Translations under genes and position numbers: made by a program
Part shown: piece after piece, positions 1 through 64,000 of the stretch
Numbering within the stretch: the first letter of the stretch is position 1
Layout of the letters: every line of letters starts with the position of its first letter
The notes under the pieces: generated by a model
Database searches by the model: none
What the model was told of the DNA's origin: nothing
Seen by the model: the letters and a program-made list of their open reading frames with translations, nothing else
Virus record (IMG/VR): IMGVR_UViG_3300012007_000010
Coordinates: 64,001-128,000 of that record
From: a virus
Taxonomy: Duplodnaviria; Heunggongvirae; Uroviricota; Caudoviricetes
Strand: one strand, 5' to 3'
DNA length: 64,000 nucleotides

Positions 1-1
1 G

Positions 2-1066
2 AAGCGGCATTTCCATACTGACTACACAGACGAAGAACTGAAGGACATCGCTTCGGAATACAATACGAGAGACGAGTTTCGTAGGGGAGATGCGGGCGCA
101 TATCTTACTGCCCACAGGCGAGGTATCATGGATGACATCTGTAGTCACATGAAAGAAGTGAGGCGACCTAAAGAGTTCTACTCAAAAGGCTATTGCCACG
201 TCATTGCTTTGGGCTACAAGACGAGAGGCGAGTTCCAGCATGGGAGCAGATACACTTACAACCGCGCTTTCAAAGAAGGCTGGCTTGATGACATTTGCAG
301 TCACATGGAGGTCGAGAATAAATGGAATAAGCGCAAGGTGTATGTCTATACGTTCAAAGATGGGTATGCCTATGTGGGGCTGACCGACGATGTGAAACGG
401 CGGAAGAATGAGCATCTGCACAAATACTCGCACAAGAAAGTATCACCCGTGCTTCGGCATTGCCGAGAGACCGGAGAAAGCTACGAGTACAAGGAACTGA
501 CCGATTGGCTCGACGCTGAAACTGCGGGCAAGATGGAGGACAAGTACATCAAGCAATATAGAGCTGACGGATGGAAGATGCTGAACCGGATGCGGGGCGG
601 CGGGCTTGGCGGCAATGTCAGGAAGGAGCATAAGGACAAGGCTGTACGGACAATCGTTAGCCGTTATGAATATGTAGAGGACTTCAAGGAGAACGAGCCA
701 GAGATTTACGAAGAGCTTTGCGGTAATCATCAGTTCAGCAAATACTGCTCCGGACTGAAACACCGCAGGAAGCCCGGCGGATACTGGACGCTGGAGCGTG
801 CGCTCGCCGTGATACCAGAGTGTGAGACCGCTGCCATCTTCCGCAAGCGTTATAGCCAGGCGTACAAGATAGTAAAGGCGGCAGGGCTGATAGCCGAATG
901 CTATCCCAATAAGCCTGTGCCGCACAATAAGCTGTTGCTGGAGGATTGCGCCAACGCTGCCCGCTACTGTGAGACGAAAGCGGAGTTCCGCAAGAAGCAC
1001 CGCCGCGCCTACGAGCGGCTGAAGAAGGAAGGTTTGCTCGACGAATTGTTTGAGGATAAGGAGTAA
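2..1066 (+). CDS. GIY-YIG homing-endonuclease-like protein with repeated helical modules (5' end truncated by window)
   Basis: Frame open from base 2; YVYTFKDGYAYVGLT..RRKNEH is a GIY-YIG motif; the GxxDDICSHM module repeats before it. Confidence 0.7.
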   Translation, partial: KRHFHTDYTDEELKDIASEYNTRDEFRRGDAGAYLTAHRRGIMDDICSHMKEVRRPKEFYSKGYCHVIALGYKTRGEFQHGSRYTYNRAFKEGWLDDICSHMEVENKWNKRKVYVYTFKDGYAYVGLTDDVKRRKNEHLHKYSHKKVSPVLRHCRETGESYEYKELTDWLDAETAGKMEDKYIKQYRADGWKMLNRMRGGGLGGNVRKEHKDKAVRTIVSRYEYVEDFKENEPEIYEELCGNHQFSKYCSGLKHRRKPGGYWTLERALAVIPECETAAIFRKRYSQAYKIVKAAGLIAECYPNKPVPHNKLLLEDCANAARYCETKAEFRKKHRRAYERLKKEGLLDELFEDKE

Positions 1067-1069
1067 GCG

Positions 1070-1106
1070 AAAGGAGGCCGACATGCGCGTCAGCCTCCTT
1101 TTTTTT
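1070..1106. terminator. Intrinsic terminator between convergent genes
   Basis: AAAGGAGGC/GCCTCCTTT stem followed by T-run. Confidence 0.75.
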
Positions 1107-1133
1107 ATCATTTTCGTGAGGTCACGAAAATGG

Positions 1134-2969
1134 TCAGGCCCCCTGGGCGGATAGTGTCTCAATAGTTCCCGTTGGGTTACGGTCCAGGGTCGTAAAACTC
1201 ATTTGCTTGACCACTGGCTCTAAATGGCTGTCGAACCTATTAAATGCAAATACATCGGACAGGAACTTCAAATACATGCGCTGCCGCACGTTGAGCAGCT
1301 GCTGCTTCATCAGACGTATCTCGCGCAGGGCGGTGCCGCCGTTCGAGGCGCTGACCATCGGCACACCGATGTCGCGGGGGTCAACACCAAAGGCAAGGAA
1401 CATGGGCGAGGTCGATAGTTCCAGTTCCTCCTTGCCTGCCTTCACCGCGTCGTTGATGGTCTCCCTTACATCAACTATCTCCACATTGTGGTGCTCCTTG
1501 CCGTCCGGTCCTATCCACATCCATTGCCGCATGGTCTTGCCGGTGTTCTCTCGGTGCTGCAAAAATTCCTCTACATTCTGATCGAGATTGTCGATAAATT
1601 CCTGCTGTTTTTCTTTGTCGCCACTAATTCCAAGGTCTCCAAAAATGAGGTCAAGATAATCAATACTGTAATAAATTATTCTACCAAAAGTGGTGTTGTT
1701 CTCGCGCTGCTTGGCCTTGTCGTAGAGGATGGTGCTGGAGAAATCGTAAGCCTTCGAGGTAAAAATGCTCCACCAGTCGGGCTGTTGATAGTAGTTCTTA
1801 TTACCGTAATACACGGGGCAGACTGCCCACGTCGGACGGGCATTGATGCGGGTGCGCTGGTTCGACGATACGAGGTAGCGCATGTCGCTGACGCGGGCGG
1901 TAGCCTCACAGACGGGGTACATCTTCACCTTGTCGTCGTTGGAGCCGATGGTGTGGTGCTCGCCGATGTTCTTCGCCCTGAAGCGCTCACCGAAGTACAC
2001 GTGCTGGATATGGCGGTATTCCGACATCGCCTCATAGCGGATGCCGTCTACGATTTTCAGTTGACTTATCTTCACGATGCGCGGGTCCCAGCGACCACTG
2101 CGGCCTTGCTCGAATCCGACGGTGGGGAAGAAGAGGTCGTAGTACATGAAGTCGAGCATACACTGCGAGAGGTGTAGGTCGAGGTTGTTCTCCTCCAGGA
2201 ACTGCTTCACGCCTGGCACGTGGCGCGTGATGCCGCCGTCGTCGGTCTCGTCGTAGCCCTCCCACGTGTGCTCCCACTCGTAGTAGGCCTGCTCCCAGTA
2301 GTCGGGGCCGATGCCCTGCAGCCGCTTCTTCGGACGGTTCTCGGGGGCTATCTCGGTGATGGGCTTCAGCGGATCTTCACCGGGGGCGGCAGCGGGGTCG
2401 ATGGCCATGTCGCCGCCGTACTCGTCTTGTTGCTCTCCCCGTCGTGCCTGGTCATAGCGCAGCCGCAGGTTGTAGCCCGCGTGCTTGAACTCGCAGTAGG
2501 TGTCGTCCTCAAAGTGGTACATCAGCCTTACGCCCAGCCCCGTGGCCAGGTCGGCCAGGTAGCGCAGCGGCGCAGAGGTGTAGGGGCTTGCCTTTGCCAA
2601 CGAGTAGATGACGCCGGGCAGATTGTCCTTCGGCCCCCACTTCACATAGCCGCGACCGAGGGGTTTGCCGTCGGGTCCGCTGACGGAGGTCGGCATGGAG
2701 TCGGTGCTGTCAAACGACCATGCCACCTGCGACAGCGGACCGTTGCTCAGCGAGCCACAGCCCATGCCTGTGGCCATCGACTGCGCCTCAGTGGCCGACG
2801 GGTCGCGGTCGCCGAGTGAGAGCGAACGCACCTTGCCGTTGAGCACGTCGAGTGCCACAAACCCGCGCTCCCGCAGCGAGCGGTCGAGCTTCTGATATTC
2901 CGAGAAGGTCTTCGGGCGGTGGATGATGCTGCCCGAACCCATGCTCCTGTTTTTCTTATTCTTAGCCAT
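1134..2969 (-). CDS. Putative portal protein
   Basis: ~611 aa, directly downstream of terL in the same orientation; start placed at MAKNKK (2969); call is by size and position. Confidence 0.55.
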   Translation of the reverse strand: MAKNKKNRSMGSGSIIHRPKTFSEYQKLDRSLRERGFVALDVLNGKVRSLSLGDRDPSATEAQSMATGMGCGSLSNGPLSQVAWSFDSTDSMPTSVSGPDGKPLGRGYVKWGPKDNLPGVIYSLAKASPYTSAPLRYLADLATGLGVRLMYHFEDDTYCEFKHAGYNLRLRYDQARRGEQQDEYGGDMAIDPAAAPGEDPLKPITEIAPENRPKKRLQGIGPDYWEQAYYEWEHTWEGYDETDDGGITRHVPGVKQFLEENNLDLHLSQCMLDFMYYDLFFPTVGFEQGRSGRWDPRIVKISQLKIVDGIRYEAMSEYRHIQHVYFGERFRAKNIGEHHTIGSNDDKVKMYPVCEATARVSDMRYLVSSNQRTRINARPTWAVCPVYYGNKNYYQQPDWWSIFTSKAYDFSSTILYDKAKQRENNTTFGRIIYYSIDYLDLIFGDLGISGDKEKQQEFIDNLDQNVEEFLQHRENTGKTMRQWMWIGPDGKEHHNVEIVDVRETINDAVKAGKEELELSTSPMFLAFGVDPRDIGVPMVSASNGGTALREIRLMKQQLLNVRQRMYLKFLSDVFAFNRFDSHLEPVVKQMSFTTLDRNPTGTIETLSAQGA

Positions 2970-3085
2970 ATTTCTGTGTCGGATTTTTGAGGTGAAGATA
3001 TGCGCGGATAGGCGGTTAATCAAGGGCAGAGGGCGCTTCGCTAAATGATAAATGATAAATGATAAAGGCTGCCGCCCTACCCTAC

Positions 3086-5005
3086 TCAGTGAGGAATAAT
3101 CAAGTTCTGAAACCTTCCGCGCAGCCTGCCGCCGATGGCCCTGACACCGTTGGTATAGAATTTACAGCCTATCAACAGCGTGTCGAAGGCATCTGTTACG
3201 TCGGTTCTGACTCTTGGGTCAATCGCGCCTTCCGCACCCTCGGTGGTGGCTTTTAATTTCTCACCCCCCTTATATTTGCGTATGCCGGTGGCGGTCTGCT
3301 CGGTGGCGCAGTTTTCCATGGCCGTTATTAGGTATTCGTTGCGATCCTCGTCGGCGTTGATGCGCACGGCGGGACCCTGCTGGAAGCTGAATACGTCGCA
3401 TATCATCTGGAACTTCTGATTGTGCTTCATGGGTGCGCCGATGTCAACAGGTACGACTCTGGCACCGTGGCGGCGCATCTCCTCGATGACCACATCGTTG
3501 AAGTTCTGCGCCTGTGCTCCCTCCACGGCGTAGGCCAGCGAGGCTCCCTGTTTTGCCGTCGAGTCGAAGTAATAGATGAAGTCGCCGCCACGGTCGATGA
3601 ACGGGCGGTAGTAAGTGCAGATGTTCTTGCAGAGGGCTCGTATCTTCTGCTCGTTCATGGTGAACATGCTCTTCAGTACCATGAGCGATTCGCGTCCGTC
3701 GAAGCGGCGCAACTGACCCAGCACGGCGCAGTTCAAGTTGGCGTTATAGTCGAAGGCGAGCCGGATGGGAAGCGAGTAGTCCAGGTCAACGTCCAGCGAG
3801 CAGTCGCTGACCTTGGCGGTGCGCCGCAGGTCGATGGCCTCGTACTCTATCTCAGTAGGGTTGTGCGCCTGGTCCAGTCCAGTGCGCGAGTAGTGGGTGG
3901 TGTAGTTGGAGAGCAGACGGTCCATCGTCTCCATATCACTCTGATGATAGCCGTGGATGTCGATATCGAAGTTACAATAGTACCCATCGCGGGCCAGTCC
4001 CTTGCGCTGACCGAGTATCTGGATGCGGTACATGATGTCGGGCAATGAGCGGCGCATCTCGCGGAACCAGTCCTCGCCCAGTATCTCGATATTGGCAAGA
4101 CTACTGAAACGGAAGAAAATCTTACTCTGGCAACGGAGCTGGTTGATGCGCTTTAGGAACCCGTCAACGTGCCACAGTTCGGGCATCTCCTCGGCTTCGG
4201 CCAGCATGAGGTCTATCTCGTGGTTGATGTCTACGGTCTGGTTCAGCTCCTCCTGCTCCCAGACGGCCTGTTTCTGCGTGATGGCAGGGTCGCTGACAAA
4301 GAACTTCGAGAGATACAGTGGGTTGTAGTCCTTGTTGTAGCCAAAGGTGTACTTGGCGGTATTGCGGAATCCGTCGCCAGTCAGTCCGCTACCCTTGGCT
4401 ATCAGCTCGGGGCGCAGGGCAGGAAACAGTTCCTCCTTGATTTTCTGGAAAGGCAGATAGCGCGTCTCGTCGCTGGCTGCCGACGAGAGTGTCATACCGT
4501 TCACACTGGCGCGTACTGCCATTGATATCGAATACCAGGCCGCGCCCGTGGGGAAGATAGTTACGTTCTCCCATGAGCGGGGCTTCGAGAGCGGCATCGG
4601 CCAGTGCAGTTTTGCGGGCGGTCGCTGGCGCATGAAGTCGCGTCCCTCCACCATGCCCATCATCTCCAGTCCCTTCACCACGGCGGGCCACGTCTTCAGG
4701 TAGAGCTGCTTCACGCTGCAGCCCAGGAACACGTTGGTAGAGCGGGGTATGCGCATCGACACCTCCTTCACGTGCTCGGCTATGTCGGTGGTCTTGCCCG
4801 TACCGCGCCCTGCCACCTCGTAGGTCTCGCGGCAGCGGTAGGTGCGGCGTTTCGACTGTGCCTCGTTCTCGTAGATATATCGCCGCGAGGGTGCCTGTCG
4901 CTCGCCGTCCTCGTCCTCGTCGTAGTCTTCCGCAGGCCCCGAGAGTGGCAGCATGCGCCCCAGCGTGGCGTCGCTGTCCGTGTCGCTGAATCCCTTTCTT
5001 GCCAT
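3086..5005 (-). CDS. terL: Terminase large subunit
   Basis: Walker A AGRGTGKT, Walker B SDETRY, C-terminal RNase H-like nuclease (AFDYN, YFDST, DVTDAFD). Confidence 0.85.
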   Translation of the reverse strand: MARKGFSDTDSDATLGRMLPLSGPAEDYDEDEDGERQAPSRRYIYENEAQSKRRTYRCRETYEVAGRGTGKTTDIAEHVKEVSMRIPRSTNVFLGCSVKQLYLKTWPAVVKGLEMMGMVEGRDFMRQRPPAKLHWPMPLSKPRSWENVTIFPTGAAWYSISMAVRASVNGMTLSSAASDETRYLPFQKIKEELFPALRPELIAKGSGLTGDGFRNTAKYTFGYNKDYNPLYLSKFFVSDPAITQKQAVWEQEELNQTVDINHEIDLMLAEAEEMPELWHVDGFLKRINQLRCQSKIFFRFSSLANIEILGEDWFREMRRSLPDIMYRIQILGQRKGLARDGYYCNFDIDIHGYHQSDMETMDRLLSNYTTHYSRTGLDQAHNPTEIEYEAIDLRRTAKVSDCSLDVDLDYSLPIRLAFDYNANLNCAVLGQLRRFDGRESLMVLKSMFTMNEQKIRALCKNICTYYRPFIDRGGDFIYYFDSTAKQGASLAYAVEGAQAQNFNDVVIEEMRRHGARVVPVDIGAPMKHNQKFQMICDVFSFQQGPAVRINADEDRNEYLITAMENCATEQTATGIRKYKGGEKLKATTEGAEGAIDPRVRTDVTDAFDTLLIGCKFYTNGVRAIGGRLRGRFQNLIIPH

Positions 5006-5008
5006 GTC

Positions 5009-5713
5009 CTATTCCTCCTCGTCTGGTTCTGTGGGCTGCTGTATTTCCGCTGCTCCTGTTTCCTCGTCCTTCGTCGGCTGTCCGCCTACCACCTTTCCGT
5101 CCTTGTCTATCAGCACGCCGTGCTCGTCAATGTGTGCGCCCCACTTCGATGCCAGCTCCTTCCGTCGTGCGGCACTGATGCGCTTGCGGTCGGGATCTAC
5201 CTTGGTCACGTCGGTCGTCGGTATCAGCTCCTGGTAGGCGGCATCGTTCACATGCTGCGGGTCTTCCTCCGGGCGGTCCAGTCCGCCGAACCTATACATC
5301 TGCTTCAGTCCGTCGTTCACCGTCAGCCAGTTGCCCGCCTCCCTGCCTGCAATGATCATGTCGTCGGCAGTGCGCAGCCCCTTGTATTGCAGCTCCTTGC
5401 GCGAGGGCAGTTCGAGGTAGTGCTTCTGTACCCACTTAAACCACTCCACGTCCTTCTTTGCCGCGTTCAGCAGGTTACCCGCGTCGGTGCGGTTACCCTT
5501 CTCGCTGCTCTCAGCCTTCAGCATCGAGCGCGACATTTCCAGCGGATTGATGTATGGATTACTCAGCCATGCCATATAGATGGCCTTCACCCGCGTGAGG
5601 CGCGTCTTCTGCGGTTTCGTCAGGTCGAGGTCCACGATGGGTACGTCCATCTCGAAGTGCATGGCGATGCCGCGCTGCACTTCCACAGGAATGTTGTATG
5701 CGAAATTAGCCAT
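5009..5713 (-). CDS. Putative terminase small subunit
   Basis: 234 aa helical protein immediately upstream of terL; positional call. Confidence 0.5.
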   Translation of the reverse strand: MANFAYNIPVEVQRGIAMHFEMDVPIVDLDLTKPQKTRLTRVKAIYMAWLSNPYINPLEMSRSMLKAESSEKGNRTDAGNLLNAAKKDVEWFKWVQKHYLELPSRKELQYKGLRTADDMIIAGREAGNWLTVNDGLKQMYRFGGLDRPEEDPQHVNDAAYQELIPTTDVTKVDPDRKRISAARRKELASKWGAHIDEHGVLIDKDGKVVGGQPTKDEETGAAEIQQPTEPDEEE

Positions 5714-5776
5714 TGTCGTTATCTCGTTTTTGCGTTTGTGTCATTATCGTTCAGTGTGCTGCTGTATCACGGCGGC

Positions 5777-6118
5777 CTACACCTCCTCGGCCTCGGTCCA
5801 GCCGTCGGCCTCTATGAAGTCGTCTCGCTCGCGGAGGAACATCACCCGCATGTTGCCCATCCTGTGCAGTATCATGCCGTGCTCCTTCAGCATCTGCTCG
5901 GCAGCCTGCCATGCGTCGCCCTCTGGCATCACGCGCAGCCCCATCGCGTCGCGCAGCTGTCCGATATCCATCACCTCGCACGGCATTATCAGCCGTGGCA
6001 GTGAGATATACTGCTGGCAGAACGCCACCACCCGATCCTCGATGCTCTCGTAGATTTCCTCGACGGTCATCAACCGTTTTACCTCCTGCTCGTCGTCATC
6101 ATTACGCTTGCGTGCCAT
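5777..6118 (-). CDS. Hypothetical protein
   Basis: 113 aa ORF collinear with the packaging operon. Confidence 0.7.
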   Translation of the reverse strand: MARKRNDDDEQEVKRLMTVEEIYESIEDRVVAFCQQYISLPRLIMPCEVMDIGQLRDAMGLRVMPEGDAWQAAEQMLKEHGMILHRMGNMRVMFLRERDDFIEADGWTEAEEV

Positions 6119-6276
6119 CGTTCATTTCTGTGTTTAATGCCTTACATTGACTTTCCTCACGCTCGGCCATCTTCAAGCGAGTTTGGAAGGCTCTCGCTTA
6201 ATCGGAAAGTTGTGTTATTGTCTGTGTTGTCGTCTGTGTTCTCGTTCAGTAAGCTGCGGTAATTCCGCAGTCCCTC

Positions 6277-6915
6277 TCATACCCCCAGCATCTGCTTCAT
6301 CCTCATGGTGATATACTCCCGCTGCTCCAGCCCGTTCAGCCCGCCGTTGATGCGTCGCGTCACGGCCTTCACGTCGTCGCGGTCGGCCAGCTCGTTCAGC
6401 CCTCTTGTCTGCCAGAACCACATCGCGCTCTTGATGGCCCCTGGAAACTGCGCCAGCCACTCCGGATGCGCCATCAGGTCGCCCTTGCAATGCTCACTGT
6501 AGGCATACGCCTGATAGTTCTCTCTCCCTGTCAGCTGTATAAGTCCGCGCCCACGGAACCGCCACCCGTCGCCGCTGGCCTCCGGGCCGTTGCCCATTCG
6601 CCCGGCATACACGCGGTTGGCTATCGCCTGCGGCTTCCTTGCATACCGCTGCGCCTCCGTGACGGTACGGAACCGTCCCGGCCACGTCTTCATCAGCCCC
6701 TGTGCCGAGTAGTTCAGGTTCTCCTCCACGTGCCGCAGACAGCCGCTCTCATACCACAGCTGCCCCAGCAGATGCGCCATTCGCAGGTCGCTCGTCACGC
6801 CGAACTTCTCAGCCCACTCGTTCAGGTATTTCACGCACTCCCCCACCCTGCCCCGGTCAGTCACCGGTGCCGCGTCAAGTATCATCTCCGTCGTAACCTT
6901 CTTCTTCGTTGTCAT
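6277..6915 (-). CDS. GH19 family endolysin
   Basis: QLWYESG, EENLNYS, FRGRGLIQLTGRENY, INGGLNG motifs. Confidence 0.9.
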   Translation of the reverse strand: MTTKKKVTTEMILDAAPVTDRGRVGECVKYLNEWAEKFGVTSDLRMAHLLGQLWYESGCLRHVEENLNYSAQGLMKTWPGRFRTVTEAQRYARKPQAIANRVYAGRMGNGPEASGDGWRFRGRGLIQLTGRENYQAYAYSEHCKGDLMAHPEWLAQFPGAIKSAMWFWQTRGLNELADRDDVKAVTRRINGGLNGLEQREYITMRMKQMLGV

Positions 6916-7679
6916 GTCTTTATTTCGTTTCCGTTTTTGTGTTGTTCTTGTTCGATCTGTTGCTGTATCACAGCAGCCTCTATCCTCTCCATCGCCACGC
7001 GGCAGTACTCGCCGTCTATCTCATACCCTATATACCGCCTACCCTCCATCACAGCCGCCACCGCCGTCGTTCCGCTCCCCATATACGGGTCGAGTACTAC
7101 CCCATCCACCGGGCAACTGTTCACGATCAGGTTTCTCACCAGTGGCAGCGGCTTCACCGTCGGATGGTGGTAGCGCACATTGTCCTCCTGGTTGCGCAGC
7201 GACGTGTAGAACGTCCGCTTCGTGGCATACGAGCCCGCTATCCTCACGCCCCTCTCTCGAAAGAAGAGAATGTACTCCGTATCGCTCAGATACTTGTTGC
7301 CGCACGCAGGTATCGGGTTGGTCTTGTGCCACGTGAGCAGGTTCCAGTTGCATCCGCGCCGTGTTACGAAGTAGTCGAGCAGCGGCATCAGCTGTTTCTG
7401 TGAGCAGAAGATGTAGATGTTCACCCACTTCATCACCCTGCACAGCTCGTCGAGTACATCCTCTGGGAATCCGTCCTTGATGGCTCCCAGCCGTTCCATG
7501 CCTTTGCGCGTACCCCGTGCGTTGTAGTGGTTGCCCTCCGCCGCCTTGCTCCAGAACCCGCCGCCCTGGTTGCCTATCACATACGGCGGGTCGGTCACGC
7601 ATAAATCCACGCAACCGTCCGGCAGGCTCTTTAACCCCTCCAGGCAGTCGCCGTGGATTATCTCGTCGAGTCTTGTCAT
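6912..7679 (-). CDS. Orphan DNA methyltransferase (N6/N4, beta class)
   Basis: TDPPY near N-terminus, HPTVKP and LDPYMGSGTT near C-terminus. Confidence 0.9.
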   Translation of the reverse strand: MTRLDEIIHGDCLEGLKSLPDGCVDLCVTDPPYVIGNQGGGFWSKAAEGNHYNARGTRKGMERLGAIKDGFPEDVLDELCRVMKWVNIYIFCSQKQLMPLLDYFVTRRGCNWNLLTWHKTNPIPACGNKYLSDTEYILFFRERGVRIAGSYATKRTFYTSLRNQEDNVRYHHPTVKPLPLVRNLIVNSCPVDGVVLDPYMGSGTTAVAAVMEGRRYIGYEIDGEYCRVAMERIEAAVIQQQIEQEQHKNGNEIKT

Positions 7680-7899
7680 CGTCCTTGTGTTGTTCTCGTT
7701 CAGTCTGCTGCGGCATCACCGCAGCCTCTCGTTGCTAAAGTCGCAGCGGCCCATGCCGAGGATAACGTAAGGCGGCAGGAGCCGCTGCGGTAGTTATTAT
7801 CCGAAGGAAAATGACGCTGGCGCAGATTTAAAGTCTGCCGCGTCGTTGTGGGGATGGGACGTCGTCAGTCCCGTCGTGGGACTATATCGCCCATCCCCG

Positions 7900-8550
7900 T
7901 TATTGTCGCGAGAACGACGGATCGTAATCTCTGATTTCGCCGGTCACCGCGTCTATAAACAGCACGTCATACACATCCCCGAACACCCACTGCACGTTGC
8001 AGTCCTTCGGTCCTACGGGCAGTCGGAGCGTGAGAAAGTTGCAGTCCTTGGGAAGGATACCGTTCCATTCTTTCAGTCGCATGAGAGCCTGCTCTGCAGA
8101 AATCTTAATCGGCTGTTCGCTCATGTCGGCATCCTCAATCCATACGTCGTTAATAGGATATGGAATCTGCACGCCATACTTCACGTGCGAGTTGATGTAC
8201 TGCACCATCGGTCCTTTCTGGCTGTCCCAATAGAAAAAGACATCGTTCACCGCTGCCACGTGCAGGTCGTCGATATTCTCCATCGTCACCGTGTCGTTCA
8301 GAATCACGCGGCTGTTGCGCCACTGGTATTCCTTGCCGCCAGTCAGCGAAGACATCGTCTGCCTGTGCAGCGCCTGGATATGGCCGACACCAGCCGTGAA
8401 GTCCTGCACCACCCCGTCGTAATCATGGTACAACACCACGGGGTCATCAATCTTCGGGGTCTCCCCCTTGCAGCCGTTACAGCTGCACACGAGGGCCATC
8501 ACTGCCAACAGCAGCACGCCCATCAACTTTTCAAAGAAATTCTTTTTCAT
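7900..8550 (-). CDS. Putative lipoprotein
   Basis: MKK + hydrophobic stretch + LVCSC lipobox-like cysteine. Confidence 0.65.
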   Translation of the reverse strand: MKKNFFEKLMGVLLLAVMALVCSCNGCKGETPKIDDPVVLYHDYDGVVQDFTAGVGHIQALHRQTMSSLTGGKEYQWRNSRVILNDTVTMENIDDLHVAAVNDVFFYWDSQKGPMVQYINSHVKYGVQIPYPINDVWIEDADMSEQPIKISAEQALMRLKEWNGILPKDCNFLTLRLPVGPKDCNVQWVFGDVYDVLFIDAVTGEIRDYDPSFSRQ

Positions 8551-8584
8551 CGTCGTTAAAATAATTAAGTTAATACTATGGGCT

Positions 8585-8653
8585 TCAAGCCCGGTTTATA
8601 CCTTCGATGTCCGTCACCTTCAGCGGAGCCTTCTCTTCGTGGCTCTTTGCCAT
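8585..8653 (-). CDS. Possible 22-aa micro-ORF (MAKSHEEKAPLKVTDIEGINRA)
   Basis: ATG follows the junction hairpin/ACTGAACGA element exactly as other genes do; fills the operon gap. Confidence 0.4.
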   Translation of the reverse strand: MAKSHEEKAPLKVTDIEGINRA

Positions 8654-8698
8654 ATCTATTCCGTTTCTCGTTCAGTATGCTGCGGTAGTGCCGCAGCC

Positions 8699-9199
8699 CT
8701 ATTCCTCCACATACATCTCTGGATCGACGCACAGGTCAATCTGCTCCATCCTTTCAAACTGCATCATCACCGCTACCCAGCCATCCTCCAGCGGTCCGGC
8801 AGGCAGCACGTCGAAGCCATGCTCGAAGTCTATCCGTCCGTACTCTCCCGCTGGATCCTCGTCGCGGTCGTGACGGTCCTTCAGCCACGTATAGAACTGC
8901 AGCGCATGATACAGCGCTTCCTCGTAGGCCACCACCTGCGCGTCGTTATCCACCTGACGATCCACCCTCACGAAGAAGTACACCGCATAGTTTCTCGTCA
9001 TCAGCCCCCCGTCGATGCTCCCCTCCGCACCGTTCTCCATCACCACACACGGCGAGAACTCCGTCGATATACTCTTCGGCATCGCCTTCACGCCGTCCCA
9101 GTCGTCAGCCAGGTAAAACCGCCTGTTCCCATTATGCGTATTGTCCAGCATCGGCTTGTACGTCCGGCACCATTCCCTTACGATTGAATGAAAAGTCAT
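8699..9199 (-). CDS. Hypothetical protein (possibly neck/tail-completion type)
   Basis: 166 aa acidic alpha/beta ORF in the late operon; function is a guess. Confidence 0.6.
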   Translation of the reverse strand: MTFHSIVREWCRTYKPMLDNTHNGNRRFYLADDWDGVKAMPKSISTEFSPCVVMENGAEGSIDGGLMTRNYAVYFFVRVDRQVDNDAQVVAYEEALYHALQFYTWLKDRHDRDEDPAGEYGRIDFEHGFDVLPAGPLEDGWVAVMMQFERMEQIDLCVDPEMYVEE

Positions 9200-9228
9200 A
9201 GTCTATTCCGTTTTTTATATTGTTATCG

Positions 9229-9299
9229 TTGGCCGTACAGGGGTCGAACCCACACTTCATGAGCCAGAGTCATGCGTGCTACCATTACACCAACAGCCA
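9229..9299 (-). tRNA. tRNA-Gln(CTG)
   Basis: Acceptor TGGCTGT/ACGGCCA, anticodon arm CATGA-CTCTGGC-TCATG, TTCGA T-loop; T-stem has three G-U pairs; no encoded CCA. Confidence 0.85.
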
Positions 9300-9311
9300 A
9301 TTTCTGTTTCG

Positions 9312-9587
9312 TTATTCTTTCTCCCGCTTCAGGTGTTCATTGAACTCCATAATACGCTGCCTAACCACTTCGTTCGTAAATTCCTGCACGGAATCGTCTT
9401 TCTTTATTCCGCAGTGCAGGGCTGACATCGCCCTTTCCATATACCTCTTTGCGAGACAGTTTATCGTAATCTCAATGGACTTCTGTTCCTCCTCGCTCAT
9501 ACGGCTATTTTCAACTACCTGTACGTCTCTTAATACCGACCATGCAAACATATACATGTCGCACACCGTCATCTTCTTTTCTTCCAT
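9312..9587 (-). CDS. Hypothetical protein
   Basis: 91 aa ORF, collinear. Confidence 0.65.
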   Translation of the reverse strand: MEEKKMTVCDMYMFAWSVLRDVQVVENSRMSEEEQKSIEITINCLAKRYMERAMSALHCGIKKDDSVQEFTNEVVRQRIMEFNEHLKREKE

Positions 9588-9609
9588 ATCGCCTAAGTTC
9601 TATTTGTGG

Positions 9610-10887
9610 TCAATTTGTGGTAATTTGTGTTAGGTCAATCCCGAAGTGCTTTGCCGCCTCCAGAATCTTCTCGTCCTCCAGAGCTTTCTCCCTCGGCTCC
9701 AGCGTCAGGTATTCCTGCCAGTTCACGCGCCACTGTTCTATACGCTTCTCCCTGTCCTTCCCCTCCTTGCCACGCCGCAGGTCGATGAGCCATTTTCGTA
9801 GTTCCCTGCGCCGCTTCCTCTGCTCGCTGGTAAGCTCCGCAGGCTCCCGCTCTCCGCCTTCACCGCCAGCCGATGTGCCGTCCTCGTTCAGTGCCGCGTT
9901 GCATTGCGACGTGGGAACGAGATGCGCCATCCCCAGGTCATCAATCACCACATGCCCGTTCTCCGCCACCTTCTTCCACTCCCGGTCCAGTTCGTCGCGT
10001 ATCGCCCGTATCTTCTTGTCAATGCGCGTCGCCTGCTTTGCCCACTGCTCGCGGCTCTTTGCGCTCGCATGATCATCGTCCATCAGCAACTGCATATTGT
10101 CACGTGCCTCGCCCAACTGCCGCATCAGTTCACTATATCCCGCAGCCCGTTCCTGCGTCTCTTTCGGCAACAGATGAACATACTGGTCAATATGTTTCGG
10201 ACGGGCCGGCACCATTTTAGAGGTGAGAGGTGAAAGGTGAGAGATGAGAGATGTGTCCGTCGGCTGATATTCCTTCTTTGTCTGTTGCGTGGCAATTACA
10301 TCGCCGCCCTGCCTCTTACTGCCAGGGCAGACTGTCGCTCCAACAGGAGTGGAGAGTGTCTGCGGTTTGTCCGCTCCGGCTCCGGCGGCGCGTTTTGGCT
10401 CATGGTTGTAGTGCGCAGCCGCATTCCCGGTCTCTGGCCGCCTACCCGTAGCCTTTCCCCTCTGTCCTGTTGCAGTCTGTGCGACGGTCTTAATGTTTCG
10501 CTCGACCTCTGGTCGCTTGCTACCGTCGGGACGCAAGAATGTCACATGTCCAATGTTTAATGAACTCAGCACCTCCACCACCTGCCTCACGGCCCGATAT
10601 GCCGACTTCATATAGATCTGCGTAGGCAGCCACGTGTCGGCCACGCCGACGAGCGCCGACATCAGTGTGATGCCATCCGTCACCGCTCTGGCGTCATCTG
10701 TAGTCCACCGCGTCGTGATCGTCATCAGGCTCTGACTTCGAGCCATCGGCCTGTCCGTCATCGCCAGCAGCCGCGCCCCGTCGGAGGTCAGCCACTCCCC
10801 CACCCTGCCGACGAACGCTTTGCGCTCCTCCGCCGTCATATCACCATACCCTTTCAGGTAGTCGCGTACAAGTATCTTCCTGATCAT
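9610..10887 (-). CDS. Hypothetical protein with low-complexity insert
   Basis: 425 aa; in-frame heptamer repeat at 10220-10254. Confidence 0.75.
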   Translation of the reverse strand: MIRKILVRDYLKGYGDMTAEERKAFVGRVGEWLTSDGARLLAMTDRPMARSQSLMTITTRWTTDDARAVTDGITLMSALVGVADTWLPTQIYMKSAYRAVRQVVEVLSSLNIGHVTFLRPDGSKRPEVERNIKTVAQTATGQRGKATGRRPETGNAAAHYNHEPKRAAGAGADKPQTLSTPVGATVCPGSKRQGGDVIATQQTKKEYQPTDTSLISHLSPLTSKMVPARPKHIDQYVHLLPKETQERAAGYSELMRQLGEARDNMQLLMDDDHASAKSREQWAKQATRIDKKIRAIRDELDREWKKVAENGHVVIDDLGMAHLVPTSQCNAALNEDGTSAGGEGGEREPAELTSEQRKRRRELRKWLIDLRRGKEGKDREKRIEQWRVNWQEYLTLEPREKALEDEKILEAAKHFGIDLTQITTN

Positions 10888-11059
10888 ATCGCCGTTAATT
10901 TGTCTTTTCGTTCAAAATACAATAGACAAAATCCAAAAGCAAGGGCAGTGCGAGGCGAGAGCAGAATCCACGAGCTTGCTCGATGGTTATGCCGAGGCGA
11001 AGCCTGCACTCGGCAAAGCCAAGGGCAAGAAAGATGGCTGATGTGTGATGGCTGATGGA

Positions 11060-11705
11060 AGATAACCAATCTCAACCGCATAACTACACAACTGCCAAAC
11101 TGCATAGCCGAATAACCATGCAGCCACCTAACCACACAACCGCCCGATTGTGCAGCCGCACAAAGTTAATTTATCATAATACTTTGCGGTTTTGCGGTTG
11201 CAAAGTTGTGCGGTTGCAAAATTATTCCTATCTTTGCCATCGCTACAACGAAACCGCTCCAAGCAGGAATTAGCTACAGCACCCGGCAAACGAGCATAAC
11301 ATTTATTTAAGCTACACGAAATAATGAAGTATAGTTCGTTACATCCCATCACTGGGAGTTTTGTATTCGCACAGTTGTGCGGTTGTGTGATTCGGCGGTC
11401 ACACACTTGTGCAGTCGCAGGGTTACATACTTACACAGATGTAGGAACGAGCAACCTCATAACCGCACAATCGCAAAATTACATAGTTGTGCAGTTGCGC
11501 GACAGTATAACGCTGCAATCGCCTGTTTGTGCAGTTGTGCGGCTGTGCGGTCGCATAATTATATATTTGCAGCACCGCACAGCTTGGCGGCTGCACAAAT
11601 GTGCGGTTATGTATTTGCATAATCACACAACCGCATAACTGTCATGCCGCACAACCGTGCAGCCGAGTAACTGAGCAACCGCACAACTGCAAAACCGCAA
11701 AAAAG
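11060..11705. repeat. Centromere-like (parS/parC) array of degenerate AACCGCACAA/TTGTGCGGTT repeats
   Basis: Perfect copies at 11206, 11375, 11461, 11677 plus many degenerate copies in both orientations upstream of parA; small second cluster at 12608-12656. Confidence 0.8.
11217..11236. promoter_or_regulatory. Back-to-back Bacteroidota sigma-A -7 elements
   Basis: TAATTTTG on minus (11217-11224) and TATCTTTG on plus (11229-11236), each with TTG 20-21 nt upstream. Confidence 0.65.
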
Positions 11706-11737
11706 TCACATTATTATAATATAAAAGCTACACACTT

Positions 11738-12604
11738 ATGACACGTAAAAAAGCTACACATCTGCGGCACATCGTCGCCGTATCGAACAACAAGGGTGGG
11801 GCAGGCAAGACCACCACAGTACTTAATCTCGCTGCAGCCATCGCACAGCGCGGCTACCGCGTACTTGTCATCGACACAGACCCGCAGTGCAACCTCTCGC
11901 TCTCCGTGGGCTGGGACCCGCAGCGCGAGGGCACCAAGACGGCCCCCGGCGAGCCTACCATCTTCAATGCCATCTGCCTCGGACAGAACATCCCCGTCTA
12001 TCGCAACGCCATCGGGCTCTACTACACGCCATCGTCGTCACGCATGGAGGATGCCGACGTGCATCTGAACTCCGCCGACGTCACCGACCCCGTGCGCGTA
12101 CTGAAGGCGCTCTTTGCTGAACCTATCGACGACCATACCGGCGAGGGACTGACGGAGTGGGAGAGTAGCTTCGACTTCATCTTTATCGACACTCAGCCCG
12201 CTATGAGCCGTGTGACGGTCAACGTCATCTGCGCCGCCACCGGCATTATCATCCCTGTGGAGCTGGAGCCGCTGGCCGTCGATGGCTACGTGAAGACCAT
12301 CGGAAAGATTATGAAGATTAAAAAGGTGTCGAACCCAGCCCTGCAGATACACGGTGTACTGCTCACCAAGAAGGACTCGCGCCTGAACTCCGCCAAGAGT
12401 TTAGAGGAACTGCTGCGCGACGAGGGCGATGTGTTCAAGACTACCATCCGCCGCACCAACGACGTGCCCTCTTCCCAGGATCGCGACTTCGACCCGGAGC
12501 CAGGCATCTGTCACGATATCTTCTCTTACCGCCGCAAACGTGGCCATGCCGACGAGGACTTTGTTGCCCTGGCCGACGAGTATCTGAAGCGTTGGGGAAA
12601 ATAA
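11738..12604 (+). CDS. parA: ParA family partition ATPase
   Basis: NNKGGAGKTTT deviant Walker A, IDTDPQCN, DFIFIDTQP. Confidence 0.95.
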   Translation: MTRKKATHLRHIVAVSNNKGGAGKTTTVLNLAAAIAQRGYRVLVIDTDPQCNLSLSVGWDPQREGTKTAPGEPTIFNAICLGQNIPVYRNAIGLYYTPSSSRMEDADVHLNSADVTDPVRVLKALFAEPIDDHTGEGLTEWESSFDFIFIDTQPAMSRVTVNVICAATGIIIPVELEPLAVDGYVKTIGKIMKIKKVSNPALQIHGVLLTKKDSRLNSAKSLEELLRDEGDVFKTTIRRTNDVPSSQDRDFDPEPGICHDIFSYRRKRGHADEDFVALADEYLKRWGK

Positions 12605-12681
12605 TACAACCGCACACTTTTGTAATTGTGCGGTTGCAGAACCGCAAAACCGCAAAGTCATAAATCAAAAGCGATAACATC

Positions 12682-13128
12682 ATGGCAACAAAGAAAGAAC
12701 AACCGCGCCGCCGTTCATTGAACGACCGTCTCGATGCCGAACTGGCCAGTGCTGAGAGCATACCCGTGGCAGGCATCACCAATGAACAGCCAGCACCAGC
12801 TGAAGTGCAGAACCAACAGATGGAAGTCGTACAATCTGAGCAGGGTAGGGTAGAGTCGTCCACAGCAGTCTCCGAGGCAAATTCCACCCGGAACGCCGCT
12901 GCCAAGGCAAGTCCCGACTTCCCCACCAAGAAGGCCACGACCATCATGCCCAAGGAAGTGTTCGCCGCCCTGCAGCACTACTGCATCGACACTGAGACCC
13001 CGAAGCACCGTGCCCTCTACCTGTTCATCATCGACGGTCTGCACGCCAAGCACGTCATCACCGACGACGACTACCAGCGCTTCCGCGACATGGCATCGCA
13101 GCTCACCACCACCTACGAAAAGAAGTAG
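12682..13128 (+). CDS. Putative centromere-binding protein (type Ib ParB-like)
   Basis: Small ORF after parA with disordered N-terminus and short C-terminal strand-helix-helix (ATTIMPKEVFAALQHYC...). Confidence 0.55.
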   Translation: MATKKEQPRRRSLNDRLDAELASAESIPVAGITNEQPAPAEVQNQQMEVVQSEQGRVESSTAVSEANSTRNAAAKASPDFPTKKATTIMPKEVFAALQHYCIDTETPKHRALYLFIIDGLHAKHVITDDDYQRFRDMASQLTTTYEKK

Positions 13129-13157
13129 GCAGCTCCCAATAGGACAAACCTCGCCGC

Positions 13158-13373
13158 CTACAGCTCAATCTTCGCGCACGCCCGTTGCGACAGCAGCACG
13201 CAGAACTTCTCTTCCGGACATCGCCCCAGTGTGGGCTTCCGGTCCTTCACCGTCAGCGTGTGGAATGTTGTGACGGGCGTGCAGCGTTTGCACTCGACAC
13301 AAGTGTGTTTCAAATACTCTTTACCATTGCCGCTGTTCTGAGCGGCGGTCGTGGTTCTGTAGTTCTTTGCCAT
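13158..13373 (-). CDS. Small Cys-rich (putative zinc-binding) protein
   Basis: CVECKRC...RCP...C...C in 71 aa. Confidence 0.55.
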   Translation of the reverse strand: MAKNYRTTTAAQNSGNGKEYLKHTCVECKRCTPVTTFHTLTVKDRKPTLGRCPEEKFCVLLSQRACAKIEL

Positions 13374-13432
13374 GCACGCAATATAGTGCAGCAGGCAGAT
13401 AGATGCAAGGGGCAATCAAAAGCATGTATCCA

Positions 13433-13977
13433 CCTACTAATTCGGAAAACTTTAAAACTGTACATCGGCAGCCAAGCATGCCATATAAAAACCTACCAAC
13501 TCGGAAAACTTCACGCAGGCGATAACACGCCTACGATTTCGGGAAACTCCAGCAGACAGCGGGCTTCTCCAGTACTGCACATCCACCTACCAACTCGGAA
13601 AACCTTGCGCATATCCTTTAGTATCAATCATTTGTATTCTTTGAAAAAAAATAAAAAATCTTTCGCCCGAATCGTTATGGAGATTCGTCTCTATATCGTA
13701 TAATATATCGTATATTATATAAGACCATCAGACTGCCATTGATTTTCAGCGAGTTACGTATAAAAGTTTACCGAGTTCGTAGGTGTAGGTTTTCCGAGTT
13801 GGTAGGTACTTGTTGTCCGTGATGGTAGGGTAGGGTTGCCCGAGTTCGTAGGAGAAAGTTGCCCAAATTGGTAGGTTAGGAAGCTGATGTTTACCGAGTT
13901 CGTAGGTGTAGGTTTTCCGAGTTGGTAGGTGGTTGTGATTATCCGAAATTGCAGGAACGGTTTACCGAATTAGTAGG
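13433..13977. repeat. Iteron-containing plasmid replication origin
   Basis: Four CCTACYAAYTCGGAAAAC-type copies (13433, 13492, 13530, 13586) face eight or more inverted copies (13766, 13789, 13812, 13835, 13858, 13889, 13912, 13960; mostly 23-bp spacing) across an AT-rich core; directly upstream of rep. Confidence 0.85.
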
Positions 13978-14062
13978 CGAGGATTACCGAAACAAAAGTA
14001 TATCATTCGTAACCGTCTAAAAATAAAATTCTTACAGAAAACGAAAATTTTCCTCAAAATCA

Positions 14063-14093
14063 TTGCGAATTTCAAATACTTTGTTTATCTTTG
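14063..14093 (+). promoter_or_regulatory. Sigma-A promoter for rep
   Basis: TTG (14063)-N20-TATCTTTG (14086). Confidence 0.7.
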
Positions 14094-14127
14094 CACCGCT
14101 ACAACGAATTTTAATGCTACACGAATC

Positions 14128-15396
14128 ATGACAACAAAGAAGAAAACGACCGACGCTGCCAAGCCAAAACCAAGGAAGTCACGCAAGAAGAAGGCCGTTA
14201 CCCTGAGTCTTCAGGATCTGATGACACAGCCGAGCCAGCTGGCCCATCTGCCGATGATGAACAAGGTGACGGGCTACCGTGTGCTCATCGCCGTGCTACA
14301 GCGACTGCAGGGCCTGTGGAAGATTGCCAAGATGCAGAAGCAGATGCCCGTGGCTGACAAGACAGGGCAGCTCTACCTGAACTTTGTCACCGACGAGTTC
14401 GAGGTGAAGCGGCAGAACGAAAGTGCCTACAACGAGGGCGACGTGGTGTTCAAGCTCAACCTCTCCGACATTGCCGACGACCCGCACTACGAGGAAGCCC
14501 GCACCGCCCTGCAGTCCATTACCCATGTGCAGTGCTTCGTGCCCGACAAGGAAGCACCCGGGTATTTCGTCACTGAGAACCTGATGCAGATACGCGGAAA
14601 GCGCGAGAACGGGAAGTTTGTGGGTACGAAGTTCGAGGTCATCGTGCCCCGCAAGACCGCCGAGAATATCCTCGACATCAACCTCTTCGGCAACTACACC
14701 CGCTTCTTGGGCTACACCGCCGGCAAACTGCGCTCCAGCTTCTCCTATCCGCTCTACATCTATCTCTCCGAGGAATGGCGGCAGCATGGCGACCGTTTCG
14801 TCATACCCATGTCGAAGCTGCGCTACCGCCTGGGCTTTGTGAAGGGGACCGACGACCCGGAGCGCGAACACCGTTACAGCTCGTGGAGCCAGTTCTGTGA
14901 CAAGGTGCTCAACCAGGCGCAGCGCGAACTCGACAAGCTCGCCGAGGGTGGGGGAGCCGACTTTACTTTCACCTATCAGGGACTGCTTCATGGTACGTCG
15001 CTGCCACCTTATAAACGCCCCGATGCCGTGGCCTTCACCATCACGCCAACCGAGGCAGGACGAGTCATCAAGGAGGAAAACGACTACGCCCCCAACCGAG
15101 AAATGGCGCAGCAGCTGATGGTCGATTTCTTTCACCTGCATATCAAACAGGCCCGCGCCTTTCTCCGTCGTGTCACGCCTGTCATCATGTCTGGCTTCAT
15201 CGCTCACCTTCAGATGCGACGCGACGAGTTCGATGCCCACCGGCATCCCGATGTGAAGAATATCGCCGGATGGATGTACGACGACATCGACCGATATATC
15301 CGCACAGAGGAAGACAAGTTCTTCACCCCCGCCGAAGAAGTGGCCACCGCCGAGGCAGTCCCCGCCACCGACATCCCTCAGATGCCCGAATGGTAA
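14128..15396 (+). CDS. Rep_3-type plasmid replication initiator
   Basis: Winged-helix initiator pattern LYIYL...IPMSKLRYRLG...YSSWSQFCDKVLNQAQREL...FTFTY; adjacent iterons. Confidence 0.8.
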   Translation: MTTKKKTTDAAKPKPRKSRKKKAVTLSLQDLMTQPSQLAHLPMMNKVTGYRVLIAVLQRLQGLWKIAKMQKQMPVADKTGQLYLNFVTDEFEVKRQNESAYNEGDVVFKLNLSDIADDPHYEEARTALQSITHVQCFVPDKEAPGYFVTENLMQIRGKRENGKFVGTKFEVIVPRKTAENILDINLFGNYTRFLGYTAGKLRSSFSYPLYIYLSEEWRQHGDRFVIPMSKLRYRLGFVKGTDDPEREHRYSSWSQFCDKVLNQAQRELDKLAEGGGADFTFTYQGLLHGTSLPPYKRPDAVAFTITPTEAGRVIKEENDYAPNREMAQQLMVDFFHLHIKQARAFLRRVTPVIMSGFIAHLQMRRDEFDAHRHPDVKNIAGWMYDDIDRYIRTEEDKFFTPAEEVATAEAVPATDIPQMPEW

Positions 15397-15418
15397 CAAC
15401 CGAAACATCGCTACGACT

Positions 15419-16306
15419 ATGGAACAGAAAGACTACGAAGAGAAGTGGGCCGCGTGTCTCACGATGATCCGCGAGAAGTTAGGCGAGCAGTACCGCCACT
15501 GGTTCGACGTATGGTTTGCCGACGTTCGCTTTGAGCAATACAACCCCGACGCGCACATGCTGCTGGTGCAGGTGCCGAGCCGTTATGTCTATGAGTACTT
15601 GGAGATGCACGGTGTGAAGACCATCCGCGAGACTGCCCGCAAGGTGTTCGGCACGGACATCACCTTGCAGTACCGCATCCTGAAAGAGCCGCAGTTTGCC
15701 GACGTGGCCGCCTACCTCGCACAGCACAGTGCCTACGACACGCGACGCGACCCCTACAATATCCATGTGGCTGATGCCGAGAAACGCTTGCGCGACGGTC
15801 TGCACTACTTCCTGAAGGGTAGCGAGCAATGGCTGCCTGCCTACGGCCAGATAGCTGCATGGCTACAGGATAATAAGGGTAGGGGACTGCTCTGTGTAGG
15901 ACATCCGGGGCTGGGGAAAACGCTTATCTGCGAGAAAATCCTGCCCGTCATCCTCGGCAACGGCGGACGGCCCATCGTCAGTGTCAAAGCCACCGAACTG
16001 CACGACCGCCTGCCGGAACTGATGAAGGAGCGTATCGTCATCATCGACGACCTGGGCAAGGAGCCCGCCAAGCACTACGGCGACATCGACCGTTCCTTCT
16101 TCGAACTCTGTAATAACGCCGAGCGCACCGGACAACTGCTCGTCATCACCACCAACCTCGCCACCGCCCGCCCTGCCTCCTGGCCTGCCGACCGTCCGTG
16201 GCCGTGGCCCGACAGTATCGAGCACCGCTACGGCACCGAAGTGCTCGACCGCCTGAAGGTCATCACCAGCGTCGTGCGCATCGAGGGCGAGAGTATGAGG
16301 AAGTAG
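15419..16306 (+). CDS. DnaA domain-I fused to DnaC/IstB-like AAA+ ATPase (putative helicase loader)
   Basis: N-term W..CL..IREKL...F..WF..V.F...LLVQVPSRY..EYLE; C-term GHPGLGKT, IIDDLGKE, ITTNL. Confidence 0.8.
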   Translation: MEQKDYEEKWAACLTMIREKLGEQYRHWFDVWFADVRFEQYNPDAHMLLVQVPSRYVYEYLEMHGVKTIRETARKVFGTDITLQYRILKEPQFADVAAYLAQHSAYDTRRDPYNIHVADAEKRLRDGLHYFLKGSEQWLPAYGQIAAWLQDNKGRGLLCVGHPGLGKTLICEKILPVILGNGGRPIVSVKATELHDRLPELMKERIVIIDDLGKEPAKHYGDIDRSFFELCNNAERTGQLLVITTNLATARPASWPADRPWPWPDSIEHRYGTEVLDRLKVITSVVRIEGESMRK

Positions 16307-16367
16307 CAGATGGAAGATGTTCCCTTTTTGTGGCGGCAGTCATTTTTCATTTCTCATTTGTCATTTC

Positions 16368-16982
16368 TCATTTAGAGCCATGCGCTGTGCGCTTGGCTCG
16401 CCTCTGCCACTCCCTCCTGATCGCCTCGATATGCAGCTCGCTGGTCTTGGTCATCTTGCAGAACGCCGCTATCATATCCTCCTGCGCATATTTCTCGCCC
16501 TCATGCTCACGGGCATAGCGCCTGGCAAACTGTTCCACGCTCTCCCAGAAGTATTGCCGCAGCAGGCGTAGCAGTTCCTTGGCCTGCTGCTCGCCGAACA
16601 TCGCGTCGCCGCCCCACGGGCGCAGTAGCCCCTCCTCGGTCAGCCTCACGCGCGGCACTTCTATCGGTACAAAACTCAGCAGCTCCTCTAACGACAGATG
16701 ATACAACCGCTCCGTAGCCTCCGGACTCAGCGTCATCGCTGCCGAGATAACACCGTAGCGTGAGGCCGACAGCGATAGTTCCACCGGCAGGTCCGGCGAC
16801 AGTTCCATGTCATCGACGGTCTCCATGCGCAGGATATCGCGCACACCGTCTAAATGATGCAGGCAAACGACGCGACGACCGTTCACCTGTACCTTGCTTC
16901 CAAACTCGTAATCTAACCACCCCCTTATAAACTCCGTTACCCGCAGCCAGGCAATCGCCGGCATCTTAAAGCTCTTAGCCAT
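16368..16982 (-). CDS. Hypothetical protein
   Basis: 204 aa ORF with own promoter (TAACTTTG at 17007-17014, minus). Confidence 0.7.
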   Translation of the reverse strand: MAKSFKMPAIAWLRVTEFIRGWLDYEFGSKVQVNGRRVVCLHHLDGVRDILRMETVDDMELSPDLPVELSLSASRYGVISAAMTLSPEATERLYHLSLEELLSFVPIEVPRVRLTEEGLLRPWGGDAMFGEQQAKELLRLLRQYFWESVEQFARRYAREHEGEKYAQEDMIAAFCKMTKTSELHIEAIRREWQRRAKRTAHGSK

Positions 16983-17762
16983 TCAGGTAAATAGTAATAA
17001 CGTGCGCAAAGTTACTAATTATTTTCGAGAAATTCGTGGCCCATTCATGGAAATTCTTCGCTTGTATTTTTTTAATAGGTACTCAGGCGAGCAAACTCTG
17101 AACGTGTTAAAAGAGTCTTGATGTGCTCTTGTGAATTGACTGCGCACCGAGGGAGAAGCCACCTCAAACCAACTCACAACAAAAAACCGCTGAAAATCAA
17201 GCAGTTACGAAACGCTGTGAGAAGACCCCTTGAATGAGGGAGAACTATGGCATACCAGTTCACAAATTGCAACCGCCTGAATATCAAATACTTAACAAGT
17301 GGTCTGCGCGGTCAGGGAGAGGAATAGGCCAAAAACGCCCAAAACTTTCTCTCTATATATAAAACATATATTTTAACCGTCACCCGCACGACAATTCCCC
17401 GCACCCCAAATAAAATAAAATTGGAATCAGAAAAGAAGAAAAGTGGTTGATTATCAATAAGTTATATAATATGCTATATACGCTTTGCGATTTTTTTAAA
17501 TTAAATTTTATAAGAAAAACATACTAAAGTTCTAAAGAGAGCACATAATTACCGCAAATTTACCGCGATTTTTGCGCGAAACTAATTGATTATCAGCGAG
17601 TTATAAAGATATTGCCGCAATTTTTTTTCGGCGCGAAAATGGAAAGCCGCCAACTCACAGCCGGAAATTCTTGTCGCCGCGAAATACCGATGTGCAGGGC
17701 ATTTGCGGCCTCTCGTCCATCAACTCCGAACCTACTCCCCGTCAATTCACAACCGCGCACCC

Positions 17763-17793
17763 TTGTCCGTCTCGCGGAATTTGAGTAACTTTG
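17763..17793 (+). promoter_or_regulatory. Promoter for tRNA pair
   Basis: TTG-N20-TAACTTTG. Confidence 0.65.
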
Positions 17794-17833
17794 CCCCCGC
17801 AAAGCGATCTCTGACAGCTCTGTGAACAAACAT

Positions 17834-17905
17834 CGCGGAATGGAGCAGCAGTAGCTCGCCGGGCTCATAACCCGGAGGTCGATGGTGCGAACCCATCTTC
17901 CGCAA
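17834..17905 (+). tRNA. Initiator tRNA-fMet(CAT)
   Basis: C1:A72 mismatch, CCGGG-CTCATAA-CCCGG anticodon arm with three G-C pairs. Confidence 0.9.
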
Positions 17906-17982
17906 CATAGCGGCGCAGTTCACCCGACAGCCAAAACGCGGATCTCCCTCCACACCACCGCTCCGCGTCTGCGCCGCTTTCT

Positions 17983-18068
17983 GGGTAAGCGCCGAAGTTG
18001 GAGAGTCGGGGCAGACTGTAAATCTGCTGGCTTGATGCCTGAGTAGGGTCCGAATCCCACCTTGCCCA
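17983..18068 (+). tRNA. tRNA-Tyr(GTA) with atypical T-arm
   Basis: GGGTAAG/CTTGCCC acceptor, GCAGA-CTGTAAA-TCTGC anticodon arm, long variable arm; T-arm GTAGGGTCCGAATCCCAC deviates. Confidence 0.8.
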
Positions 18069-18242
18069 CATAGGATAAATTTCTTTTCACACCACCGCCG
18101 CGAGGCGCTTCTTGTACTACAATTTCTTTGCCGCTGTGAAGCGGGTGACACCAGTTTTTTGATTTGTTTTAGTAGATTAGTTTTTTTGCCGGGTCACTCC
18201 GGCAACCCATCGGGAGGTTCACGTGTAGCTCCTCTCGTTTCG

Positions 18243-18282
18243 GCAGCCGCTCCGTTGTAGCATTCGGGCGGCTGCTCTTTTT
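18243..18282 (+). terminator. Intrinsic terminator after tRNA cluster
   Basis: GCAGCCGCTCCG/CGGGCGGCTGC stem + T-run. Confidence 0.7.
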
Positions 18283-18418
18283 GATGTCTGAGGGCTGATG
18301 TCTAAAGGCTGAGTATCTTCCATCTTCCATCATCCATCTTCCATCGCATCCCGCCCTTGCGCACACGCACACGAAACACTATATTTCTCAAAAATGTCAC
18401 ACTGATTTAACAATCTTT

Positions 18419-19144
18419 ATGGACTATCACCCCTACAACCCCATCGGTCTCATGCCGCAGGAACTGCCGGACATGAAGAACCTCACGCCCGAGGAGCAGG
18501 AGCAGCTGTGCTACTCCACTGCCTTCTGCGGCTGTGCCACCTATGCCGTCGCCTTTGTCGTCGCCGTCATCCTCTGCGCCCTGCTCGGCTCCTGCGCCGC
18601 TCCGAAGGCCATCAACCGCACGGAGCATCACCACAGTGCCATCGACACGCTCAGCATCCAGGCCGCCGTCGATGCCCACATGACCAGCTGGCACCAGCGC
18701 ATGGACTCCCTCTTCCGCGAGCGCACCAGTCAGTCCAGTTTGGAGCAGCACAGCAGCACCGACCAGAAGGAACTCATCACCGAGACCGTCACCACCACCA
18801 CCGACTCCCTCGGTCGCAGCATCCGCCAGGAGCAGCGCACCATCTCCCGCGACCTCCACCAGGAGCAGCAGCAGCTCGCCCTTCGTCTGGAGCGCGAGAT
18901 GGAGAGCCGCCTGCAGACCGCCCTCGACCGTCAGGACAGCATCTGGCAGCAGCGCCTCGATGCCGCCATGAGCCACCGCGAGCAGACCGACTCCGCCCGC
19001 CACACCGTCACCCCCGTACCCCAAGACAACCGCCCCTGGTACCGCCGCTGGTCCGACCACCTGCAGTGGCTCGCCGTCGGCATCATCCTCGCCGTCGTCC
19101 TCTGGATCACCCGCCGTTGGTGGTTAGGGGTATTCCGGCGTTAA
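18419..19144 (+). CDS. Putative unimolecular spanin-like lipoprotein
   Basis: Hydrophobic helix ending LLGSC, coiled soluble middle, C-terminal TM helix followed by RRWWLGVFRR. Confidence 0.55.
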   Translation: MDYHPYNPIGLMPQELPDMKNLTPEEQEQLCYSTAFCGCATYAVAFVVAVILCALLGSCAAPKAINRTEHHHSAIDTLSIQAAVDAHMTSWHQRMDSLFRERTSQSSLEQHSSTDQKELITETVTTTTDSLGRSIRQEQRTISRDLHQEQQQLALRLEREMESRLQTALDRQDSIWQQRLDAAMSHREQTDSARHTVTPVPQDNRPWYRRWSDHLQWLAVGIILAVVLWITRRWWLGVFRR

Positions 19145-19198
19145 CCATGGTGTCGGAATAACGATATATCGAAACATCGAAATCTCAAAAAAGAAACG

Positions 19199-19528
19199 AT
19201 GATAGTAATAAGAAACAACCTCATACCCTTCCCGGACTACAAGGCCATCACCATCTGGCCCTTCATCTTCGTCCGCAAGAGCGCATGGTACAGCAACGAC
19301 ACCGACCGTCACGAGCGCATTCACGGGCGGCAGCAGCTGGAGATGCTGCTCCTGCTGTTCTATCTTTGGTATGGTCTGGAGTACATCATCCGCCTCTGGA
19401 TCACGCGCGACCACGAACGTGCCTACCGCTCCATCAGCTTCGAGCAGGAAGCCTACGCCAACGAGCGCGACGAGCAGTACCTTCAGCACCGCCGCTGGTA
19501 CGCCTGGCTGAAGTACCTCTTTAAGTGA
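19199..19528 (+). CDS. Small HExxH protein (putative metallopeptidase-like)
   Basis: RHERIH motif and ISFEQEAY distal Glu. Confidence 0.6.
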   Translation: MIVIRNNLIPFPDYKAITIWPFIFVRKSAWYSNDTDRHERIHGRQQLEMLLLLFYLWYGLEYIIRLWITRDHERAYRSISFEQEAYANERDEQYLQHRRWYAWLKYLFK

Positions 19529-19682
19529 AAAGTGAAAGGCTACGGGTAGGCGAGCTTTGCTCGGGAATGGAGTGGAATGCTACCGCAACTATTTGATAAT
19601 CAAGTAGTGGGCAAAAGCCGCAAATTTGTCACACACATTTTAAATAGTTTAACAACATAGTTTCAAGTATTAAGTTTCAAGT

Positions 19683-19991
19683 ATGGCACAACAACTCAAA
19701 ACATTGGCTCTCTCAGAACTCCGTCGCGTGGCCGAGCGCACACGGCTCGTCAATCGCCGCCTGCCCGACGGCAAGGGTGGCTACAAGGTGGAACAGGTCG
19801 TGGAGCGCATACCCTGGCGCGTCTGGTATATCGCTGCCTCCAATGGCGACGTGATCCGTGGTGAGAAATGCGTCACCATTGCCGTATATCCACAGGAGGG
19901 AACGCGCTTGGTGCAATTCACCAGCGGCCAGACGAGGAAACTTCGCGACTGCTGCATCCTCCGGGCCGACGACTTCCGGCTGACGGTGTGA
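19683..19991 (+). CDS. Hypothetical protein
   Basis: 102 aa beta-rich ORF. Confidence 0.65.
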   Translation: MAQQLKTLALSELRRVAERTRLVNRRLPDGKGGYKVEQVVERIPWRVWYIAASNGDVIRGEKCVTIAVYPQEGTRLVQFTSGQTRKLRDCCILRADDFRLTV

Positions 19992-20095
19992 TGGTATCGG
20001 CTACAGTCTGAAAATTTCTGCGCGAAGAGCACCCGTGCGGCGGCAGCAGCTTAATGTTCAATGTTCAATCTTCAATGTTCAATAGCAAAAAAAAA

Positions 20096-20539
20096 ATGAG
20101 TCCAGGAAAATATAAAAGCATACTTATTGCAGCAGTGGTGAAGCGATCAGGCATCTGCAGGGCCACCGTCGAGCAGGTGCTCGCGGCGACCTTCGACGAA
20201 ATCCGTTTCCAGATGGCCGAGGGTGCGGGCTGCGTGCCTATTGAGAGTTTCGGCACGTTCTACACCGTTGACATTCCGGAACGGGAGCACTGGTACTCCT
20301 ACAAGGATAAGCACGAGCTGCGCCACCTGCCACCCACCAAGCGGCTGAAGTTCAAGCCCACGAAGTCGTTCAAGCGCGAGGTTATCGACGACCAGCGCTT
20401 CGACCCCACGCGCCGCTCCTTCGAGCGCCATCCCGAGGACCCGCCCATCAAGGCCCGCATGGCCTTGAAATACCAGGGCGGCAACGGGAAGACCGTGCAT
20501 AAGGGCAAGACGGTATATCTGAAAAGTGATGAAGGATAA
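20096..20539 (+). CDS. HU/IHF-like DNA-binding protein
   Basis: LIAAVVKRSGI...VEQVLAATFDEI...VPIESFGTF...LKFKPTKSFK. Confidence 0.8.
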   Translation: MSPGKYKSILIAAVVKRSGICRATVEQVLAATFDEIRFQMAEGAGCVPIESFGTFYTVDIPEREHWYSYKDKHELRHLPPTKRLKFKPTKSFKREVIDDQRFDPTRRSFERHPEDPPIKARMALKYQGGNGKTVHKGKTVYLKSDEG

Positions 20540-20572
20540 TATCAACCAGTAGTTGCCGTTACCCTGACATCG

Positions 20573-20604
20573 GCCTGCCTCACGAGCTGTGGCAGGCTTT
20601 TTTT
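20573..20604 (+). terminator. Intrinsic terminator
   Basis: GCCTGCC/GGCAGGC stem + T7. Confidence 0.75.
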
Positions 20605-20959
20605 GTTGGTCGCCAAGACTCCTTGAAGCACCCCAAAAATCACACTCGTCGCTCGGCTCTGACGCTTTCGTCAAGCAAAGCGACTTAAAGAACTATCTGA
20701 TTATCAGCCTTTTGGAAAATCGCGTAAATTTGTCGCATGCTTTTAACATTTATTTTATACCACCTCGCGCGCCGCATCCTCCATCCTCCATCAGTCGCCA
20801 CACATCAAAATGTCGCACATTGTTAGCATAGTTTAACGTCAGTCCGCACAGTCTTGAACCTTGAACCTAAATTTATTCTCCATCTTCCATCAGTCATCAG
20901 CCATCGAAATGAGGCGAAAATATTAAAAACCAGGCGATGAAAAATAATTTGGAAAAGGT

Positions 20960-20990
20960 TTTGAAGGTAAAGAAAAAGTTTGTATCTTTG
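20960..20990 (+). promoter_or_regulatory. Sigma-A promoter
   Basis: TTTG-N19-TATCTTTG; implies true start at ATG 21025. Confidence 0.7.
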
Positions 20991-21024
20991 CAGACGGAAA
21001 TTAAGTATAAAACTACATGTTAAT

Positions 21025-21540
21025 ATGAATAAAACTAAGGTAACACAAGACACACTCTATGAGTATCTGCTGGCCCACGACGTCATCCTGGCGCGGCTTG
21101 CCGAGTTGAGCCACATCGATCAGAATGTAGTATTATCATGCTTCAAGCATCACAACAACTGGCACGGCAACCCCCGTCGGTTTAATGCCGAGCATATAAG
21201 TGCCATCAACCAGGCGCTGCCTCTGCTGGCCGACGAGTTGCGCAGCAGACTGCTGATCTTCGGCAGTACGCAGACGTTTACCAACAGGCGGGGCAAGACC
21301 TACGACCCGGCGCTGGTGGAACCGATGAAGGAACTGGGTAAGTATCTGAATGTCATGTCGATGACTAAAAGGCTGCTGGGGTGGTCGATGCTAAAAAAGA
21401 ATAATGTATTGAGCAACACCGCATCGAACATGTACGGCAATATCAGTCAGGCCGACACCGTAACCATCAACGCCGAGATACTGTCGGTGGCAGGGGTGCT
21501 CGACTGTTATGAGGTGGTGGCCGACGGCGATGTCAAATAA
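21025..21540 (+). CDS. Hypothetical protein (possible HTH-like N-terminus)
   Basis: 171 aa, monocistronic with own promoter. Confidence 0.65.
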   Translation: MNKTKVTQDTLYEYLLAHDVILARLAELSHIDQNVVLSCFKHHNNWHGNPRRFNAEHISAINQALPLLADELRSRLLIFGSTQTFTNRRGKTYDPALVEPMKELGKYLNVMSMTKRLLGWSMLKKNNVLSNTASNMYGNISQADTVTINAEILSVAGVLDCYEVVADGDVK

Positions 21541-21776
21541 GTATCAGTAACGTGTTAAAATAGTATCAGTCGCAAGTTAAGGTAATACTATTTTGTTTTG
21601 TGCTGCGGGCTTTCTTTTTAGAAAGTTCGCAGCATTGTTTTTTTTGGAAAGTACCATATATCATTTTCCATAATACTTTTTTTTTTGAAAACATGTGCGT
21701 GTCACGACGAACATCCCGCGCCTCGCTGGGGCGGACGGCTGTCCGCGCCCTGAACGCCGTCTGGGTGCAAATATGC

Positions 21777-21825
21777 TGCAAAGGTAGGGTGCAAAGGTAG
21801 GGTGCAAAGGTAGGGTGCAAAGGTA
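21777..21825. repeat. Tandem 13-mer TGCAAAGGTAGGG x3.8
   Basis: Three exact copies plus a partial copy. Confidence 0.9.
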
Positions 21826-21905
21826 TGCAGCTCAATTCTTTAGATAAGGTACGCGAAAGGGACTGCTTTTTTTCTAAAATCATAGCAAATTTTTTTGCTT
21901 TTTGT

Positions 21906-21936
21906 TTTGCAAGTAAATGAAAATTTTATATCTTTG
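21906..21936 (+). promoter_or_regulatory. Promoter heading the early region
   Basis: TTTG-N19-TATCTTTG. Confidence 0.75.
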
Positions 21937-22225
21937 CAATAGTTCCAAACGAAACGAGAACGGAAACAAACAAACGGAACAAGCGAACTTTGACATACTT
22001 ACATATCCAAAGAAAAAGCGAACGTATTTTTCAGTACGGCCGTGTAAAACATACCAATGGGGTCATGTGCGAACGTGTAAGCGGAAACGAACTGCATGGA
22101 CAATATCGTGGGGTCACGTGTGTGGGCGGCTAAAGTTCCCGATATGATGGGCAAAGGGCTGATTGATAGTAACTTTTATGTATGGTTTATGTAATGCACA
22201 ACGGCGGCAACGGCAAAATATTGCT

Positions 22226-22520
22226 ATTGTGCCCAGGTAGCCCGTAAAACGGCTAAAGCGGTAAAACGCTTGCATGGGTGCAAGGTAGTATCGAGCGGAC
22301 TATAATGCAGTCGGTAGTAAACGAAAGGGAATCCCGCCACGACCTGACGTGATGTCAGATTAGCAGGAAAGGCCCGGGTAGGCACTACAGACGCCAGTCT
22401 GTAGGGACAAGTGTACATTGGAGTGAACAGAACTACCGCCAGCAATGGCGGACACTATAGCCCATAGAGCAAGTGAGCACTACAGGTGCAGGGGGATCGG
22501 CACCCCCCTATGGGCACAAT
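22226..22520 (+). ncRNA. Candidate structured ncRNA / leader (~295 nt)
   Basis: 10-bp closing stem ATTGTGCCCA/TGGGCACAAT enclosing at least eight short hairpins; non-coding. Confidence 0.5.
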
Positions 22521-22557
22521 GACGCTTTTGTCAGAATCATCAAAATCAATTAAAGTT

Positions 22558-23238
22558 ATGACACAGAATGCAGTGGTCATGGAGCAGACCGTAAACGCTC
22601 CCGCTATCAATGTAGAGAACAATGTCGAGAACGTATTGGCTAACATGGAGGCTAACACCCCTGCTATCAGTCTCGACCTGTCTTTCAGTGCTATGAATAA
22701 GGCTCTGGGTGCAGTGTTCACCGAGACTATGAAGTTCAAGCAGGCTCTCAGAGTGTTCGACGGCATGGGCTCCCTCATGGTTCCTATCAGCGACAAGAAG
22801 AAGATGAAGTTCGCCGACATCCTCAGACAGGTGGGTGTGAAGTATAAGGTCGGACGTATCGACGTCGAGAGCCTGAAGAGCGCATGGAAGGTGTTCACCG
22901 AGGACGGCTACATGGCTATCTACCGGGGCGTGCCCGGCTACGAGGCTACCGAGGGCGACGAGAAAGGCCGCAAGGTCTACACATGGGACGAGAAGAAGAG
23001 CCAATATATGGGTGTATCAGTGCAGAAGATAGTGGCCGTCGAGAAGTGGAACGCCCGCCTTATACTGACGGGTATCCTGCAGGCTGCCTTCACCGAGAAG
23101 TTCGAGAAGGCGGCCAAGGAGAGCCTGGAGGCATGGGACAAGTTCGAGGGCGAGCTCTATGTGTTCGACAAGGTGACCAACAAGGACGGCGTGAACAACA
23201 AGGCCAAGGCTATCCGCAAGAGTCAGGTGGAGTTCTAA
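22558..23238 (+). CDS. Hypothetical protein, first gene of early region
   Basis: 226 aa, strong codon bias. Confidence 0.8.
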   Translation: MTQNAVVMEQTVNAPAINVENNVENVLANMEANTPAISLDLSFSAMNKALGAVFTETMKFKQALRVFDGMGSLMVPISDKKKMKFADILRQVGVKYKVGRIDVESLKSAWKVFTEDGYMAIYRGVPGYEATEGDEKGRKVYTWDEKKSQYMGVSVQKIVAVEKWNARLILTGILQAAFTEKFEKAAKESLEAWDKFEGELYVFDKVTNKDGVNNKAKAIRKSQVEF

Positions 23239-23261
23239 TCGGGGTCGGACTATCTCAGGTA

Positions 23262-23321
23262 ACAAGGGAGCGGATATGGGCACCCCTATCGGGGCGGAGG
23301 GTTCGACTCCCTCCCCTTGTG
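23262..23321 (+). ncRNA. tRNA-like mini-element (acceptor stem + T-arm, no canonical D/anticodon arms)
   Basis: ACAAGGG/CCCTTGT stacked on GAGGG-TTCGACT-CCCTC. Confidence 0.5.
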
Positions 23322-23350
23322 CAAATATTAACATCTAAACGCAAGAAGAC

Positions 23351-23767
23351 ATGACAGAAAAAGCTATCATTGCACGGATGAGACAGATTCGTGAGAGCCG
23401 CACGTTTCATCACACCAAGACCGTGACCAAACGCCAGGTGGTGGAGTACGAGAGCACTATGGTGGTCCGGGGTGGTCACAAACTGAAGGGAGCCTATCGC
23501 ACCAGCCTCCAGGTGATGAAGACCTATGAACAGGAGGAGTGGGGCGGACTGGAGAGCCGCCGTCAGATGTTCGAGGCCGGTAAGGGTACGCGCTTCACTA
23601 AGCGCACCCATGTGAACACCGGAGCCCACTATACGAAGAGCGGCGGTGTGACCTCTACCAAGCGCCCGACGGCGCATGGCGAGGTGTGCAGCGTGGGCAG
23701 GGTTATCACGGTGAAGCGGTTCAGCAACAGCCGCCTGACGTGTGTATGCAAGAGCTTGATGTATTAA
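23351..23767 (+). CDS. Hypothetical basic protein
   Basis: 138 aa. Confidence 0.65.
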   Translation: MTEKAIIARMRQIRESRTFHHTKTVTKRQVVEYESTMVVRGGHKLKGAYRTSLQVMKTYEQEEWGGLESRRQMFEAGKGTRFTKRTHVNTGAHYTKSGGVTSTKRPTAHGEVCSVGRVITVKRFSNSRLTCVCKSLMY

Positions 23768-23945
23768 GCGAGAAATAACTATCGGTAGGTTGTAGCATGT
23801 CCGGGAGCATCGCCCACAGGCACAGGCACTTGAAAGCCCACTTCTATAGGACTATCGGGAGGTGGTGAGCGGAGTGTGCGAGCTAATTGGTGCGAGGATT
23901 ATCGGCAGGCGGCAGCGTGCGGACTAAATATCGGAGGACAGAACT

Positions 23946-24092
23946 ATGACAGCGAAAGAACGTATCGACGATCTGAAGAGTGTCTATGACATCCTGAGCA
24001 AGCAGGCGCAGGGCGAAGAAGTGACAGACGTGGAGTTTAACATAGCCCGCCTATTGCTTCACAGAGTGATAGGCGACATGGAGCAAACCTAA
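23946..24092 (+). CDS. Small hypothetical protein (48 aa)
   Basis: GGAGG-N8-ATG; MTAKERIDDL... Confidence 0.65.
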   Translation: MTAKERIDDLKSVYDILSKQAQGEEVTDVEFNIARLLLHRVIGDMEQT

Positions 24093-24094
24093 CT

Positions 24095-24274
24095 ATGGCA
24101 GAACAGGCACTAATCGTAAAGCTGCGCCCCAAGTTTCAGGAACTGCGGGACGCGAGAACGTATGACGAGGCAGGCGTGAAGCGCATCCTTTACAAGTTTG
24201 CACGCAGTATTGGGTGCAAGTGGAACGACGCGAAGTTGCAGGCGTTTATAGAGCAATGCTTCAACTACGACTGA
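24095..24274 (+). CDS. Small hypothetical protein (59 aa)
   Basis: MAEQALIVKL..., abuts previous stop. Confidence 0.6.
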   Translation: MAEQALIVKLRPKFQELRDARTYDEAGVKRILYKFARSIGCKWNDAKLQAFIEQCFNYD

Positions 24275-24357
24275 TGTGACTATCGGGGCGCACGGCTGCA
24301 GGGCTGTGCGCCCCGGTTGTATCTGGACGAGACGAAAAATTATCGGAGGACAAGACT

Positions 24358-24558
24358 ATGCAAGGATTTATCGGAATCTATGCCATCTATTTCCATTCGC
24401 GGAAACGTATGGCAGACACAAGTACCTGGGGCAAGGAGAAAATGCCAAGTGACTACACGGAGCAGGAAGTGGCTCAGGCCGCACGCCTCGCAGGCTGCGA
24501 GGGCTACGCTATCGTGAAAGACAATCAAGTGAAGACTATGAAGTGGTTTGTGAACTAA
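24358..24558 (+). CDS. Hypothetical protein
   Basis: GGAGG-N8-ATG. Confidence 0.65.
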   Translation: MQGFIGIYAIYFHSRKRMADTSTWGKEKMPSDYTEQEVAQAARLAGCEGYAIVKDNQVKTMKWFVN

Positions 24559-24580
24559 AACATATCTGGAGGACAAAATC

Positions 24581-24955
24581 ATGGAGAGAACAATGACTAT
24601 CGCACAGGCCAAGGCATTTATGGCCGATGTGCAGGCTATCGTGGATCGCGAAGACCACGGCTTTTGTGACTATCAGACCTGGCAGCACCGCCACCAGGGC
24701 GCAGTGTGGGGCGAGGGTATCAGCGTGGACGTGAGCCACGACGAGGACCACGGCTGCTATCACGAGACGGTGGGCATCCACTACTACGTGCAGCATCACG
24801 AGGGCGAGGGCATTGCCTGTCTGCGCATGGACTCGCGCGAGGGTGGCACGCTGGCTAACGACAAGCCTTTCTACGGCAGCGCACAGGAGGCCGCCGACTA
24901 TCTGCTGAAGGACTATCGCGAGTGCTTCGACGACGAGAACGTGGAGTGTGTCTAA
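24581..24955 (+). CDS. Hypothetical protein
   Basis: GGAGG-N8-ATG. Confidence 0.7.
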   Translation: MERTMTIAQAKAFMADVQAIVDREDHGFCDYQTWQHRHQGAVWGEGISVDVSHDEDHGCYHETVGIHYYVQHHEGEGIACLRMDSREGGTLANDKPFYGSAQEAADYLLKDYRECFDDENVECV

Positions 24956-24980
24956 TCAAAAAAAACTGGAGGACAAAGCA

Positions 24981-25331
24981 ATGAAGACTTTTGCAAAAAT
25001 GATTGTGGCCGCTATCGTGGCCGTGTTTATGGGCGTCATGGTTATTGCCTGCGACGCAAGTGATAGCCTGGTAATCGTGACTATGTTTGCTACCGCGATC
25101 GCGGCGAGTGGGCTGCTGGGTGTGTTCGATATGCCCGCTGAGCGCACGAAGCACGACTCTATCCGCCACAAGACAGGTAACTATAGCCAGGCAGCTATAT
25201 TCGTAGGCACGGCCTGTTTGTTCATGGGCACGCAGCAGGAGTGTGAGGAACTGGCTGACGACCTGCAGCACTATGCCCAGCAGGCCCGCGTGGAGATGCT
25301 GACGGGTGAGGAGACGTTTAACGTAATCTAA
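24981..25331 (+). CDS. Hypothetical membrane protein (two N-terminal TM helices)
   Basis: GGAGG-N8-ATG; hydrophobic N-terminus. Confidence 0.65.
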   Translation: MKTFAKMIVAAIVAVFMGVMVIACDASDSLVIVTMFATAIAASGLLGVFDMPAERTKHDSIRHKTGNYSQAAIFVGTACLFMGTQQECEELADDLQHYAQQARVEMLTGEETFNVI

Positions 25332-25346
25332 TGGGAGGACTGAGTT

Positions 25347-25676
25347 ATGAAGAAGACTATCGTATGCACGTGGGTTGCTATCTGTGTGGCCATGCTGGCC
25401 TTTAACTTCAACTACACGTATAAGGCCAGCCGCGAGGCTCGGCTGTGCTATCATCTGGCCCATGCTAATGTGCGCGACGGCTATATGGACGAGGCAGACA
25501 TGGCGAGGGTGAAGCGCTTCGTGAGCCGCCAACACTCTATCATGTTTCCCGGATCGGCGTATGAGCGCCTGCGCTGCTATCGCAACAACCTGCAGCGCCA
25601 GCGCCTGTCGGCTATCGACCGCGAGATGCGTGGCGCGGTCAATGGCGCGTATTGCGCCCTGAAAGTGAACAAGTAA
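25347..25676 (+). CDS. Hypothetical protein with N-terminal TM/signal
   Basis: GGAGG-N8-ATG. Confidence 0.65.
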   Translation: MKKTIVCTWVAICVAMLAFNFNYTYKASREARLCYHLAHANVRDGYMDEADMARVKRFVSRQHSIMFPGSAYERLRCYRNNLQRQRLSAIDREMRGAVNGAYCALKVNK

Positions 25677-25723
25677 ATCTATCAAAACATCAATAACACT
25701 CAAATCAAAAGGAGAACCGAGTT

Positions 25724-25930
25724 ATGAAGAGAATCAAGACTATGGCACGCGCCGCCAAGAAGAGCGCACGTATTGTTGCTATGACCGCTGCTGTTGCAGC
25801 AAGTATGAACACCAGCATGAGCCAGGCAGAGAAGGCCGCTATGGAGTGCGCCTTCGCCGACATGGTCGATGAATACGGGCATAAAGCCCTTATCATCGAC
25901 CTGCACCCGTTCCACGGGTTTATCGCGTAA
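25724..25930 (+). CDS. Hypothetical protein
   Basis: GGAGA-N8-ATG. Confidence 0.6.
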   Translation: MKRIKTMARAAKKSARIVAMTAAVAASMNTSMSQAEKAAMECAFADMVDEYGHKALIIDLHPFHGFIA

Positions 25931-25948
25931 AGGAGGGAGGACTGGAGT

Positions 25949-26266
25949 ATGACTATACATTGCCAGGAGCGTTTCGACGCTGCACGTGCCTATGCTAAGA
26001 GCGTGGGCCTGCTGGAGAATTTCGACGAGGTGTTCAACCGCCTGAAGTCGTGGGAGGAGCGCGACTATTGCCCCGTGGAGATACACATCGGGAGCGACTT
26101 CGAGAAGCACTCGTTCACGTTCCGCGAGGAGTATCTGCGCGAGGACCTGAAGGGCCGCGACGGCATCTGCGGCGGCATCATCTATCACGGCTGCCCGAAG
26201 GAGGGCTACCGCCCGGCCATGAGCACCCAAATGTGCCCGAGCTACGGATGGCAGATACACACATAA
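25949..26266 (+). CDS. DUF4120-like protein
   Basis: CQE.FD...YA..., GGIIYHG...GWQIHT terminus recalled from DUF4120. Confidence 0.7.
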   Translation: MTIHCQERFDAARAYAKSVGLLENFDEVFNRLKSWEERDYCPVEIHIGSDFEKHSFTFREEYLREDLKGRDGICGGIIYHGCPKEGYRPAMSTQMCPSYGWQIHT

Positions 26267-26287
26267 AAGCGAGTGAGGACTGTGACT

Positions 26288-26506
26288 ATGAAAGAGCCTA
26301 AGAACGTCTGCGAGATGAGCCGCAGGCAGATTAACGCCTATTTCCGCCAGCACGACGAGAGCCGACTATGGCCCGTCTGCGGGCGGTTCAATGCCACGGA
26401 GCGGGCCATCAGGCGCACAAGGCGCAACGGCTTCGGGGCAAACGGCGGCCTGGAGTACTATCTGGCCGTGGAGAGAGAGTTAAGTGAAATCGTAAATGCA
26501 GCGTAA
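26288..26506 (+). CDS. Hypothetical protein, ends -NAA
   Basis: TGAGG-N9-ATG. Confidence 0.6.
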   Translation: MKEPKNVCEMSRRQINAYFRQHDESRLWPVCGRFNATERAIRRTRRNGFGANGGLEYYLAVERELSEIVNAA

Positions 26507-26526
26507 CAATAAAATCAGAAACAAGT

Positions 26527-26649
26527 ATGGCAAAGACTGTATCAATCAACAAGACACGCAAGGCCATCGCCTATGCGTATAACGTGAGTATCGACAATAT
26601 TCCCGAGGAAATCGAGGATCAGTTTATCAACTATCGCAAAGCAGCATGA
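26527..26649 (+). CDS. Small hypothetical protein (40 aa), ends -RKAA
   Basis: Translated by hand: MAKTVSINKTRKAIAYAYNVSIDNIPEEIEDQFINYRKAA. Confidence 0.6.
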   Translation: MAKTVSINKTRKAIAYAYNVSIDNIPEEIEDQFINYRKAA

Positions 26650-26652
26650 CCT

Positions 26653-26922
26653 ATGGCAATAATGAGCGACGCGCAGATTGCTGCGCAGTATTCGGACTTC
26701 AAGATTCTGACACTATCGGTGGAGGAGAAGGACGACTATTTCACGGGGTGCGTAGAGATAGAGTTTCCTAATGCCGACAACATCACGTTCGACGGCTATA
26801 AGTGTGACAACTTTATCGGCTATGACAAGACTGGCAACCGTATTGCCTTCGACAACTGGTACCCAGACGAGGTGTACTACAATCTGTGTCAACGAATCAA
26901 CAAACAACGTAAAGCAGCGTGA
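26653..26922 (+). CDS. Hypothetical protein, ends -RKAA
   Basis: 89 aa. Confidence 0.7.
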   Translation: MAIMSDAQIAAQYSDFKILTLSVEEKDDYFTGCVEIEFPNADNITFDGYKCDNFIGYDKTGNRIAFDNWYPDEVYYNLCQRINKQRKAA

Positions 26923-26926
26923 GACT

Positions 26927-28036
26927 ATGGCAAACGAGATTAAGACAGCGAACGGAGTGGAGTACCGCTTCGTGGGCGAGTATGGCAGCATCCGCATGGA
27001 GAACGCCAAGACCATCAACCGCTATCTGGAACTGAAGAGCGACGAACCTGACACGGAGAAGTATGGCGTGTTCTTCGCCTTCGGCAACGACCAGTTTGAG
27101 GAGGGACGCAAACGCCTTATCGCCAAGGGCTACCTGAAGGAGGGCGAGAAAGTGTGCTCGGCTGGCATGGGGCTGTATGGCATCAGCGAGGAGATAGACC
27201 GCTATCTGGGTTTCTATAAGCAGCGTCACAAGCTGCAGGGGCAGGAGTGTAGCCCGCAGGAGGTGTACTTCTACGAGTGGAACAACCACGAGTGCATGGT
27301 TTCTATGGACGACGATCCTGCGCTGAAACTGATTATCGACATCTTCGGCAAAGAGGCGGCGCACAAGATTAAGCGCGTCTATCCCGGCACTCCTACCAAC
27401 ATACTGGCACCGCTGACGGAGCGCGACAAACATCTGGGCGAGTATGACCACACGCTGAGAATGCTGGGGCGCATGGAGTTCGACCTGCACGGGTTCTTCA
27501 GCGATGGCGACTGTCGCTATCAGCGGCCCGAAGACCTATGGGCGGGCTGCGTAAAAGGCGAGATACAGAAGACAAGGGAACTATACAATGCCCTGCCAGA
27601 CGACATTAAGGACGCTTCGCCTATGACGAAGCAGGAGATAGACGACTATGCCCGACGGCTGGAGCAGTGGGCTGACGCGGAGTTCTCGAAAGCGGAGTAC
27701 GACCCCGTGCCAACGACCCGGCGCGAAGACTTGCCGCAGGAGATTGAACTGCAGAACAAACTCTACTATCGTGACGACGACGGCAACTATCAGACACCGA
27801 CGCACGTATGGTTCTCGTGCGACTCGCGCCGCTGGCACCAGGACGAGCGCATGACGCACGGCAGGGCTATGACAGCCTATCTGGGCAAGAATGGTACGAC
27901 GCTGACGCCGGTACTAATCAGCTGCTCGACCGCGCTGGGCATGAAGCCCTATCGGAGGGACGACCTGTGCAACGTGTCGGCCAAGTATGAGTATAAGCCG
28001 CTGCACGGCAGACTGTATGGGTTCTATTACGAGTAA
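26927..28036 (+). CDS. Multidomain protein with LPD11-like central domain
   Basis: VFFAFGNDQFEE module, then MLGRMEFDL..FF..LWAG....Q..RELYNALP..MT..EID.Y resembling LPD11. Confidence 0.6.
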   Translation: MANEIKTANGVEYRFVGEYGSIRMENAKTINRYLELKSDEPDTEKYGVFFAFGNDQFEEGRKRLIAKGYLKEGEKVCSAGMGLYGISEEIDRYLGFYKQRHKLQGQECSPQEVYFYEWNNHECMVSMDDDPALKLIIDIFGKEAAHKIKRVYPGTPTNILAPLTERDKHLGEYDHTLRMLGRMEFDLHGFFSDGDCRYQRPEDLWAGCVKGEIQKTRELYNALPDDIKDASPMTKQEIDDYARRLEQWADAEFSKAEYDPVPTTRREDLPQEIELQNKLYYRDDDGNYQTPTHVWFSCDSRRWHQDERMTHGRAMTAYLGKNGTTLTPVLISCSTALGMKPYRRDDLCNVSAKYEYKPLHGRLYGFYYE

Positions 28037-28079
28037 ATAAATTCATTCATCAACAAATCAAAATTCGGAGGACGAAGTT

Positions 28080-28946
28080 ATGGCAAACGAGACAATGAAG
28101 GTGGCCGACCTTATCGGCAAGAGTATCAGCAACGGCGGCAACGCCAAGTACACAATCAACAGCATCGAGGGCGACAAGGTGAAGGTGACGTTCCAGATGG
28201 GCGATAGCGAGGGTAAGCCTATGACTATGGGTGTGGCCCAGGTGGAGAAGCTGTTGCAGGGTGGCTGGACTGTTCAGGGAAGTGAAGAGTGTAGAGTGAA
28301 GAGTGAAGAGTTTGCTACCGCACAGGAGGCTCCCAAGGGCGAAGAGCCGAAGGCTAAGACGGTGAAGATGGAGCCGGAGCCTAAGCCCAAGCAGGAACAG
28401 CCCGCCAAGCCCAAGGTGACGCTGAAGCGCAAGCAGCCGCAGGCGGAGACTGAAACCAAGGCGGGCAAGCTGGTGTATAGCACTTATACGAATGCGAAGG
28501 GCAAGACGTGCGCCAAAATCAGCGGATTCACTGAGACGGACGCTGCCTATCAGAAGGAGGCCGCTGCCAGCCTGCACGGCTCGGCTACCTACGAGAACAC
28601 GAAGCAGGGGCGCGTGCAGGGGCGCGTGAACTTCCTGCTATTCGGTCCCCGCTATGCGGGGGTGGCAAAGACCATCTGCCAGATGCTCAACGAGGGCAAG
28701 ACGGTGGCCGACTGTCAGGCGGTGGTGGATGCCGCCACCGAGGAGCGTATGGCAAAGCGCGAGGAGTGGAAGCAGAAGCGCGAGACCTACCGCCAGGAGC
28801 GCGAGGAACATGGGGCAGCCAACCCTGAAACCAAGGTAAATGGAAAGGCTTACTCATCGGCTGACGTGGCCGCTATCCTACAGAAAGTGATGGCGGGCGG
28901 AAAGTTGCCCAAGGACATCGAGGAAGCTATGATGAAGGCGGCATGA
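28080..28946 (+). CDS. Hypothetical protein, ends -MKAA
   Basis: 288 aa; in-frame heptamer repeat at 28281. Confidence 0.8.
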   Translation: MANETMKVADLIGKSISNGGNAKYTINSIEGDKVKVTFQMGDSEGKPMTMGVAQVEKLLQGGWTVQGSEECRVKSEEFATAQEAPKGEEPKAKTVKMEPEPKPKQEQPAKPKVTLKRKQPQAETETKAGKLVYSTYTNAKGKTCAKISGFTETDAAYQKEAAASLHGSATYENTKQGRVQGRVNFLLFGPRYAGVAKTICQMLNEGKTVADCQAVVDAATEERMAKREEWKQKRETYRQEREEHGAANPETKVNGKAYSSADVAAILQKVMAGGKLPKDIEEAMMKAA

Positions 28947-28979
28947 GGGAGAATTGAAGAATTGAAAAATTGAAGAGTC

Positions 28980-29474
28980 ATGGATAAGGATTTCTATAAA
29001 GACCTGACGGCTGCCCTGCGTAATTCGGGGGCAGCTGGTCAGGCTGCACCGAAAGGTGACAGCAATAAGAGTGCGCCTAAGACGAGCACCGCCAAGACTG
29101 CGCCCAAGACCGACACACCCAAGACGAAGGGCGGGGCGAAGGCTGCGAGTGAGCGAGGGCAGAACGGAACTCGTTCAGGTTCTGCTGAGCGTGAGCAGGC
29201 TCGACCGAAGGTCAAGTATGTCATCCCCAAGGAGTTTAAGCAGGCTATCGAGGACTATCTGACGGGTCGGCCAGACATGAGCGAGAAGCTGAAGCAGACG
29301 GGGAAGTCGATAGACAAATGCTGCGAGTATATCTATGGCCGCATGCTGAAGCGGGCGCAGAAGGAGCGCGGCGGGGCTACCACCGTAGGGATGTATGTGG
29401 CACCGGAGGAAATCTTCGGCATGGCCGTGCATTACTACGACGAGACCGACGAGAGTTTGAAGAAGGAGGCGTAG
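28980..29474 (+). CDS. pcfK: PcfK-like protein
   Basis: FKQAIEDYL...KSIDKCCEYI...EEIFGMAVHYYDE. Confidence 0.8.
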   Translation: MDKDFYKDLTAALRNSGAAGQAAPKGDSNKSAPKTSTAKTAPKTDTPKTKGGAKAASERGQNGTRSGSAEREQARPKVKYVIPKEFKQAIEDYLTGRPDMSEKLKQTGKSIDKCCEYIYGRMLKRAQKERGGATTVGMYVAPEEIFGMAVHYYDETDESLKKEA

Positions 29475-29478
29475 GACT

Positions 29479-30792
29479 ATGACACAGAAGGAGTTTGAAC
29501 GGCAGTGTATCGCCATCAACAACCGGCTGCGGGAGCCGGGCGAGGCGACCCAGAAGTGGATAGCCGCCAAGATATTTCCCGCAGGACTTATCAGTAGGTC
29601 ATATCGCCGCCGAAGGGTGCAGTATTGCTCGGAGTGCGGCAGCGAGATAGGCGTGCCGACACAGAAGGTGTGTCCCTGCTGTGGCGCACAGTGGACGGCA
29701 GAGCCGGAGGAGTGGGAGACGCGCCAGTCGGACTACCACATGGTAATGGAGGCCAAAGGCGATATCCAGGTGTGCCGCATCTACCGCGCCGACCGCTATA
29801 CGCACATCTACAAGAAGGTGCGTATGTATGTGGCCGAGGTGGAGCGCATTATGTATGCTCCGACGGGCGAGCGCAGGGTATTCGCCAAGTCGATACAGGG
29901 CATGTCTTATTACTACGACGCCTTCAGCTGGGGTTCGCCTATCACGCTGAAGCGCGAGGGCAAGGGGATGTCGTGGAGCGCCATGATGCGCTACAACCTG
30001 ACGGTGGCGGGCTATACTATCAAAAGCCTCACACAGCAGTGGCAGCACAAGGAGATACCGGCACTGCTGAACCGCTGGGAGGGCAACACCAGTGCGCTGC
30101 GGGTGATAGCCTATCCGTGGGGCGAGACGCTGGCGAAGACGGGGCAGGTGAAACTCTTCAGCTACTTTGTCAAAGAAAAGGAACTGCTGCCACGTGGAAT
30201 GGAACATGCGCTGAACATCTGCACCCGTAATCACTACGAGATAAGCGACCCGACGATGTGGCTCGACCATATCGCTATGCTCCGACAGTTTGGGCTCGAC
30301 ACCCACAACGCCCACTATGTGTGTCCCAAGGACCTACGGGCAGCGCACCAGCTGCTGGTTGACCGCCGCAACCGTGAGCGAGTGAAGCGAGAGGCAGAAC
30401 AGCGTGCCCGCCGCTATGCTGAGCGGCTGCAACAGATGGGGCAGGAGAAGGCCGACTATCAGCAGCAGTGGGGCAAGATGCTATCACTGCAGTTGACGGC
30501 AAAGAACCTGGACATACAGCCGCTGCACACAGTGGATGAATTTGCCGCAGAAGGTGCCGCCATGCACCACTGCGTGTTCGAGAATGGCTACTACAAGTCG
30601 AAGACAAACCTTATCCTCTCGGCCAAAGACGATGAGGGGCATCGGTTGGCCACTATTGAGTACAGCATAGGCACGGGCAGCATCAAACAGTGCCGTGCGG
30701 CCTGCAATGCCGTGCCAGAGAGGGATGCGGAGATACGGACGCTTATCACCAGTCACCGGCAGGACTTCGAGCGGCTGATGAAGGCGGCGTGA
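29479..30792 (+). CDS. pcfJ: PcfJ-like protein, ends -MKAA
   Basis: N-terminal CxxC/CxxC ribbon, C-terminal EFAAEGAAMHHCV domain; follows pcfK. Confidence 0.85.
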   Translation: MTQKEFERQCIAINNRLREPGEATQKWIAAKIFPAGLISRSYRRRRVQYCSECGSEIGVPTQKVCPCCGAQWTAEPEEWETRQSDYHMVMEAKGDIQVCRIYRADRYTHIYKKVRMYVAEVERIMYAPTGERRVFAKSIQGMSYYYDAFSWGSPITLKREGKGMSWSAMMRYNLTVAGYTIKSLTQQWQHKEIPALLNRWEGNTSALRVIAYPWGETLAKTGQVKLFSYFVKEKELLPRGMEHALNICTRNHYEISDPTMWLDHIAMLRQFGLDTHNAHYVCPKDLRAAHQLLVDRRNRERVKREAEQRARRYAERLQQMGQEKADYQQQWGKMLSLQLTAKNLDIQPLHTVDEFAAEGAAMHHCVFENGYYKSKTNLILSAKDDEGHRLATIEYSIGTGSIKQCRAACNAVPERDAEIRTLITSHRQDFERLMKAA

Positions 30793-30823
30793 GTTGAGAA
30801 TTGAAATTTAAACATTCAAAGTT

Positions 30824-31897
30824 ATGGCAACAAAAAGAAACAACGGAGGCCAGCAGAAGAAGCGCGGCTTCCAGATGAACGATCGGCAAAAAGAGAAGTA
30901 TGCCGAGTTATTTACAAGTGCGCTCGACCAGATGGAGGACGCACAGTGGACGAAGCCGTGGGTGGCACCCCGGCACATGGAACCCGCGAACTATCAACGC
31001 AGGAACAAGCCCTATCGAGGGATGAACAACTTCATCCTGACCCTGCTATGCGCTATCAAGGGGTGGGAGACACCGCTGTTCCTCACCTTCGACCAGCTGA
31101 CGGACATGGGGCTATCGCTCAATATGATGACGGACGAGGACGGGAATGTTATCCTGAAGGACAACGGCATGCCGCTGTTCGAGGGTAGCTTCCCAGTGGT
31201 GAAGATGCTGCCTCACTTCTATAAGGACGGCAAGCGGCTCACACCAAAGGAGTATGACGAGCTGGACGAGGAAGAGCAGGAGAAGTGCCGCAAGTTCTTC
31301 AGCATGAGAGCCTGGCCTGAGTTTAACCTATCGCAGACGGACTTCAAGGCGAAGTTCCCGGAGAAGTGGGAGGAGCTGACCCGTCTGCCGGAGCACGACT
31401 ATCAGGCTGGTACCCGCGATGAAGTGCTGGAGCGGATGATCATGCAGGGCGAGTGGCGCTGCGCTATCAAGTTCACGGGACACGAGAGCTACTACAGCCC
31501 CTCGAAGGACATCATCTGCCTGCCGGAGCGCAGCCACTTCCTCGGCGACGAGCTGTTCTATTCGACGGCTATTCACGAGATGGCGCACTCTACGGCGGGC
31601 GAACTGAAGCGCGACATGGGCGGTGGAGGCTTCGGCAGCGAGGGCTATGCCCGTGAGGAGTTCTGCGCCGAGCTGACGGCGGCGTGCGTCTGCTCTATGC
31701 TGGGCATCGGGCGACTGCTCGACGAGCAGCACATTGCCTACGTCAACAGCTGGCGCAAGGCTATCCGCGACGACAAGGACTTCATTCCGCAGGTCATCGA
31801 CCATGTGCAGCGGGCCACAAATTATATCCTGCGCCGCTACGACGAGGTGAACAAGGCGATGCACCCGCTGATGCTGCCTATGCCGATGGCGGCGTGA
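30824..31897 (+). CDS. ardC: ArdC-like antirestriction ssDNA-binding/zincin protein, ends -MAA
   Basis: WTKPW, YRGMN, FLTFDQ; IHEMAHST zincin; YAREEFCAEL. Confidence 0.9.
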   Translation: MATKRNNGGQQKKRGFQMNDRQKEKYAELFTSALDQMEDAQWTKPWVAPRHMEPANYQRRNKPYRGMNNFILTLLCAIKGWETPLFLTFDQLTDMGLSLNMMTDEDGNVILKDNGMPLFEGSFPVVKMLPHFYKDGKRLTPKEYDELDEEEQEKCRKFFSMRAWPEFNLSQTDFKAKFPEKWEELTRLPEHDYQAGTRDEVLERMIMQGEWRCAIKFTGHESYYSPSKDIICLPERSHFLGDELFYSTAIHEMAHSTAGELKRDMGGGGFGSEGYAREEFCAELTAACVCSMLGIGRLLDEQHIAYVNSWRKAIRDDKDFIPQVIDHVQRATNYILRRYDEVNKAMHPLMLPMPMAA

Positions 31898-31969
31898 AGC
31901 CCCACCCCCGCCCCTCCCCGATTGGAGAGGGGAGTATATAGACTATTCAAAGAAAAAATTCAAACGACT

Positions 31970-32173
31970 ATGACAAAAGAAGAAATTGCAAGACAGAAAG
32001 TAATTGAGAATATCACAGGTATGCTCCAGACCACGCCGTTCACCTTCGAGTTCAAGGTGGTGAAGAAGCCCAAGGGCATCAAGATTATCCACGAAGTGAC
32101 GCAGGAGCAGATGGACGCGCTGACCCTTCAGATGGTGGAGCGCAGTAGCAGTATCGAGAAAGTGGAGGAGTGA
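31970..32173 (+). CDS. Hypothetical protein
   Basis: ACGACTATG start. Confidence 0.65.
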   Translation: MTKEEIARQKVIENITGMLQTTPFTFEFKVVKKPKGIKIIHEVTQEQMDALTLQMVERSSSIEKVEE

Positions 32174-32188
32174 AAAACGATTACGACT

Positions 32189-32707
32189 ATGGCAACATTA
32201 GCAGACGAGCTGCGCAGTGAGATTATGCAGCAGTGCAAGGAGAATACAAAGAGCTTCCTTACAAGACGGGAGCATGTTATCAACGAGATAAGGAGCGGCA
32301 AACGTGAGGTGTTCTTTACATTGAGACGTCACTATTGCAATTACGAGGACGAACGTAAAGCAGAGCGTGAAGTGGAAAAGAATGTCGCCCATCCTGAAGG
32401 CTATCGCCTGTCGAGCTCAGGATGTGTGGACAACGTGGGCATCACCTACCGCAACGGGAAGCACTATGCGCAATTCATTAAAGGCAACAACTGGTACGAC
32501 AAGTCGGACTGTCAGTATGTGGACGTTGACGATACGCCGTATTGGAGAAAGGACTATCTGTATAACCGTGAGGAACTGCTCGATCTGGGCGGTTATTTCG
32601 AGCGTGAGGGCTTCCGGGTGTTCGTCAGCCTGTGCAGCGACTACGACGCACGATATCCTTATACCTACAACGCATTTAATATTGCTGACTTGATAGTGAC
32701 ACTCTAA
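32189..32707 (+). CDS. Hypothetical protein
   Basis: ACGACTATG start. Confidence 0.7.
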   Translation: MATLADELRSEIMQQCKENTKSFLTRREHVINEIRSGKREVFFTLRRHYCNYEDERKAEREVEKNVAHPEGYRLSSSGCVDNVGITYRNGKHYAQFIKGNNWYDKSDCQYVDVDDTPYWRKDYLYNREELLDLGGYFEREGFRVFVSLCSDYDARYPYTYNAFNIADLIVTL

Positions 32708-32720
32708 CAGCGTAACAACT

Positions 32721-33086
32721 ATGGCTAACGACTATCAGACATACGGTGAGCGGCGCATGATTGACGGTGTCGCTCACTATAGCCGAGATGAGCGCAGCGA
32801 CGGGCTGACCTACGGCTACGTGTACTGGAACGAGCGGGCCTTCAGGGAGCAGCCCGACGAGGTGTGCTACATTCCGGAGCACGCCTTCGACGACGTGCAG
32901 CCGGTGAGGGTGGACGGCACGGACTACTATCCCGCCGAAGAAGTGGAAGGCTATACGAGGCGCGACCTGGAGCGGATGCTGGAGGGCGAGACCGACGAGG
33001 ACGGCGACGCTATCACGGTGGAGGACTTCTTTCAGTCGCTCTTCTGGTGCTACCCCGAAACGAGACTGATGGAACTGACGTATTAA
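32721..33086 (+). CDS. Hypothetical acidic protein
   Basis: 121 aa. Confidence 0.7.
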   Translation: MANDYQTYGERRMIDGVAHYSRDERSDGLTYGYVYWNERAFREQPDEVCYIPEHAFDDVQPVRVDGTDYYPAEEVEGYTRRDLERMLEGETDEDGDAITVEDFFQSLFWCYPETRLMELTY

Positions 33087-33108
33087 CAAACAGAAAACGA
33101 AACGAACT

Positions 33109-33609
33109 ATGGCAGTAAGAAACATGGACGCTATTGAGCGTCATGGCAACATGATTGCCGAGCAGAAGGCCAACGAGCGCAAGATGCGTGAGGAGAGTTT
33201 CTGGCAGAGAGTGAACACTATCAGGGCGTGCCACGATGATGCGGTGGACTTCATCGACACGGTGGATGCGCTGGCTAAGAACGGACTGTGCGGCAGGTTC
33301 GACGAGTGGATGAAGCAGCAGAACGTGACGTTTGAAGGGTACAGGGGATTGATACGAGTATGCTGCCTGTCTGGGCGCAAGGAGTCGGCACTGGTCGGCT
33401 ACTATCCGAAGAAAGACGAGGTGCATTTCGGATGGAACGGCTACGGTATGGGCGAATCATACGACGTGAAGTCGCCGGGACAGATGGCCGACTATGTGAT
33501 ACACACCCGTATGGTGGCCGACCGTCACTACGACGAGGGCCTGACCAAGCTGGCCGCACGGCTGCAGCCGTTCCTGACGGCATTCTTTGAGTGGGTGAAA
33601 ACGATTTAA
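33109..33609 (+). CDS. Hypothetical protein
   Basis: 166 aa. Confidence 0.7.
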   Translation: MAVRNMDAIERHGNMIAEQKANERKMREESFWQRVNTIRACHDDAVDFIDTVDALAKNGLCGRFDEWMKQQNVTFEGYRGLIRVCCLSGRKESALVGYYPKKDEVHFGWNGYGMGESYDVKSPGQMADYVIHTRMVADRHYDEGLTKLAARLQPFLTAFFEWVKTI

Positions 33610-33621
33610 ACGATTACGACT

Positions 33622-34011
33622 ATGGGACAATGTTATTCTGTGGAAATCAAAGCGAGATTCACTGACGAGGAGGGCGCAAAGAAAGCGCTGCAGGCCAAAC
33701 TTGACAGGCATGAAGAGGAGCGTGTCTGCTACAACCTGGACCACTTCAAGGAACTTGGCATAGGCACTGACAACCTGCACGACCTGATTGGCATATTCTT
33801 CGGCGGATGGAAGGGGAGACTCGAAACTGCACCTGCCGACAAAACGTGGGAGTTTGCCGACTTCGATGCCTCCTATGGCTGGGAGAGTGTTATGATGGAA
33901 GCCTTCGAGGTAATCGCGCCCTACTTGTCTGACGACTCTGAAATTATGATCTGGCCCGATTCCGGCTGCGACCACGGAACGGTCAGGAACGGGAAATGCA
34001 AATGGGCATAA
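33622..34011 (+). CDS. Hypothetical protein
   Basis: ACGACTATG start. Confidence 0.7.
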   Translation: MGQCYSVEIKARFTDEEGAKKALQAKLDRHEEERVCYNLDHFKELGIGTDNLHDLIGIFFGGWKGRLETAPADKTWEFADFDASYGWESVMMEAFEVIAPYLSDDSEIMIWPDSGCDHGTVRNGKCKWA

Positions 34012-34029
34012 CTAAAACGAATAACGACT

Positions 34030-34419
34030 ATGAAGCATAAAGATTTCTATGCAGAAATCATGAATCTGCACAAAAACATCGTGGCCGAGACGGTGGCCCT
34101 GATGGTGGAGCATGGTGTGAAGGAGGTTGAACTGCTGGGTAGCGACTGCGACCATGCCTACATAGTTGGCTATCCGGGCGACGGTGCCGACGTGATGGAG
34201 ATGGAGGTGAACAAGGTGTACTACCGCGACTGCCAGCTGATGCTCGACGTTATCCTCGACATCGACACCGAGGAACTGGCCGAGCAGAGCGAGAACGGCG
34301 ACATCGGCGATGCCTACCAGTGCTGGCGTGCCAACGACTTCGAGCACTTCAAGCCCTGCGGCGGTATCGAGATGGTGTATGAGAGCGTATGGCAGGTGTT
34401 GAACAAATCAAACAAGTAA
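34030..34419 (+). CDS. Hypothetical acidic protein
   Basis: ACGACTATG start. Confidence 0.7.
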   Translation: MKHKDFYAEIMNLHKNIVAETVALMVEHGVKEVELLGSDCDHAYIVGYPGDGADVMEMEVNKVYYRDCQLMLDVILDIDTEELAEQSENGDIGDAYQCWRANDFEHFKPCGGIEMVYESVWQVLNKSNK

Positions 34420-34424
34420 TGACT

Positions 34425-34580
34425 ATGGCAGAAGAAGTAACTACAGAGAAGAAGTACAAGAACTGGAACGTGTGGCGTGACGGCAAGATGAAGAAAATAA
34501 TAACCGTGCCGATGACTACCGGACAGGCGCTGAAGCATTTCAAGGCTGACGCGGTGGAAGGATGTGAGTTGAACGAGTAA
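34425..34580 (+). CDS. Small hypothetical protein
   Basis: GACTATG start after previous stop. Confidence 0.55.
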   Translation: MAEEVTTEKKYKNWNVWRDGKMKKIITVPMTTGQALKHFKADAVEGCELNE

Positions 34581-34590
34581 AACAAGAACT

Positions 34591-35070
34591 ATGAATTTCA
34601 GAAACGACTGGGAGACCACCCTTGAAATGGCTAACAAGGACTTGAAAAAATATGGGATGGAAATCCGAGTGTTGAACGACCCAGACGAGGGCATCTATTC
34701 GTGCGACATACACGACGGCTTTGAGTGGGTGAATTTCGCCGACAACTACTATGAGAATGAGCTGGGCGAGCTGGTGAACGATGCCTGGACACACGCCAGA
34801 GCCAAGGCCAAGGCGAAGGAGCCGGTGAAGGTGTGGGTGGTTACGTTCATCAACGACCATGAGTGGGAACTACCTAACGTGTCGGTCAACGTGTTCGGCA
34901 CGAAGGAGGAAGCCCGTCAGTGTTTGGACGATGAGTGGCAGACGCTGACCACGGAGGGCGGCGAGTGGCAGGAGGACGTGAGCCGTAAAGGCGACGACGA
35001 TTTCATGTTTGTGGACAGTTGCGAGAACCGCGTCATCGGCGAGATCAAGGAGAAGGAAGTGAAACTTTAG
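34591..35070 (+). CDS. Hypothetical acidic protein
   Basis: 159 aa. Confidence 0.7.
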   Translation: MNFRNDWETTLEMANKDLKKYGMEIRVLNDPDEGIYSCDIHDGFEWVNFADNYYENELGELVNDAWTHARAKAKAKEPVKVWVVTFINDHEWELPNVSVNVFGTKEEARQCLDDEWQTLTTEGGEWQEDVSRKGDDDFMFVDSCENRVIGEIKEKEVKL

Positions 35071-35081
35071 CAACAAGAACT

Positions 35082-35474
35082 ATGGGAAAGAAATTCAGGT
35101 GCGAGGCACCTATTGACAACAAGAACCTGATGGAGGACGGGTTTGAGGACGATGTGTTCCAAGACCTCTATGCAGCGAGCGACCACCGCAAGCGTGGTAT
35201 GCGCCACCTGATAGGCCATCACATGGAGTGGGGCAGTGAGGTGGGTGGTGCTATCATCGAAGCCAAGTGGCACTACGGCGAGCACATGGTGGTCATCAAC
35301 GTGCTGGCCGCTGCACCGACAGAGGACTTCGAGGAGGTTCGCAAGGAGGTATTTGCCGCCGCTACCGACACGTTCAAGGAGTGGCAGTGCGACGACAACC
35401 CCGGTCTCGTGGTAGAGACCGAGGTGAGGGACGGTTCTCTGATTGTAAGTTTTTATTTTGAGACGGACGATTAA
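35082..35474 (+). CDS. Hypothetical acidic protein
   Basis: Start ACTATGGGAAAGAAATT. Confidence 0.7.
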   Translation: MGKKFRCEAPIDNKNLMEDGFEDDVFQDLYAASDHRKRGMRHLIGHHMEWGSEVGGAIIEAKWHYGEHMVVINVLAAAPTEDFEEVRKEVFAAATDTFKEWQCDDNPGLVVETEVRDGSLIVSFYFETDD

Positions 35475-35486
35475 AACAGAGAGACT

Positions 35487-35933
35487 ATGGGAAAGAAATT
35501 TAACGTGGATGTGGATATCACCATGTCGTGCCGCATCGAGGTGGATGCGGAGAGTGAGGAACAGGCGAAGACTATCGTGGGCAACTGGATAGGCGATGAC
35601 CCGTGGCAGTACGTCAGGGACGGGCACTACATCAAGCATGAGTTTGAGGAGGTGAGCGAGTGCAGCGACGACCCGAAGGACGAGGTGCTGGAGCAGTGGT
35701 CGATGACGTTCAAGGAGGCGGTGCTCTATGCTCGTGACCAGATGGACGAGGACGACCTGGCTATCCTGCGGGCTCAGGTGAGCAAGAACTACAAGCAGCA
35801 CAATGCACCGGCGACGGACATTGACGACTCGAAGGTTATCGACCTGCTGGAAGAGTACGGCGAGGATCACGACCTGCCGGAAGGTTGGTATCTGGACGAG
35901 TACGATGCCGACGACGTGATGCTGGTGCTGTAA
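35487..35933 (+). CDS. Hypothetical acidic protein
   Basis: Start ACTATGGGAAAGAAATT. Confidence 0.7.
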   Translation: MGKKFNVDVDITMSCRIEVDAESEEQAKTIVGNWIGDDPWQYVRDGHYIKHEFEEVSECSDDPKDEVLEQWSMTFKEAVLYARDQMDEDDLAILRAQVSKNYKQHNAPATDIDDSKVIDLLEEYGEDHDLPEGWYLDEYDADDVMLVL

Positions 35934-36160
35934 CCTATCAGCCCCGCACGGATTATCCTACCCTTCGATGGGATGCGGGGCACGAAGACTCGGGCGGCAA
36001 ATCCGTCTGAGCGTAACGTGAAAAAGCGTTTTCATAACTTGTAATGCCCAAGCCGGGTGCTCCGGCTGGGCTAAATTGATTTTGAATGTTGACTGTGCAA
36101 CTGGGCTGTGAAGTTCGGTTGCATTTTTCTACGATTATTGACCTCAAAACATATACGACT

Positions 36161-36358
36161 ATGACGAAGAAAGCTATCGACCGGGCCTTGGACGAAGGAC
36201 AGGTGGTGGTGCTCAGGCACGACCCTATGAGCCGTCTGTGCCGAGACCTCTTCGGAAATCTGGTGGTGGTGTCGCTACGCCACGACGAAGCGGAGCCCAT
36301 ACGGCTGGCTACCGCAAGCGACAGGAGAGCAGCAACAATATACGAACCAAAACAATAG
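36161..36358 (+). CDS. Hypothetical protein
   Basis: ACGACTATG start. Confidence 0.6.
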   Translation: MTKKAIDRALDEGQVVVLRHDPMSRLCRDLFGNLVVVSLRHDEAEPIRLATASDRRAATIYEPKQ

Positions 36359-36369
36359 GAGGACAGACT

Positions 36370-37317
36370 ATGGCATACAAATTTTCAGAACTGAACAAAC
36401 TGGGCGACAAGTTTATGGCGGTGTTCGGCATCGGCTTCAAGCCGTTCTACGACGGACTGATGTCGGTTGTCTCTAAGCAGCTGTGCATCGACATCATGAA
36501 GTTCGACGAGTGGCTGCACGAGAAGCACGGAGACTATGAGGATGCAGGTCAGAGCATGGATGACTGTATCCGTGAGCACTATGGCGACGAAGGAGCGAGG
36601 CTGATAAACGAAGTGATTGGCATGGACGGCGATGATGTTCCGCCTGAACCTGAGCCGGAGGAGCCGAAGAGAAAGCCCAAGGCCAAGGCGAAAGGCAAGG
36701 CTAAGACGAAGCCCGTGGATGATCAGAGAGCATTTAACAACAGGATTGCACTGTCGCTGCTGCGGCAGTGTGCATGGATGTGGGAACACTGCATGCGGAG
36801 CAACAACGAGGGCTCGTTCACGATGAAGGACGTGCGGATGGGTTTGCTCCATCTTGACCGCTATAAGAGTCCTGCGGGGGTTATCATGTTCGACCTTTGC
36901 AGCTGCGAATACTGGGATGTGTTCGACCGACAGGACATCGAGGGCGTGAGCTACGATGCAAAGAATGAGAGGATGAGTATGTTCCTGTCCCACGACCCGC
37001 AGGGCGACCAGACGCTGGGATTCGGATGCAGTTTCGAGGCGAAGGATGTTTTTGACGTGACGGATCAGGTGTGTAGCCCGAGCCTGTTGCAGAAGGTGCG
37101 CTTCTGCTATAAGGACGGCGAGCGGTGGACGGACATCCCCGACATCGACGTGAAGCCTGTGAAGAATAAGGCGACTACGAAAAAAGCAAGACCCAAGGCG
37201 AAGGCTGCCAAGGAGGCGAGGGCTGCGGAGATACCGCAGCAGACGGAACAGGCGGAGCCGACGTTTGCGGAGCGGCTGCGAGAGGCGCTGCTGAAGCACT
37301 ATAAGGCAGCGGCATGA
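36370..37317 (+). CDS. Hypothetical two-domain protein, ends -KAAA
   Basis: GGAGG-N7-ATG. Confidence 0.75.
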   Translation: MAYKFSELNKLGDKFMAVFGIGFKPFYDGLMSVVSKQLCIDIMKFDEWLHEKHGDYEDAGQSMDDCIREHYGDEGARLINEVIGMDGDDVPPEPEPEEPKRKPKAKAKGKAKTKPVDDQRAFNNRIALSLLRQCAWMWEHCMRSNNEGSFTMKDVRMGLLHLDRYKSPAGVIMFDLCSCEYWDVFDRQDIEGVSYDAKNERMSMFLSHDPQGDQTLGFGCSFEAKDVFDVTDQVCSPSLLQKVRFCYKDGERWTDIPDIDVKPVKNKATTKKARPKAKAAKEARAAEIPQQTEQAEPTFAERLREALLKHYKAAA

Positions 37318-37331
37318 GTCTTAAATGAAGA

Positions 37332-37574
37332 ATGAATAAAACAGTAACGACTATGGATTACGGCTATAAGGAAACGGTGCGCTACGGCGTTAGCGCATAC
37401 TCCTTCCTGATACTGGGACAGGAGATGGACGGGGCCTCGTTTGTGGAGGTCATCAAGAAACGCTACGATATGAGCAACCCACGGACAAAGGCTGTCGTGG
37501 GCGCTCTTGAAAGACATCTTGTAAGAATCAAGGTAAGGCGTGACGGAAAGACGGAGTATCAAGTAAAACCCTAA
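37332..37574 (+). CDS. Hypothetical protein
   Basis: 80 aa. Confidence 0.6.
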   Translation: MNKTVTTMDYGYKETVRYGVSAYSFLILGQEMDGASFVEVIKKRYDMSNPRTKAVVGALERHLVRIKVRRDGKTEYQVKP

Positions 37575-37579
37575 CGACT

Positions 37580-38998
37580 ATGAACTATTTCGAGCATTGT
37601 ATGACCCACGAGCAGCTGGAGCAGGAGCACCGGCGGCTTGTAATAAAGATGCACCCTGACAGGAATCCTAACGACCCGGAGGCTACGGCTAAGTTCCAGG
37701 AGATGCAGCAGCAGTATGAGGAACGCAAAGCCGAGCTGAACGGCGACTATACCAAGTCGGCAAGAGGGCGCGAGCGGAGAGAGCGGGAACGTCGGGAGCG
37801 TGAGGAACGGGAACGCAAGGAGCGCGAACGAAACCGGCTGGCAGAGGTGCTGGAGCAGGCACGGCTGAACAAGCAGAAACGGCACACGGAGCTGAAGAAG
37901 GGCGACTTCGTGTATGCTCAGATGGTGCCGAATGTGGGCGGCACGCCTAACGGCTGGGCTGACATGACAGTAGAGGACATCCTGCGGGTGTCACTGAAGG
38001 ACGACATGAACGGCGAGACGGTGGTGATGGTGGAAGAGATTATCGAGTGCCAGGACTACGACATGATGAACTGTTCGTTGAGCAAGCTGATGGGCAGCAC
38101 GGAGACAGGGCGTATCTATGGCGGCTGGGAGACGATACAGAGTGCCGACCCCGCTAACGGCATCCGCAAGGCAAAGCGCGTGGCGAAGGTGGTGATGTTC
38201 CGCTCGACAGACTACTGCGCCTTCGGCAATCCGCAGGGCGACCCCTTTGTCAGCGACTACTATATGCGTCCCGACTTCGGTACGATGTACTCCGACCACC
38301 TGCACCGCATCTACCAGCGTATGCGGCAGGAGGAAGAAAATAAGGCTCGCATCGAGGCGGAGCGCAAGGCTCGCATCGAGGCGGAGCAAAGGCCGCTGAT
38401 AGACGAGTGGGTGCCGAAGCTGATTACTATCAGCCGGGGACTGACCGACGCGGAGCAGCAGACGGTGGCAGTCTCTAACCTGAAGACGGTGCTGAAGAGG
38501 AAGTTCCCTGGGGTGACGTTCACCATCAAGACCAACCGCCACGGCGAGACATCGGTGACATGGGAGGACGGGCCGACGGTGACGGAGGTGATAACGGTAG
38601 CCGACCTGTTCAACGACTGGCTACAGCTGACGGAGCCTACACCCTGGCAGGAGCGCTTCGGACGGGTGACGGTCAACGCTGCCGACTTCAACCGCAAGAT
38701 GAACGTGCTGACGAAGGCTCGCATCCTGCAGCAGTTGGGCGGCGTGACGGAGGCGTTCAGCCAGGGCGACATCGACGACGAGGTGACAGTCAGTGACGAA
38801 GACTGGACAATGCTGCACCTGATGGTGGGTGTGAGTGTCGGCGACAAGGACGCTACGCTGTGCCGCTGCCACGATCAGGCTGACGGCACACGGCGGGTGC
38901 ATATCGGCACGGCAGTCCGCTATGTGTTTGAGCATACAAGCTATGTGAAGGCGAAGGTCACACGGAAATCACAGAAAGCACAGAAGCAGGCGGCGTGA
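37580..38998 (+). CDS. J-domain protein with LPD29-like C-terminal domain, ends -QAA
   Basis: KMHPDRNP J-domain; NLKTVLKRKFPGVTF...VTWEDGPT resembles LPD29. Confidence 0.75.
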   Translation: MNYFEHCMTHEQLEQEHRRLVIKMHPDRNPNDPEATAKFQEMQQQYEERKAELNGDYTKSARGRERRERERREREERERKERERNRLAEVLEQARLNKQKRHTELKKGDFVYAQMVPNVGGTPNGWADMTVEDILRVSLKDDMNGETVVMVEEIIECQDYDMMNCSLSKLMGSTETGRIYGGWETIQSADPANGIRKAKRVAKVVMFRSTDYCAFGNPQGDPFVSDYYMRPDFGTMYSDHLHRIYQRMRQEEENKARIEAERKARIEAEQRPLIDEWVPKLITISRGLTDAEQQTVAVSNLKTVLKRKFPGVTFTIKTNRHGETSVTWEDGPTVTEVITVADLFNDWLQLTEPTPWQERFGRVTVNAADFNRKMNVLTKARILQQLGGVTEAFSQGDIDDEVTVSDEDWTMLHLMVGVSVGDKDATLCRCHDQADGTRRVHIGTAVRYVFEHTSYVKAKVTRKSQKAQKQAA

Positions 38999-39032
38999 TT
39001 GGATTTTATAACGACAACGAATTAAACGAACT

Positions 39033-39299
39033 ATGGAAAAGAAGAAACTGAACGTGGTAATCAGCGGGTGCTTCACGGAGAGTGCCATCGGACATTACGG
39101 AAGGACGGCAGCGCGTGAGGCCATCATCGGCATGGGCTGCAACGTGAAGAGCGAACTGAACAAATTGACGGACTATCTGGTAGTAGGCACGGCCAACGTA
39201 CCGGGGCGAGGCGTGGGGCCGGCAAAGTTGAAGCAGGCCAAGGCACTCGACATCCCCGTGGTGACGCTCGACGAACTGAAGCGCCGCCTGGCGGCGTAG
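39033..39299 (+). CDS. Stand-alone BRCT domain protein, ends -LAA
   Basis: VVISG...GRTAAREAII..G..V...LNKLTDYLVVG...GPAKLKQAKALDIPVV, like the NAD+-ligase BRCT. Confidence 0.8.
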   Translation: MEKKKLNVVISGCFTESAIGHYGRTAAREAIIGMGCNVKSELNKLTDYLVVGTANVPGRGVGPAKLKQAKALDIPVVTLDELKRRLAA

Positions 39300-39363
39300 G
39301 ATTTTTGGGGTCGCCTGTCGGCGAGAAATTAACAGAAAATTTAATTAAAAATTATTTGAGACT

Positions 39364-39516
39364 ATGGCAAGTAAAGTTGAAAGAGTTCAAATCGGTGTGA
39401 GAACCGAGAATTACAAGGAGTCGTATTTCTTCTACGACAAGTCTATCCTCGAAGCCTTGCAGGAGGCTAACGAGAAGAACATGTTCAAGATGGCCTGCAA
39501 GAAGAGCCACGAGTAG
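39364..39516 (+). CDS. Small hypothetical protein (50 aa)
   Basis: ACTATG start; MASKVERVQIG... Confidence 0.55.
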   Translation: MASKVERVQIGVRTENYKESYFFYDKSILEALQEANEKNMFKMACKKSHE

Positions 39517-39519
39517 CAC

Positions 39520-39884
39520 ATGAGTATAAGTGTGGTTGTTGAAGGTGTGGAACTGGAGTCGGACAGATATGTCTATGACCGCAAACTACTGAACGACCTC
39601 TTGTCTGTAGAAGGTGTGATGCTGACCCGTGTGCTGAACGTGCTCAGTGCGTTGCGCTATCTGCTGGACCATCCTGAAATGGAGATAGAGGATTTTGAGA
39701 ATGTGGTGAGAGCCCGCGACTTGCTAAAGGCATCGAAATGCGATACGCAGAATACATAGATGCAGACATGCGGGAACTGCTCGACGCACTCGGCAAGTGC
39801 ATCGTGCCTAACCACAAGGCGGTGTGGCGCACTAACTACCACACACCCTACTACTCACGGGGCCGCTACAAACGGGTGGCCTGA
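39520..39884 (+). pseudogene. Hypothetical gene, apparently frameshifted near 39720 (or two overlapping ORFs 39520-39759 and 39738-39884)
   Basis: Gene-like codons continue in the -1 frame after ...RARD. Confidence 0.4.
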
Positions 39885-39903
39885 AAATTTTTTCCGCAAA
39901 AAG

Positions 39904-39935
39904 TTTGCAGGGATGGAATAAAGTTCTTATCTTTG
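39904..39935 (+). promoter_or_regulatory. Sigma-A promoter for C4-like locus
   Basis: TTTG-N20-TATCTTTG. Confidence 0.75.
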
Positions 39936-40033
39936 CAGCGTCAAATTCTACTTGCGGCATGAAGAGAGCCGCGCCGAGCGGCATTTTTTGTGCCCGTACC
40001 GTGGAGGTACATTTATATTAAACAAAGAAACAG

Positions 40034-40107
40034 ACTGCACCGGGTGGGGTATCGGACAACGACCCCAAGGTCTTCGCAAGTAGAAACCTGACAGCCCGTA
40101 GTGCAGT
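40034..40107 (+). ncRNA. C4/CI-like antisense RNA
   Basis: ACTGCAC/GTGCAGT closing stem, two inner hairpins; loop CGCAAGTAGAA complementary to targets at 39946 and 40123. Confidence 0.65.
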
Positions 40108-40135
40108 TTTTAATTGTCAAAATTCTACTTGTATT

Positions 40136-40435
40136 ATGAGCAACATGAAGAAGATGCTGGAAAGCCAGCAGAAGGTGAGCGAGGCGGTGAAGGCCATCAC
40201 CAACTATTTTGAGGACAGCTCGTATGAGACCGACCTGGAGCTGATGCTTGACGCCACGACGCAGATTGTCGGGCTGATGGAGCTTGCCAAGCAGCAGATG
40301 GTCGTCACGCACGGCATGGACGAACTGGTGTTCAAGACCGACGAGATCACAATATTCCTGCGCGTGGTGAACGAGCACCTGAAGATGCTCCGTCCGTTTG
40401 CCATGATGACGGAAGGAAAGGAGGTGGAGCTATGA
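40136..40435 (+). CDS. Hypothetical helical protein (first gene under C4-like control)
   Basis: 99 aa; start overlapped by antisense target. Confidence 0.7.
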   Translation: MSNMKKMLESQQKVSEAVKAITNYFEDSSYETDLELMLDATTQIVGLMELAKQQMVVTHGMDELVFKTDEITIFLRVVNEHLKMLRPFAMMTEGKEVEL

Positions 40436-40830
40436 GCAATACACGTATCTACCGCCTGAATCTGATGGGCTGGCGTCTCTATCTGTCCAACTGCCGCATG
40501 AAGAAGATGAACCCCTCTGCCGTCGCCCGCCACAAGGGATTCTACTCAGCTGCCATGAAGTCGAAGAAGAAGCGTATGTTTGCCGTCAGCGGCGGCACCT
40601 GCAACATCTGCGGGCGACAGATGTCGCAGGACGATCTGCAGCTGCACCACATCCTGCCCTACTCCGAGTTCCCTCAGTACGGCATGAACCCCTCGAACCT
40701 GGAAATGGTGTGCGACGAGTGTCACCACGCCATCCACATGAACCCCTACGAGAACCTGCGCCGCATGGAGCAGAAGGCCCGCGAGCTGGGCTTCGACCTG
40801 CGGGAGTATTACATGAAAGAGAAGAAATAA
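40432..40830 (+). CDS. HNH endonuclease
   Basis: CNICG...LQLHHILP...NPSNLEMVCDECHHAIH. Confidence 0.9.
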   Translation: MSNTRIYRLNLMGWRLYLSNCRMKKMNPSAVARHKGFYSAAMKSKKKRMFAVSGGTCNICGRQMSQDDLQLHHILPYSEFPQYGMNPSNLEMVCDECHHAIHMNPYENLRRMEQKARELGFDLREYYMKEKK

Positions 40831-40845
40831 AAAATCTATCCGCTT

Positions 40846-41961
40846 ATGCTACGCGCTTATAAATACCGCATCTATCCCACCGACGAGCAGAAACAGATGC
40901 TCGCCAAGACCTTCGGCTGCTGCCGCTATGTGTATAACTGGGCGCTGAGGAAAAGAGAAAGTGTCTGGAAAAAGGAACATCGACGGATACAGGAAGCAGA
41001 AATGAAAAGACTGATAGTCTCAGAATTGAAACATGGGAAAGCAAAATGGCTGTTAGAGGTAAGCGACAGCGCTGTTAGTTTCGCTATCGACAATCTTTAT
41101 GAGGCGTATGACAGGTATTTCGATAAGAAGGCAAACCTGCCGAAGTTTCATGTAAAGGAATCGCATCAAAGTTTTCGAGACCGAAGGAAGAAAAACAGAC
41201 GGAATATTCGTGTGGATTTTAAGAAATCGACACTAACAATTCCGAGGATTAAAAAAATTCCATGCCGATTCCATCGCGAATTTGATGGCGAAATAAGACA
41301 AGTTCACGTATCGAAGACGGCCTCTGGCAAATACTTTGCGAGTCTGTTGGTTGAAACGGGAGAACCATTGCCTATTGTTCCGCAGATTGACGCGGAAAGT
41401 ACGATAGGAATAGATACAGGCATTCATACCTATGCAACGCTTTCAGACGGCGAAGTTTTTGATAAACCTCCACGAAACAAAAAGGAATATCGAAGAATCA
41501 AGATATTGGAACGTCGAATGCAAAAGATGACAATTGGTAGCCGTAAATATAACATTTTGAAACGTCGGCGTGCTGCATTGTATGAGAAAGATACTAATCG
41601 CAGACATGATTACATTCATAAGAAAACGCATTATCTTGCATACGAAAAAGAGGCCAGTGCATATAGCGTGGAAACTTTGTGTGTTAAAGAAATGACAAAA
41701 AATGAGCGGATTTCAAAGCAGGTTAGGTATAATTATTTTCAAGGGTTCTATAGGCAATTGGAATATAAATGTGCGTGGAACGGGAAGCGTCTCTTGAAGA
41801 TTGATCGCTATGCCCCATCATCAAAAATATGTAGCGTTTGCGGTTATGTAAATCCAAATGTCAAATGGGGTATGTATAAGTGGGTATGTCCTGCTTGCGG
41901 TACACAACATGACCGTGATTTGAATGCGGCTATGAATATAAAAGCCATTAGTCTTGGTTAA
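40846..41961 (+). CDS. tnpB: IS200/IS605-family RNA-guided nuclease TnpB
   Basis: MLRAYKYRIYPT HTH; RuvC D (GIDTG), E (SVETL), D (HDRDLNAA); CxxC/CxxC zinc finger. Confidence 0.95.
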   Translation: MLRAYKYRIYPTDEQKQMLAKTFGCCRYVYNWALRKRESVWKKEHRRIQEAEMKRLIVSELKHGKAKWLLEVSDSAVSFAIDNLYEAYDRYFDKKANLPKFHVKESHQSFRDRRKKNRRNIRVDFKKSTLTIPRIKKIPCRFHREFDGEIRQVHVSKTASGKYFASLLVETGEPLPIVPQIDAESTIGIDTGIHTYATLSDGEVFDKPPRNKKEYRRIKILERRMQKMTIGSRKYNILKRRRAALYEKDTNRRHDYIHKKTHYLAYEKEASAYSVETLCVKEMTKNERISKQVRYNYFQGFYRQLEYKCAWNGKRLLKIDRYAPSSKICSVCGYVNPNVKWGMYKWVCPACGTQHDRDLNAAMNIKAISLG

Positions 41962-42123
41962 AAAGACTCTACCTTTGGGGCGAAGGGAAGTAATGTCCGT
42001 GGAGATTGGGGTATCGGTCACCAGCCGTTGCGCTTAACAAAGTAAAACGGAATGTCTATGAAGCGGAAAGACAAAGAGGATTTTCCTCGATGTTGTAGCT
42101 CACTTTGGAGACTCTAAGTTCAA
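41962..42123 (+). mobile_element. TnpB omega-RNA scaffold / IS605 right end and probable guide
   Basis: GAGGATTTTCCTC hairpin then GTAGCTCAC ending at 42103, typical of IS605 right ends; guide would begin TTTGGAGACTCTAAG. Confidence 0.6.
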
Positions 42124-42188
42124 GTTTCACAGGTTCATATTTGTGGGACTTGAACTTAAATTTTATTATGAATTTAAATTTTACAACA

Positions 42189-45100
42189 ATGAGTAAATTA
42201 CAAAGACTGCGCGACAACATAGCCGCGCTAAAACATGCACTGTCTTCATGCAGCGAGTACGACAACACTATCTTGAACAAGTATAGTGGCTTTGGTGGGA
42301 TGACATTTGTGCTGAACCCGCTGGAGCCGACGGCGTGGAGCAAGAGCGACATGGTGTACTATCAGGACACCGTGCGGCTGCACGAGCTGCTGAGAGAGGA
42401 AGCAGGGAGCGACAAGGAGTATCAGGCGTGGGTGGAGAGTCTGAAGGCGAGCACGCTGACGGCTTACTATACGCCACGGGAGATTGCGGAAGCCATCTTC
42501 AAGGCTATCTACTGCCACGGCGAGAAGACATTCTATGCCAAGCGCTTCCTGCCTAAGACGATGCTCGACCCTGCGGCTGGCATGGCGGTGTTCGGACGCG
42601 CCGCCATGCTCAGTTCGGCAGGCAGCCGTCAGCCGGACGTGACGATGTATGAGAAGGACTTGCTGACGGGGCTGCTTCTCAAACGAATGTACCCTTGGGC
42701 TGAGATTTATAACAAGGGCTTCGAGACTATCCCGGCTTCGGAGCTGGGCAAGTATGACCTGGTGAGCACGAATGTTCCGTTTGGGGATGTGCGCATTTTC
42801 GACCCGGAGTATAGCAACTCGAAGAGCCAGGTACGCAGGGAGGCGGCGAAGATGATTCACCGCTACTATGTGCTGAAAGGACTGGACTGCCTGCGAGAGG
42901 GTGGTGTACTGGCGTATATCATCACGAGTAACTACCTGAACCGTGACGGTGAGCAGTTGGGCGAGGCACTGAAGCAGGCACGACTCATCGGGGCGTATCG
43001 GTTGGCGAACAATCTCTTCAAGGAGAGTGGTACCGAAGTAGGTACCGACCTCTTAGTGATGCAGAAGGACTCGAAGCGAGGCGAGCTGACCGAGGAAGAG
43101 ACGATGCTGCTGACGCAGTATGAGGACGGGGGATGCCCGACGAATATGTACTTCGATATGTGGCCGGAGCGGGTGATTGCTACGGCGTGGACGGTTGATA
43201 CGGATGCCTATGGGAAGCGGGCGTTTGTGTATAAGCACCGCGACGGGGTGCAGGGGATTGCACGGCAGCTGGGCGAGGTGCTGAGCAGGGATCTGAAGGA
43301 ATACCTCACCCCCGACCCCTCTCCGAAGGGCGAGGGGAACTTTGAGGGCGAGGGGAGTGACGATCAAAAAGGCAAGGCGAAGGAGAGGGAAGATAGTGAC
43401 CCCACCCCTGGCCCCTCCCCTACAGGGGCGGGGAGCGGCTACCGCAAGAGCGAGAAGAAGCAGGAACCAAGGATGACGGAGAAGCAGAAGGCTATCATCG
43501 CTATACACAAGGCTTACACTGCACTTTACGAATACGAGGCCAAGGAGATGACTGAGGGTGTGGAATTGCGCAAGGAGCTGAACCGACTGTATGATGCTTT
43601 CGTTGCTGAGTATGGCCCGCTGAACTATGCCCCGAACCTCGGTGACGTGAAAAAGGTGGCAAAGGAACTGCGCTCGTTGGAGTATCGCTCTACTGAGAAC
43701 GGACGTTGGACGAAGGCTGACATCTTCGACAGACCAGTGGCATTCTCGACTGACGAGATGCACAGCGTGACAGATGCTCACGAGGCGCTGGCGCAGTCGC
43801 TGAATGACTATGGCAAGCCCGATGTGCGCTATATGGCGGCACTGACGGGGAAGAGCGAGGAGGAAATCTGCGACGAGCTGGACGGGGAAATTTACTATAA
43901 TCCTCTGAGTGATGAGTGGGAGATTAAGGCGAGGTTCATCTCAGGGAATGTGATTGAGAAGATAGAGCGCATTGAAGCGCTGGTTTCAAGTTTCAATTTT
44001 CAAGTTTCTGGTGACGAACCTGGCGCAAAGGACTTGAAACCTGAAACTCGGAACTTGAAACTGGCGAGAGCGCAGAAGGCGCTCGCTGCCCTGCAGGCCG
44101 CCGTCCCTGAGCCTATCCCCTTCGACGAGCTGGACTTCAACTTGGGTGAGCGATGGGTGGACACGAAGATTTACGAGGACTTTGCCAGTGAGTTCTTCTC
44201 GATGGCTGGCAATGACTACGGCGCAAAGGTGGAGGTGACGGTGAAGTATGACCGTAACCTGGACCAGTATGCCTGCGACAACGACCGGGGCAACGAGAAA
44301 ATATATACGCAGTATGCCGTGAGCAGCGAGGCGAGCCAGTCGCTCGACGGTATGGATCTGCTGCAGCACGCACTGCAGAACAGCTGCCCGAAGATGATGA
44401 AGTATCGCCGCGACGAGATGGGGCGCAAGATTCAGCAGGGCAAGAGCTATGCCAAGGACGAGGATCCGGAGGCTACTCAAAAAGCTAACACGCTCATTGA
44501 GGAAATCCGACAGGGCTATCAGGACTGGCTCTTGCGACAGCCGAAGACGCTGCGCGACGGGCTGGCTGATAAATACAACCGATTGTTCAACTGTCATGTG
44601 AAACCGCAGTTCGACGGTTCACACCAACGATTCCCTGGCATCGACTGGGCAGGACTGGAGCAGAAGTACGGCATACCGCAGCCGGTGTATAAGGACGGCA
44701 AGAAGGTGAGCGGCGGCCTGTATAAGAGTCAGGAGGACTGTATCTGGATGCTGGTGATTAACGGCGGTGGCATCTGCGACCACGAGGTAGGCAGCGGCAA
44801 GACGCTCATTATGTGTCTCGCTGCTCACGAGATGAAGCGGTTGGGCTTCTGCCACAAGCCGATGATCATCGGACTGAAAGCCAACGTGGCTGCCATTGCC
44901 GAGACTTACATGACGGCTTATCCCAAGGCTCGTGTGCTCTACGCCAAGCACGCCGACTACAGCGGAAAGGAGCGTGAGAACTTCTTCAATCGCATGAAGA
45001 ATAACGACTGGGACGTAGTGATTATGAGCCACGACCAGTTCGGCTTCATCCCGCAGTCGGACGAGGTACAGGCCGATGTCATCCGTGAGGAGCTGAACCA

Positions 45101-47339
45101 CCTGAACGAGAGCCTGAAGGCGTTGTATGGCTCGTATGATAGCGTATCGAGCCGACTGAAGCGCGGGCTGGAGAAGAAGAAGGCCAACCTGGGAGCTAAG
45201 TTGCAGGGCTTGTTACAATCCATCGAGAAGCGTAAGTCCGACGTAGTGGACTTCAAGATGATGGGCATCGACCACATCTTCATTGACGAGAGCCACCAGT
45301 TCAAGAACCTCGGCTTCACCACCCGTCACGACCGTGTGGCAGGCTTAGGCAACTCGGAGGGCTCGAAGCGAGCATACAATCTGCTCATGGCTATTCGCAC
45401 CATTCAGCAGCGCACGGGGCGCGACCTCGGCGCGACGTTCCTCAGTGGTACGACGATTACGAATAGTCTGACGGAGCTGTACTCGCTGTTCCGTTATCTG
45501 CGACCGCAGGCGATGGCAAAGCAGGGTATCACCTGTTTTGATGCCTGGGCAGCAATATTCACCCGCAAGACTCAGGAATACGAGTTCGGACTGACCAACC
45601 AAATTGTGCTGAAGGAGCGCTTCCGCTACTTTATCAAGGTGCCTGAGCTGGCGCAGTTCTACAACGAGATAACCGACTACCGAACGGCAAAGGACGTAGG
45701 CATAGAGCGGCCTGAGAAGTATGCACGATTGATGCACATCGAGCCGACCCCCGACCAGGAGGAGTTTATACACACGCTGATGAAGTTTGCCGAGACGGGT
45801 GACTTCTCACTTATTGGTATCAACAACCCCACCAAGCAGCAGGAGATGGCGAAGATGCTGTACGCCACCGACCTCGCCCGCAAGATGTCGCTCGACATGC
45901 GGCTGATTGACCTGGCGTATGGCGACCATCCACGGAGCAAGGCGAGCATGTGCGCCAAGATGGTAGCTCAGTACTATCACAAGTTCGAGGATGTGAAGGG
46001 CACGCAGATGATTTTCAGTGACCTCTCGACCTGGCAGAACGATGGCAAGTTTAATATATATGCAGAGATAAAGCGAAAGCTGGTGGAGGACTACGGCATA
46101 CCCGCCCGCGAGATACGCTTCATACAGGAGGCACGGTGCGACACGAAGAAGAAGAAGCTCATCCACGAGGTGAACGACGGCGACGTGCGTATCCTCTTCG
46201 GCAGCACCTCAATGCTCGGAACTGGTGTGAACGCCCAGGAGCGCGTCGTGGCGGTGCATCACCTTGATACACCGTGGCGCCCCGCCGACCTGGAGCAGCG
46301 CGACGGCAGGGCCGTGCGTAAGGGCAACGTCGTTGCCCGTGACTACGGCGACAACAAGGTGGATGTGATTATCTACGCCGTAAAGCGAAGTCTGGATGCC
46401 TATAAGTTCAATCTGCTGCACTGCAAGCAGACCTTTATCCAGCAGTTAAAGCAGGGGCAGTTGGGCAAGCGTACCCTTGACGAAGGTAGCATGGACGAGA
46501 AGGGCAACATGAACTTCGCTGAGTACATGGCTATCCTCTCTGGCAATACCGACCTGCTGGAGCGTGCCAAGCTCGACAAGAAGATTGCCGCCTTAGAGGT
46601 GGAGAAGAAAAATTTCCACCGCGACCAGCGTCAGGCAGAGGAACGCCGCGACCGCCTGCAGAAGGATGTGGAGCGGCTGAAGCAGGATGTCCGGGATGCA
46701 CAGGCCGACCAGCAGCAGTATGACGCACAGAAGCAACTGGGCGAGCAGGGCGAGGTGCTGAACGCCCTGGTGCTCGACGGCTTCACCGTGCCCGAGACCG
46801 ATGCCGACGGCAAACCTCTCGACTATGCAGGACAGCAGAAGACCCTCGGTGAGCGGTTGTGGCGCATCGAGCAGACGGCTCACACACAGGGCATTCCCCT
46901 GAAAATAGGCTCGCTTTACGGCTTCGACCTGATGGTGAAGACCAACGAGCAGATTGTCCGCGATGCCGACGGCAACGAGGATGTCCTCTACACCAACTAC
47001 TTCACCGTGCAAGGCTGTCGCATCCTGCATAAGGTGAACGACGGTTATCTCTCGCACAAGTCGCCCCGTCTGGCAGCGGAGTATGGTCTGCGCTGTCTGC
47101 AGGAGCTGCCACGCCGCATCGCCAGTTGGCAGCAGTGGATAGCCGACAACAACGTGACTATTCGCCAGCTCAACGAACTGCTGAAGCAGACGTGGAGCAA
47201 GGAGGACGAGCTGCGCCGAGCCAAGGCCGACCTCGCCAAGCTCGACCGCAAGATCAACGCTGAGATGAACGGCAAGCAGTCCGGCGGATCATCGTCGGAG
47301 GGCAACACCTCCGACGGCGGAATGAAGCGGGCGGCGTAA
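42189..47339 (+). CDS. DarB-like N6-adenine methyltransferase-SNF2 helicase fusion (1716 aa), ends -RAA
   Basis: LDPAAG and TNVPFGD MTase motifs; HEVGSGKT, IDESHQFKN, HHLDTPWRPADLEQRDGR helicase motifs. Confidence 0.9.
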   Translation: MSKLQRLRDNIAALKHALSSCSEYDNTILNKYSGFGGMTFVLNPLEPTAWSKSDMVYYQDTVRLHELLREEAGSDKEYQAWVESLKASTLTAYYTPREIAEAIFKAIYCHGEKTFYAKRFLPKTMLDPAAGMAVFGRAAMLSSAGSRQPDVTMYEKDLLTGLLLKRMYPWAEIYNKGFETIPASELGKYDLVSTNVPFGDVRIFDPEYSNSKSQVRREAAKMIHRYYVLKGLDCLREGGVLAYIITSNYLNRDGEQLGEALKQARLIGAYRLANNLFKESGTEVGTDLLVMQKDSKRGELTEEETMLLTQYEDGGCPTNMYFDMWPERVIATAWTVDTDAYGKRAFVYKHRDGVQGIARQLGEVLSRDLKEYLTPDPSPKGEGNFEGEGSDDQKGKAKEREDSDPTPGPSPTGAGSGYRKSEKKQEPRMTEKQKAIIAIHKAYTALYEYEAKEMTEGVELRKELNRLYDAFVAEYGPLNYAPNLGDVKKVAKELRSLEYRSTENGRWTKADIFDRPVAFSTDEMHSVTDAHEALAQSLNDYGKPDVRYMAALTGKSEEEICDELDGEIYYNPLSDEWEIKARFISGNVIEKIERIEALVSSFNFQVSGDEPGAKDLKPETRNLKLARAQKALAALQAAVPEPIPFDELDFNLGERWVDTKIYEDFASEFFSMAGNDYGAKVEVTVKYDRNLDQYACDNDRGNEKIYTQYAVSSEASQSLDGMDLLQHALQNSCPKMMKYRRDEMGRKIQQGKSYAKDEDPEATQKANTLIEEIRQGYQDWLLRQPKTLRDGLADKYNRLFNCHVKPQFDGSHQRFPGIDWAGLEQKYGIPQPVYKDGKKVSGGLYKSQEDCIWMLVINGGGICDHEVGSGKTLIMCLAAHEMKRLGFCHKPMIIGLKANVAAIAETYMTAYPKARVLYAKHADYSGKERENFFNRMKNNDWDVVIMSHDQFGFIPQSDEVQADVIREELNHLNESLKALYGSYDSVSSRLKRGLEKKKANLGAKLQGLLQSIEKRKSDVVDFKMMGIDHIFIDESHQFKNLGFTTRHDRVAGLGNSEGSKRAYNLLMAIRTIQQRTGRDLGATFLSGTTITNSLTELYSLFRYLRPQAMAKQGITCFDAWAAIFTRKTQEYEFGLTNQIVLKERFRYFIKVPELAQFYNEITDYRTAKDVGIERPEKYARLMHIEPTPDQEEFIHTLMKFAETGDFSLIGINNPTKQQEMAKMLYATDLARKMSLDMRLIDLAYGDHPRSKASMCAKMVAQYYHKFEDVKGTQMIFSDLSTWQNDGKFNIYAEIKRKLVEDYGIPAREIRFIQEARCDTKKKKLIHEVNDGDVRILFGSTSMLGTGVNAQERVVAVHHLDTPWRPADLEQRDGRAVRKGNVVARDYGDNKVDVIIYAVKRSLDAYKFNLLHCKQTFIQQLKQGQLGKRTLDEGSMDEKGNMNFAEYMAILSGNTDLLERAKLDKKIAALEVEKKNFHRDQRQAEERRDRLQKDVERLKQDVRDAQADQQQYDAQKQLGEQGEVLNALVLDGFTVPETDADGKPLDYAGQQKTLGERLWRIEQTAHTQGIPLKIGSLYGFDLMVKTNEQIVRDADGNEDVLYTNYFTVQGCRILHKVNDGYLSHKSPRLAAEYGLRCLQELPRRIASWQQWIADNNVTIRQLNELLKQTWSKEDELRRAKADLAKLDRKINAEMNGKQSGGSSSEGNTSDGGMKRAA

Positions 47340-47343
47340 AACA

Positions 47344-47403
47344 CGGGGTGGACTTTTACCATCGGCTCTCATTAACCAGAGCCATAGGTAAAAGTTAACC
47401 CCC
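47344..47403. terminator. Long hairpin after darB-like gene
   Basis: GGGG..ACTTTTACC..GGCTCT / AGAGCC..GGTAAAAGT..CCCC. Confidence 0.5.
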
Positions 47404-47459
47404 AGTTTTCATGCCCTTTTAAATCAACGAAGAATTTCACTAATTAAAACTGAACGACT

Positions 47460-47729
47460 ATGGCAAAAGACTATGAGCGCATCTACGACGAGGCGGTGCA
47501 TCTCTGTGAGAACGGCAGTAAGATACAGGCTCTCGTACACATCCTGGGGTGCTACGGCTGTAAAAGCGAATGGCGGGAGATACGCCGCCTGCTGATGCAC
47601 GACCATCCCCTGAACTTCCGCTATACCAGCTCTTTCTTCTGGGCTATCAGCTGCGCCTATAACAATGGCTGCCACAAGATTGAGAAGAAATACGGACGGC
47701 TGGCATGGCGCAACACACTGTCCTATTAA
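47460..47729 (+). CDS. Hypothetical protein
   Basis: ACGACTATG start. Confidence 0.65.
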   Translation: MAKDYERIYDEAVHLCENGSKIQALVHILGCYGCKSEWREIRRLLMHDHPLNFRYTSSFFWAISCAYNNGCHKIEKKYGRLAWRNTLSY

Positions 47730-47750
47730 CAAACAATAAACCTTACGACT

Positions 47751-48179
47751 ATGGCATACTGGAAAGAAAACATCAACGTCGAGGTGCTGCTGCCCTTCGA
47801 TACCCCGAACTGTACCACGTCTTGGTACTGGGTAATGTTCTCCATCGCATTGGAAGAGACATGGTATCATGAAGATGCCTGGATGTATAACGCCAGCACA
47901 TATACCAACCACCGCATCAATATTTGCGGCAAGGCCAATTTGAAGAGTCTATACACAGACCCGAAGCGCGGCACCGTGGCAGACATTGACTACACCACTT
48001 ACAAACTGATGGCCTGCCGGGCCTACAGTGATACGACCGACCCACGTCACAGCAAGACGGAGCACTTCAAGGTGCGCTATGTGAGCCGTGACAAAACTCT
48101 CTCCCGCGACGAGCAGCGCAGCATGCGGCTGCACTGTATCGACTACGGAACCCACAAGGAATACAGAAACCAGAAATAA
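47751..48179 (+). CDS. Hypothetical protein
   Basis: ACGACTATG start. Confidence 0.65.
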   Translation: MAYWKENINVEVLLPFDTPNCTTSWYWVMFSIALEETWYHEDAWMYNASTYTNHRINICGKANLKSLYTDPKRGTVADIDYTTYKLMACRAYSDTTDPRHSKTEHFKVRYVSRDKTLSRDEQRSMRLHCIDYGTHKEYRNQK

Positions 48180-48196
48180 TAAATCCCCGTAAGATT

Positions 48197-48916
48197 ATGA
48201 GCAAGACAAAGAACACGGTCATCGACCAACAGAACGAGAACAACGAGAACAAGAACCAGAGTATCAACCCCCGCCAGCGAGACCAGCGCCGCCTGAGCAT
48301 CGAGACCCTGACGGCACTCAACCGCGCCGCCATCGACGCCATGAAGGAGATACGGGGAGACCGCACCACGGCAGAGGCAGCCTGCGACAGCGAACTCTAC
48401 TGCGACCTCATGCAGATATCGCTGCTCGGCTATAACCGCTGGCTCGACTACGAGCGCAAGAAGCAACAGTACCGCGACATGAAGATGAACGACCTGCTGC
48501 GGGAGCTCTACCAGCGCATGCAGATGTATCACCACTACCAGGAGTGCAAGGGCCGCGAGCTGAAAGGCATCACGTGCCGCATGGAGCAAAGCGGCGTGTT
48601 CGCCCTCGTGCTCGGAGAGTGCGCCCTCAATCTGGAGCACACCTTCGAGGACCCCGACGCCGAGTACTATGACCACCAGCGCGAAGGCCGCCTGTTCTGC
48701 ATCGGCCTGAACCTGCCCCTGCTCGAAACGGAAGATCCGGAGAATCCGGAGAGCCACCTGTCAGGCGAGTACGACGAGTTCCTGTCGTTCTGCTGCGAGT
48801 TCGACGCCGACAAGGAGTTCCGCGACGTCTATCCCTGCGAGTACAGCCACGAGGCCGCCATCCGCTCCATCCTCGCCCAGCTCGACCAGATAACCGGGCT
48901 GACTAACAAGCAGTAA
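48197..48916 (+). CDS. Hypothetical protein
   Basis: 239 aa. Confidence 0.7.
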   Translation: MSKTKNTVIDQQNENNENKNQSINPRQRDQRRLSIETLTALNRAAIDAMKEIRGDRTTAEAACDSELYCDLMQISLLGYNRWLDYERKKQQYRDMKMNDLLRELYQRMQMYHHYQECKGRELKGITCRMEQSGVFALVLGECALNLEHTFEDPDAEYYDHQREGRLFCIGLNLPLLETEDPENPESHLSGEYDEFLSFCCEFDADKEFRDVYPCEYSHEAAIRSILAQLDQITGLTNKQ

Positions 48917-48970
48917 TCACGACGAGAGAGAAATAACTAACATTTTTAACCCCCTAAAAACAAGTAACGA

Positions 48971-49039
48971 ATGATAGAAAATTGGATTATGGGCTTCTTC
49001 GCCTGGCTCTGGTTCATACAATGGGCATGCAAGAAGTGA
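48971..49039 (+). CDS. Possible 22-aa Trp-rich membrane peptide (MIENWIMGFFAWLWFIQWACKK)
   Basis: AACGAATG start context; single hydrophobic helix. Confidence 0.35.
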   Translation: MIENWIMGFFAWLWFIQWACKK

Positions 49040-49062
49040 GTATAACGAGTAAAAACAAGTAA

Positions 49063-49299
49063 ATGACTATGGCACAGAAAATCATACAGAACGGACAAAC
49101 GGTGATGAATGCGCCGGGCGAGGGGAATCCTACCTGCGCCATCATCTTCAACAACCTGACAGGAGTGAACATACAGGGCAAGAGAGAACTACAGGCGTAT
49201 CTCGCCATGATGTTCCACGATTTCCCAAAACTCACATACGGGGAAATAGGACTCTGGGAGGACGGGAAGCTAATAGACAAAGGAAACATAAACAAGTAA
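49063..49299 (+). CDS. Hypothetical protein
   Basis: 78 aa. Confidence 0.6.
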   Translation: MTMAQKIIQNGQTVMNAPGEGNPTCAIIFNNLTGVNIQGKRELQAYLAMMFHDFPKLTYGEIGLWEDGKLIDKGNINK

Positions 49300-49304
49300 C
49301 GGCT

Positions 49305-49649
49305 ATGGAATCAACAATCAAAGTGAAGGCAACGAGAAGCGAGTGGGAAATCATCGCACGCTTCTTCTGTGTGAAATACTGCTATGACAGTGTGTATGAC
49401 GGTGTGAGGAAGAGCGATGGCGAGAGCGTGTTTCTCTACAAGATAGACCTGCGACACGCCGAGGAAGTAGGACGGCTGCACGGAACCTATACCGCCAAAG
49501 GACTGGTGAAGAAACTGGCTCCTGAACACCCGTACATCGGAACGGGCTATGTGGATGACATCATAAAAGCCCTTTGCACAATCACGAAACTCTTCGGCAA
49601 TGACCTTGGATTAAAGCAACTCTTAATGGAAAAATTAAAGGCAGCGTGA
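49305..49649 (+). CDS. Hypothetical protein, ends -LKAA
   Basis: 114 aa. Confidence 0.7.
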   Translation: MESTIKVKATRSEWEIIARFFCVKYCYDSVYDGVRKSDGESVFLYKIDLRHAEEVGRLHGTYTAKGLVKKLAPEHPYIGTGYVDDIIKALCTITKLFGNDLGLKQLLMEKLKAA

Positions 49650-49651
49650 CT

Positions 49652-49954
49652 ATGGCATACATTGACAGAGAGCATCAGGCTGCACAGTATATCATCGAAG
49701 ATCTGGCAGCCAAGGTTGAGAGAGAAAGCGGATACAAGGTTCTGAAGACAAAAGACGGCTACAATGTAGATGTGTATGTGTATAACCATGGGGATTATTC
49801 CTGTCACGTCTTTGTGTGCAAGGAACCTGGCGTGAGCGTCAACAGCTCAAACAGCGACCTCTATCACTTGCACGGAAGGGATAGCTACGAGGTTCTTGTA
49901 AGTGACTGCAAGAACATGACGAGAGAAGAAGTTATCAGAATGTTTTTCAAATAA
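49652..49954 (+). CDS. Hypothetical protein
   Basis: GACTATG start. Confidence 0.65.
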   Translation: MAYIDREHQAAQYIIEDLAAKVERESGYKVLKTKDGYNVDVYVYNHGDYSCHVFVCKEPGVSVNSSNSDLYHLHGRDSYEVLVSDCKNMTREEVIRMFFK

Positions 49955-49962
49955 TTACGACT

Positions 49963-50172
49963 ATGGTTTACAGAGCAAAGATTACAAGGATTCAGAGTTG
50001 GGTGGAAAATCACTACAACATCAACGCCTACACGATGGTACGCGACGCAAAAGATGTGTATATCGAGGTGAAGGACGAGGACGAGGCAGAACTGCTGGAG
50101 TCCATCAACAGGAAACAAGAAGAACTGCTGTTGCTGAAAGCACAGTGGTATGAGAAGTACGATAACGAGTAA
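49963..50172 (+). CDS. Hypothetical protein
   Basis: ACGACTATG start. Confidence 0.6.
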   Translation: MVYRAKITRIQSWVENHYNINAYTMVRDAKDVYIEVKDEDEAELLESINRKQEELLLLKAQWYEKYDNE

Positions 50173-50177
50173 CGACT

Positions 50178-50345
50178 ATGACAAAGAAAGATTTGCGACA
50201 TGAGTATTTCGCAGCCAAGGACGAGCTGCGACAGATTATGCTGGACGAGTATGCCCGCCACGGCGAGCAGACCAAGGTGCCGGAAATGTGGAACGCCCTG
50301 CACCAGCTCTGGGACAGGATGAACAAGCTCTGCGAGAAGCTATGA
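50178..50345 (+). CDS. Small hypothetical protein (55 aa)
   Basis: ACGACTATG start; MTKKDLRHEY... Confidence 0.6.
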   Translation: MTKKDLRHEYFAAKDELRQIMLDEYARHGEQTKVPEMWNALHQLWDRMNKLCEKL

Positions 50346-50488
50346 CCATCCCCGTCTATCCCCTCACCCTCACGGCCCCCGACGGCAGGGAACTGCGCAC
50401 CCTCGTATGGTTCCCAACGCCGGCGTGCCGCGAGGACTTCTACGAGAAAGCCGCCAAACGCGACCTGACCGTGACAGAGAACAAATAG
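50342..50488 (+). CDS. Small hypothetical protein (48 aa)
   Basis: ATGA overlap with previous stop. Confidence 0.55.
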   Translation: MTIPVYPLTLTAPDGRELRTLVWFPTPACREDFYEKAAKRDLTVTENK

Positions 50489-50525
50489 AATTAATGATAT
50501 ATTTGATATATTTTTTAATGATTTA

Positions 50526-50557
50526 TTTGGTATATTCAAATAGAATATCTACCTTTG
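50526..50557 (+). promoter_or_regulatory. Sigma-A promoter of AT-rich cassette
   Basis: TTTG-N20-TACCTTTG. Confidence 0.7.
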
Positions 50558-50620
50558 CAACATCAAACTTAAAGTCAAACTTAAAACACCGGCGGCAACG
50601 GGTAACAGCGGCACAGAATT

Positions 50621-51295
50621 ATGAGCAAAAAAATTACAGAAGTTACAAACATTCTCAACGCTTATCTGCAGGATATGCGAAAGACTTCCTCTGACTTGCA
50701 GGAGGAAGCAGGGAAATTGGCTATTAAGTTGGCAGAAGGAATGGAAATGCTTGGGATTAAGAGCGTTTCTTCTTCTGAAATAAAGATTTCTTACGAATCT
50801 GACTATTACGCATATCCGAATTACTCATTTATCGGATTTTCTGGAGTAATAGGTGGTAATTCTTCTATTCACATCCTTGCTTACAAGAAAGATGAGCATT
50901 GGGCTACTGCTGACAGCTGGACGGACGATGATGATTTCCAGATCTTCAAGGCAGATACCTCTCAACAGTATGCTTTCCTGAGAAACTACGCAACATTGTT
51001 TGCAAAGTTGCAAGGAAGAGCAATGGAGATACGACATAACTTGAACTATGTATATTATCGTGTCGATCTTAAAAACGATGATGCGTCTCATGCTTATTTT
51101 GGAGATGTAGAAGTCCCGTTCTATGAAAATGGAATAATGAACGACGATGTATTCAAGTGGGGCAAGTGGTGTGGATATTGGACTGGAATGCAATGGACCT
51201 CGCGTATGCTGAGAGTTCATCGTGATTACATAGAGTATATTCGTGACAAGTACGATGGTGTGGAACTTTACATTTCAGACTCAAAAGAATTTTAA
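50621..51295 (+). CDS. Hypothetical protein (AT-rich, foreign-looking)
   Basis: 224 aa, visibly lower GC than flanks. Confidence 0.7.
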   Translation: MSKKITEVTNILNAYLQDMRKTSSDLQEEAGKLAIKLAEGMEMLGIKSVSSSEIKISYESDYYAYPNYSFIGFSGVIGGNSSIHILAYKKDEHWATADSWTDDDDFQIFKADTSQQYAFLRNYATLFAKLQGRAMEIRHNLNYVYYRVDLKNDDASHAYFGDVEVPFYENGIMNDDVFKWGKWCGYWTGMQWTSRMLRVHRDYIEYIRDKYDGVELYISDSKEF

Positions 51296-51306
51296 TACGT
51301 TAGATT

Positions 51307-51729
51307 ATGCTGAAAATTGACAATTACACAGAAATCAAACGGGAGGGTGATGTAGTACACGTCACCCTGCCCTTCAGCCGTGACTTTCCATTGCTTCGCT
51401 TCAACTTCGACGTAGACAACGCGGAAGTGGTGGTTGACGGCAAGCAGTACACCGTTGTTGACTGTCTTGTGAGCGACAACGGAGAGTGGATTATTCTGAT
51501 TGCCAACCGCATCTTCGACGAAATCGAGGAGCGCAAGCGCATAGGCCACCGCATAGCCGAACTGCGCAAGGAGCAGAACATGACGCAGGCTCAACTGGCT
51601 GAGCGGTGCGGCATCGCCCAAGCACACATCGCACGTATCGAGACGGGCCGCTACAGCGTAGGACTCGACACGCTGACGCAGATAGCCACCGCTCTCGACA
51701 GGGAACTGGAGTTCGTTAGGACGGACTAA
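51307..51729 (+). CDS. XRE-family HTH regulator with N-terminal extra domain
   Basis: RIAELRKEQNMTQAQLAERCGIAQAHIARIETGRYSV. Confidence 0.85.
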   Translation: MLKIDNYTEIKREGDVVHVTLPFSRDFPLLRFNFDVDNAEVVVDGKQYTVVDCLVSDNGEWIILIANRIFDEIEERKRIGHRIAELRKEQNMTQAQLAERCGIAQAHIARIETGRYSVGLDTLTQIATALDRELEFVRTD

Positions 51730-51732
51730 AAA

Positions 51733-51764
51733 TTGAACTCTCTCGAAAATTATTATTATCTTTG
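51733..51764 (+). promoter_or_regulatory. Sigma-A promoter
   Basis: TTG-N21-TATCTTTG. Confidence 0.65.
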
Positions 51765-51847
51765 CAACCGAAAGTTGTTGCTACAACGAACATTTTAAAC
51801 GCTGCGCCAGATAGCAAAACAAGTCCCAAGGGCATGGGCAAGAGACA

Positions 51848-52894
51848 ATGAAGACTTTTAATACCGAGAATGTATTCAAGAGTATCTACAGCAAGCAGGA
51901 GATTCGCTATTGCGAATACCAAGGATGGGCATTGACCACCGAGGCTGGCAGAAGCATTAGCATCTATGTGAAAGATGGGGAGGAAATTGGCGAAGGGCAC
52001 TATGAGTATCCTTTAGAGAAGAAGGACATCTTTGTCAAAGAGACCAAGAAGCGCGCTTCTTACCTTCGCAAGAAAATCAACGATGAGTTCGCAAAACGTG
52101 GTAGTGACAGTTGGTATCGCAAGTATTACCAAGACGAGCTGACGCTCGACGCATGGTATGAGAAGAAACTGAAGGAGGACAGGAAGAAGGCACTGCTTGA
52201 CCGTGATGAGAAGAAAATCGAGGCCATGGTCAAGAAGAACGTCAAGAAGTATTGGGATCATCCATTCCGTATTCTGCGAACAGGCACTCATACCGGCACT
52301 CACACTATGGCATACGGGAAAGAGAACAGCGTAGTCTGCAGTGAAATAAACGACTGGAAAGGCTATAGCAGAAGCACTAAATTCCCGATGGTAGTCCGTT
52401 CGCTACACCTCACCATACGTCGCGGTTATAGTCTGTTTGTCATCGGTGGCCTGATTACCTTTGTCAAGGGTGACAGAATAGACCGCCGGGGAATGGCTTG
52501 CGAATGGATTGAACAGGGCAAGGCCATTGCCGACATCCGCACCGTGAAAGGCTACCTGGTACGTGGTGAGCACATCGAAGCCAAGAGTCTGAAAGAGGCG
52601 CAGGAGGTCAGTGCCGAGCGTCGCACGCTGTTGCTTGCACAGGCCGTCGCGGAGCACAAGAAACTGCGCATCCGCAATCAGCAGAAAGCCGACGGCACGC
52701 TGATGATTACCTTCGAGGACTCGTTGAAGTCTGGCAACTGCCGCCCGGGAACCGCGAGCTTCAAGCACAAGTATGAGGAAGCCATCGGACACGAGGCTAC
52801 GAGCATCAGTATCGACGACCTCCGTAAGTATGCCAAGCAGTTCGGGGTTGAATACTATGCAGAGAGAGCTATCAGATATGCACTTAGTCATTAA
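51848..52894 (+). CDS. Hypothetical protein
   Basis: 348 aa. Confidence 0.75.
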   Translation: MKTFNTENVFKSIYSKQEIRYCEYQGWALTTEAGRSISIYVKDGEEIGEGHYEYPLEKKDIFVKETKKRASYLRKKINDEFAKRGSDSWYRKYYQDELTLDAWYEKKLKEDRKKALLDRDEKKIEAMVKKNVKKYWDHPFRILRTGTHTGTHTMAYGKENSVVCSEINDWKGYSRSTKFPMVVRSLHLTIRRGYSLFVIGGLITFVKGDRIDRRGMACEWIEQGKAIADIRTVKGYLVRGEHIEAKSLKEAQEVSAERRTLLLAQAVAEHKKLRIRNQQKADGTLMITFEDSLKSGNCRPGTASFKHKYEEAIGHEATSISIDDLRKYAKQFGVEYYAERAIRYALSH

Positions 52895-52899
52895 ACATT

Positions 52900-53118
52900 A
52901 TGAAAGTTTTACAGTTGTCAAAAGTCGCACAGGCATATTACGAGGGGCTTCGCGCCCCCAGCCTGGCGCAAGGGTGGGATAAGTATGTCGCCACCGACGG
53001 GGAACAGTGTCTCTTCGTAAAGAGTGACTACGAGCCTAAAGAGGGAGAGGCTGTGTTCTTCCTCACAGTGAGAAACAGGAACGTGGCCTGCACGCTCCAC
53101 AAATCAAACGTGCAATGA
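52900..53118 (+). CDS. Hypothetical protein
   Basis: 72 aa. Confidence 0.6.
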   Translation: MKVLQLSKVAQAYYEGLRAPSLAQGWDKYVATDGEQCLFVKSDYEPKEGEAVFFLTVRNRNVACTLHKSNVQ

Positions 53119-53759
53119 ATAAAGAGCGATTTACGGTCACACCGTCAGAACACTCCATGTGGACGGTCAATGACAGCGAAAGCGGATTCAGCATCAAGTT
53201 CCGCGAAGGTATGTTCAACGAGACACAGGAAGTAGTCAATCCGGATAAGTTGCCTGACCACGTGACCGGCGACGAACTGGCGCAATGGGCAGCACAATCT
53301 ATGAGAGAGATAGGCGACTATATGGCACTGGAACATCCGTTGCTGGTCAGCTGTGACATTTACGCCCGGCGCTCAGCCTTGTGGCAACTGTCGCACGAAA
53401 GCTGGTGGGTGACGCTCGTCTCCGCATGCAACGGACTGCTGATAGACTCGGAGGTGGGAGACCTTACGGATAATCTCTTCGACGAGCTTGACGACTTCTT
53501 CAACCTGTCAGGCGAGAATCCTGCCGACCTGAAGACGAACGAGAAGCAGAACCTGCTCGGCATGGTGTCGCTGCTCGACGAGGACGAAGCCCGCGAGGTG
53601 TTCGACATCATCCACACCTACTGGAATGAATACCACGATGCTCACTATGACATCGAGAAATGGGCACGCGACTTGCTGTGGTGGCCATGCTGGGCCAACC
53701 CTGTCATCGACAAGATGGAGGAAGAAGCCGAGGACGACGAGGACGACGAGGACGCATGA
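53115..53759 (+). CDS. Hypothetical acidic protein
   Basis: 214 aa, D/E-rich tail. Confidence 0.7.
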   Translation: MNKERFTVTPSEHSMWTVNDSESGFSIKFREGMFNETQEVVNPDKLPDHVTGDELAQWAAQSMREIGDYMALEHPLLVSCDIYARRSALWQLSHESWWVTLVSACNGLLIDSEVGDLTDNLFDELDDFFNLSGENPADLKTNEKQNLLGMVSLLDEDEAREVFDIIHTYWNEYHDAHYDIEKWARDLLWWPCWANPVIDKMEEEAEDDEDDEDA

Positions 53760-53929
53760 AGTACACCTTCTTCACAGATCTTTATCCCGACTGCCCAATG
53801 TCTGAGGATAAGGATTTCGACAGCGACGAGCAGGCACTGGCACACGCCCGGTGCCTGTTCGCCCAGTGTAACGCCCCGAGCATCACCGTCATCGACGAAG
53901 GCGGGAACGAAATCGGGGAGATAGATTAA
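53756..53929 (+). CDS. Small hypothetical protein
   Basis: ATGA overlap; MKYTFFTD... Confidence 0.55.
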   Translation: MKYTFFTDLYPDCPMSEDKDFDSDEQALAHARCLFAQCNAPSITVIDEGGNEIGEID

Positions 53930-53949
53930 ACTAAAAACGAAGCGAAATT

Positions 53950-54771
53950 ATGAAACGGATGACACGAGAAAATTTTGAATATGTCCTGTCGAAACTTGCA
54001 ATAGGAGAGACATGGACTGTTCAGACGATGACAGAGCACGGTGCCGCCGGCGGTGGCTACCAGTTGCAACGTGACGAGCATGACGGACAGATAATTTGCA
54101 ACGGACATAAGCCCTTCCCATCCGATGATGGAAGCAACGACCGCGTAATGTGGGACTACTTCACACAGGAGTTGCACCGATGGCCTCGCGGGAAAGCACC
54201 GTTGTTTGCACGTAAAAAGGTCAACGAAATGAAAGGCGTATTTACAACAGAACAGGCTATAAAGATAGCACGGATGATGTTGCATGCTGCAACTTTTGAT
54301 GGGGCATTCCTTGTGCTCCATCCCATAGTAACACAGAGAGACGGGCGTGAGGATGTGCTGACCATGATAGCGCAGGCACTTGAAGAACTGTCTGGCGTTG
54401 GTGCAGACGTCCTGTACGGACACTTGCGTTTCTCCAACGGGCATAACCAAATGGAGGTTAACGGGCTTGGTAGTGAGCGCGTAGCCGAGTTGCAGAAAGA
54501 ATGGCAGACGGCTCCGGTCTATAAAGACGCAAAAGGGCGGTCATACGTCATGTATGAAGGAGTATATACGCAGGACTATTGTTACCAGACGATTGATGTC
54601 GCACGGTATGTTGACTTTGAACCGACGGGGCATAGCCGCAATATATTCAAGTTGCAAAAAAGGCTCCAGAGAATTTCAGATCACGCAGAACTCGAAGCAC
54701 TCGAAGAAAGCGGGGCCATCGACAAAATGACTGACGAAGAATATCTCCGGATAGCTCATCTGTATCATTAA
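53950..54771 (+). CDS. Hypothetical protein
   Basis: 273 aa. Confidence 0.7.
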   Translation: MKRMTRENFEYVLSKLAIGETWTVQTMTEHGAAGGGYQLQRDEHDGQIICNGHKPFPSDDGSNDRVMWDYFTQELHRWPRGKAPLFARKKVNEMKGVFTTEQAIKIARMMLHAATFDGAFLVLHPIVTQRDGREDVLTMIAQALEELSGVGADVLYGHLRFSNGHNQMEVNGLGSERVAELQKEWQTAPVYKDAKGRSYVMYEGVYTQDYCYQTIDVARYVDFEPTGHSRNIFKLQKRLQRISDHAELEALEESGAIDKMTDEEYLRIAHLYH

Positions 54772-54793
54772 ACAGAGTACGAATATCACACCG

Positions 54794-54826
54794 CCGCCGT
54801 CGCAAACCACGACGGTGGTTTTCTTT
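54794..54826 (+). terminator. Intrinsic terminator
   Basis: CCGCCGTCG/CGACGGTGG stem + T-rich tail. Confidence 0.65.
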
Positions 54827-54861
54827 CAACCGAGTATTAACAATCAAAACAAGCAACAAAC

Positions 54862-55725
54862 ATGGCATTTGAGAATTTCACAGTAAACGGCCAGTCGATG
54901 GAAGACTGGATTAAGCAACAACAGGAGAAGGACGGCGTGCTCACCATCCGCCAGGCCACGCAGCGCAACGAGTGGGGCACGACCGTGCTGAAAGGCAGTA
55001 TCACCACACTGAGCGAAGATCAGGACGCGGAGTTCCTGAACGCCGACATGGACATCCGCATCGACGGCAAACTCTATACGATGCGGGGCCGCCGCGTGGA
55101 GCGCAAGAACGGCATCTGGTATGTGGACGGCAAGCGGCAGGAGTTTCCTGCCGACGAAGGCAAGGCTACCACCAAGGCCCACGAAGAACTACAGCAGGAA
55201 ATCAGCGAGGCCATGAGCGCAGCCTTCGGAGGTGGCATCGTGAACTATAACGGCAGGGTAGGGCAGAGGCACATTCATAGCGGCGAGCACGTGGTGAAGA
55301 CCACCGTGAGGAATGAGTTCTCGGGCGGTACCGTCATCAAGCAAGGCCGCAATATCTCCATGCCCAACGGCGGCACGGTGAGGATAAACCGTGGCGGCAA
55401 GAGCTACACCATCAGCGGCAAGAGCCTGGAGCGGCGCGACGGTGTGTGGTACCGCGACGGCAAGCCCGTCAGCGACGGAGACACCGGCGGCGCATACGAC
55501 GACCTCGACGTGGTGACGCTGGAGATACACGGCAACGTGGAGCAACTGTCCACCGTGAGCGGCGACGTGAGCGTATCGGGCGACGTAGGCAATATCTCAA
55601 CCGCCTCGGGCAACATCCGCTGCCAGACCGTGCGCGGCTCCGTATCGACCGCCAGCGGCGACGTGCATTGCGGCAGCATCGGCGGCTCGGTATCCACCAT
55701 GAGCGGCGACATCTACGAGCGATAG
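54862..55725 (+). CDS. Protein with duplicated module and C-terminal DUF4097-like beta-solenoid
   Basis: Two I.I.GK.YT..G...ER..G.WY.DGK repeats; SGDVSV/SGNI/SGDV repeats. Confidence 0.65.
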   Translation: MAFENFTVNGQSMEDWIKQQQEKDGVLTIRQATQRNEWGTTVLKGSITTLSEDQDAEFLNADMDIRIDGKLYTMRGRRVERKNGIWYVDGKRQEFPADEGKATTKAHEELQQEISEAMSAAFGGGIVNYNGRVGQRHIHSGEHVVKTTVRNEFSGGTVIKQGRNISMPNGGTVRINRGGKSYTISGKSLERRDGVWYRDGKPVSDGDTGGAYDDLDVVTLEIHGNVEQLSTVSGDVSVSGDVGNISTASGNIRCQTVRGSVSTASGDVHCGSIGGSVSTMSGDIYER

Positions 55726-55764
55726 CCGCCGCGATACTACGCACACATTATATATATTATATAC

Positions 55765-55804
55765 GCCGCTGCCCTGTATCAGGGCGGCGGCAGCATTTTT
55801 TTTT
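55765..55804. terminator. Terminator between convergent early and middle blocks
   Basis: GCCGCTGCCCTG-TAT-CAGGGCGGCGGC + T9. Confidence 0.75.
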
Positions 55805-55853
55805 GTCGCGCGGGCGGGTGTTCGGATGCCGCAACCGTGTTGCAGTACTTCGT

Positions 55854-56330
55854 CTACTCTCCCCACATCGCGCGGTCGAGTTCTTCGATGAACGGGTCGG
55901 GGGGTGGCTGCAGGAAGCGCTCGGGGATGGGCGCGGCGCGGAGCAGATACAGCGGGAGCCAGGCTTCCTCGCTGACACACTGGTAGAGGTCGGCAAAGCG
56001 CAGACGCAGGAAGTCGTGACGACTGCCGACATACTGGCCCGTGCGCCCGCCCCACCGCTCTACGAGCTGCTGCAGGGCGCGGCGGAAGTCGGCCAGGTCT
56101 TCGTAGCCGTGGCTGGAATGGTCGCGCAGGTTGATGCCGTCGAGGGTGTTGCTGACGCGGAAGAAGCCCGTGGCCGCTTCCTCTAAGCGGTAGCAGTCCT
56201 CGTCCTCGCGCAGGCAGAAGCCCCCGCCCTCGAAGTAATAGGCCGTCTCGTTCATGTCGTGGACGGTCTCGACAGGGCCGCCCGCCTTGCGGCGGATGCG
56301 GTCGCCGTAGGTGAATTTAGGTTTGGTCAT
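55854..56330 (-). CDS. Hypothetical protein
   Basis: 158 aa. Confidence 0.65.
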   Translation of the reverse strand: MTKPKFTYGDRIRRKAGGPVETVHDMNETAYYFEGGGFCLREDEDCYRLEEAATGFFRVSNTLDGINLRDHSSHGYEDLADFRRALQQLVERWGGRTGQYVGSRHDFLRLRFADLYQCVSEEAWLPLYLLRAAPIPERFLQPPPDPFIEELDRAMWGE

Positions 56331-57138
56331 TGTTGTTTTGTGATTTACGATCTTTCCTTAGTCTTCGCAACTGTTCACTGCGATACTCGCGGGTTTTCTT
56401 CAGCCCAAGCCTCCAAGCCATCTGTTTTACATACTTGATGCTGATGCCAAGCCGACGGGCCAGCTCGTCGTTGTCGGCGGTGGCATACTCGCGTTGCACC
56501 ACGGCTTCCATCTGGCGGGTCTTTCCGCGTTTCAATTTTCCTTCGGCGGCCAGCCGTTTACTGATTTCACCTATTTTCTGCTGATGACGACGGATGCACT
56601 CTTCTGAGCGGCGGATGTTATAATCTCTGGCTATCATCTGAATATAACCGAAACAATAACCTGTACGCCTTACAAGCTCCTCGTCGTGCAGGCCGTCTGG
56701 GTAGAGTTCGTGGACGGTGGCCACCAACTGAAAGCGCTGTTCGGGCGTCATGCCGTGTCTGGCGGCACGGTGCATCCTTACCCAGTCGCTGTCCTTGCGC
56801 AGCGCGAGTCTGTCGGCCCAGCGGCGGATGGTGCGGTCGTTCACATGGAAGTGGGCGGCCAGCACGCGGTTGTCGGTCGTGGCATAGTGGCGGCGCAGGT
56901 ATTCCGTCACCTCTGCCGAGAGTTTTGCGCCCTCGCCTTTCGGACGGTGACTCCAGTCGCGCTCCATGCTGCCGGCAATGGCGCTGATGCCCTGCCGGAA
57001 ATCCTCATGTTTCTTCAGTCCGAGGTTGGCTGCCCACCGGCACACGGTGCGGTAGCTAACGCCCAGCGCGGCGGCCAGCCGGTCTGTCCGCGTGTCGGCG
57101 AAATGCCTGCGCAGCAAGTTTTCTTGTTCGGCTGTCAT
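56317..57138 (-). CDS. Tandem multi-HTH DNA-binding protein
   Basis: Three clear (four likely) repeats L.R.Y/F.......LA...GVS..TV.RWA..LGLKK. Confidence 0.75.
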   Translation of the reverse strand: MTAEQENLLRRHFADTRTDRLAAALGVSYRTVCRWAANLGLKKHEDFRQGISAIAGSMERDWSHRPKGEGAKLSAEVTEYLRRHYATTDNRVLAAHFHVNDRTIRRWADRLALRKDSDWVRMHRAARHGMTPEQRFQLVATVHELYPDGLHDEELVRRTGYCFGYIQMIARDYNIRRSEECIRRHQQKIGEISKRLAAEGKLKRGKTRQMEAVVQREYATADNDELARRLGISIKYVKQMAWRLGLKKTREYRSEQLRRLRKDRKSQNNNDQT

Positions 57139-57623
57139 GTCGGATTTTCCTTTTCTGTGTAGTCGATGGCTTCGATGGTGTCAACGGTGCGCCATGCAGT
57201 GCGCCATGAGCGCTTCTGCGTGAGCAGCAGCGTGAGCAGCAGGTCGTGGGGGTAGTCCTCCTTGACGATGTGGACGGCGAAGGGCTGCGAGAAGTAGGCG
57301 GTCAACTCCTCGATGGGAATGACGGGTATCTCAGCATCGGGGTCGTTTATGTCGACGGGGTGCTGCTGGCCGACGGCTGGGGCCGAGCGGTAGGCTGCGT
57401 AGGCACGGAGGCGGGACAGGGTGTCGGCGAGGGCTTTGCCGTTGGCGGCATCCCCCTCTCCTTCGGGGGGGGCCGGGGTGGGGCTGAGTGTCAGCAGCGC
57501 TGCGCGAGTGACGTAGGCCTCGTGCTCCTGGGGCTTTATCTCCAGGAAGCCTTTCTGCTCGTACCGCTGCAGCATCTTGAAGTAGTCGAGCCAAGGCTGG
57601 AGGTTAGTTTTCTTCTTTGTCAT
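57135..57623 (-). CDS. Hypothetical protein
   Basis: 162 aa; in-frame C-rich palindrome. Confidence 0.65.
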   Translation of the reverse strand: MTKKKTNLQPWLDYFKMLQRYEQKGFLEIKPQEHEAYVTRAALLTLSPTPAPPEGEGDAANGKALADTLSRLRAYAAYRSAPAVGQQHPVDINDPDAEIPVIPIEELTAYFSQPFAVHIVKEDYPHDLLLTLLLTQKRSWRTAWRTVDTIEAIDYTEKENPT

Positions 57624-57795
57624 GATTGCGGGGCTTTAAGTCTTGGATTACTGCGCCCACAATGATGAACGTGAGCAGTTGTGTAACGGCCAGGATGCCC
57701 ACCATCAGACGGACGGGCAGCAGCCAGGCAAGGGCCATCGGCACTGCTATGAAGAGCAGCGCCAGGACCAAGTAGTAGATGATTTTCTGTGTCAT
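57604..57795 (-). CDS. Small two-TM membrane protein
   Basis: Two hydrophobic helices in 63 aa. Confidence 0.6.
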   Translation of the reverse strand: MTQKIIYYLVLALLFIAVPMALAWLLPVRLMVGILAVTQLLTFIIVGAVIQDLKPRNHDKEEN

Positions 57796-58256
57796 AATGT
57801 ATTATAATTAAATTCCAGTTCGCCTCCGGTAAGGAAGCGCATAATGTTCTGTAGCTGATGGACGTAGAGACAACTGATACTGACATACGTCTTGCGGTAA
57901 GTAGACTTAAACCTGAAGGATGCCACCTGCCGATGGTTGTCGTAGCGGTAGAGCAGTTTCATCTCCATCCCGAACCAGTACACCAGTCGCCAGCCACGCT
58001 CGTCAGAGTCTGTGAAGCCAAGCCGCCGCAGCGGTACTTCGGCAATGCTCATGCCAAACACATCGGAGAGCGGAAAAGTGTAGATCCGCCCGATGGTGTA
58101 GGGAGCATCCTTGTCCGAGACTTCGAATATGACAGCACCGATGCGGTCGCCGCGCAGAATCTCTACTACCAGACAGGTCATCAGGTACTGGCCGTTAGCC
58201 TGCACCCGGACATAGCTTCCTACTGGGATTTCCCTGATATTGACTGGTTCTTTCAT
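57792..58256 (-). CDS. Hypothetical protein
   Basis: 154 aa. Confidence 0.65.
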   Translation of the reverse strand: MKEPVNIREIPVGSYVRVQANGQYLMTCLVVEILRGDRIGAVIFEVSDKDAPYTIGRIYTFPLSDVFGMSIAEVPLRRLGFTDSDERGWRLVYWFGMEMKLLYRYDNHRQVASFRFKSTYRKTYVSISCLYVHQLQNIMRFLTGGELEFNYNTL

Positions 58257-58276
58257 CGTTCTCTGTCTTTATCGGG

Positions 58277-58768
58277 TTAAACATTCAGCACCACATACTT
58301 TCCCTCGATGCCCGACTGGCGCAGGCGGCGGTCGCACGTCGCGCCCCAGGCCACGAGGCAGGAGCCGAAGAAGGGCGAGCCGGTGGTGCCGTCGGGTCGG
58401 ATGAAGCGGACGCGATGCCGCATAAAAATCATCGACGCGGCGGTTGGGAAGATGACCTCCTGCCAGAGCAGGTTGTCCTGCCGGTTGACGAGCAGGGCAA
58501 TGCCGTCGCCGTGCCGTGCCATCCGCTCGCAGAACTGGCGGAGCAGGGCGCGGCTGTAGGGCGGGTTCATCCACACCGTGCCGTGCCACTCGTGGGCGAG
58601 GCCGTCGTCCTGCCGGGTCAGCATCGTCGTGGCGGTGGGGAACGGGCGCACGCTCTCCGGTGCTGCGCAGGGGTCGAGGTCGAAGGGTCCGAGCGTGTCG
58701 ATAAGCCACCGTGGCGTGTACCAGTCGTCGGTGGAGGTCGTGGGATTATGTTGCTGTCGGGTGTCCAT
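58277..58768 (-). CDS. Phage-type N6-adenine DNA methyltransferase
   Basis: TDDWYTP, FDLDPCA, VWMNPPYS. Confidence 0.85.
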   Translation of the reverse strand: MDTRQQHNPTTSTDDWYTPRWLIDTLGPFDLDPCAAPESVRPFPTATTMLTRQDDGLAHEWHGTVWMNPPYSRALLRQFCERMARHGDGIALLVNRQDNLLWQEVIFPTAASMIFMRHRVRFIRPDGTTGSPFFGSCLVAWGATCDRRLRQSGIEGKYVVLNV

Positions 58769-58825
58769 TGGTTGCTTTTTGGGTCGGGCTGTCGCCCGAG
58801 AAATTATTATTAAAATTCCTTGTGC

Positions 58826-59245
58826 CTACCAGATGGCCATGTCGGGGAGGTTGTCGGGAGGGGTATCAGACCCCACCCCTGCCCCTCCCCTTGATGGGAG
58901 GGGAGCGGCTGCGCCATCGTGTGCGCTGATAGTGCGGCAGTTGTCGCGGCGGTCTGTGCGGTAGCCGCTCCCCACCCCTGTAGGGGCGGGGCTGGGGGCG
59001 GGGTCAGTATCTGCTTCATCCTCCCACCGGCGGTGGTTCAGATACCCTTGGGCATACATGCGCTGGATGCCCCGTGCCTCGCAGTCGTCGCGGTAGCGCT
59101 GGATGCCGGCGAGGGCGGCGCGACGGTCGCCCTTGCTGAGTTTCCGCCACGCCCGCTCGGCAGCCACTCGGTCGCGCTTCAGGCCGTAGGCGTCCCAGAA
59201 CTTCTGGAACTCCGGGTCAACAGGTGTTGATGTTTTCTTTGTCAT
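58826..59245 (-). CDS. Stand-alone replication-initiator C-terminal-like domain
   Basis: FQKFWDAY..K.DR.AA.RAW.KL...YLNHRRWEDE; C-terminal half is a repeat insertion. Confidence 0.55.
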   Translation of the reverse strand: MTKKTSTPVDPEFQKFWDAYGLKRDRVAAERAWRKLSKGDRRAALAGIQRYRDDCEARGIQRMYAQGYLNHRRWEDEADTDPAPSPAPTGVGSGYRTDRRDNCRTISAHDGAAAPLPSRGGAGVGSDTPPDNLPDMAIW

Positions 59246-59260
59246 AATGATTTTTAGAAT

Positions 59261-60073
59261 TTAATCAGTTGCGAAATCGAGTGCAGGCTGTTGTCGTTCA
59301 CGATTGATGCGCTCCACAGCCTTGTCGTAGTATTCCTTGTTGAGCTCGAAGCCCACGAAGTGTCTCTTCTCCCTCATGGCCGCAATAGCCGTCGTGCCAC
59401 TGCCCATGCAGTTGTCGAGAATTACCCCCCCCGTTTCGCTGTAAGTGCGGATAAGGTAGCGGATAAGCTCGACGGGCTTCTGCGTGGGATGGAGCACGGT
59501 GGTTTCGTGTTCTTTCTTGATGCGGATAATACTCATGGGAAACTTCTCGCCCGGTCGTGTCGGCTCCACCTTGCGTATCTGCTTGTCGTAGTCGTAGGTT
59601 CGCCCGCTTTTAAACTTGCCGTAGCAACTGTTGGTTTCCTTGTGCTTGCCGTTTCCCTGCGGATGACTTGGTGTGCCGGCGGTCATCTGCGGATGATAGA
59701 CAGGTAGCGATTTGTAGAACACGGCGATATCCTCATGGCAGCGCAGCGGCATGCGGTTGGCATTAAGGAAGCCTGTCGTGCGACACTTGTCCCAGACAAG
59801 GTTGTAGCGCCAAAGTTTCGGCTGCGACATCATCAGCTGTGCCGTGAACATCCCCTGGCAGAACAGCAGTATGGCCCCATTGTCCTTGATGACGCGCTTG
59901 TACTGCTCCCATAGCGGCTCCATCGGAATCATCCTGTCCCATTGTGCGTTGGGGTTGTTCTTGTGCAGCACCTCGTAGGGCAAGTCGCAGATGATGGCAT
60001 CCACCGACCCGTCGGGAATCATCTTCATCCCTTCGAGGCAGTCCATGTTGTATATCTTGTCGAGTTCTATCAT
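59261..60073 (-). CDS. Orphan DNA methyltransferase (N6/N4, beta class)
   Basis: ICDLPY, HPTQKP, LDNCMGSGTT. Confidence 0.9.
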   Translation of the reverse strand: MIELDKIYNMDCLEGMKMIPDGSVDAIICDLPYEVLHKNNPNAQWDRMIPMEPLWEQYKRVIKDNGAILLFCQGMFTAQLMMSQPKLWRYNLVWDKCRTTGFLNANRMPLRCHEDIAVFYKSLPVYHPQMTAGTPSHPQGNGKHKETNSCYGKFKSGRTYDYDKQIRKVEPTRPGEKFPMSIIRIKKEHETTVLHPTQKPVELIRYLIRTYSETGGVILDNCMGSGTTAIAAMREKRHFVGFELNKEYYDKAVERINRERQQPALDFATD

Positions 60074-60089
60074 ATCACTCTTATATATA

Positions 60090-60896
60090 TTATATGTGTG
60101 CGTCCTTCGCCTTGCCCTTCTTCTTCTTACTCTTGACAATCACGCTCTTCACGCTACCTATCGCCTGGCCGCCGAGGAAGGCCTTCATGGGAATGACCTC
60201 CAGACGGCGTTCCTTCACCACCTGCAGACGGTTGGCCGTATAGAGGCGGTCGGGGTCTGCGGCACTCATGCGCTTGGCCACCATCTGCACGTCGGCCTTG
60301 CCGATGCCACGCTCCACGCAGGTCATCGTGTTCGTGTCCTCGTGAGGGTCGCTGCTGAAGACGGCCCACTCATCGCGCTCCGTCTCGTCGTCCTCTATCG
60401 GCTCACTCTCGGCCACGTCGCGGTAGAGTCGCCAGATGCTGTCGTCGCGGTCAATCTCTATCAGCGGCTCGGTTTCGCGCGGTGCTTCCTGCGGGTCGCC
60501 CAGCTGCCAGCGGACGGGCAGCCCGGCCCAGCGCATGTACTGCTCCACGAGGTCTTCGGCCTCGCGGTTCATCTCCTGCACGCCGCCCACGGTCTGATAC
60601 TCGCGCCAGAACTTGTACCAGCGGTCGTAGGCTTGCTGGAACTCCTGGCAGGCGCGTTTGATTTCGTGCTTCTTTATCTGAGCCATGTCGAAGAGGGCGT
60701 TCACCTGTCCGTACAGGCTGTTGGATACCATCGTCAGACAGTGCATGGCGCAGAGCAGGTTGCTAATACGGCTCATCAGCCCCAGCTCCTCGGCCTTGTC
60801 GATGTCGAGCCCCTTCACGCCGACGTGCTGGATGCGCTTGCGGATGGCCTCCTTGCCGATGGCGCGGTGAAGGGGAATGTGTAGTTCGTTTTTCAT
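60090..60896 (-). CDS. Hypothetical protein
   Basis: 268 aa. Confidence 0.7.
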   Translation of the reverse strand: MKNELHIPLHRAIGKEAIRKRIQHVGVKGLDIDKAEELGLMSRISNLLCAMHCLTMVSNSLYGQVNALFDMAQIKKHEIKRACQEFQQAYDRWYKFWREYQTVGGVQEMNREAEDLVEQYMRWAGLPVRWQLGDPQEAPRETEPLIEIDRDDSIWRLYRDVAESEPIEDDETERDEWAVFSSDPHEDTNTMTCVERGIGKADVQMVAKRMSAADPDRLYTANRLQVVKERRLEVIPMKAFLGGQAIGSVKSVIVKSKKKKGKAKDAHI

Positions 60897-60955
60897 ATCG
60901 CCTGAAAAATTTTAAACAGAATTTTAAAAATAATTTTGATTGTGGCGACCCTGTA

Positions 60956-61369
60956 TCAGAATGGCAGGTCGTCGGTGCCGTTGCCTTGCTGCACGGGCTG
61001 GCCCTGGGCGTTGGTCTGCGGCGGGAAGGGCGACTGCGATGGCTGAGGGCTGACGGCTGACGGCTGAGCCTGCTGCTGATACGGCTGCTGCCCTACGGAG
61101 CGAAGCACGTTGTAGCAGCGGACCTCATTGAACCAGCGTCCGTTGTACTCGTGTGCGTCGATGTCGAACTGTATTGTGACATTCTGCTCGCCCTGACGGA
61201 GGGCGAACTGCTTGATGCGGTCTTCGCCGAAGATGCGGAAGACGATGTGGCGCGGCCACTGGCCGGGGATTTCCATTACATACTCCTGCGACATCCACGG
61301 GTTGCCCGTGCGGTTTGATGTGCCAGACTGGGCGGGCATCACTTGAATGATTGTTCCTGTTAAATCCAT
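60956..61369 (-). CDS. DUF3127 OB-fold (SSB-like) protein
   Basis: GTIIQVMPAQSG.S...W..QEYVME...FDIDAHEYNGRWFNEVRCY; acidic DDLPF tail. Confidence 0.85.
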   Translation of the reverse strand: MDLTGTIIQVMPAQSGTSNRTGNPWMSQEYVMEIPGQWPRHIVFRIFGEDRIKQFALRQGEQNVTIQFDIDAHEYNGRWFNEVRCYNVLRSVGQQPYQQQAQPSAVSPQPSQSPFPPQTNAQGQPVQQGNGTDDLPF

Positions 61370-61373
61370 TTTG

Positions 61374-61805
61374 CTATTCCTTGTTTGTTGTTTCCGTTAA
61401 TTTACGCTTCTTCTTGTCCTTCTGAAAGGGCATGAGCCGTTGCTGCTTCGGGTCGTAGGTGTGCGAGCGGACGATGCCAAGGCGGAAGGCAAAGCCCTCC
61501 TCAATCTTCGCGCCCCTCGACAACTGCCAGCCGTCTATCATGCAGATGGTGTCCGAGCGCGACAGCAGCCAGAGATCATAGACGAGCACCGTGCGGTAGG
61601 CACCGTCCTTGCCCAGCACGCGCTCCATCGCCTTGTAGAGCCACTTGAACCGGCAGGGCCAGGCGTTGGCGGGGTTGACGGCGCGAAGTCCCGTATGGCT
61701 GTTGATAAGGGTGGCGCAGTCGTGGAACGCCTGTACGTTCCGCTCCTGCTGCTCCTGCGTCGGGGCGGTCATTGCCCCAGAGATATAGATACGTTGCTTC
61801 TTCAT
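61374..61805 (-). CDS. DUF4406 (nucleoside deoxyribosyltransferase-like) protein
   Basis: RIYISGAMT, VNPA, DTICMIDGWQLSRGAKIE. Confidence 0.8.
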   Translation of the reverse strand: MKKQRIYISGAMTAPTQEQQERNVQAFHDCATLINSHTGLRAVNPANAWPCRFKWLYKAMERVLGKDGAYRTVLVYDLWLLSRSDTICMIDGWQLSRGAKIEEGFAFRLGIVRSHTYDPKQQRLMPFQKDKKKRKLTETTNKE

Positions 61806-61826
61806 TTTGTTTCTTGTTATCAATAA

Positions 61827-62057
61827 TCAGAATATCGTCGATGTTGTTTCCTCAGAGAACAATATATTGCATACTGCCACACGATGCTTCTTTTGCTCTC
61901 TAACCGCAGTAAAAGCCGTGTTGTCGTTATCGGGGTAAACCTCTCTGGCGTAAATTCTCACTTCGGATGCCTTTGCACCCAGTTCATTTTCCATATCGCG
62001 GAACAATCTCTTAAAAGCATCCTGATAGTCCGCAATAGTCTTTTTCTTCTGTGCCAT
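61827..62057 (-). CDS. Hypothetical protein
   Basis: 76 aa. Confidence 0.6.
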   Translation of the reverse strand: MAQKKKTIADYQDAFKRLFRDMENELGAKASEVRIYAREVYPDNDNTAFTAVREQKKHRVAVCNILFSEETTSTIF

Positions 62058-62127
62058 AATCGTTTATTCGTTTCTGTTTTTATTGATGGCCTGTCGGCCA
62101 GGAATTTGTTAAATAAAAACTTCTCGC

Positions 62128-62337
62128 TTATCTGTGTCTATGCCTTTTGTTCATCAGGTAGATGCCGTATTCTTTTGGTGACATAGTATTGTATGCGTTC
62201 TCTATCCGTTGCCGTTCAGCCTCGATGCTGGCAGCGGCCTCGATGCCGTATTCATCCTTCATGACCGTTGCCAGTTCGTTAACCTCCTTGGTCGAAAGTC
62301 TAACCAATGCTTCGGCTATTGATTTGATGTCTGCCAT
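62128..62337 (-). CDS. Ribosomal protein bL12 (L7/L12) N-terminal domain fused to a novel basic tail
   Basis: [36 protein letters not shown] closely matches the recalled Bacteroidota bL12 N-terminus; no hinge/CTD. Confidence 0.85.
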
Positions 62338-62341
62338 ACGC

Positions 62342-62671
62342 TCATTCCTTTCCATTTAGTTTTGCATCGAGCATGGCACTGAGGGCTTCGTCGCCGCGCC
62401 CCATCTTGATCATCAGCTTTGCCACCATCGTGTTGAAGTCGTCCGACTGCACCAGCAGCAGGGCTATCAGTGCGAGGTGTTTGATCTGCTGCGACTGGAT
62501 GGCTGAGATTTCCAGTACCTTGTCGAGCATTCCCTGCTCCGACCATCCGCGTTGGCGCAGTTCGGGCAGATTGCGGGCGAACTTGTCGCTTGATGCTATC
62601 ATGTCGAGTACGTACTTCAGCAGTGCCGACTTGTCCTTCAGCAGGTTCAGAATATCTACTTGTTCGTTCAT
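62342..62671 (-). CDS. Hypothetical helical protein
   Basis: 109 aa. Confidence 0.7.
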
Positions 62672-62749
62672 ATCGCTTTTATTTTTACAAGTTACTGACC
62701 CCACTCCTGCCCTCCCCTACGATGTGAGGGCAGGGCTGGGGCTCATTCT

Positions 62750-63214
62750 TTACTCTTCGCTGTCCTCCTCTTTCTTGTACTCGAAGACATCCATGATCTT
62801 AGTCTCGGCGATGTTCGACTTCTCGTAGTCAATCATCGTGCCGTCCATCACTTCGTTGATGTTCTTGACTGCGCCGTCGAGCGTGGCGGCCTGTACGAGG
62901 TAGGTGACGTTGCTGCGCTTCTCCTTCTCGGTTTTCTCGTCGATGGTGATGAATACGAGCTTGGCCTTGTAATAGCGGTCGCTCATTTCCGCATCGTCGA
63001 AGAACACCTCCTTGTACTGTGCCTTTTTCACGTCAGTGATTTCAAACTCGCCGCTGATGTAGGCGGACATTTCCTCGGTGATGCGCTTCTCGGCCTCACT
63101 GAAGCTGATGGCATCCACCACATACTGTTCTGTCACTTTCTTCTGCAAGCCGTCCTCCATTGCCTTCTCGTAACGAATCTTGCACTCAAACCATGTTGCT
63201 GTTGTTGATCTCAT
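62750..63214 (-). CDS. DUF4494 domain protein
   Basis: WFECKIRYEK..EDGLQKKVTEQYVVDAISFSEAEKRI. Confidence 0.85.
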   Translation of the reverse strand: MRSTTATWFECKIRYEKAMEDGLQKKVTEQYVVDAISFSEAEKRITEEMSAYISGEFEITDVKKAQYKEVFFDDAEMSDRYYKAKLVFITIDEKTEKEKRSNVTYLVQAATLDGAVKNINEVMDGTMIDYEKSNIAETKIMDVFEYKKEEDSEE

Positions 63215-63265
63215 TGTTGTTGATGTTTTAAGCCTGCTGTCGCAGGGAAATTAGTTAAAAATTAC

Positions 63266-63439
63266 TCACTGCTTCACAATGATGTCCTTATACTCCGTTT
63301 CAATATATTCCTTCAGTCCATAGAATGTCCTGCGCTCCATGAGCGAAGATGAAACAATCATGCGACGCATGGCCTCGATGTCTTGTTCGGTGACGATGAT
63401 TTGCAGCTCGTCGTCCTGCGTTTTACCAAAATGTACCAT
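63266..63439 (-). CDS. Small hypothetical protein
   Basis: 57 aa. Confidence 0.55.
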   Translation of the reverse strand: MVHFGKTQDDELQIIVTEQDIEAMRRMIVSSSLMERRTFYGLKEYIETEYKDIIVKQ

Positions 63440-63443
63440 AATG

Positions 63444-63998
63444 CTATTTGTTTTGAGGGTTAAACATACTCCAGTCCTTGCCAACGGCATTGGGATAGTC
63501 GTCGAAGATCTTGTGCAGCTCGTCGTCGCTGAACAGGCGGTGCTTGCCGGTGCCGCCGATAAAGTCGCGAAACGACTGCTTCCAGTACACTGTGGCGCGG
63601 TCTCGCGTCTGCTGCATCACGTCCTGCACGAAGGCCAGACAGCGGGCGGGGTCATAGGGCTCGAATGTCTTTCCGCCCAGCGTGAAGCCGCTGCGGCATA
63701 CCTTCGTGCCACGGGTCATCAGCCCGATCTTGAAGTGCTCGCAGCCCGCGTCGAGCGCCTGCTGTATCATGCGGAAGCTGGAGTCGAAGTCAATGACCGG
63801 CTCGATGCTGGCCCAGGTCTTGAAGCCAGCGGCGGCCATGTCCTGCATTGCAGCGATGCGCCGGGCGTTGGTGGCGGCGTTCGGCTCCAGCTCGTCGTGG
63901 CCTGTCAGCGTCCAGCCGAGGGCGATGCACTGAAAGTCTGGTGTGGTGAGGTCGGCATGGGGTGCCCAGATGTATCGCTCACAATGCCGTATGCAGTC
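63444..63998 (-). CDS. Radical-SAM/SPL-like protein, C-terminal part (5' end beyond window)
   Basis: Frame open to window edge; GWTLTGHDELEPNA...RI.A...GFKTWASIEP. Confidence 0.55.
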   Translation of the reverse strand, partial: DCIRHCERYIWAPHADLTTPDFQCIALGWTLTGHDELEPNAATNARRIAAMQDMAAAGFKTWASIEPVIDFDSSFRMIQQALDAGCEHFKIGLMTRGTKVCRSGFTLGGKTFEPYDPARCLAFVQDVMQQTRDRATVYWKQSFRDFIGGTGKHRLFSDDELHKIFDDYPNAVGKDWSMFNPQNK

Positions 63999-64000
63999 GA

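Follow-up and report, generated by a model that had tools for sequence, protein, structure and literature searches.

Described phage bL12 proteins and related architectures

In ribosomal protein bL12, the N-domain dimerizes and anchors the protein on uL10, and the C-terminal domain (CTD) recruits IF2, EF-Tu, EF-G and RF3 (PMC12548414, citing Diaconu 2005 and Wahl 2000). Ribosomal proteins encoded by viruses are able to enter ribosomes (PMC6375957), and the phage bL12 domains reported by Mizuno et al. (2019; PMC6375957) are of the C-terminal, factor-binding type. Examples are the proteins of Dinoroseobacter phage DFL12phi1, Ralstonia phage RSB3 and Salmonella phage FSL SP-076 (PMC6375957, Table 1), which carry the CTD (Pfam Ribosomal_L12), often within larger proteins, and for which an action on the ribosome has been proposed. 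A sequence-only reading of the DNA analysed here had stated that known phage bL12 homologues keep the CTD, which agrees with that survey (Mizuno et al., 2019).

The family described below resembles these proteins in being a phage-acquired fragment of bL12 and in being under purifying selection, but it carries the opposite half, the anchor. The bL9 homologue of Mycobacterium phage 32HC (PMC6375957) likewise keeps a ribosome-binding N-domain, with a C-terminal domain that has been replaced non-homologously; it differs in that another ribosomal protein and another ribosomal site are concerned, and no conserved portable tail is described for it. The free RNA polymerase alpha CTD proteins of phages are also isolated host-machine interaction domains without the part that does the core role, although the machine and the domain are different.

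Proteins of the archaeal and eukaryotic P-stalk begin with a domain for dimerization and anchoring, continue through a spacer that is flexible or variable, and end in a short, conserved peptide that does the binding. The analogy with these proteins (aP1, P1/P2; the P-stalk is discussed in PMC7768734) is one of architecture only, with no homology, and the P-stalk peptide is acidic and hydrophobic whereas the phage tail is hydrophobic and polybasic. With cellular Bacteroidota bL12, such as the product of Prevotella rplL, the likeness is one of homology over the N-terminal 33–38 residues, the two-helix dimerization and anchoring domain; the phage protein lacks the hinge and CTD, is encoded outside an rplJ-rplL operon and has a conserved C-terminal helix of its own. 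The literature search found no paper on an N-domain-only phage bL12 or on its family. The family is real, conserved, apparently restricted to phages and undescribed in the literature searched.

Source genome and position of the gene

The window, the whole stretch of 64,000 bp that was analysed, comprises bases 64001–128000 of an IMG/VR record of 129,669 bp that is 100% complete by CheckV; positions are those of the window unless another contig is named. The source, as yet uncultured, is a large Bacteroidota phage of rumen or gut, with 55% GC and two tRNA genes, tRNA-Gln(CTG) (9228–9299, minus strand) and tRNA-Met(CAT) (17834–17906, plus strand). The best bL12 matches are from Prevotella and Prevotellaceae, and the host order is likely to be Bacteroidales; because the N-domain is nearly invariant across Bacteroidota, only the phylum can be assigned safely. 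The phage genome encodes a head maturation protease, a tail-like protein and a reverse transcriptase, and the window also encodes PcfJ-like and anti-restriction proteins. An IS-type transposase gene (40846–41961, plus strand; phrog_506, E 2.6e-96) lies directly upstream of the gene for a 1744-aa methylase-SNF2 ‘polyvalent’ protein (42105–47339, plus strand).

The bL12-like gene encodes a 69-aa protein, P0001. By the ORF list and translation it lies on the minus strand at 62131–62337, with its TAA stop at 62128–62130, and the 69-residue translation used in the sequence-only reading was exact. A second possible ATG, at 62355, would lengthen the protein by six residues, but this codon overlaps the stop of the ORF before it. 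M1 is invariant and A2 is present in 70 of the 73 aligned homologues, most of which begin MADIK; as nearly all share the M-A start, the start is placed at 62337. Upstream, a 120-aa ORF (62345–62704, minus strand) ends 4 nt before this start, and downstream is a 76-aa ORF (61830–62057, minus strand). Neither has an assigned function, and both belong to a variable cassette. One metagenome contig of a relative joins 62060 to 62342 through 51 other letters and so lacks the bL12-like gene, and other relatives’ contigs skip from 61805 to 62757 or 62763, which removes the gene together with both small neighbours. These joins across the gene or the three-gene cassette indicate that the bL12-like gene is accessory. 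No recurring neighbour that might be a partner was found across ten loci. Among runs recorded as RNA, only short, low-depth contigs of relatives were found, and these runs may contain DNA.

The minus-strand block that holds the gene also encodes two DNA methylases, a DUF3127 SSB-like protein, a DUF4494 protein and a DUF4406 protein that resembles nucleoside deoxyribosyltransferases. This content fits a putative early or middle replication-related module. The DUF3127/SSB-like protein (60956–61369, minus strand) ends in D-D-L-P-F, which is reminiscent of the acidic tip that bacterial SSB uses at its C-terminus to recruit its partners.

A 145-aa protein with a free RNA polymerase alpha CTD is encoded elsewhere in the phage genome, outside the window (L099:1501–1680, corresponding to G000:C1:5851–6030, minus strand; PF03118, 33.3 bits against a cut-off of 23.8). 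In the fully assembled relative L004, a gene of this kind lies approximately 2.5 kb from the bL12-type gene.

GGAGG occurs 7–9 nt before an ATG at 18 places in the window, against approximately 7 expected from shuffles, and 10 of the 18 starts are in a plus-strand block at 23933–36372. The motif is absent at that distance ahead of the bL12-like gene itself. Ribosomes of Bacteroidota normally work without Shine–Dalgarno pairing, and such enrichment is unexpected for a phage of this phylum.

The N-terminal domain

The sequence-only reading had noted that the first 36 or so residues nearly match a bL12 N-terminus of Bacteroidota that it quoted. The quoted sequence occurs exactly in several Prevotella MAG rplL genes and in L007, and P0001 is identical to it at 29 of 36 positions. 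Pfam PF16320 (Ribosomal_L12_N) matches residues 4–36 with 29.6 bits (E 5.7e-7), above the curated cut-off of 25 bits, and comparison of the family profile with a Bacteroidota bL12 profile by hhalign gives a probability of 99.1% (E 7e-19) over 38 columns. The L12_N match that the earlier reading had proposed to look for is thus a true one. Residues 1–33 are 79–85% identical to bL12 of Prevotella and other Bacteroidales. In the AlphaFold2 (AF2) model, residues 1–37 align with the N-domain of Escherichia coli L7 (1rqt) with an rmsd of 2.1 Å (Z 2.9), and no other structure gave a recognizable match. Residues 1–38 are accordingly described here as a bL12 N-domain, of which residues 1–36 (62230–62337, minus strand) form the putative dimerization and uL10-anchoring part, as indicated by PF16320, hhalign, bL12 identity, the AF2 helices and the 1rqt alignment. 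With PF16320 encoded in a bona fide viral genome, P0001 is a virus-encoded ribosomal-protein homologue.

In the clade of the window (the window itself, L092, L002, L089, L090 and L003), the N-domain keeps the bL12 hydrophobic positions and most of the exposed charged residues. Across the 73 cluster representatives over which conservation was counted, the host-like charged positions E9, K17, E18, E21, K27, E29 and E33 are retained in 74–96%. Five positions that are invariant in host bL12 are altered: N13 to R or K, V16 to T or A and T24 to M in most members, and V12 and G31 in many.

The strength of the Pfam match is graded across the family. P0001 and P0015 score above the cut-off, P0017 reaches 18 bits and L003 reaches 13 bits, and in L004/L006 and L005 the N-domain has no Pfam match, with the tail unaltered. 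The N-domain of P0088 has also drifted below Pfam detection, and its tail is intact. This graded decay suggests a single capture followed by divergence, and it shows that not every family member needs to resemble bL12.

Absence of the hinge and C-terminal domain

Beyond residue 36 neither the Ala/Gly hinge nor the CTD follows, as the earlier reading had described; PF00542, the bL12 CTD, is absent from the protein, and no match to it was found anywhere in the 129.7-kb phage genome at E <= 1. In the alignment with Bacteroidota bL12, a charged spacer stands where the hinge would be. The whole protein scores 20.1 bits against the NCBIfam bL12 equivalog TIGR00855, below the cut-off of 84.4. The gene is flanked by small phage ORFs and lies outside an rplJ-rplL operon, of which true examples are seen in L007 and L077. 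On the grounds of hinge, CTD, equivalog score and operon, P0001 is an L12_N-domain protein and not a bL12 orthologue.

A protein of this make-up is a credible candidate for action on the ribosomal stalk. In the reading that we favour, to which we give a little less than an even chance, the protein sits on uL10 through its N-domain, or forms a pair with host bL12, and the basic helix takes the place of the factor-recruiting domain. The same N-domain evidence would serve equally for an action on the free pool, in which heterodimers with host bL12, or capping of free uL10, disturb stalk assembly or the autoregulation of rplJL, so that fewer new ribosomes are made and existing ones are left as they are. 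Autoregulation of rplJL by uL10-(bL12)n is established, and this counts towards such an action; it would, however, leave the strictly conserved tail without a role, and we consider it quite improbable.

The spacer and the conserved C-terminal module

All members follow the same plan, in which the N-domain is followed by a helical spacer of variable length and sequence, an invariant S-P-K-x-Y-G-h-x-L-h-N and then five or six basic residues. In P0001, the variable charged spacer that replaces the hinge comprises residues 37–52 (62182–62229, minus strand), delimited by high pN, varying length and the AF2 model; the 52-aa member P0082 has no spacer. The C-terminal module comprises residues 53–69 (62131–62181, minus strand), with an S-P helix cap, K-x-Y-G-h-x-L-h-N and the basic run, and is delimited by its conservation, its synonymous re-coding and its occurrence on other N-termini. 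S53, P54, Y57 and G58 are present in 100% of the 73 representatives, L61 in 99% and K55 in 95%, and the last six positions are nearly always K, R or H. By these counts the tail is the most conserved part of the family.

The AF2 model, made from the family alignment, has a mean pLDDT of 85 and a pTM of 0.42. It places helices at residues 4–12, 16–30, 35–51 and 54–68, the last of them capped by S-P, and residues 34–69 resemble a generic helical hairpin. Foldseek comparison of the model with the PDB returned nothing at E <= 0.001, and a wide VIA-align comparison reached a best Z of 4.1, with generic helical hairpins throughout. When the C-terminal 60 residues of uL10 were folded with two copies of the phage protein, the complex scored 0.15 against a mark of 0.32, a value that speaks neither for nor against binding.

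A profile of the tail alone, run against 1.84 billion representatives, gave 12 matches. Three are low-complexity repeat proteins; the others are all small proteins of 33–75 aa and represent the bL12-type family and two other scaffolds. In the first of these, P0130/P0157 (71 aa), the tail follows an N-terminus without detectable likeness to bL12; this cluster of 17 members occurs on rumen phage contigs of up to 92 kb (P0168/P0157 at L094:6001–6216), with the same C-terminal module of 20 residues. The second, P0131 (58 aa), likewise a rumen-phage protein, also has the same tail on an N-terminus without detectable likeness to bL12. When both scaffolds are aligned with the family by hhalign, only the last 20 residues align, with probabilities of 97% and 96%. 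The tail occurs once per genome and always at the extreme C-terminus. The ‘new basic tail’ of the sequence-only reading is better named a portable, conserved C-terminal helix module.

These properties bear on what the tail does. It may itself be the effector, with the bL12 N-domain merely borrowed as a compact dimerizer, so that a dimer with two basic amphipathic helices binds DNA, RNA or another common target off the ribosome; it might then be a small regulator that binds nucleic acids, or a nucleoid-associated protein, in the early or replication phase. In favour of this, nothing but the tail is invariant, the tail occurs on unrelated N-termini and is swapped by recombination at the module boundary (see below), and the N-domain decays in several sublineages in which the tail is not lost. 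The neighbouring genes for DNA methylases, an SSB-like protein and nucleotide metabolism are also consistent with this, and S-P-K-K/Q followed by a run of K or R resembles minor-groove and arginine-rich nucleic-acid-binding peptides. However, in the window’s clade the N-domain is approximately 80% identical to host bL12, including many exposed charges, despite saturated synonymous sites, and dimerization alone needs less; so host-like an N-domain should cross-react with the bL12 and uL10 of the host, whatever its ‘purpose’. An off-ribosome effector, the chief competitor of the favoured reading, is possible, though on the unlikely side.

Alternatively, the tail may be a sorting or turnover signal, such as a basic protease tag, a membrane-targeting helix or a packaging or injection signal, carried by varied small cargo domains. 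Its place at the extreme C-terminus, its single copy per genome, its portability between unrelated N-termini and the order of an amphipathic stretch followed by a polybasic run would all suit such a signal. Against this, the invariant S-P..Y-G..L, with its glycine, suggests a specific interface for helix packing more than it does a degron, and searches of the domain and family libraries and of PDB sequences found no match to a known signal. We give a signal of this kind only a slim chance.

The origin of the tail was also considered. In hhalign comparison with full bL12, the tail profile aligns P-K-Q-Y-G-I-S with K-D-E-Y-G-I-E of the N-domain (E 0.076), and origin by internal duplication is a weak possibility. 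A relic of bL12 strand 1/helix 4, as placed by MAFFT, was rejected, as hhalign against full bL12 gave seven columns only. The tail profile found no similar host segment in five Prevotellaceae and Bacteroidaceae genomes (best E 0.56). PDB sequence searches with the family and tail profiles returned only a chance segment of HflX (E 0.28–0.65), and matches to phrog_13651 (E 0.007) and to the sigma-like factor NF005385 (19.7 bits against a cut-off of 136) were judged to be due to chance or uninformative.

The C-terminal helix of Bacteroidota uL10 (e.g. L077:2769–2948) has an invariant L-L-Q-S-P kink, next to which S-P-x-K-N-V-I-S-x-L is superficially tail-like; the tail and this alpha-8 segment both read S-P-x-x-x-x-I-S-x-L. 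Mimicry by the tail of the second bL12-binding segment of uL10 helix alpha-8 was rejected, with profile–profile probabilities of 0.04% and 0.2%.

Family membership and distribution

A sequence search recovered 28 short homologues, and a profile search recovered approximately 75 clusters at 90% identity, of 52–89 aa, before the true bL12 proteins of 125 aa begin. Five more members were found on IMG/VR phage contigs of up to 128 kb, and the metagenomes that yielded related sequences are from the gut or rumen of cattle and sheep. In the ESM Atlas, searches reached the family’s own viral cluster and L12_N clusters, with scores below 0.9. Some JGI records automatically name members ‘ribosomal protein L7/L12’.

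Among 185,579 bacterial species genomes, the best 80 of 587 matches are all cellular bL12, aligned over residues 1–32 to 1–40 only, and no full-length family member is among them. On this evidence the family looks to be phage-only.

In the cultured and GenBank phage collection, the sole match, MT836236, was rejected as a phage bL12, since it is a bacterial rplA-rplJ-rplL-rpoB contig. Labelled ‘Bacteriophage sp.’, this entry (L007; MT836236.1, 1–5842) is probably a mis-binned Bacteroidales contig and may mislead searches for phage bL12.

Selection and recombination

Over the first 33 codons, the gene is 68–76% identical in DNA sequence to 14 host rplL genes, with pS of 0.76–1.10 and pN of 0.09–0.14. 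The combination of saturated pS and low pN indicates that the N-domain is an old acquisition kept at the protein level and not a fresh capture. Within the window’s clade, the N-domain shows pN of 0.09–0.24 at pS of 0.5–1.0. Comparisons between phage orthologues mostly show saturated synonymous sites, with pN of 0.07–0.39 in the tail and of 0.5–0.7 in the spacer, where it is close to pS. The strongest argument here that the domain may still meet a host partner, uL10 or bL12, and not just itself, is that surface residues like those of the host are kept although synonymous change is saturated.

Comparison of L089 (6001–6216) and L090 (6001–6249) reveals approximately 97% DNA identity through the N-domain and spacer. 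From the S-P-K codons on, nearly every synonymous site differs, and the peptide is the same except for one K/Q exchange. This pattern places a recombination joint within the gene, at the very border of spacer and tail, and reveals that the tail peptide is very strongly constrained. L005 shares the DNA of the spacer end and tail with L089 (49 of 51 tail bases), with a different N-domain. Together with the L089/L090 joint, this shows that the modules are shuffled among phages.

These data also bear on a further alternative, that the gene has no function and is what remains of host rplL after recent capture and truncation, followed by junk sequence. The protein is short, lacks the CTD and is encoded in a variable cassette that is missing from some relatives, as might be expected of a remnant. 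However, there are 73 intact cluster representatives, synonymous divergence is saturated with low pN in both the N-domain and the tail, and the same tail peptide is encoded by almost fully re-coded DNA. Recent capture of junk is refuted by these observations, and a remnant of any such kind is extremely improbable. The search for intact orthologues that the sequence-only reading had called for thus yielded at least 73 cluster representatives with the same fusion, and with purifying selection on the tail. The gene is best described as a functional small phage gene of three modules: a host-type bL12 N-domain, the part by which bL12 dimerizes and is anchored on the C-terminal helix of uL10; a freely evolving helical spacer; and an invariant amphipathic-plus-polybasic helix in place of hinge and CTD.

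Possible action on the ribosomal stalk

The sequence-only reading had proposed a hijacker of the ribosomal stalk. This is supported in part: the L12_N domain is borne out and intact orthologues have the same fusion, but the proposal is complicated by the finding that the tail is the invariant part, by the scaffolds that are not bL12-like and by the decay of the N-domain. In the favoured reading, the N-domain would admit the phage protein to the host stalk, either as a homodimer on uL10 or by pairing with a monomer of host bL12. At some stalk positions a basic helix would then stand in for the domain to which IF2, EF-Tu, EF-G and RF3 are recruited. As an independent docking module, the tail would probably bind a second target that is polyanionic or acidic (rRNA, mRNA, DNA or the surface of an acidic protein). 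Overall, the recruitment of factors on host ribosomes would be tuned or re-targeted in early or middle infection. Binding to uL10 or bL12, the target of the tail and any effect on translation are all inferred.

Several lines of evidence favour action on the stalk. The N-domain scores above the Pfam cut-off, is 79–85% identical to bL12 and, by comparison with host rplL, has long been retained at the protein level; its conserved charged surface exceeds the needs of a bare hydrophobic dimer core. Constraint on the tail is very strong at the protein level, and there is no full-length member among the best bacterial matches. The gene lies in a putative early or middle block, and the free RNA polymerase alpha CTD of the same phage is a second isolated docking domain, likewise taken from the machinery of host gene expression. 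There are also precedents, both in virus-encoded ribosomal proteins that enter ribosomes and in the phage bL9 with a replaced C-terminus. Action on the stalk is made less likely by the tail, and not the N-domain, being the invariant element, and by the presence of the same tail on the P0157/P0130 and P0131 scaffolds. The drift of the N-domain in L004/L006, L005 and P0088, the change at five host-invariant positions and the accessory nature of the gene weaken it further.

Simple dominant-negative action would be costly, since the phage needs working ribosomes. Dimers of bL12 with a single CTD still function, so heterodimers could decorate ribosomes without killing translation, which would suit the phage.

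A bolder form of stalk action is a replacement arm made by the phage, with the N-domain on uL10 and the short conserved C-terminal helix, in place of a globular domain, recruiting a different partner to the factor-binding region, as a counterpart of the peptide-tipped P-stalk. We give this a small chance. If true, the choice of factors or mRNAs by host ribosomes would be re-wired in the course of infection, perhaps in concert with the cluster of early genes led by GGAGG, in a phylum that normally ignores Shine–Dalgarno sequences.

Known phage bL12 cases carry the factor-binding half of the protein, and the present family carries the anchoring half together with a conserved peptide module. What appears new, judged from the comparisons above, is that the tail is the most conserved part, is portable on two unrelated scaffolds and is exchanged at the spacer/tail boundary, with an N-domain that decays in sublineages. 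Bacteroidota are an important phylum of the gut and rumen, with unusual translation initiation. If the protein is loaded on the stalk, it would remodel the GTPase-recruiting arm of the bacterial ribosome as no viral protein is yet known to do, and would offer a natural means of peptide display on the stalk of Bacteroidota ribosomes. If it is not loaded, what remains is a portable C-terminal docking helix under strong constraint, which several kinds of small early phage proteins have in common.
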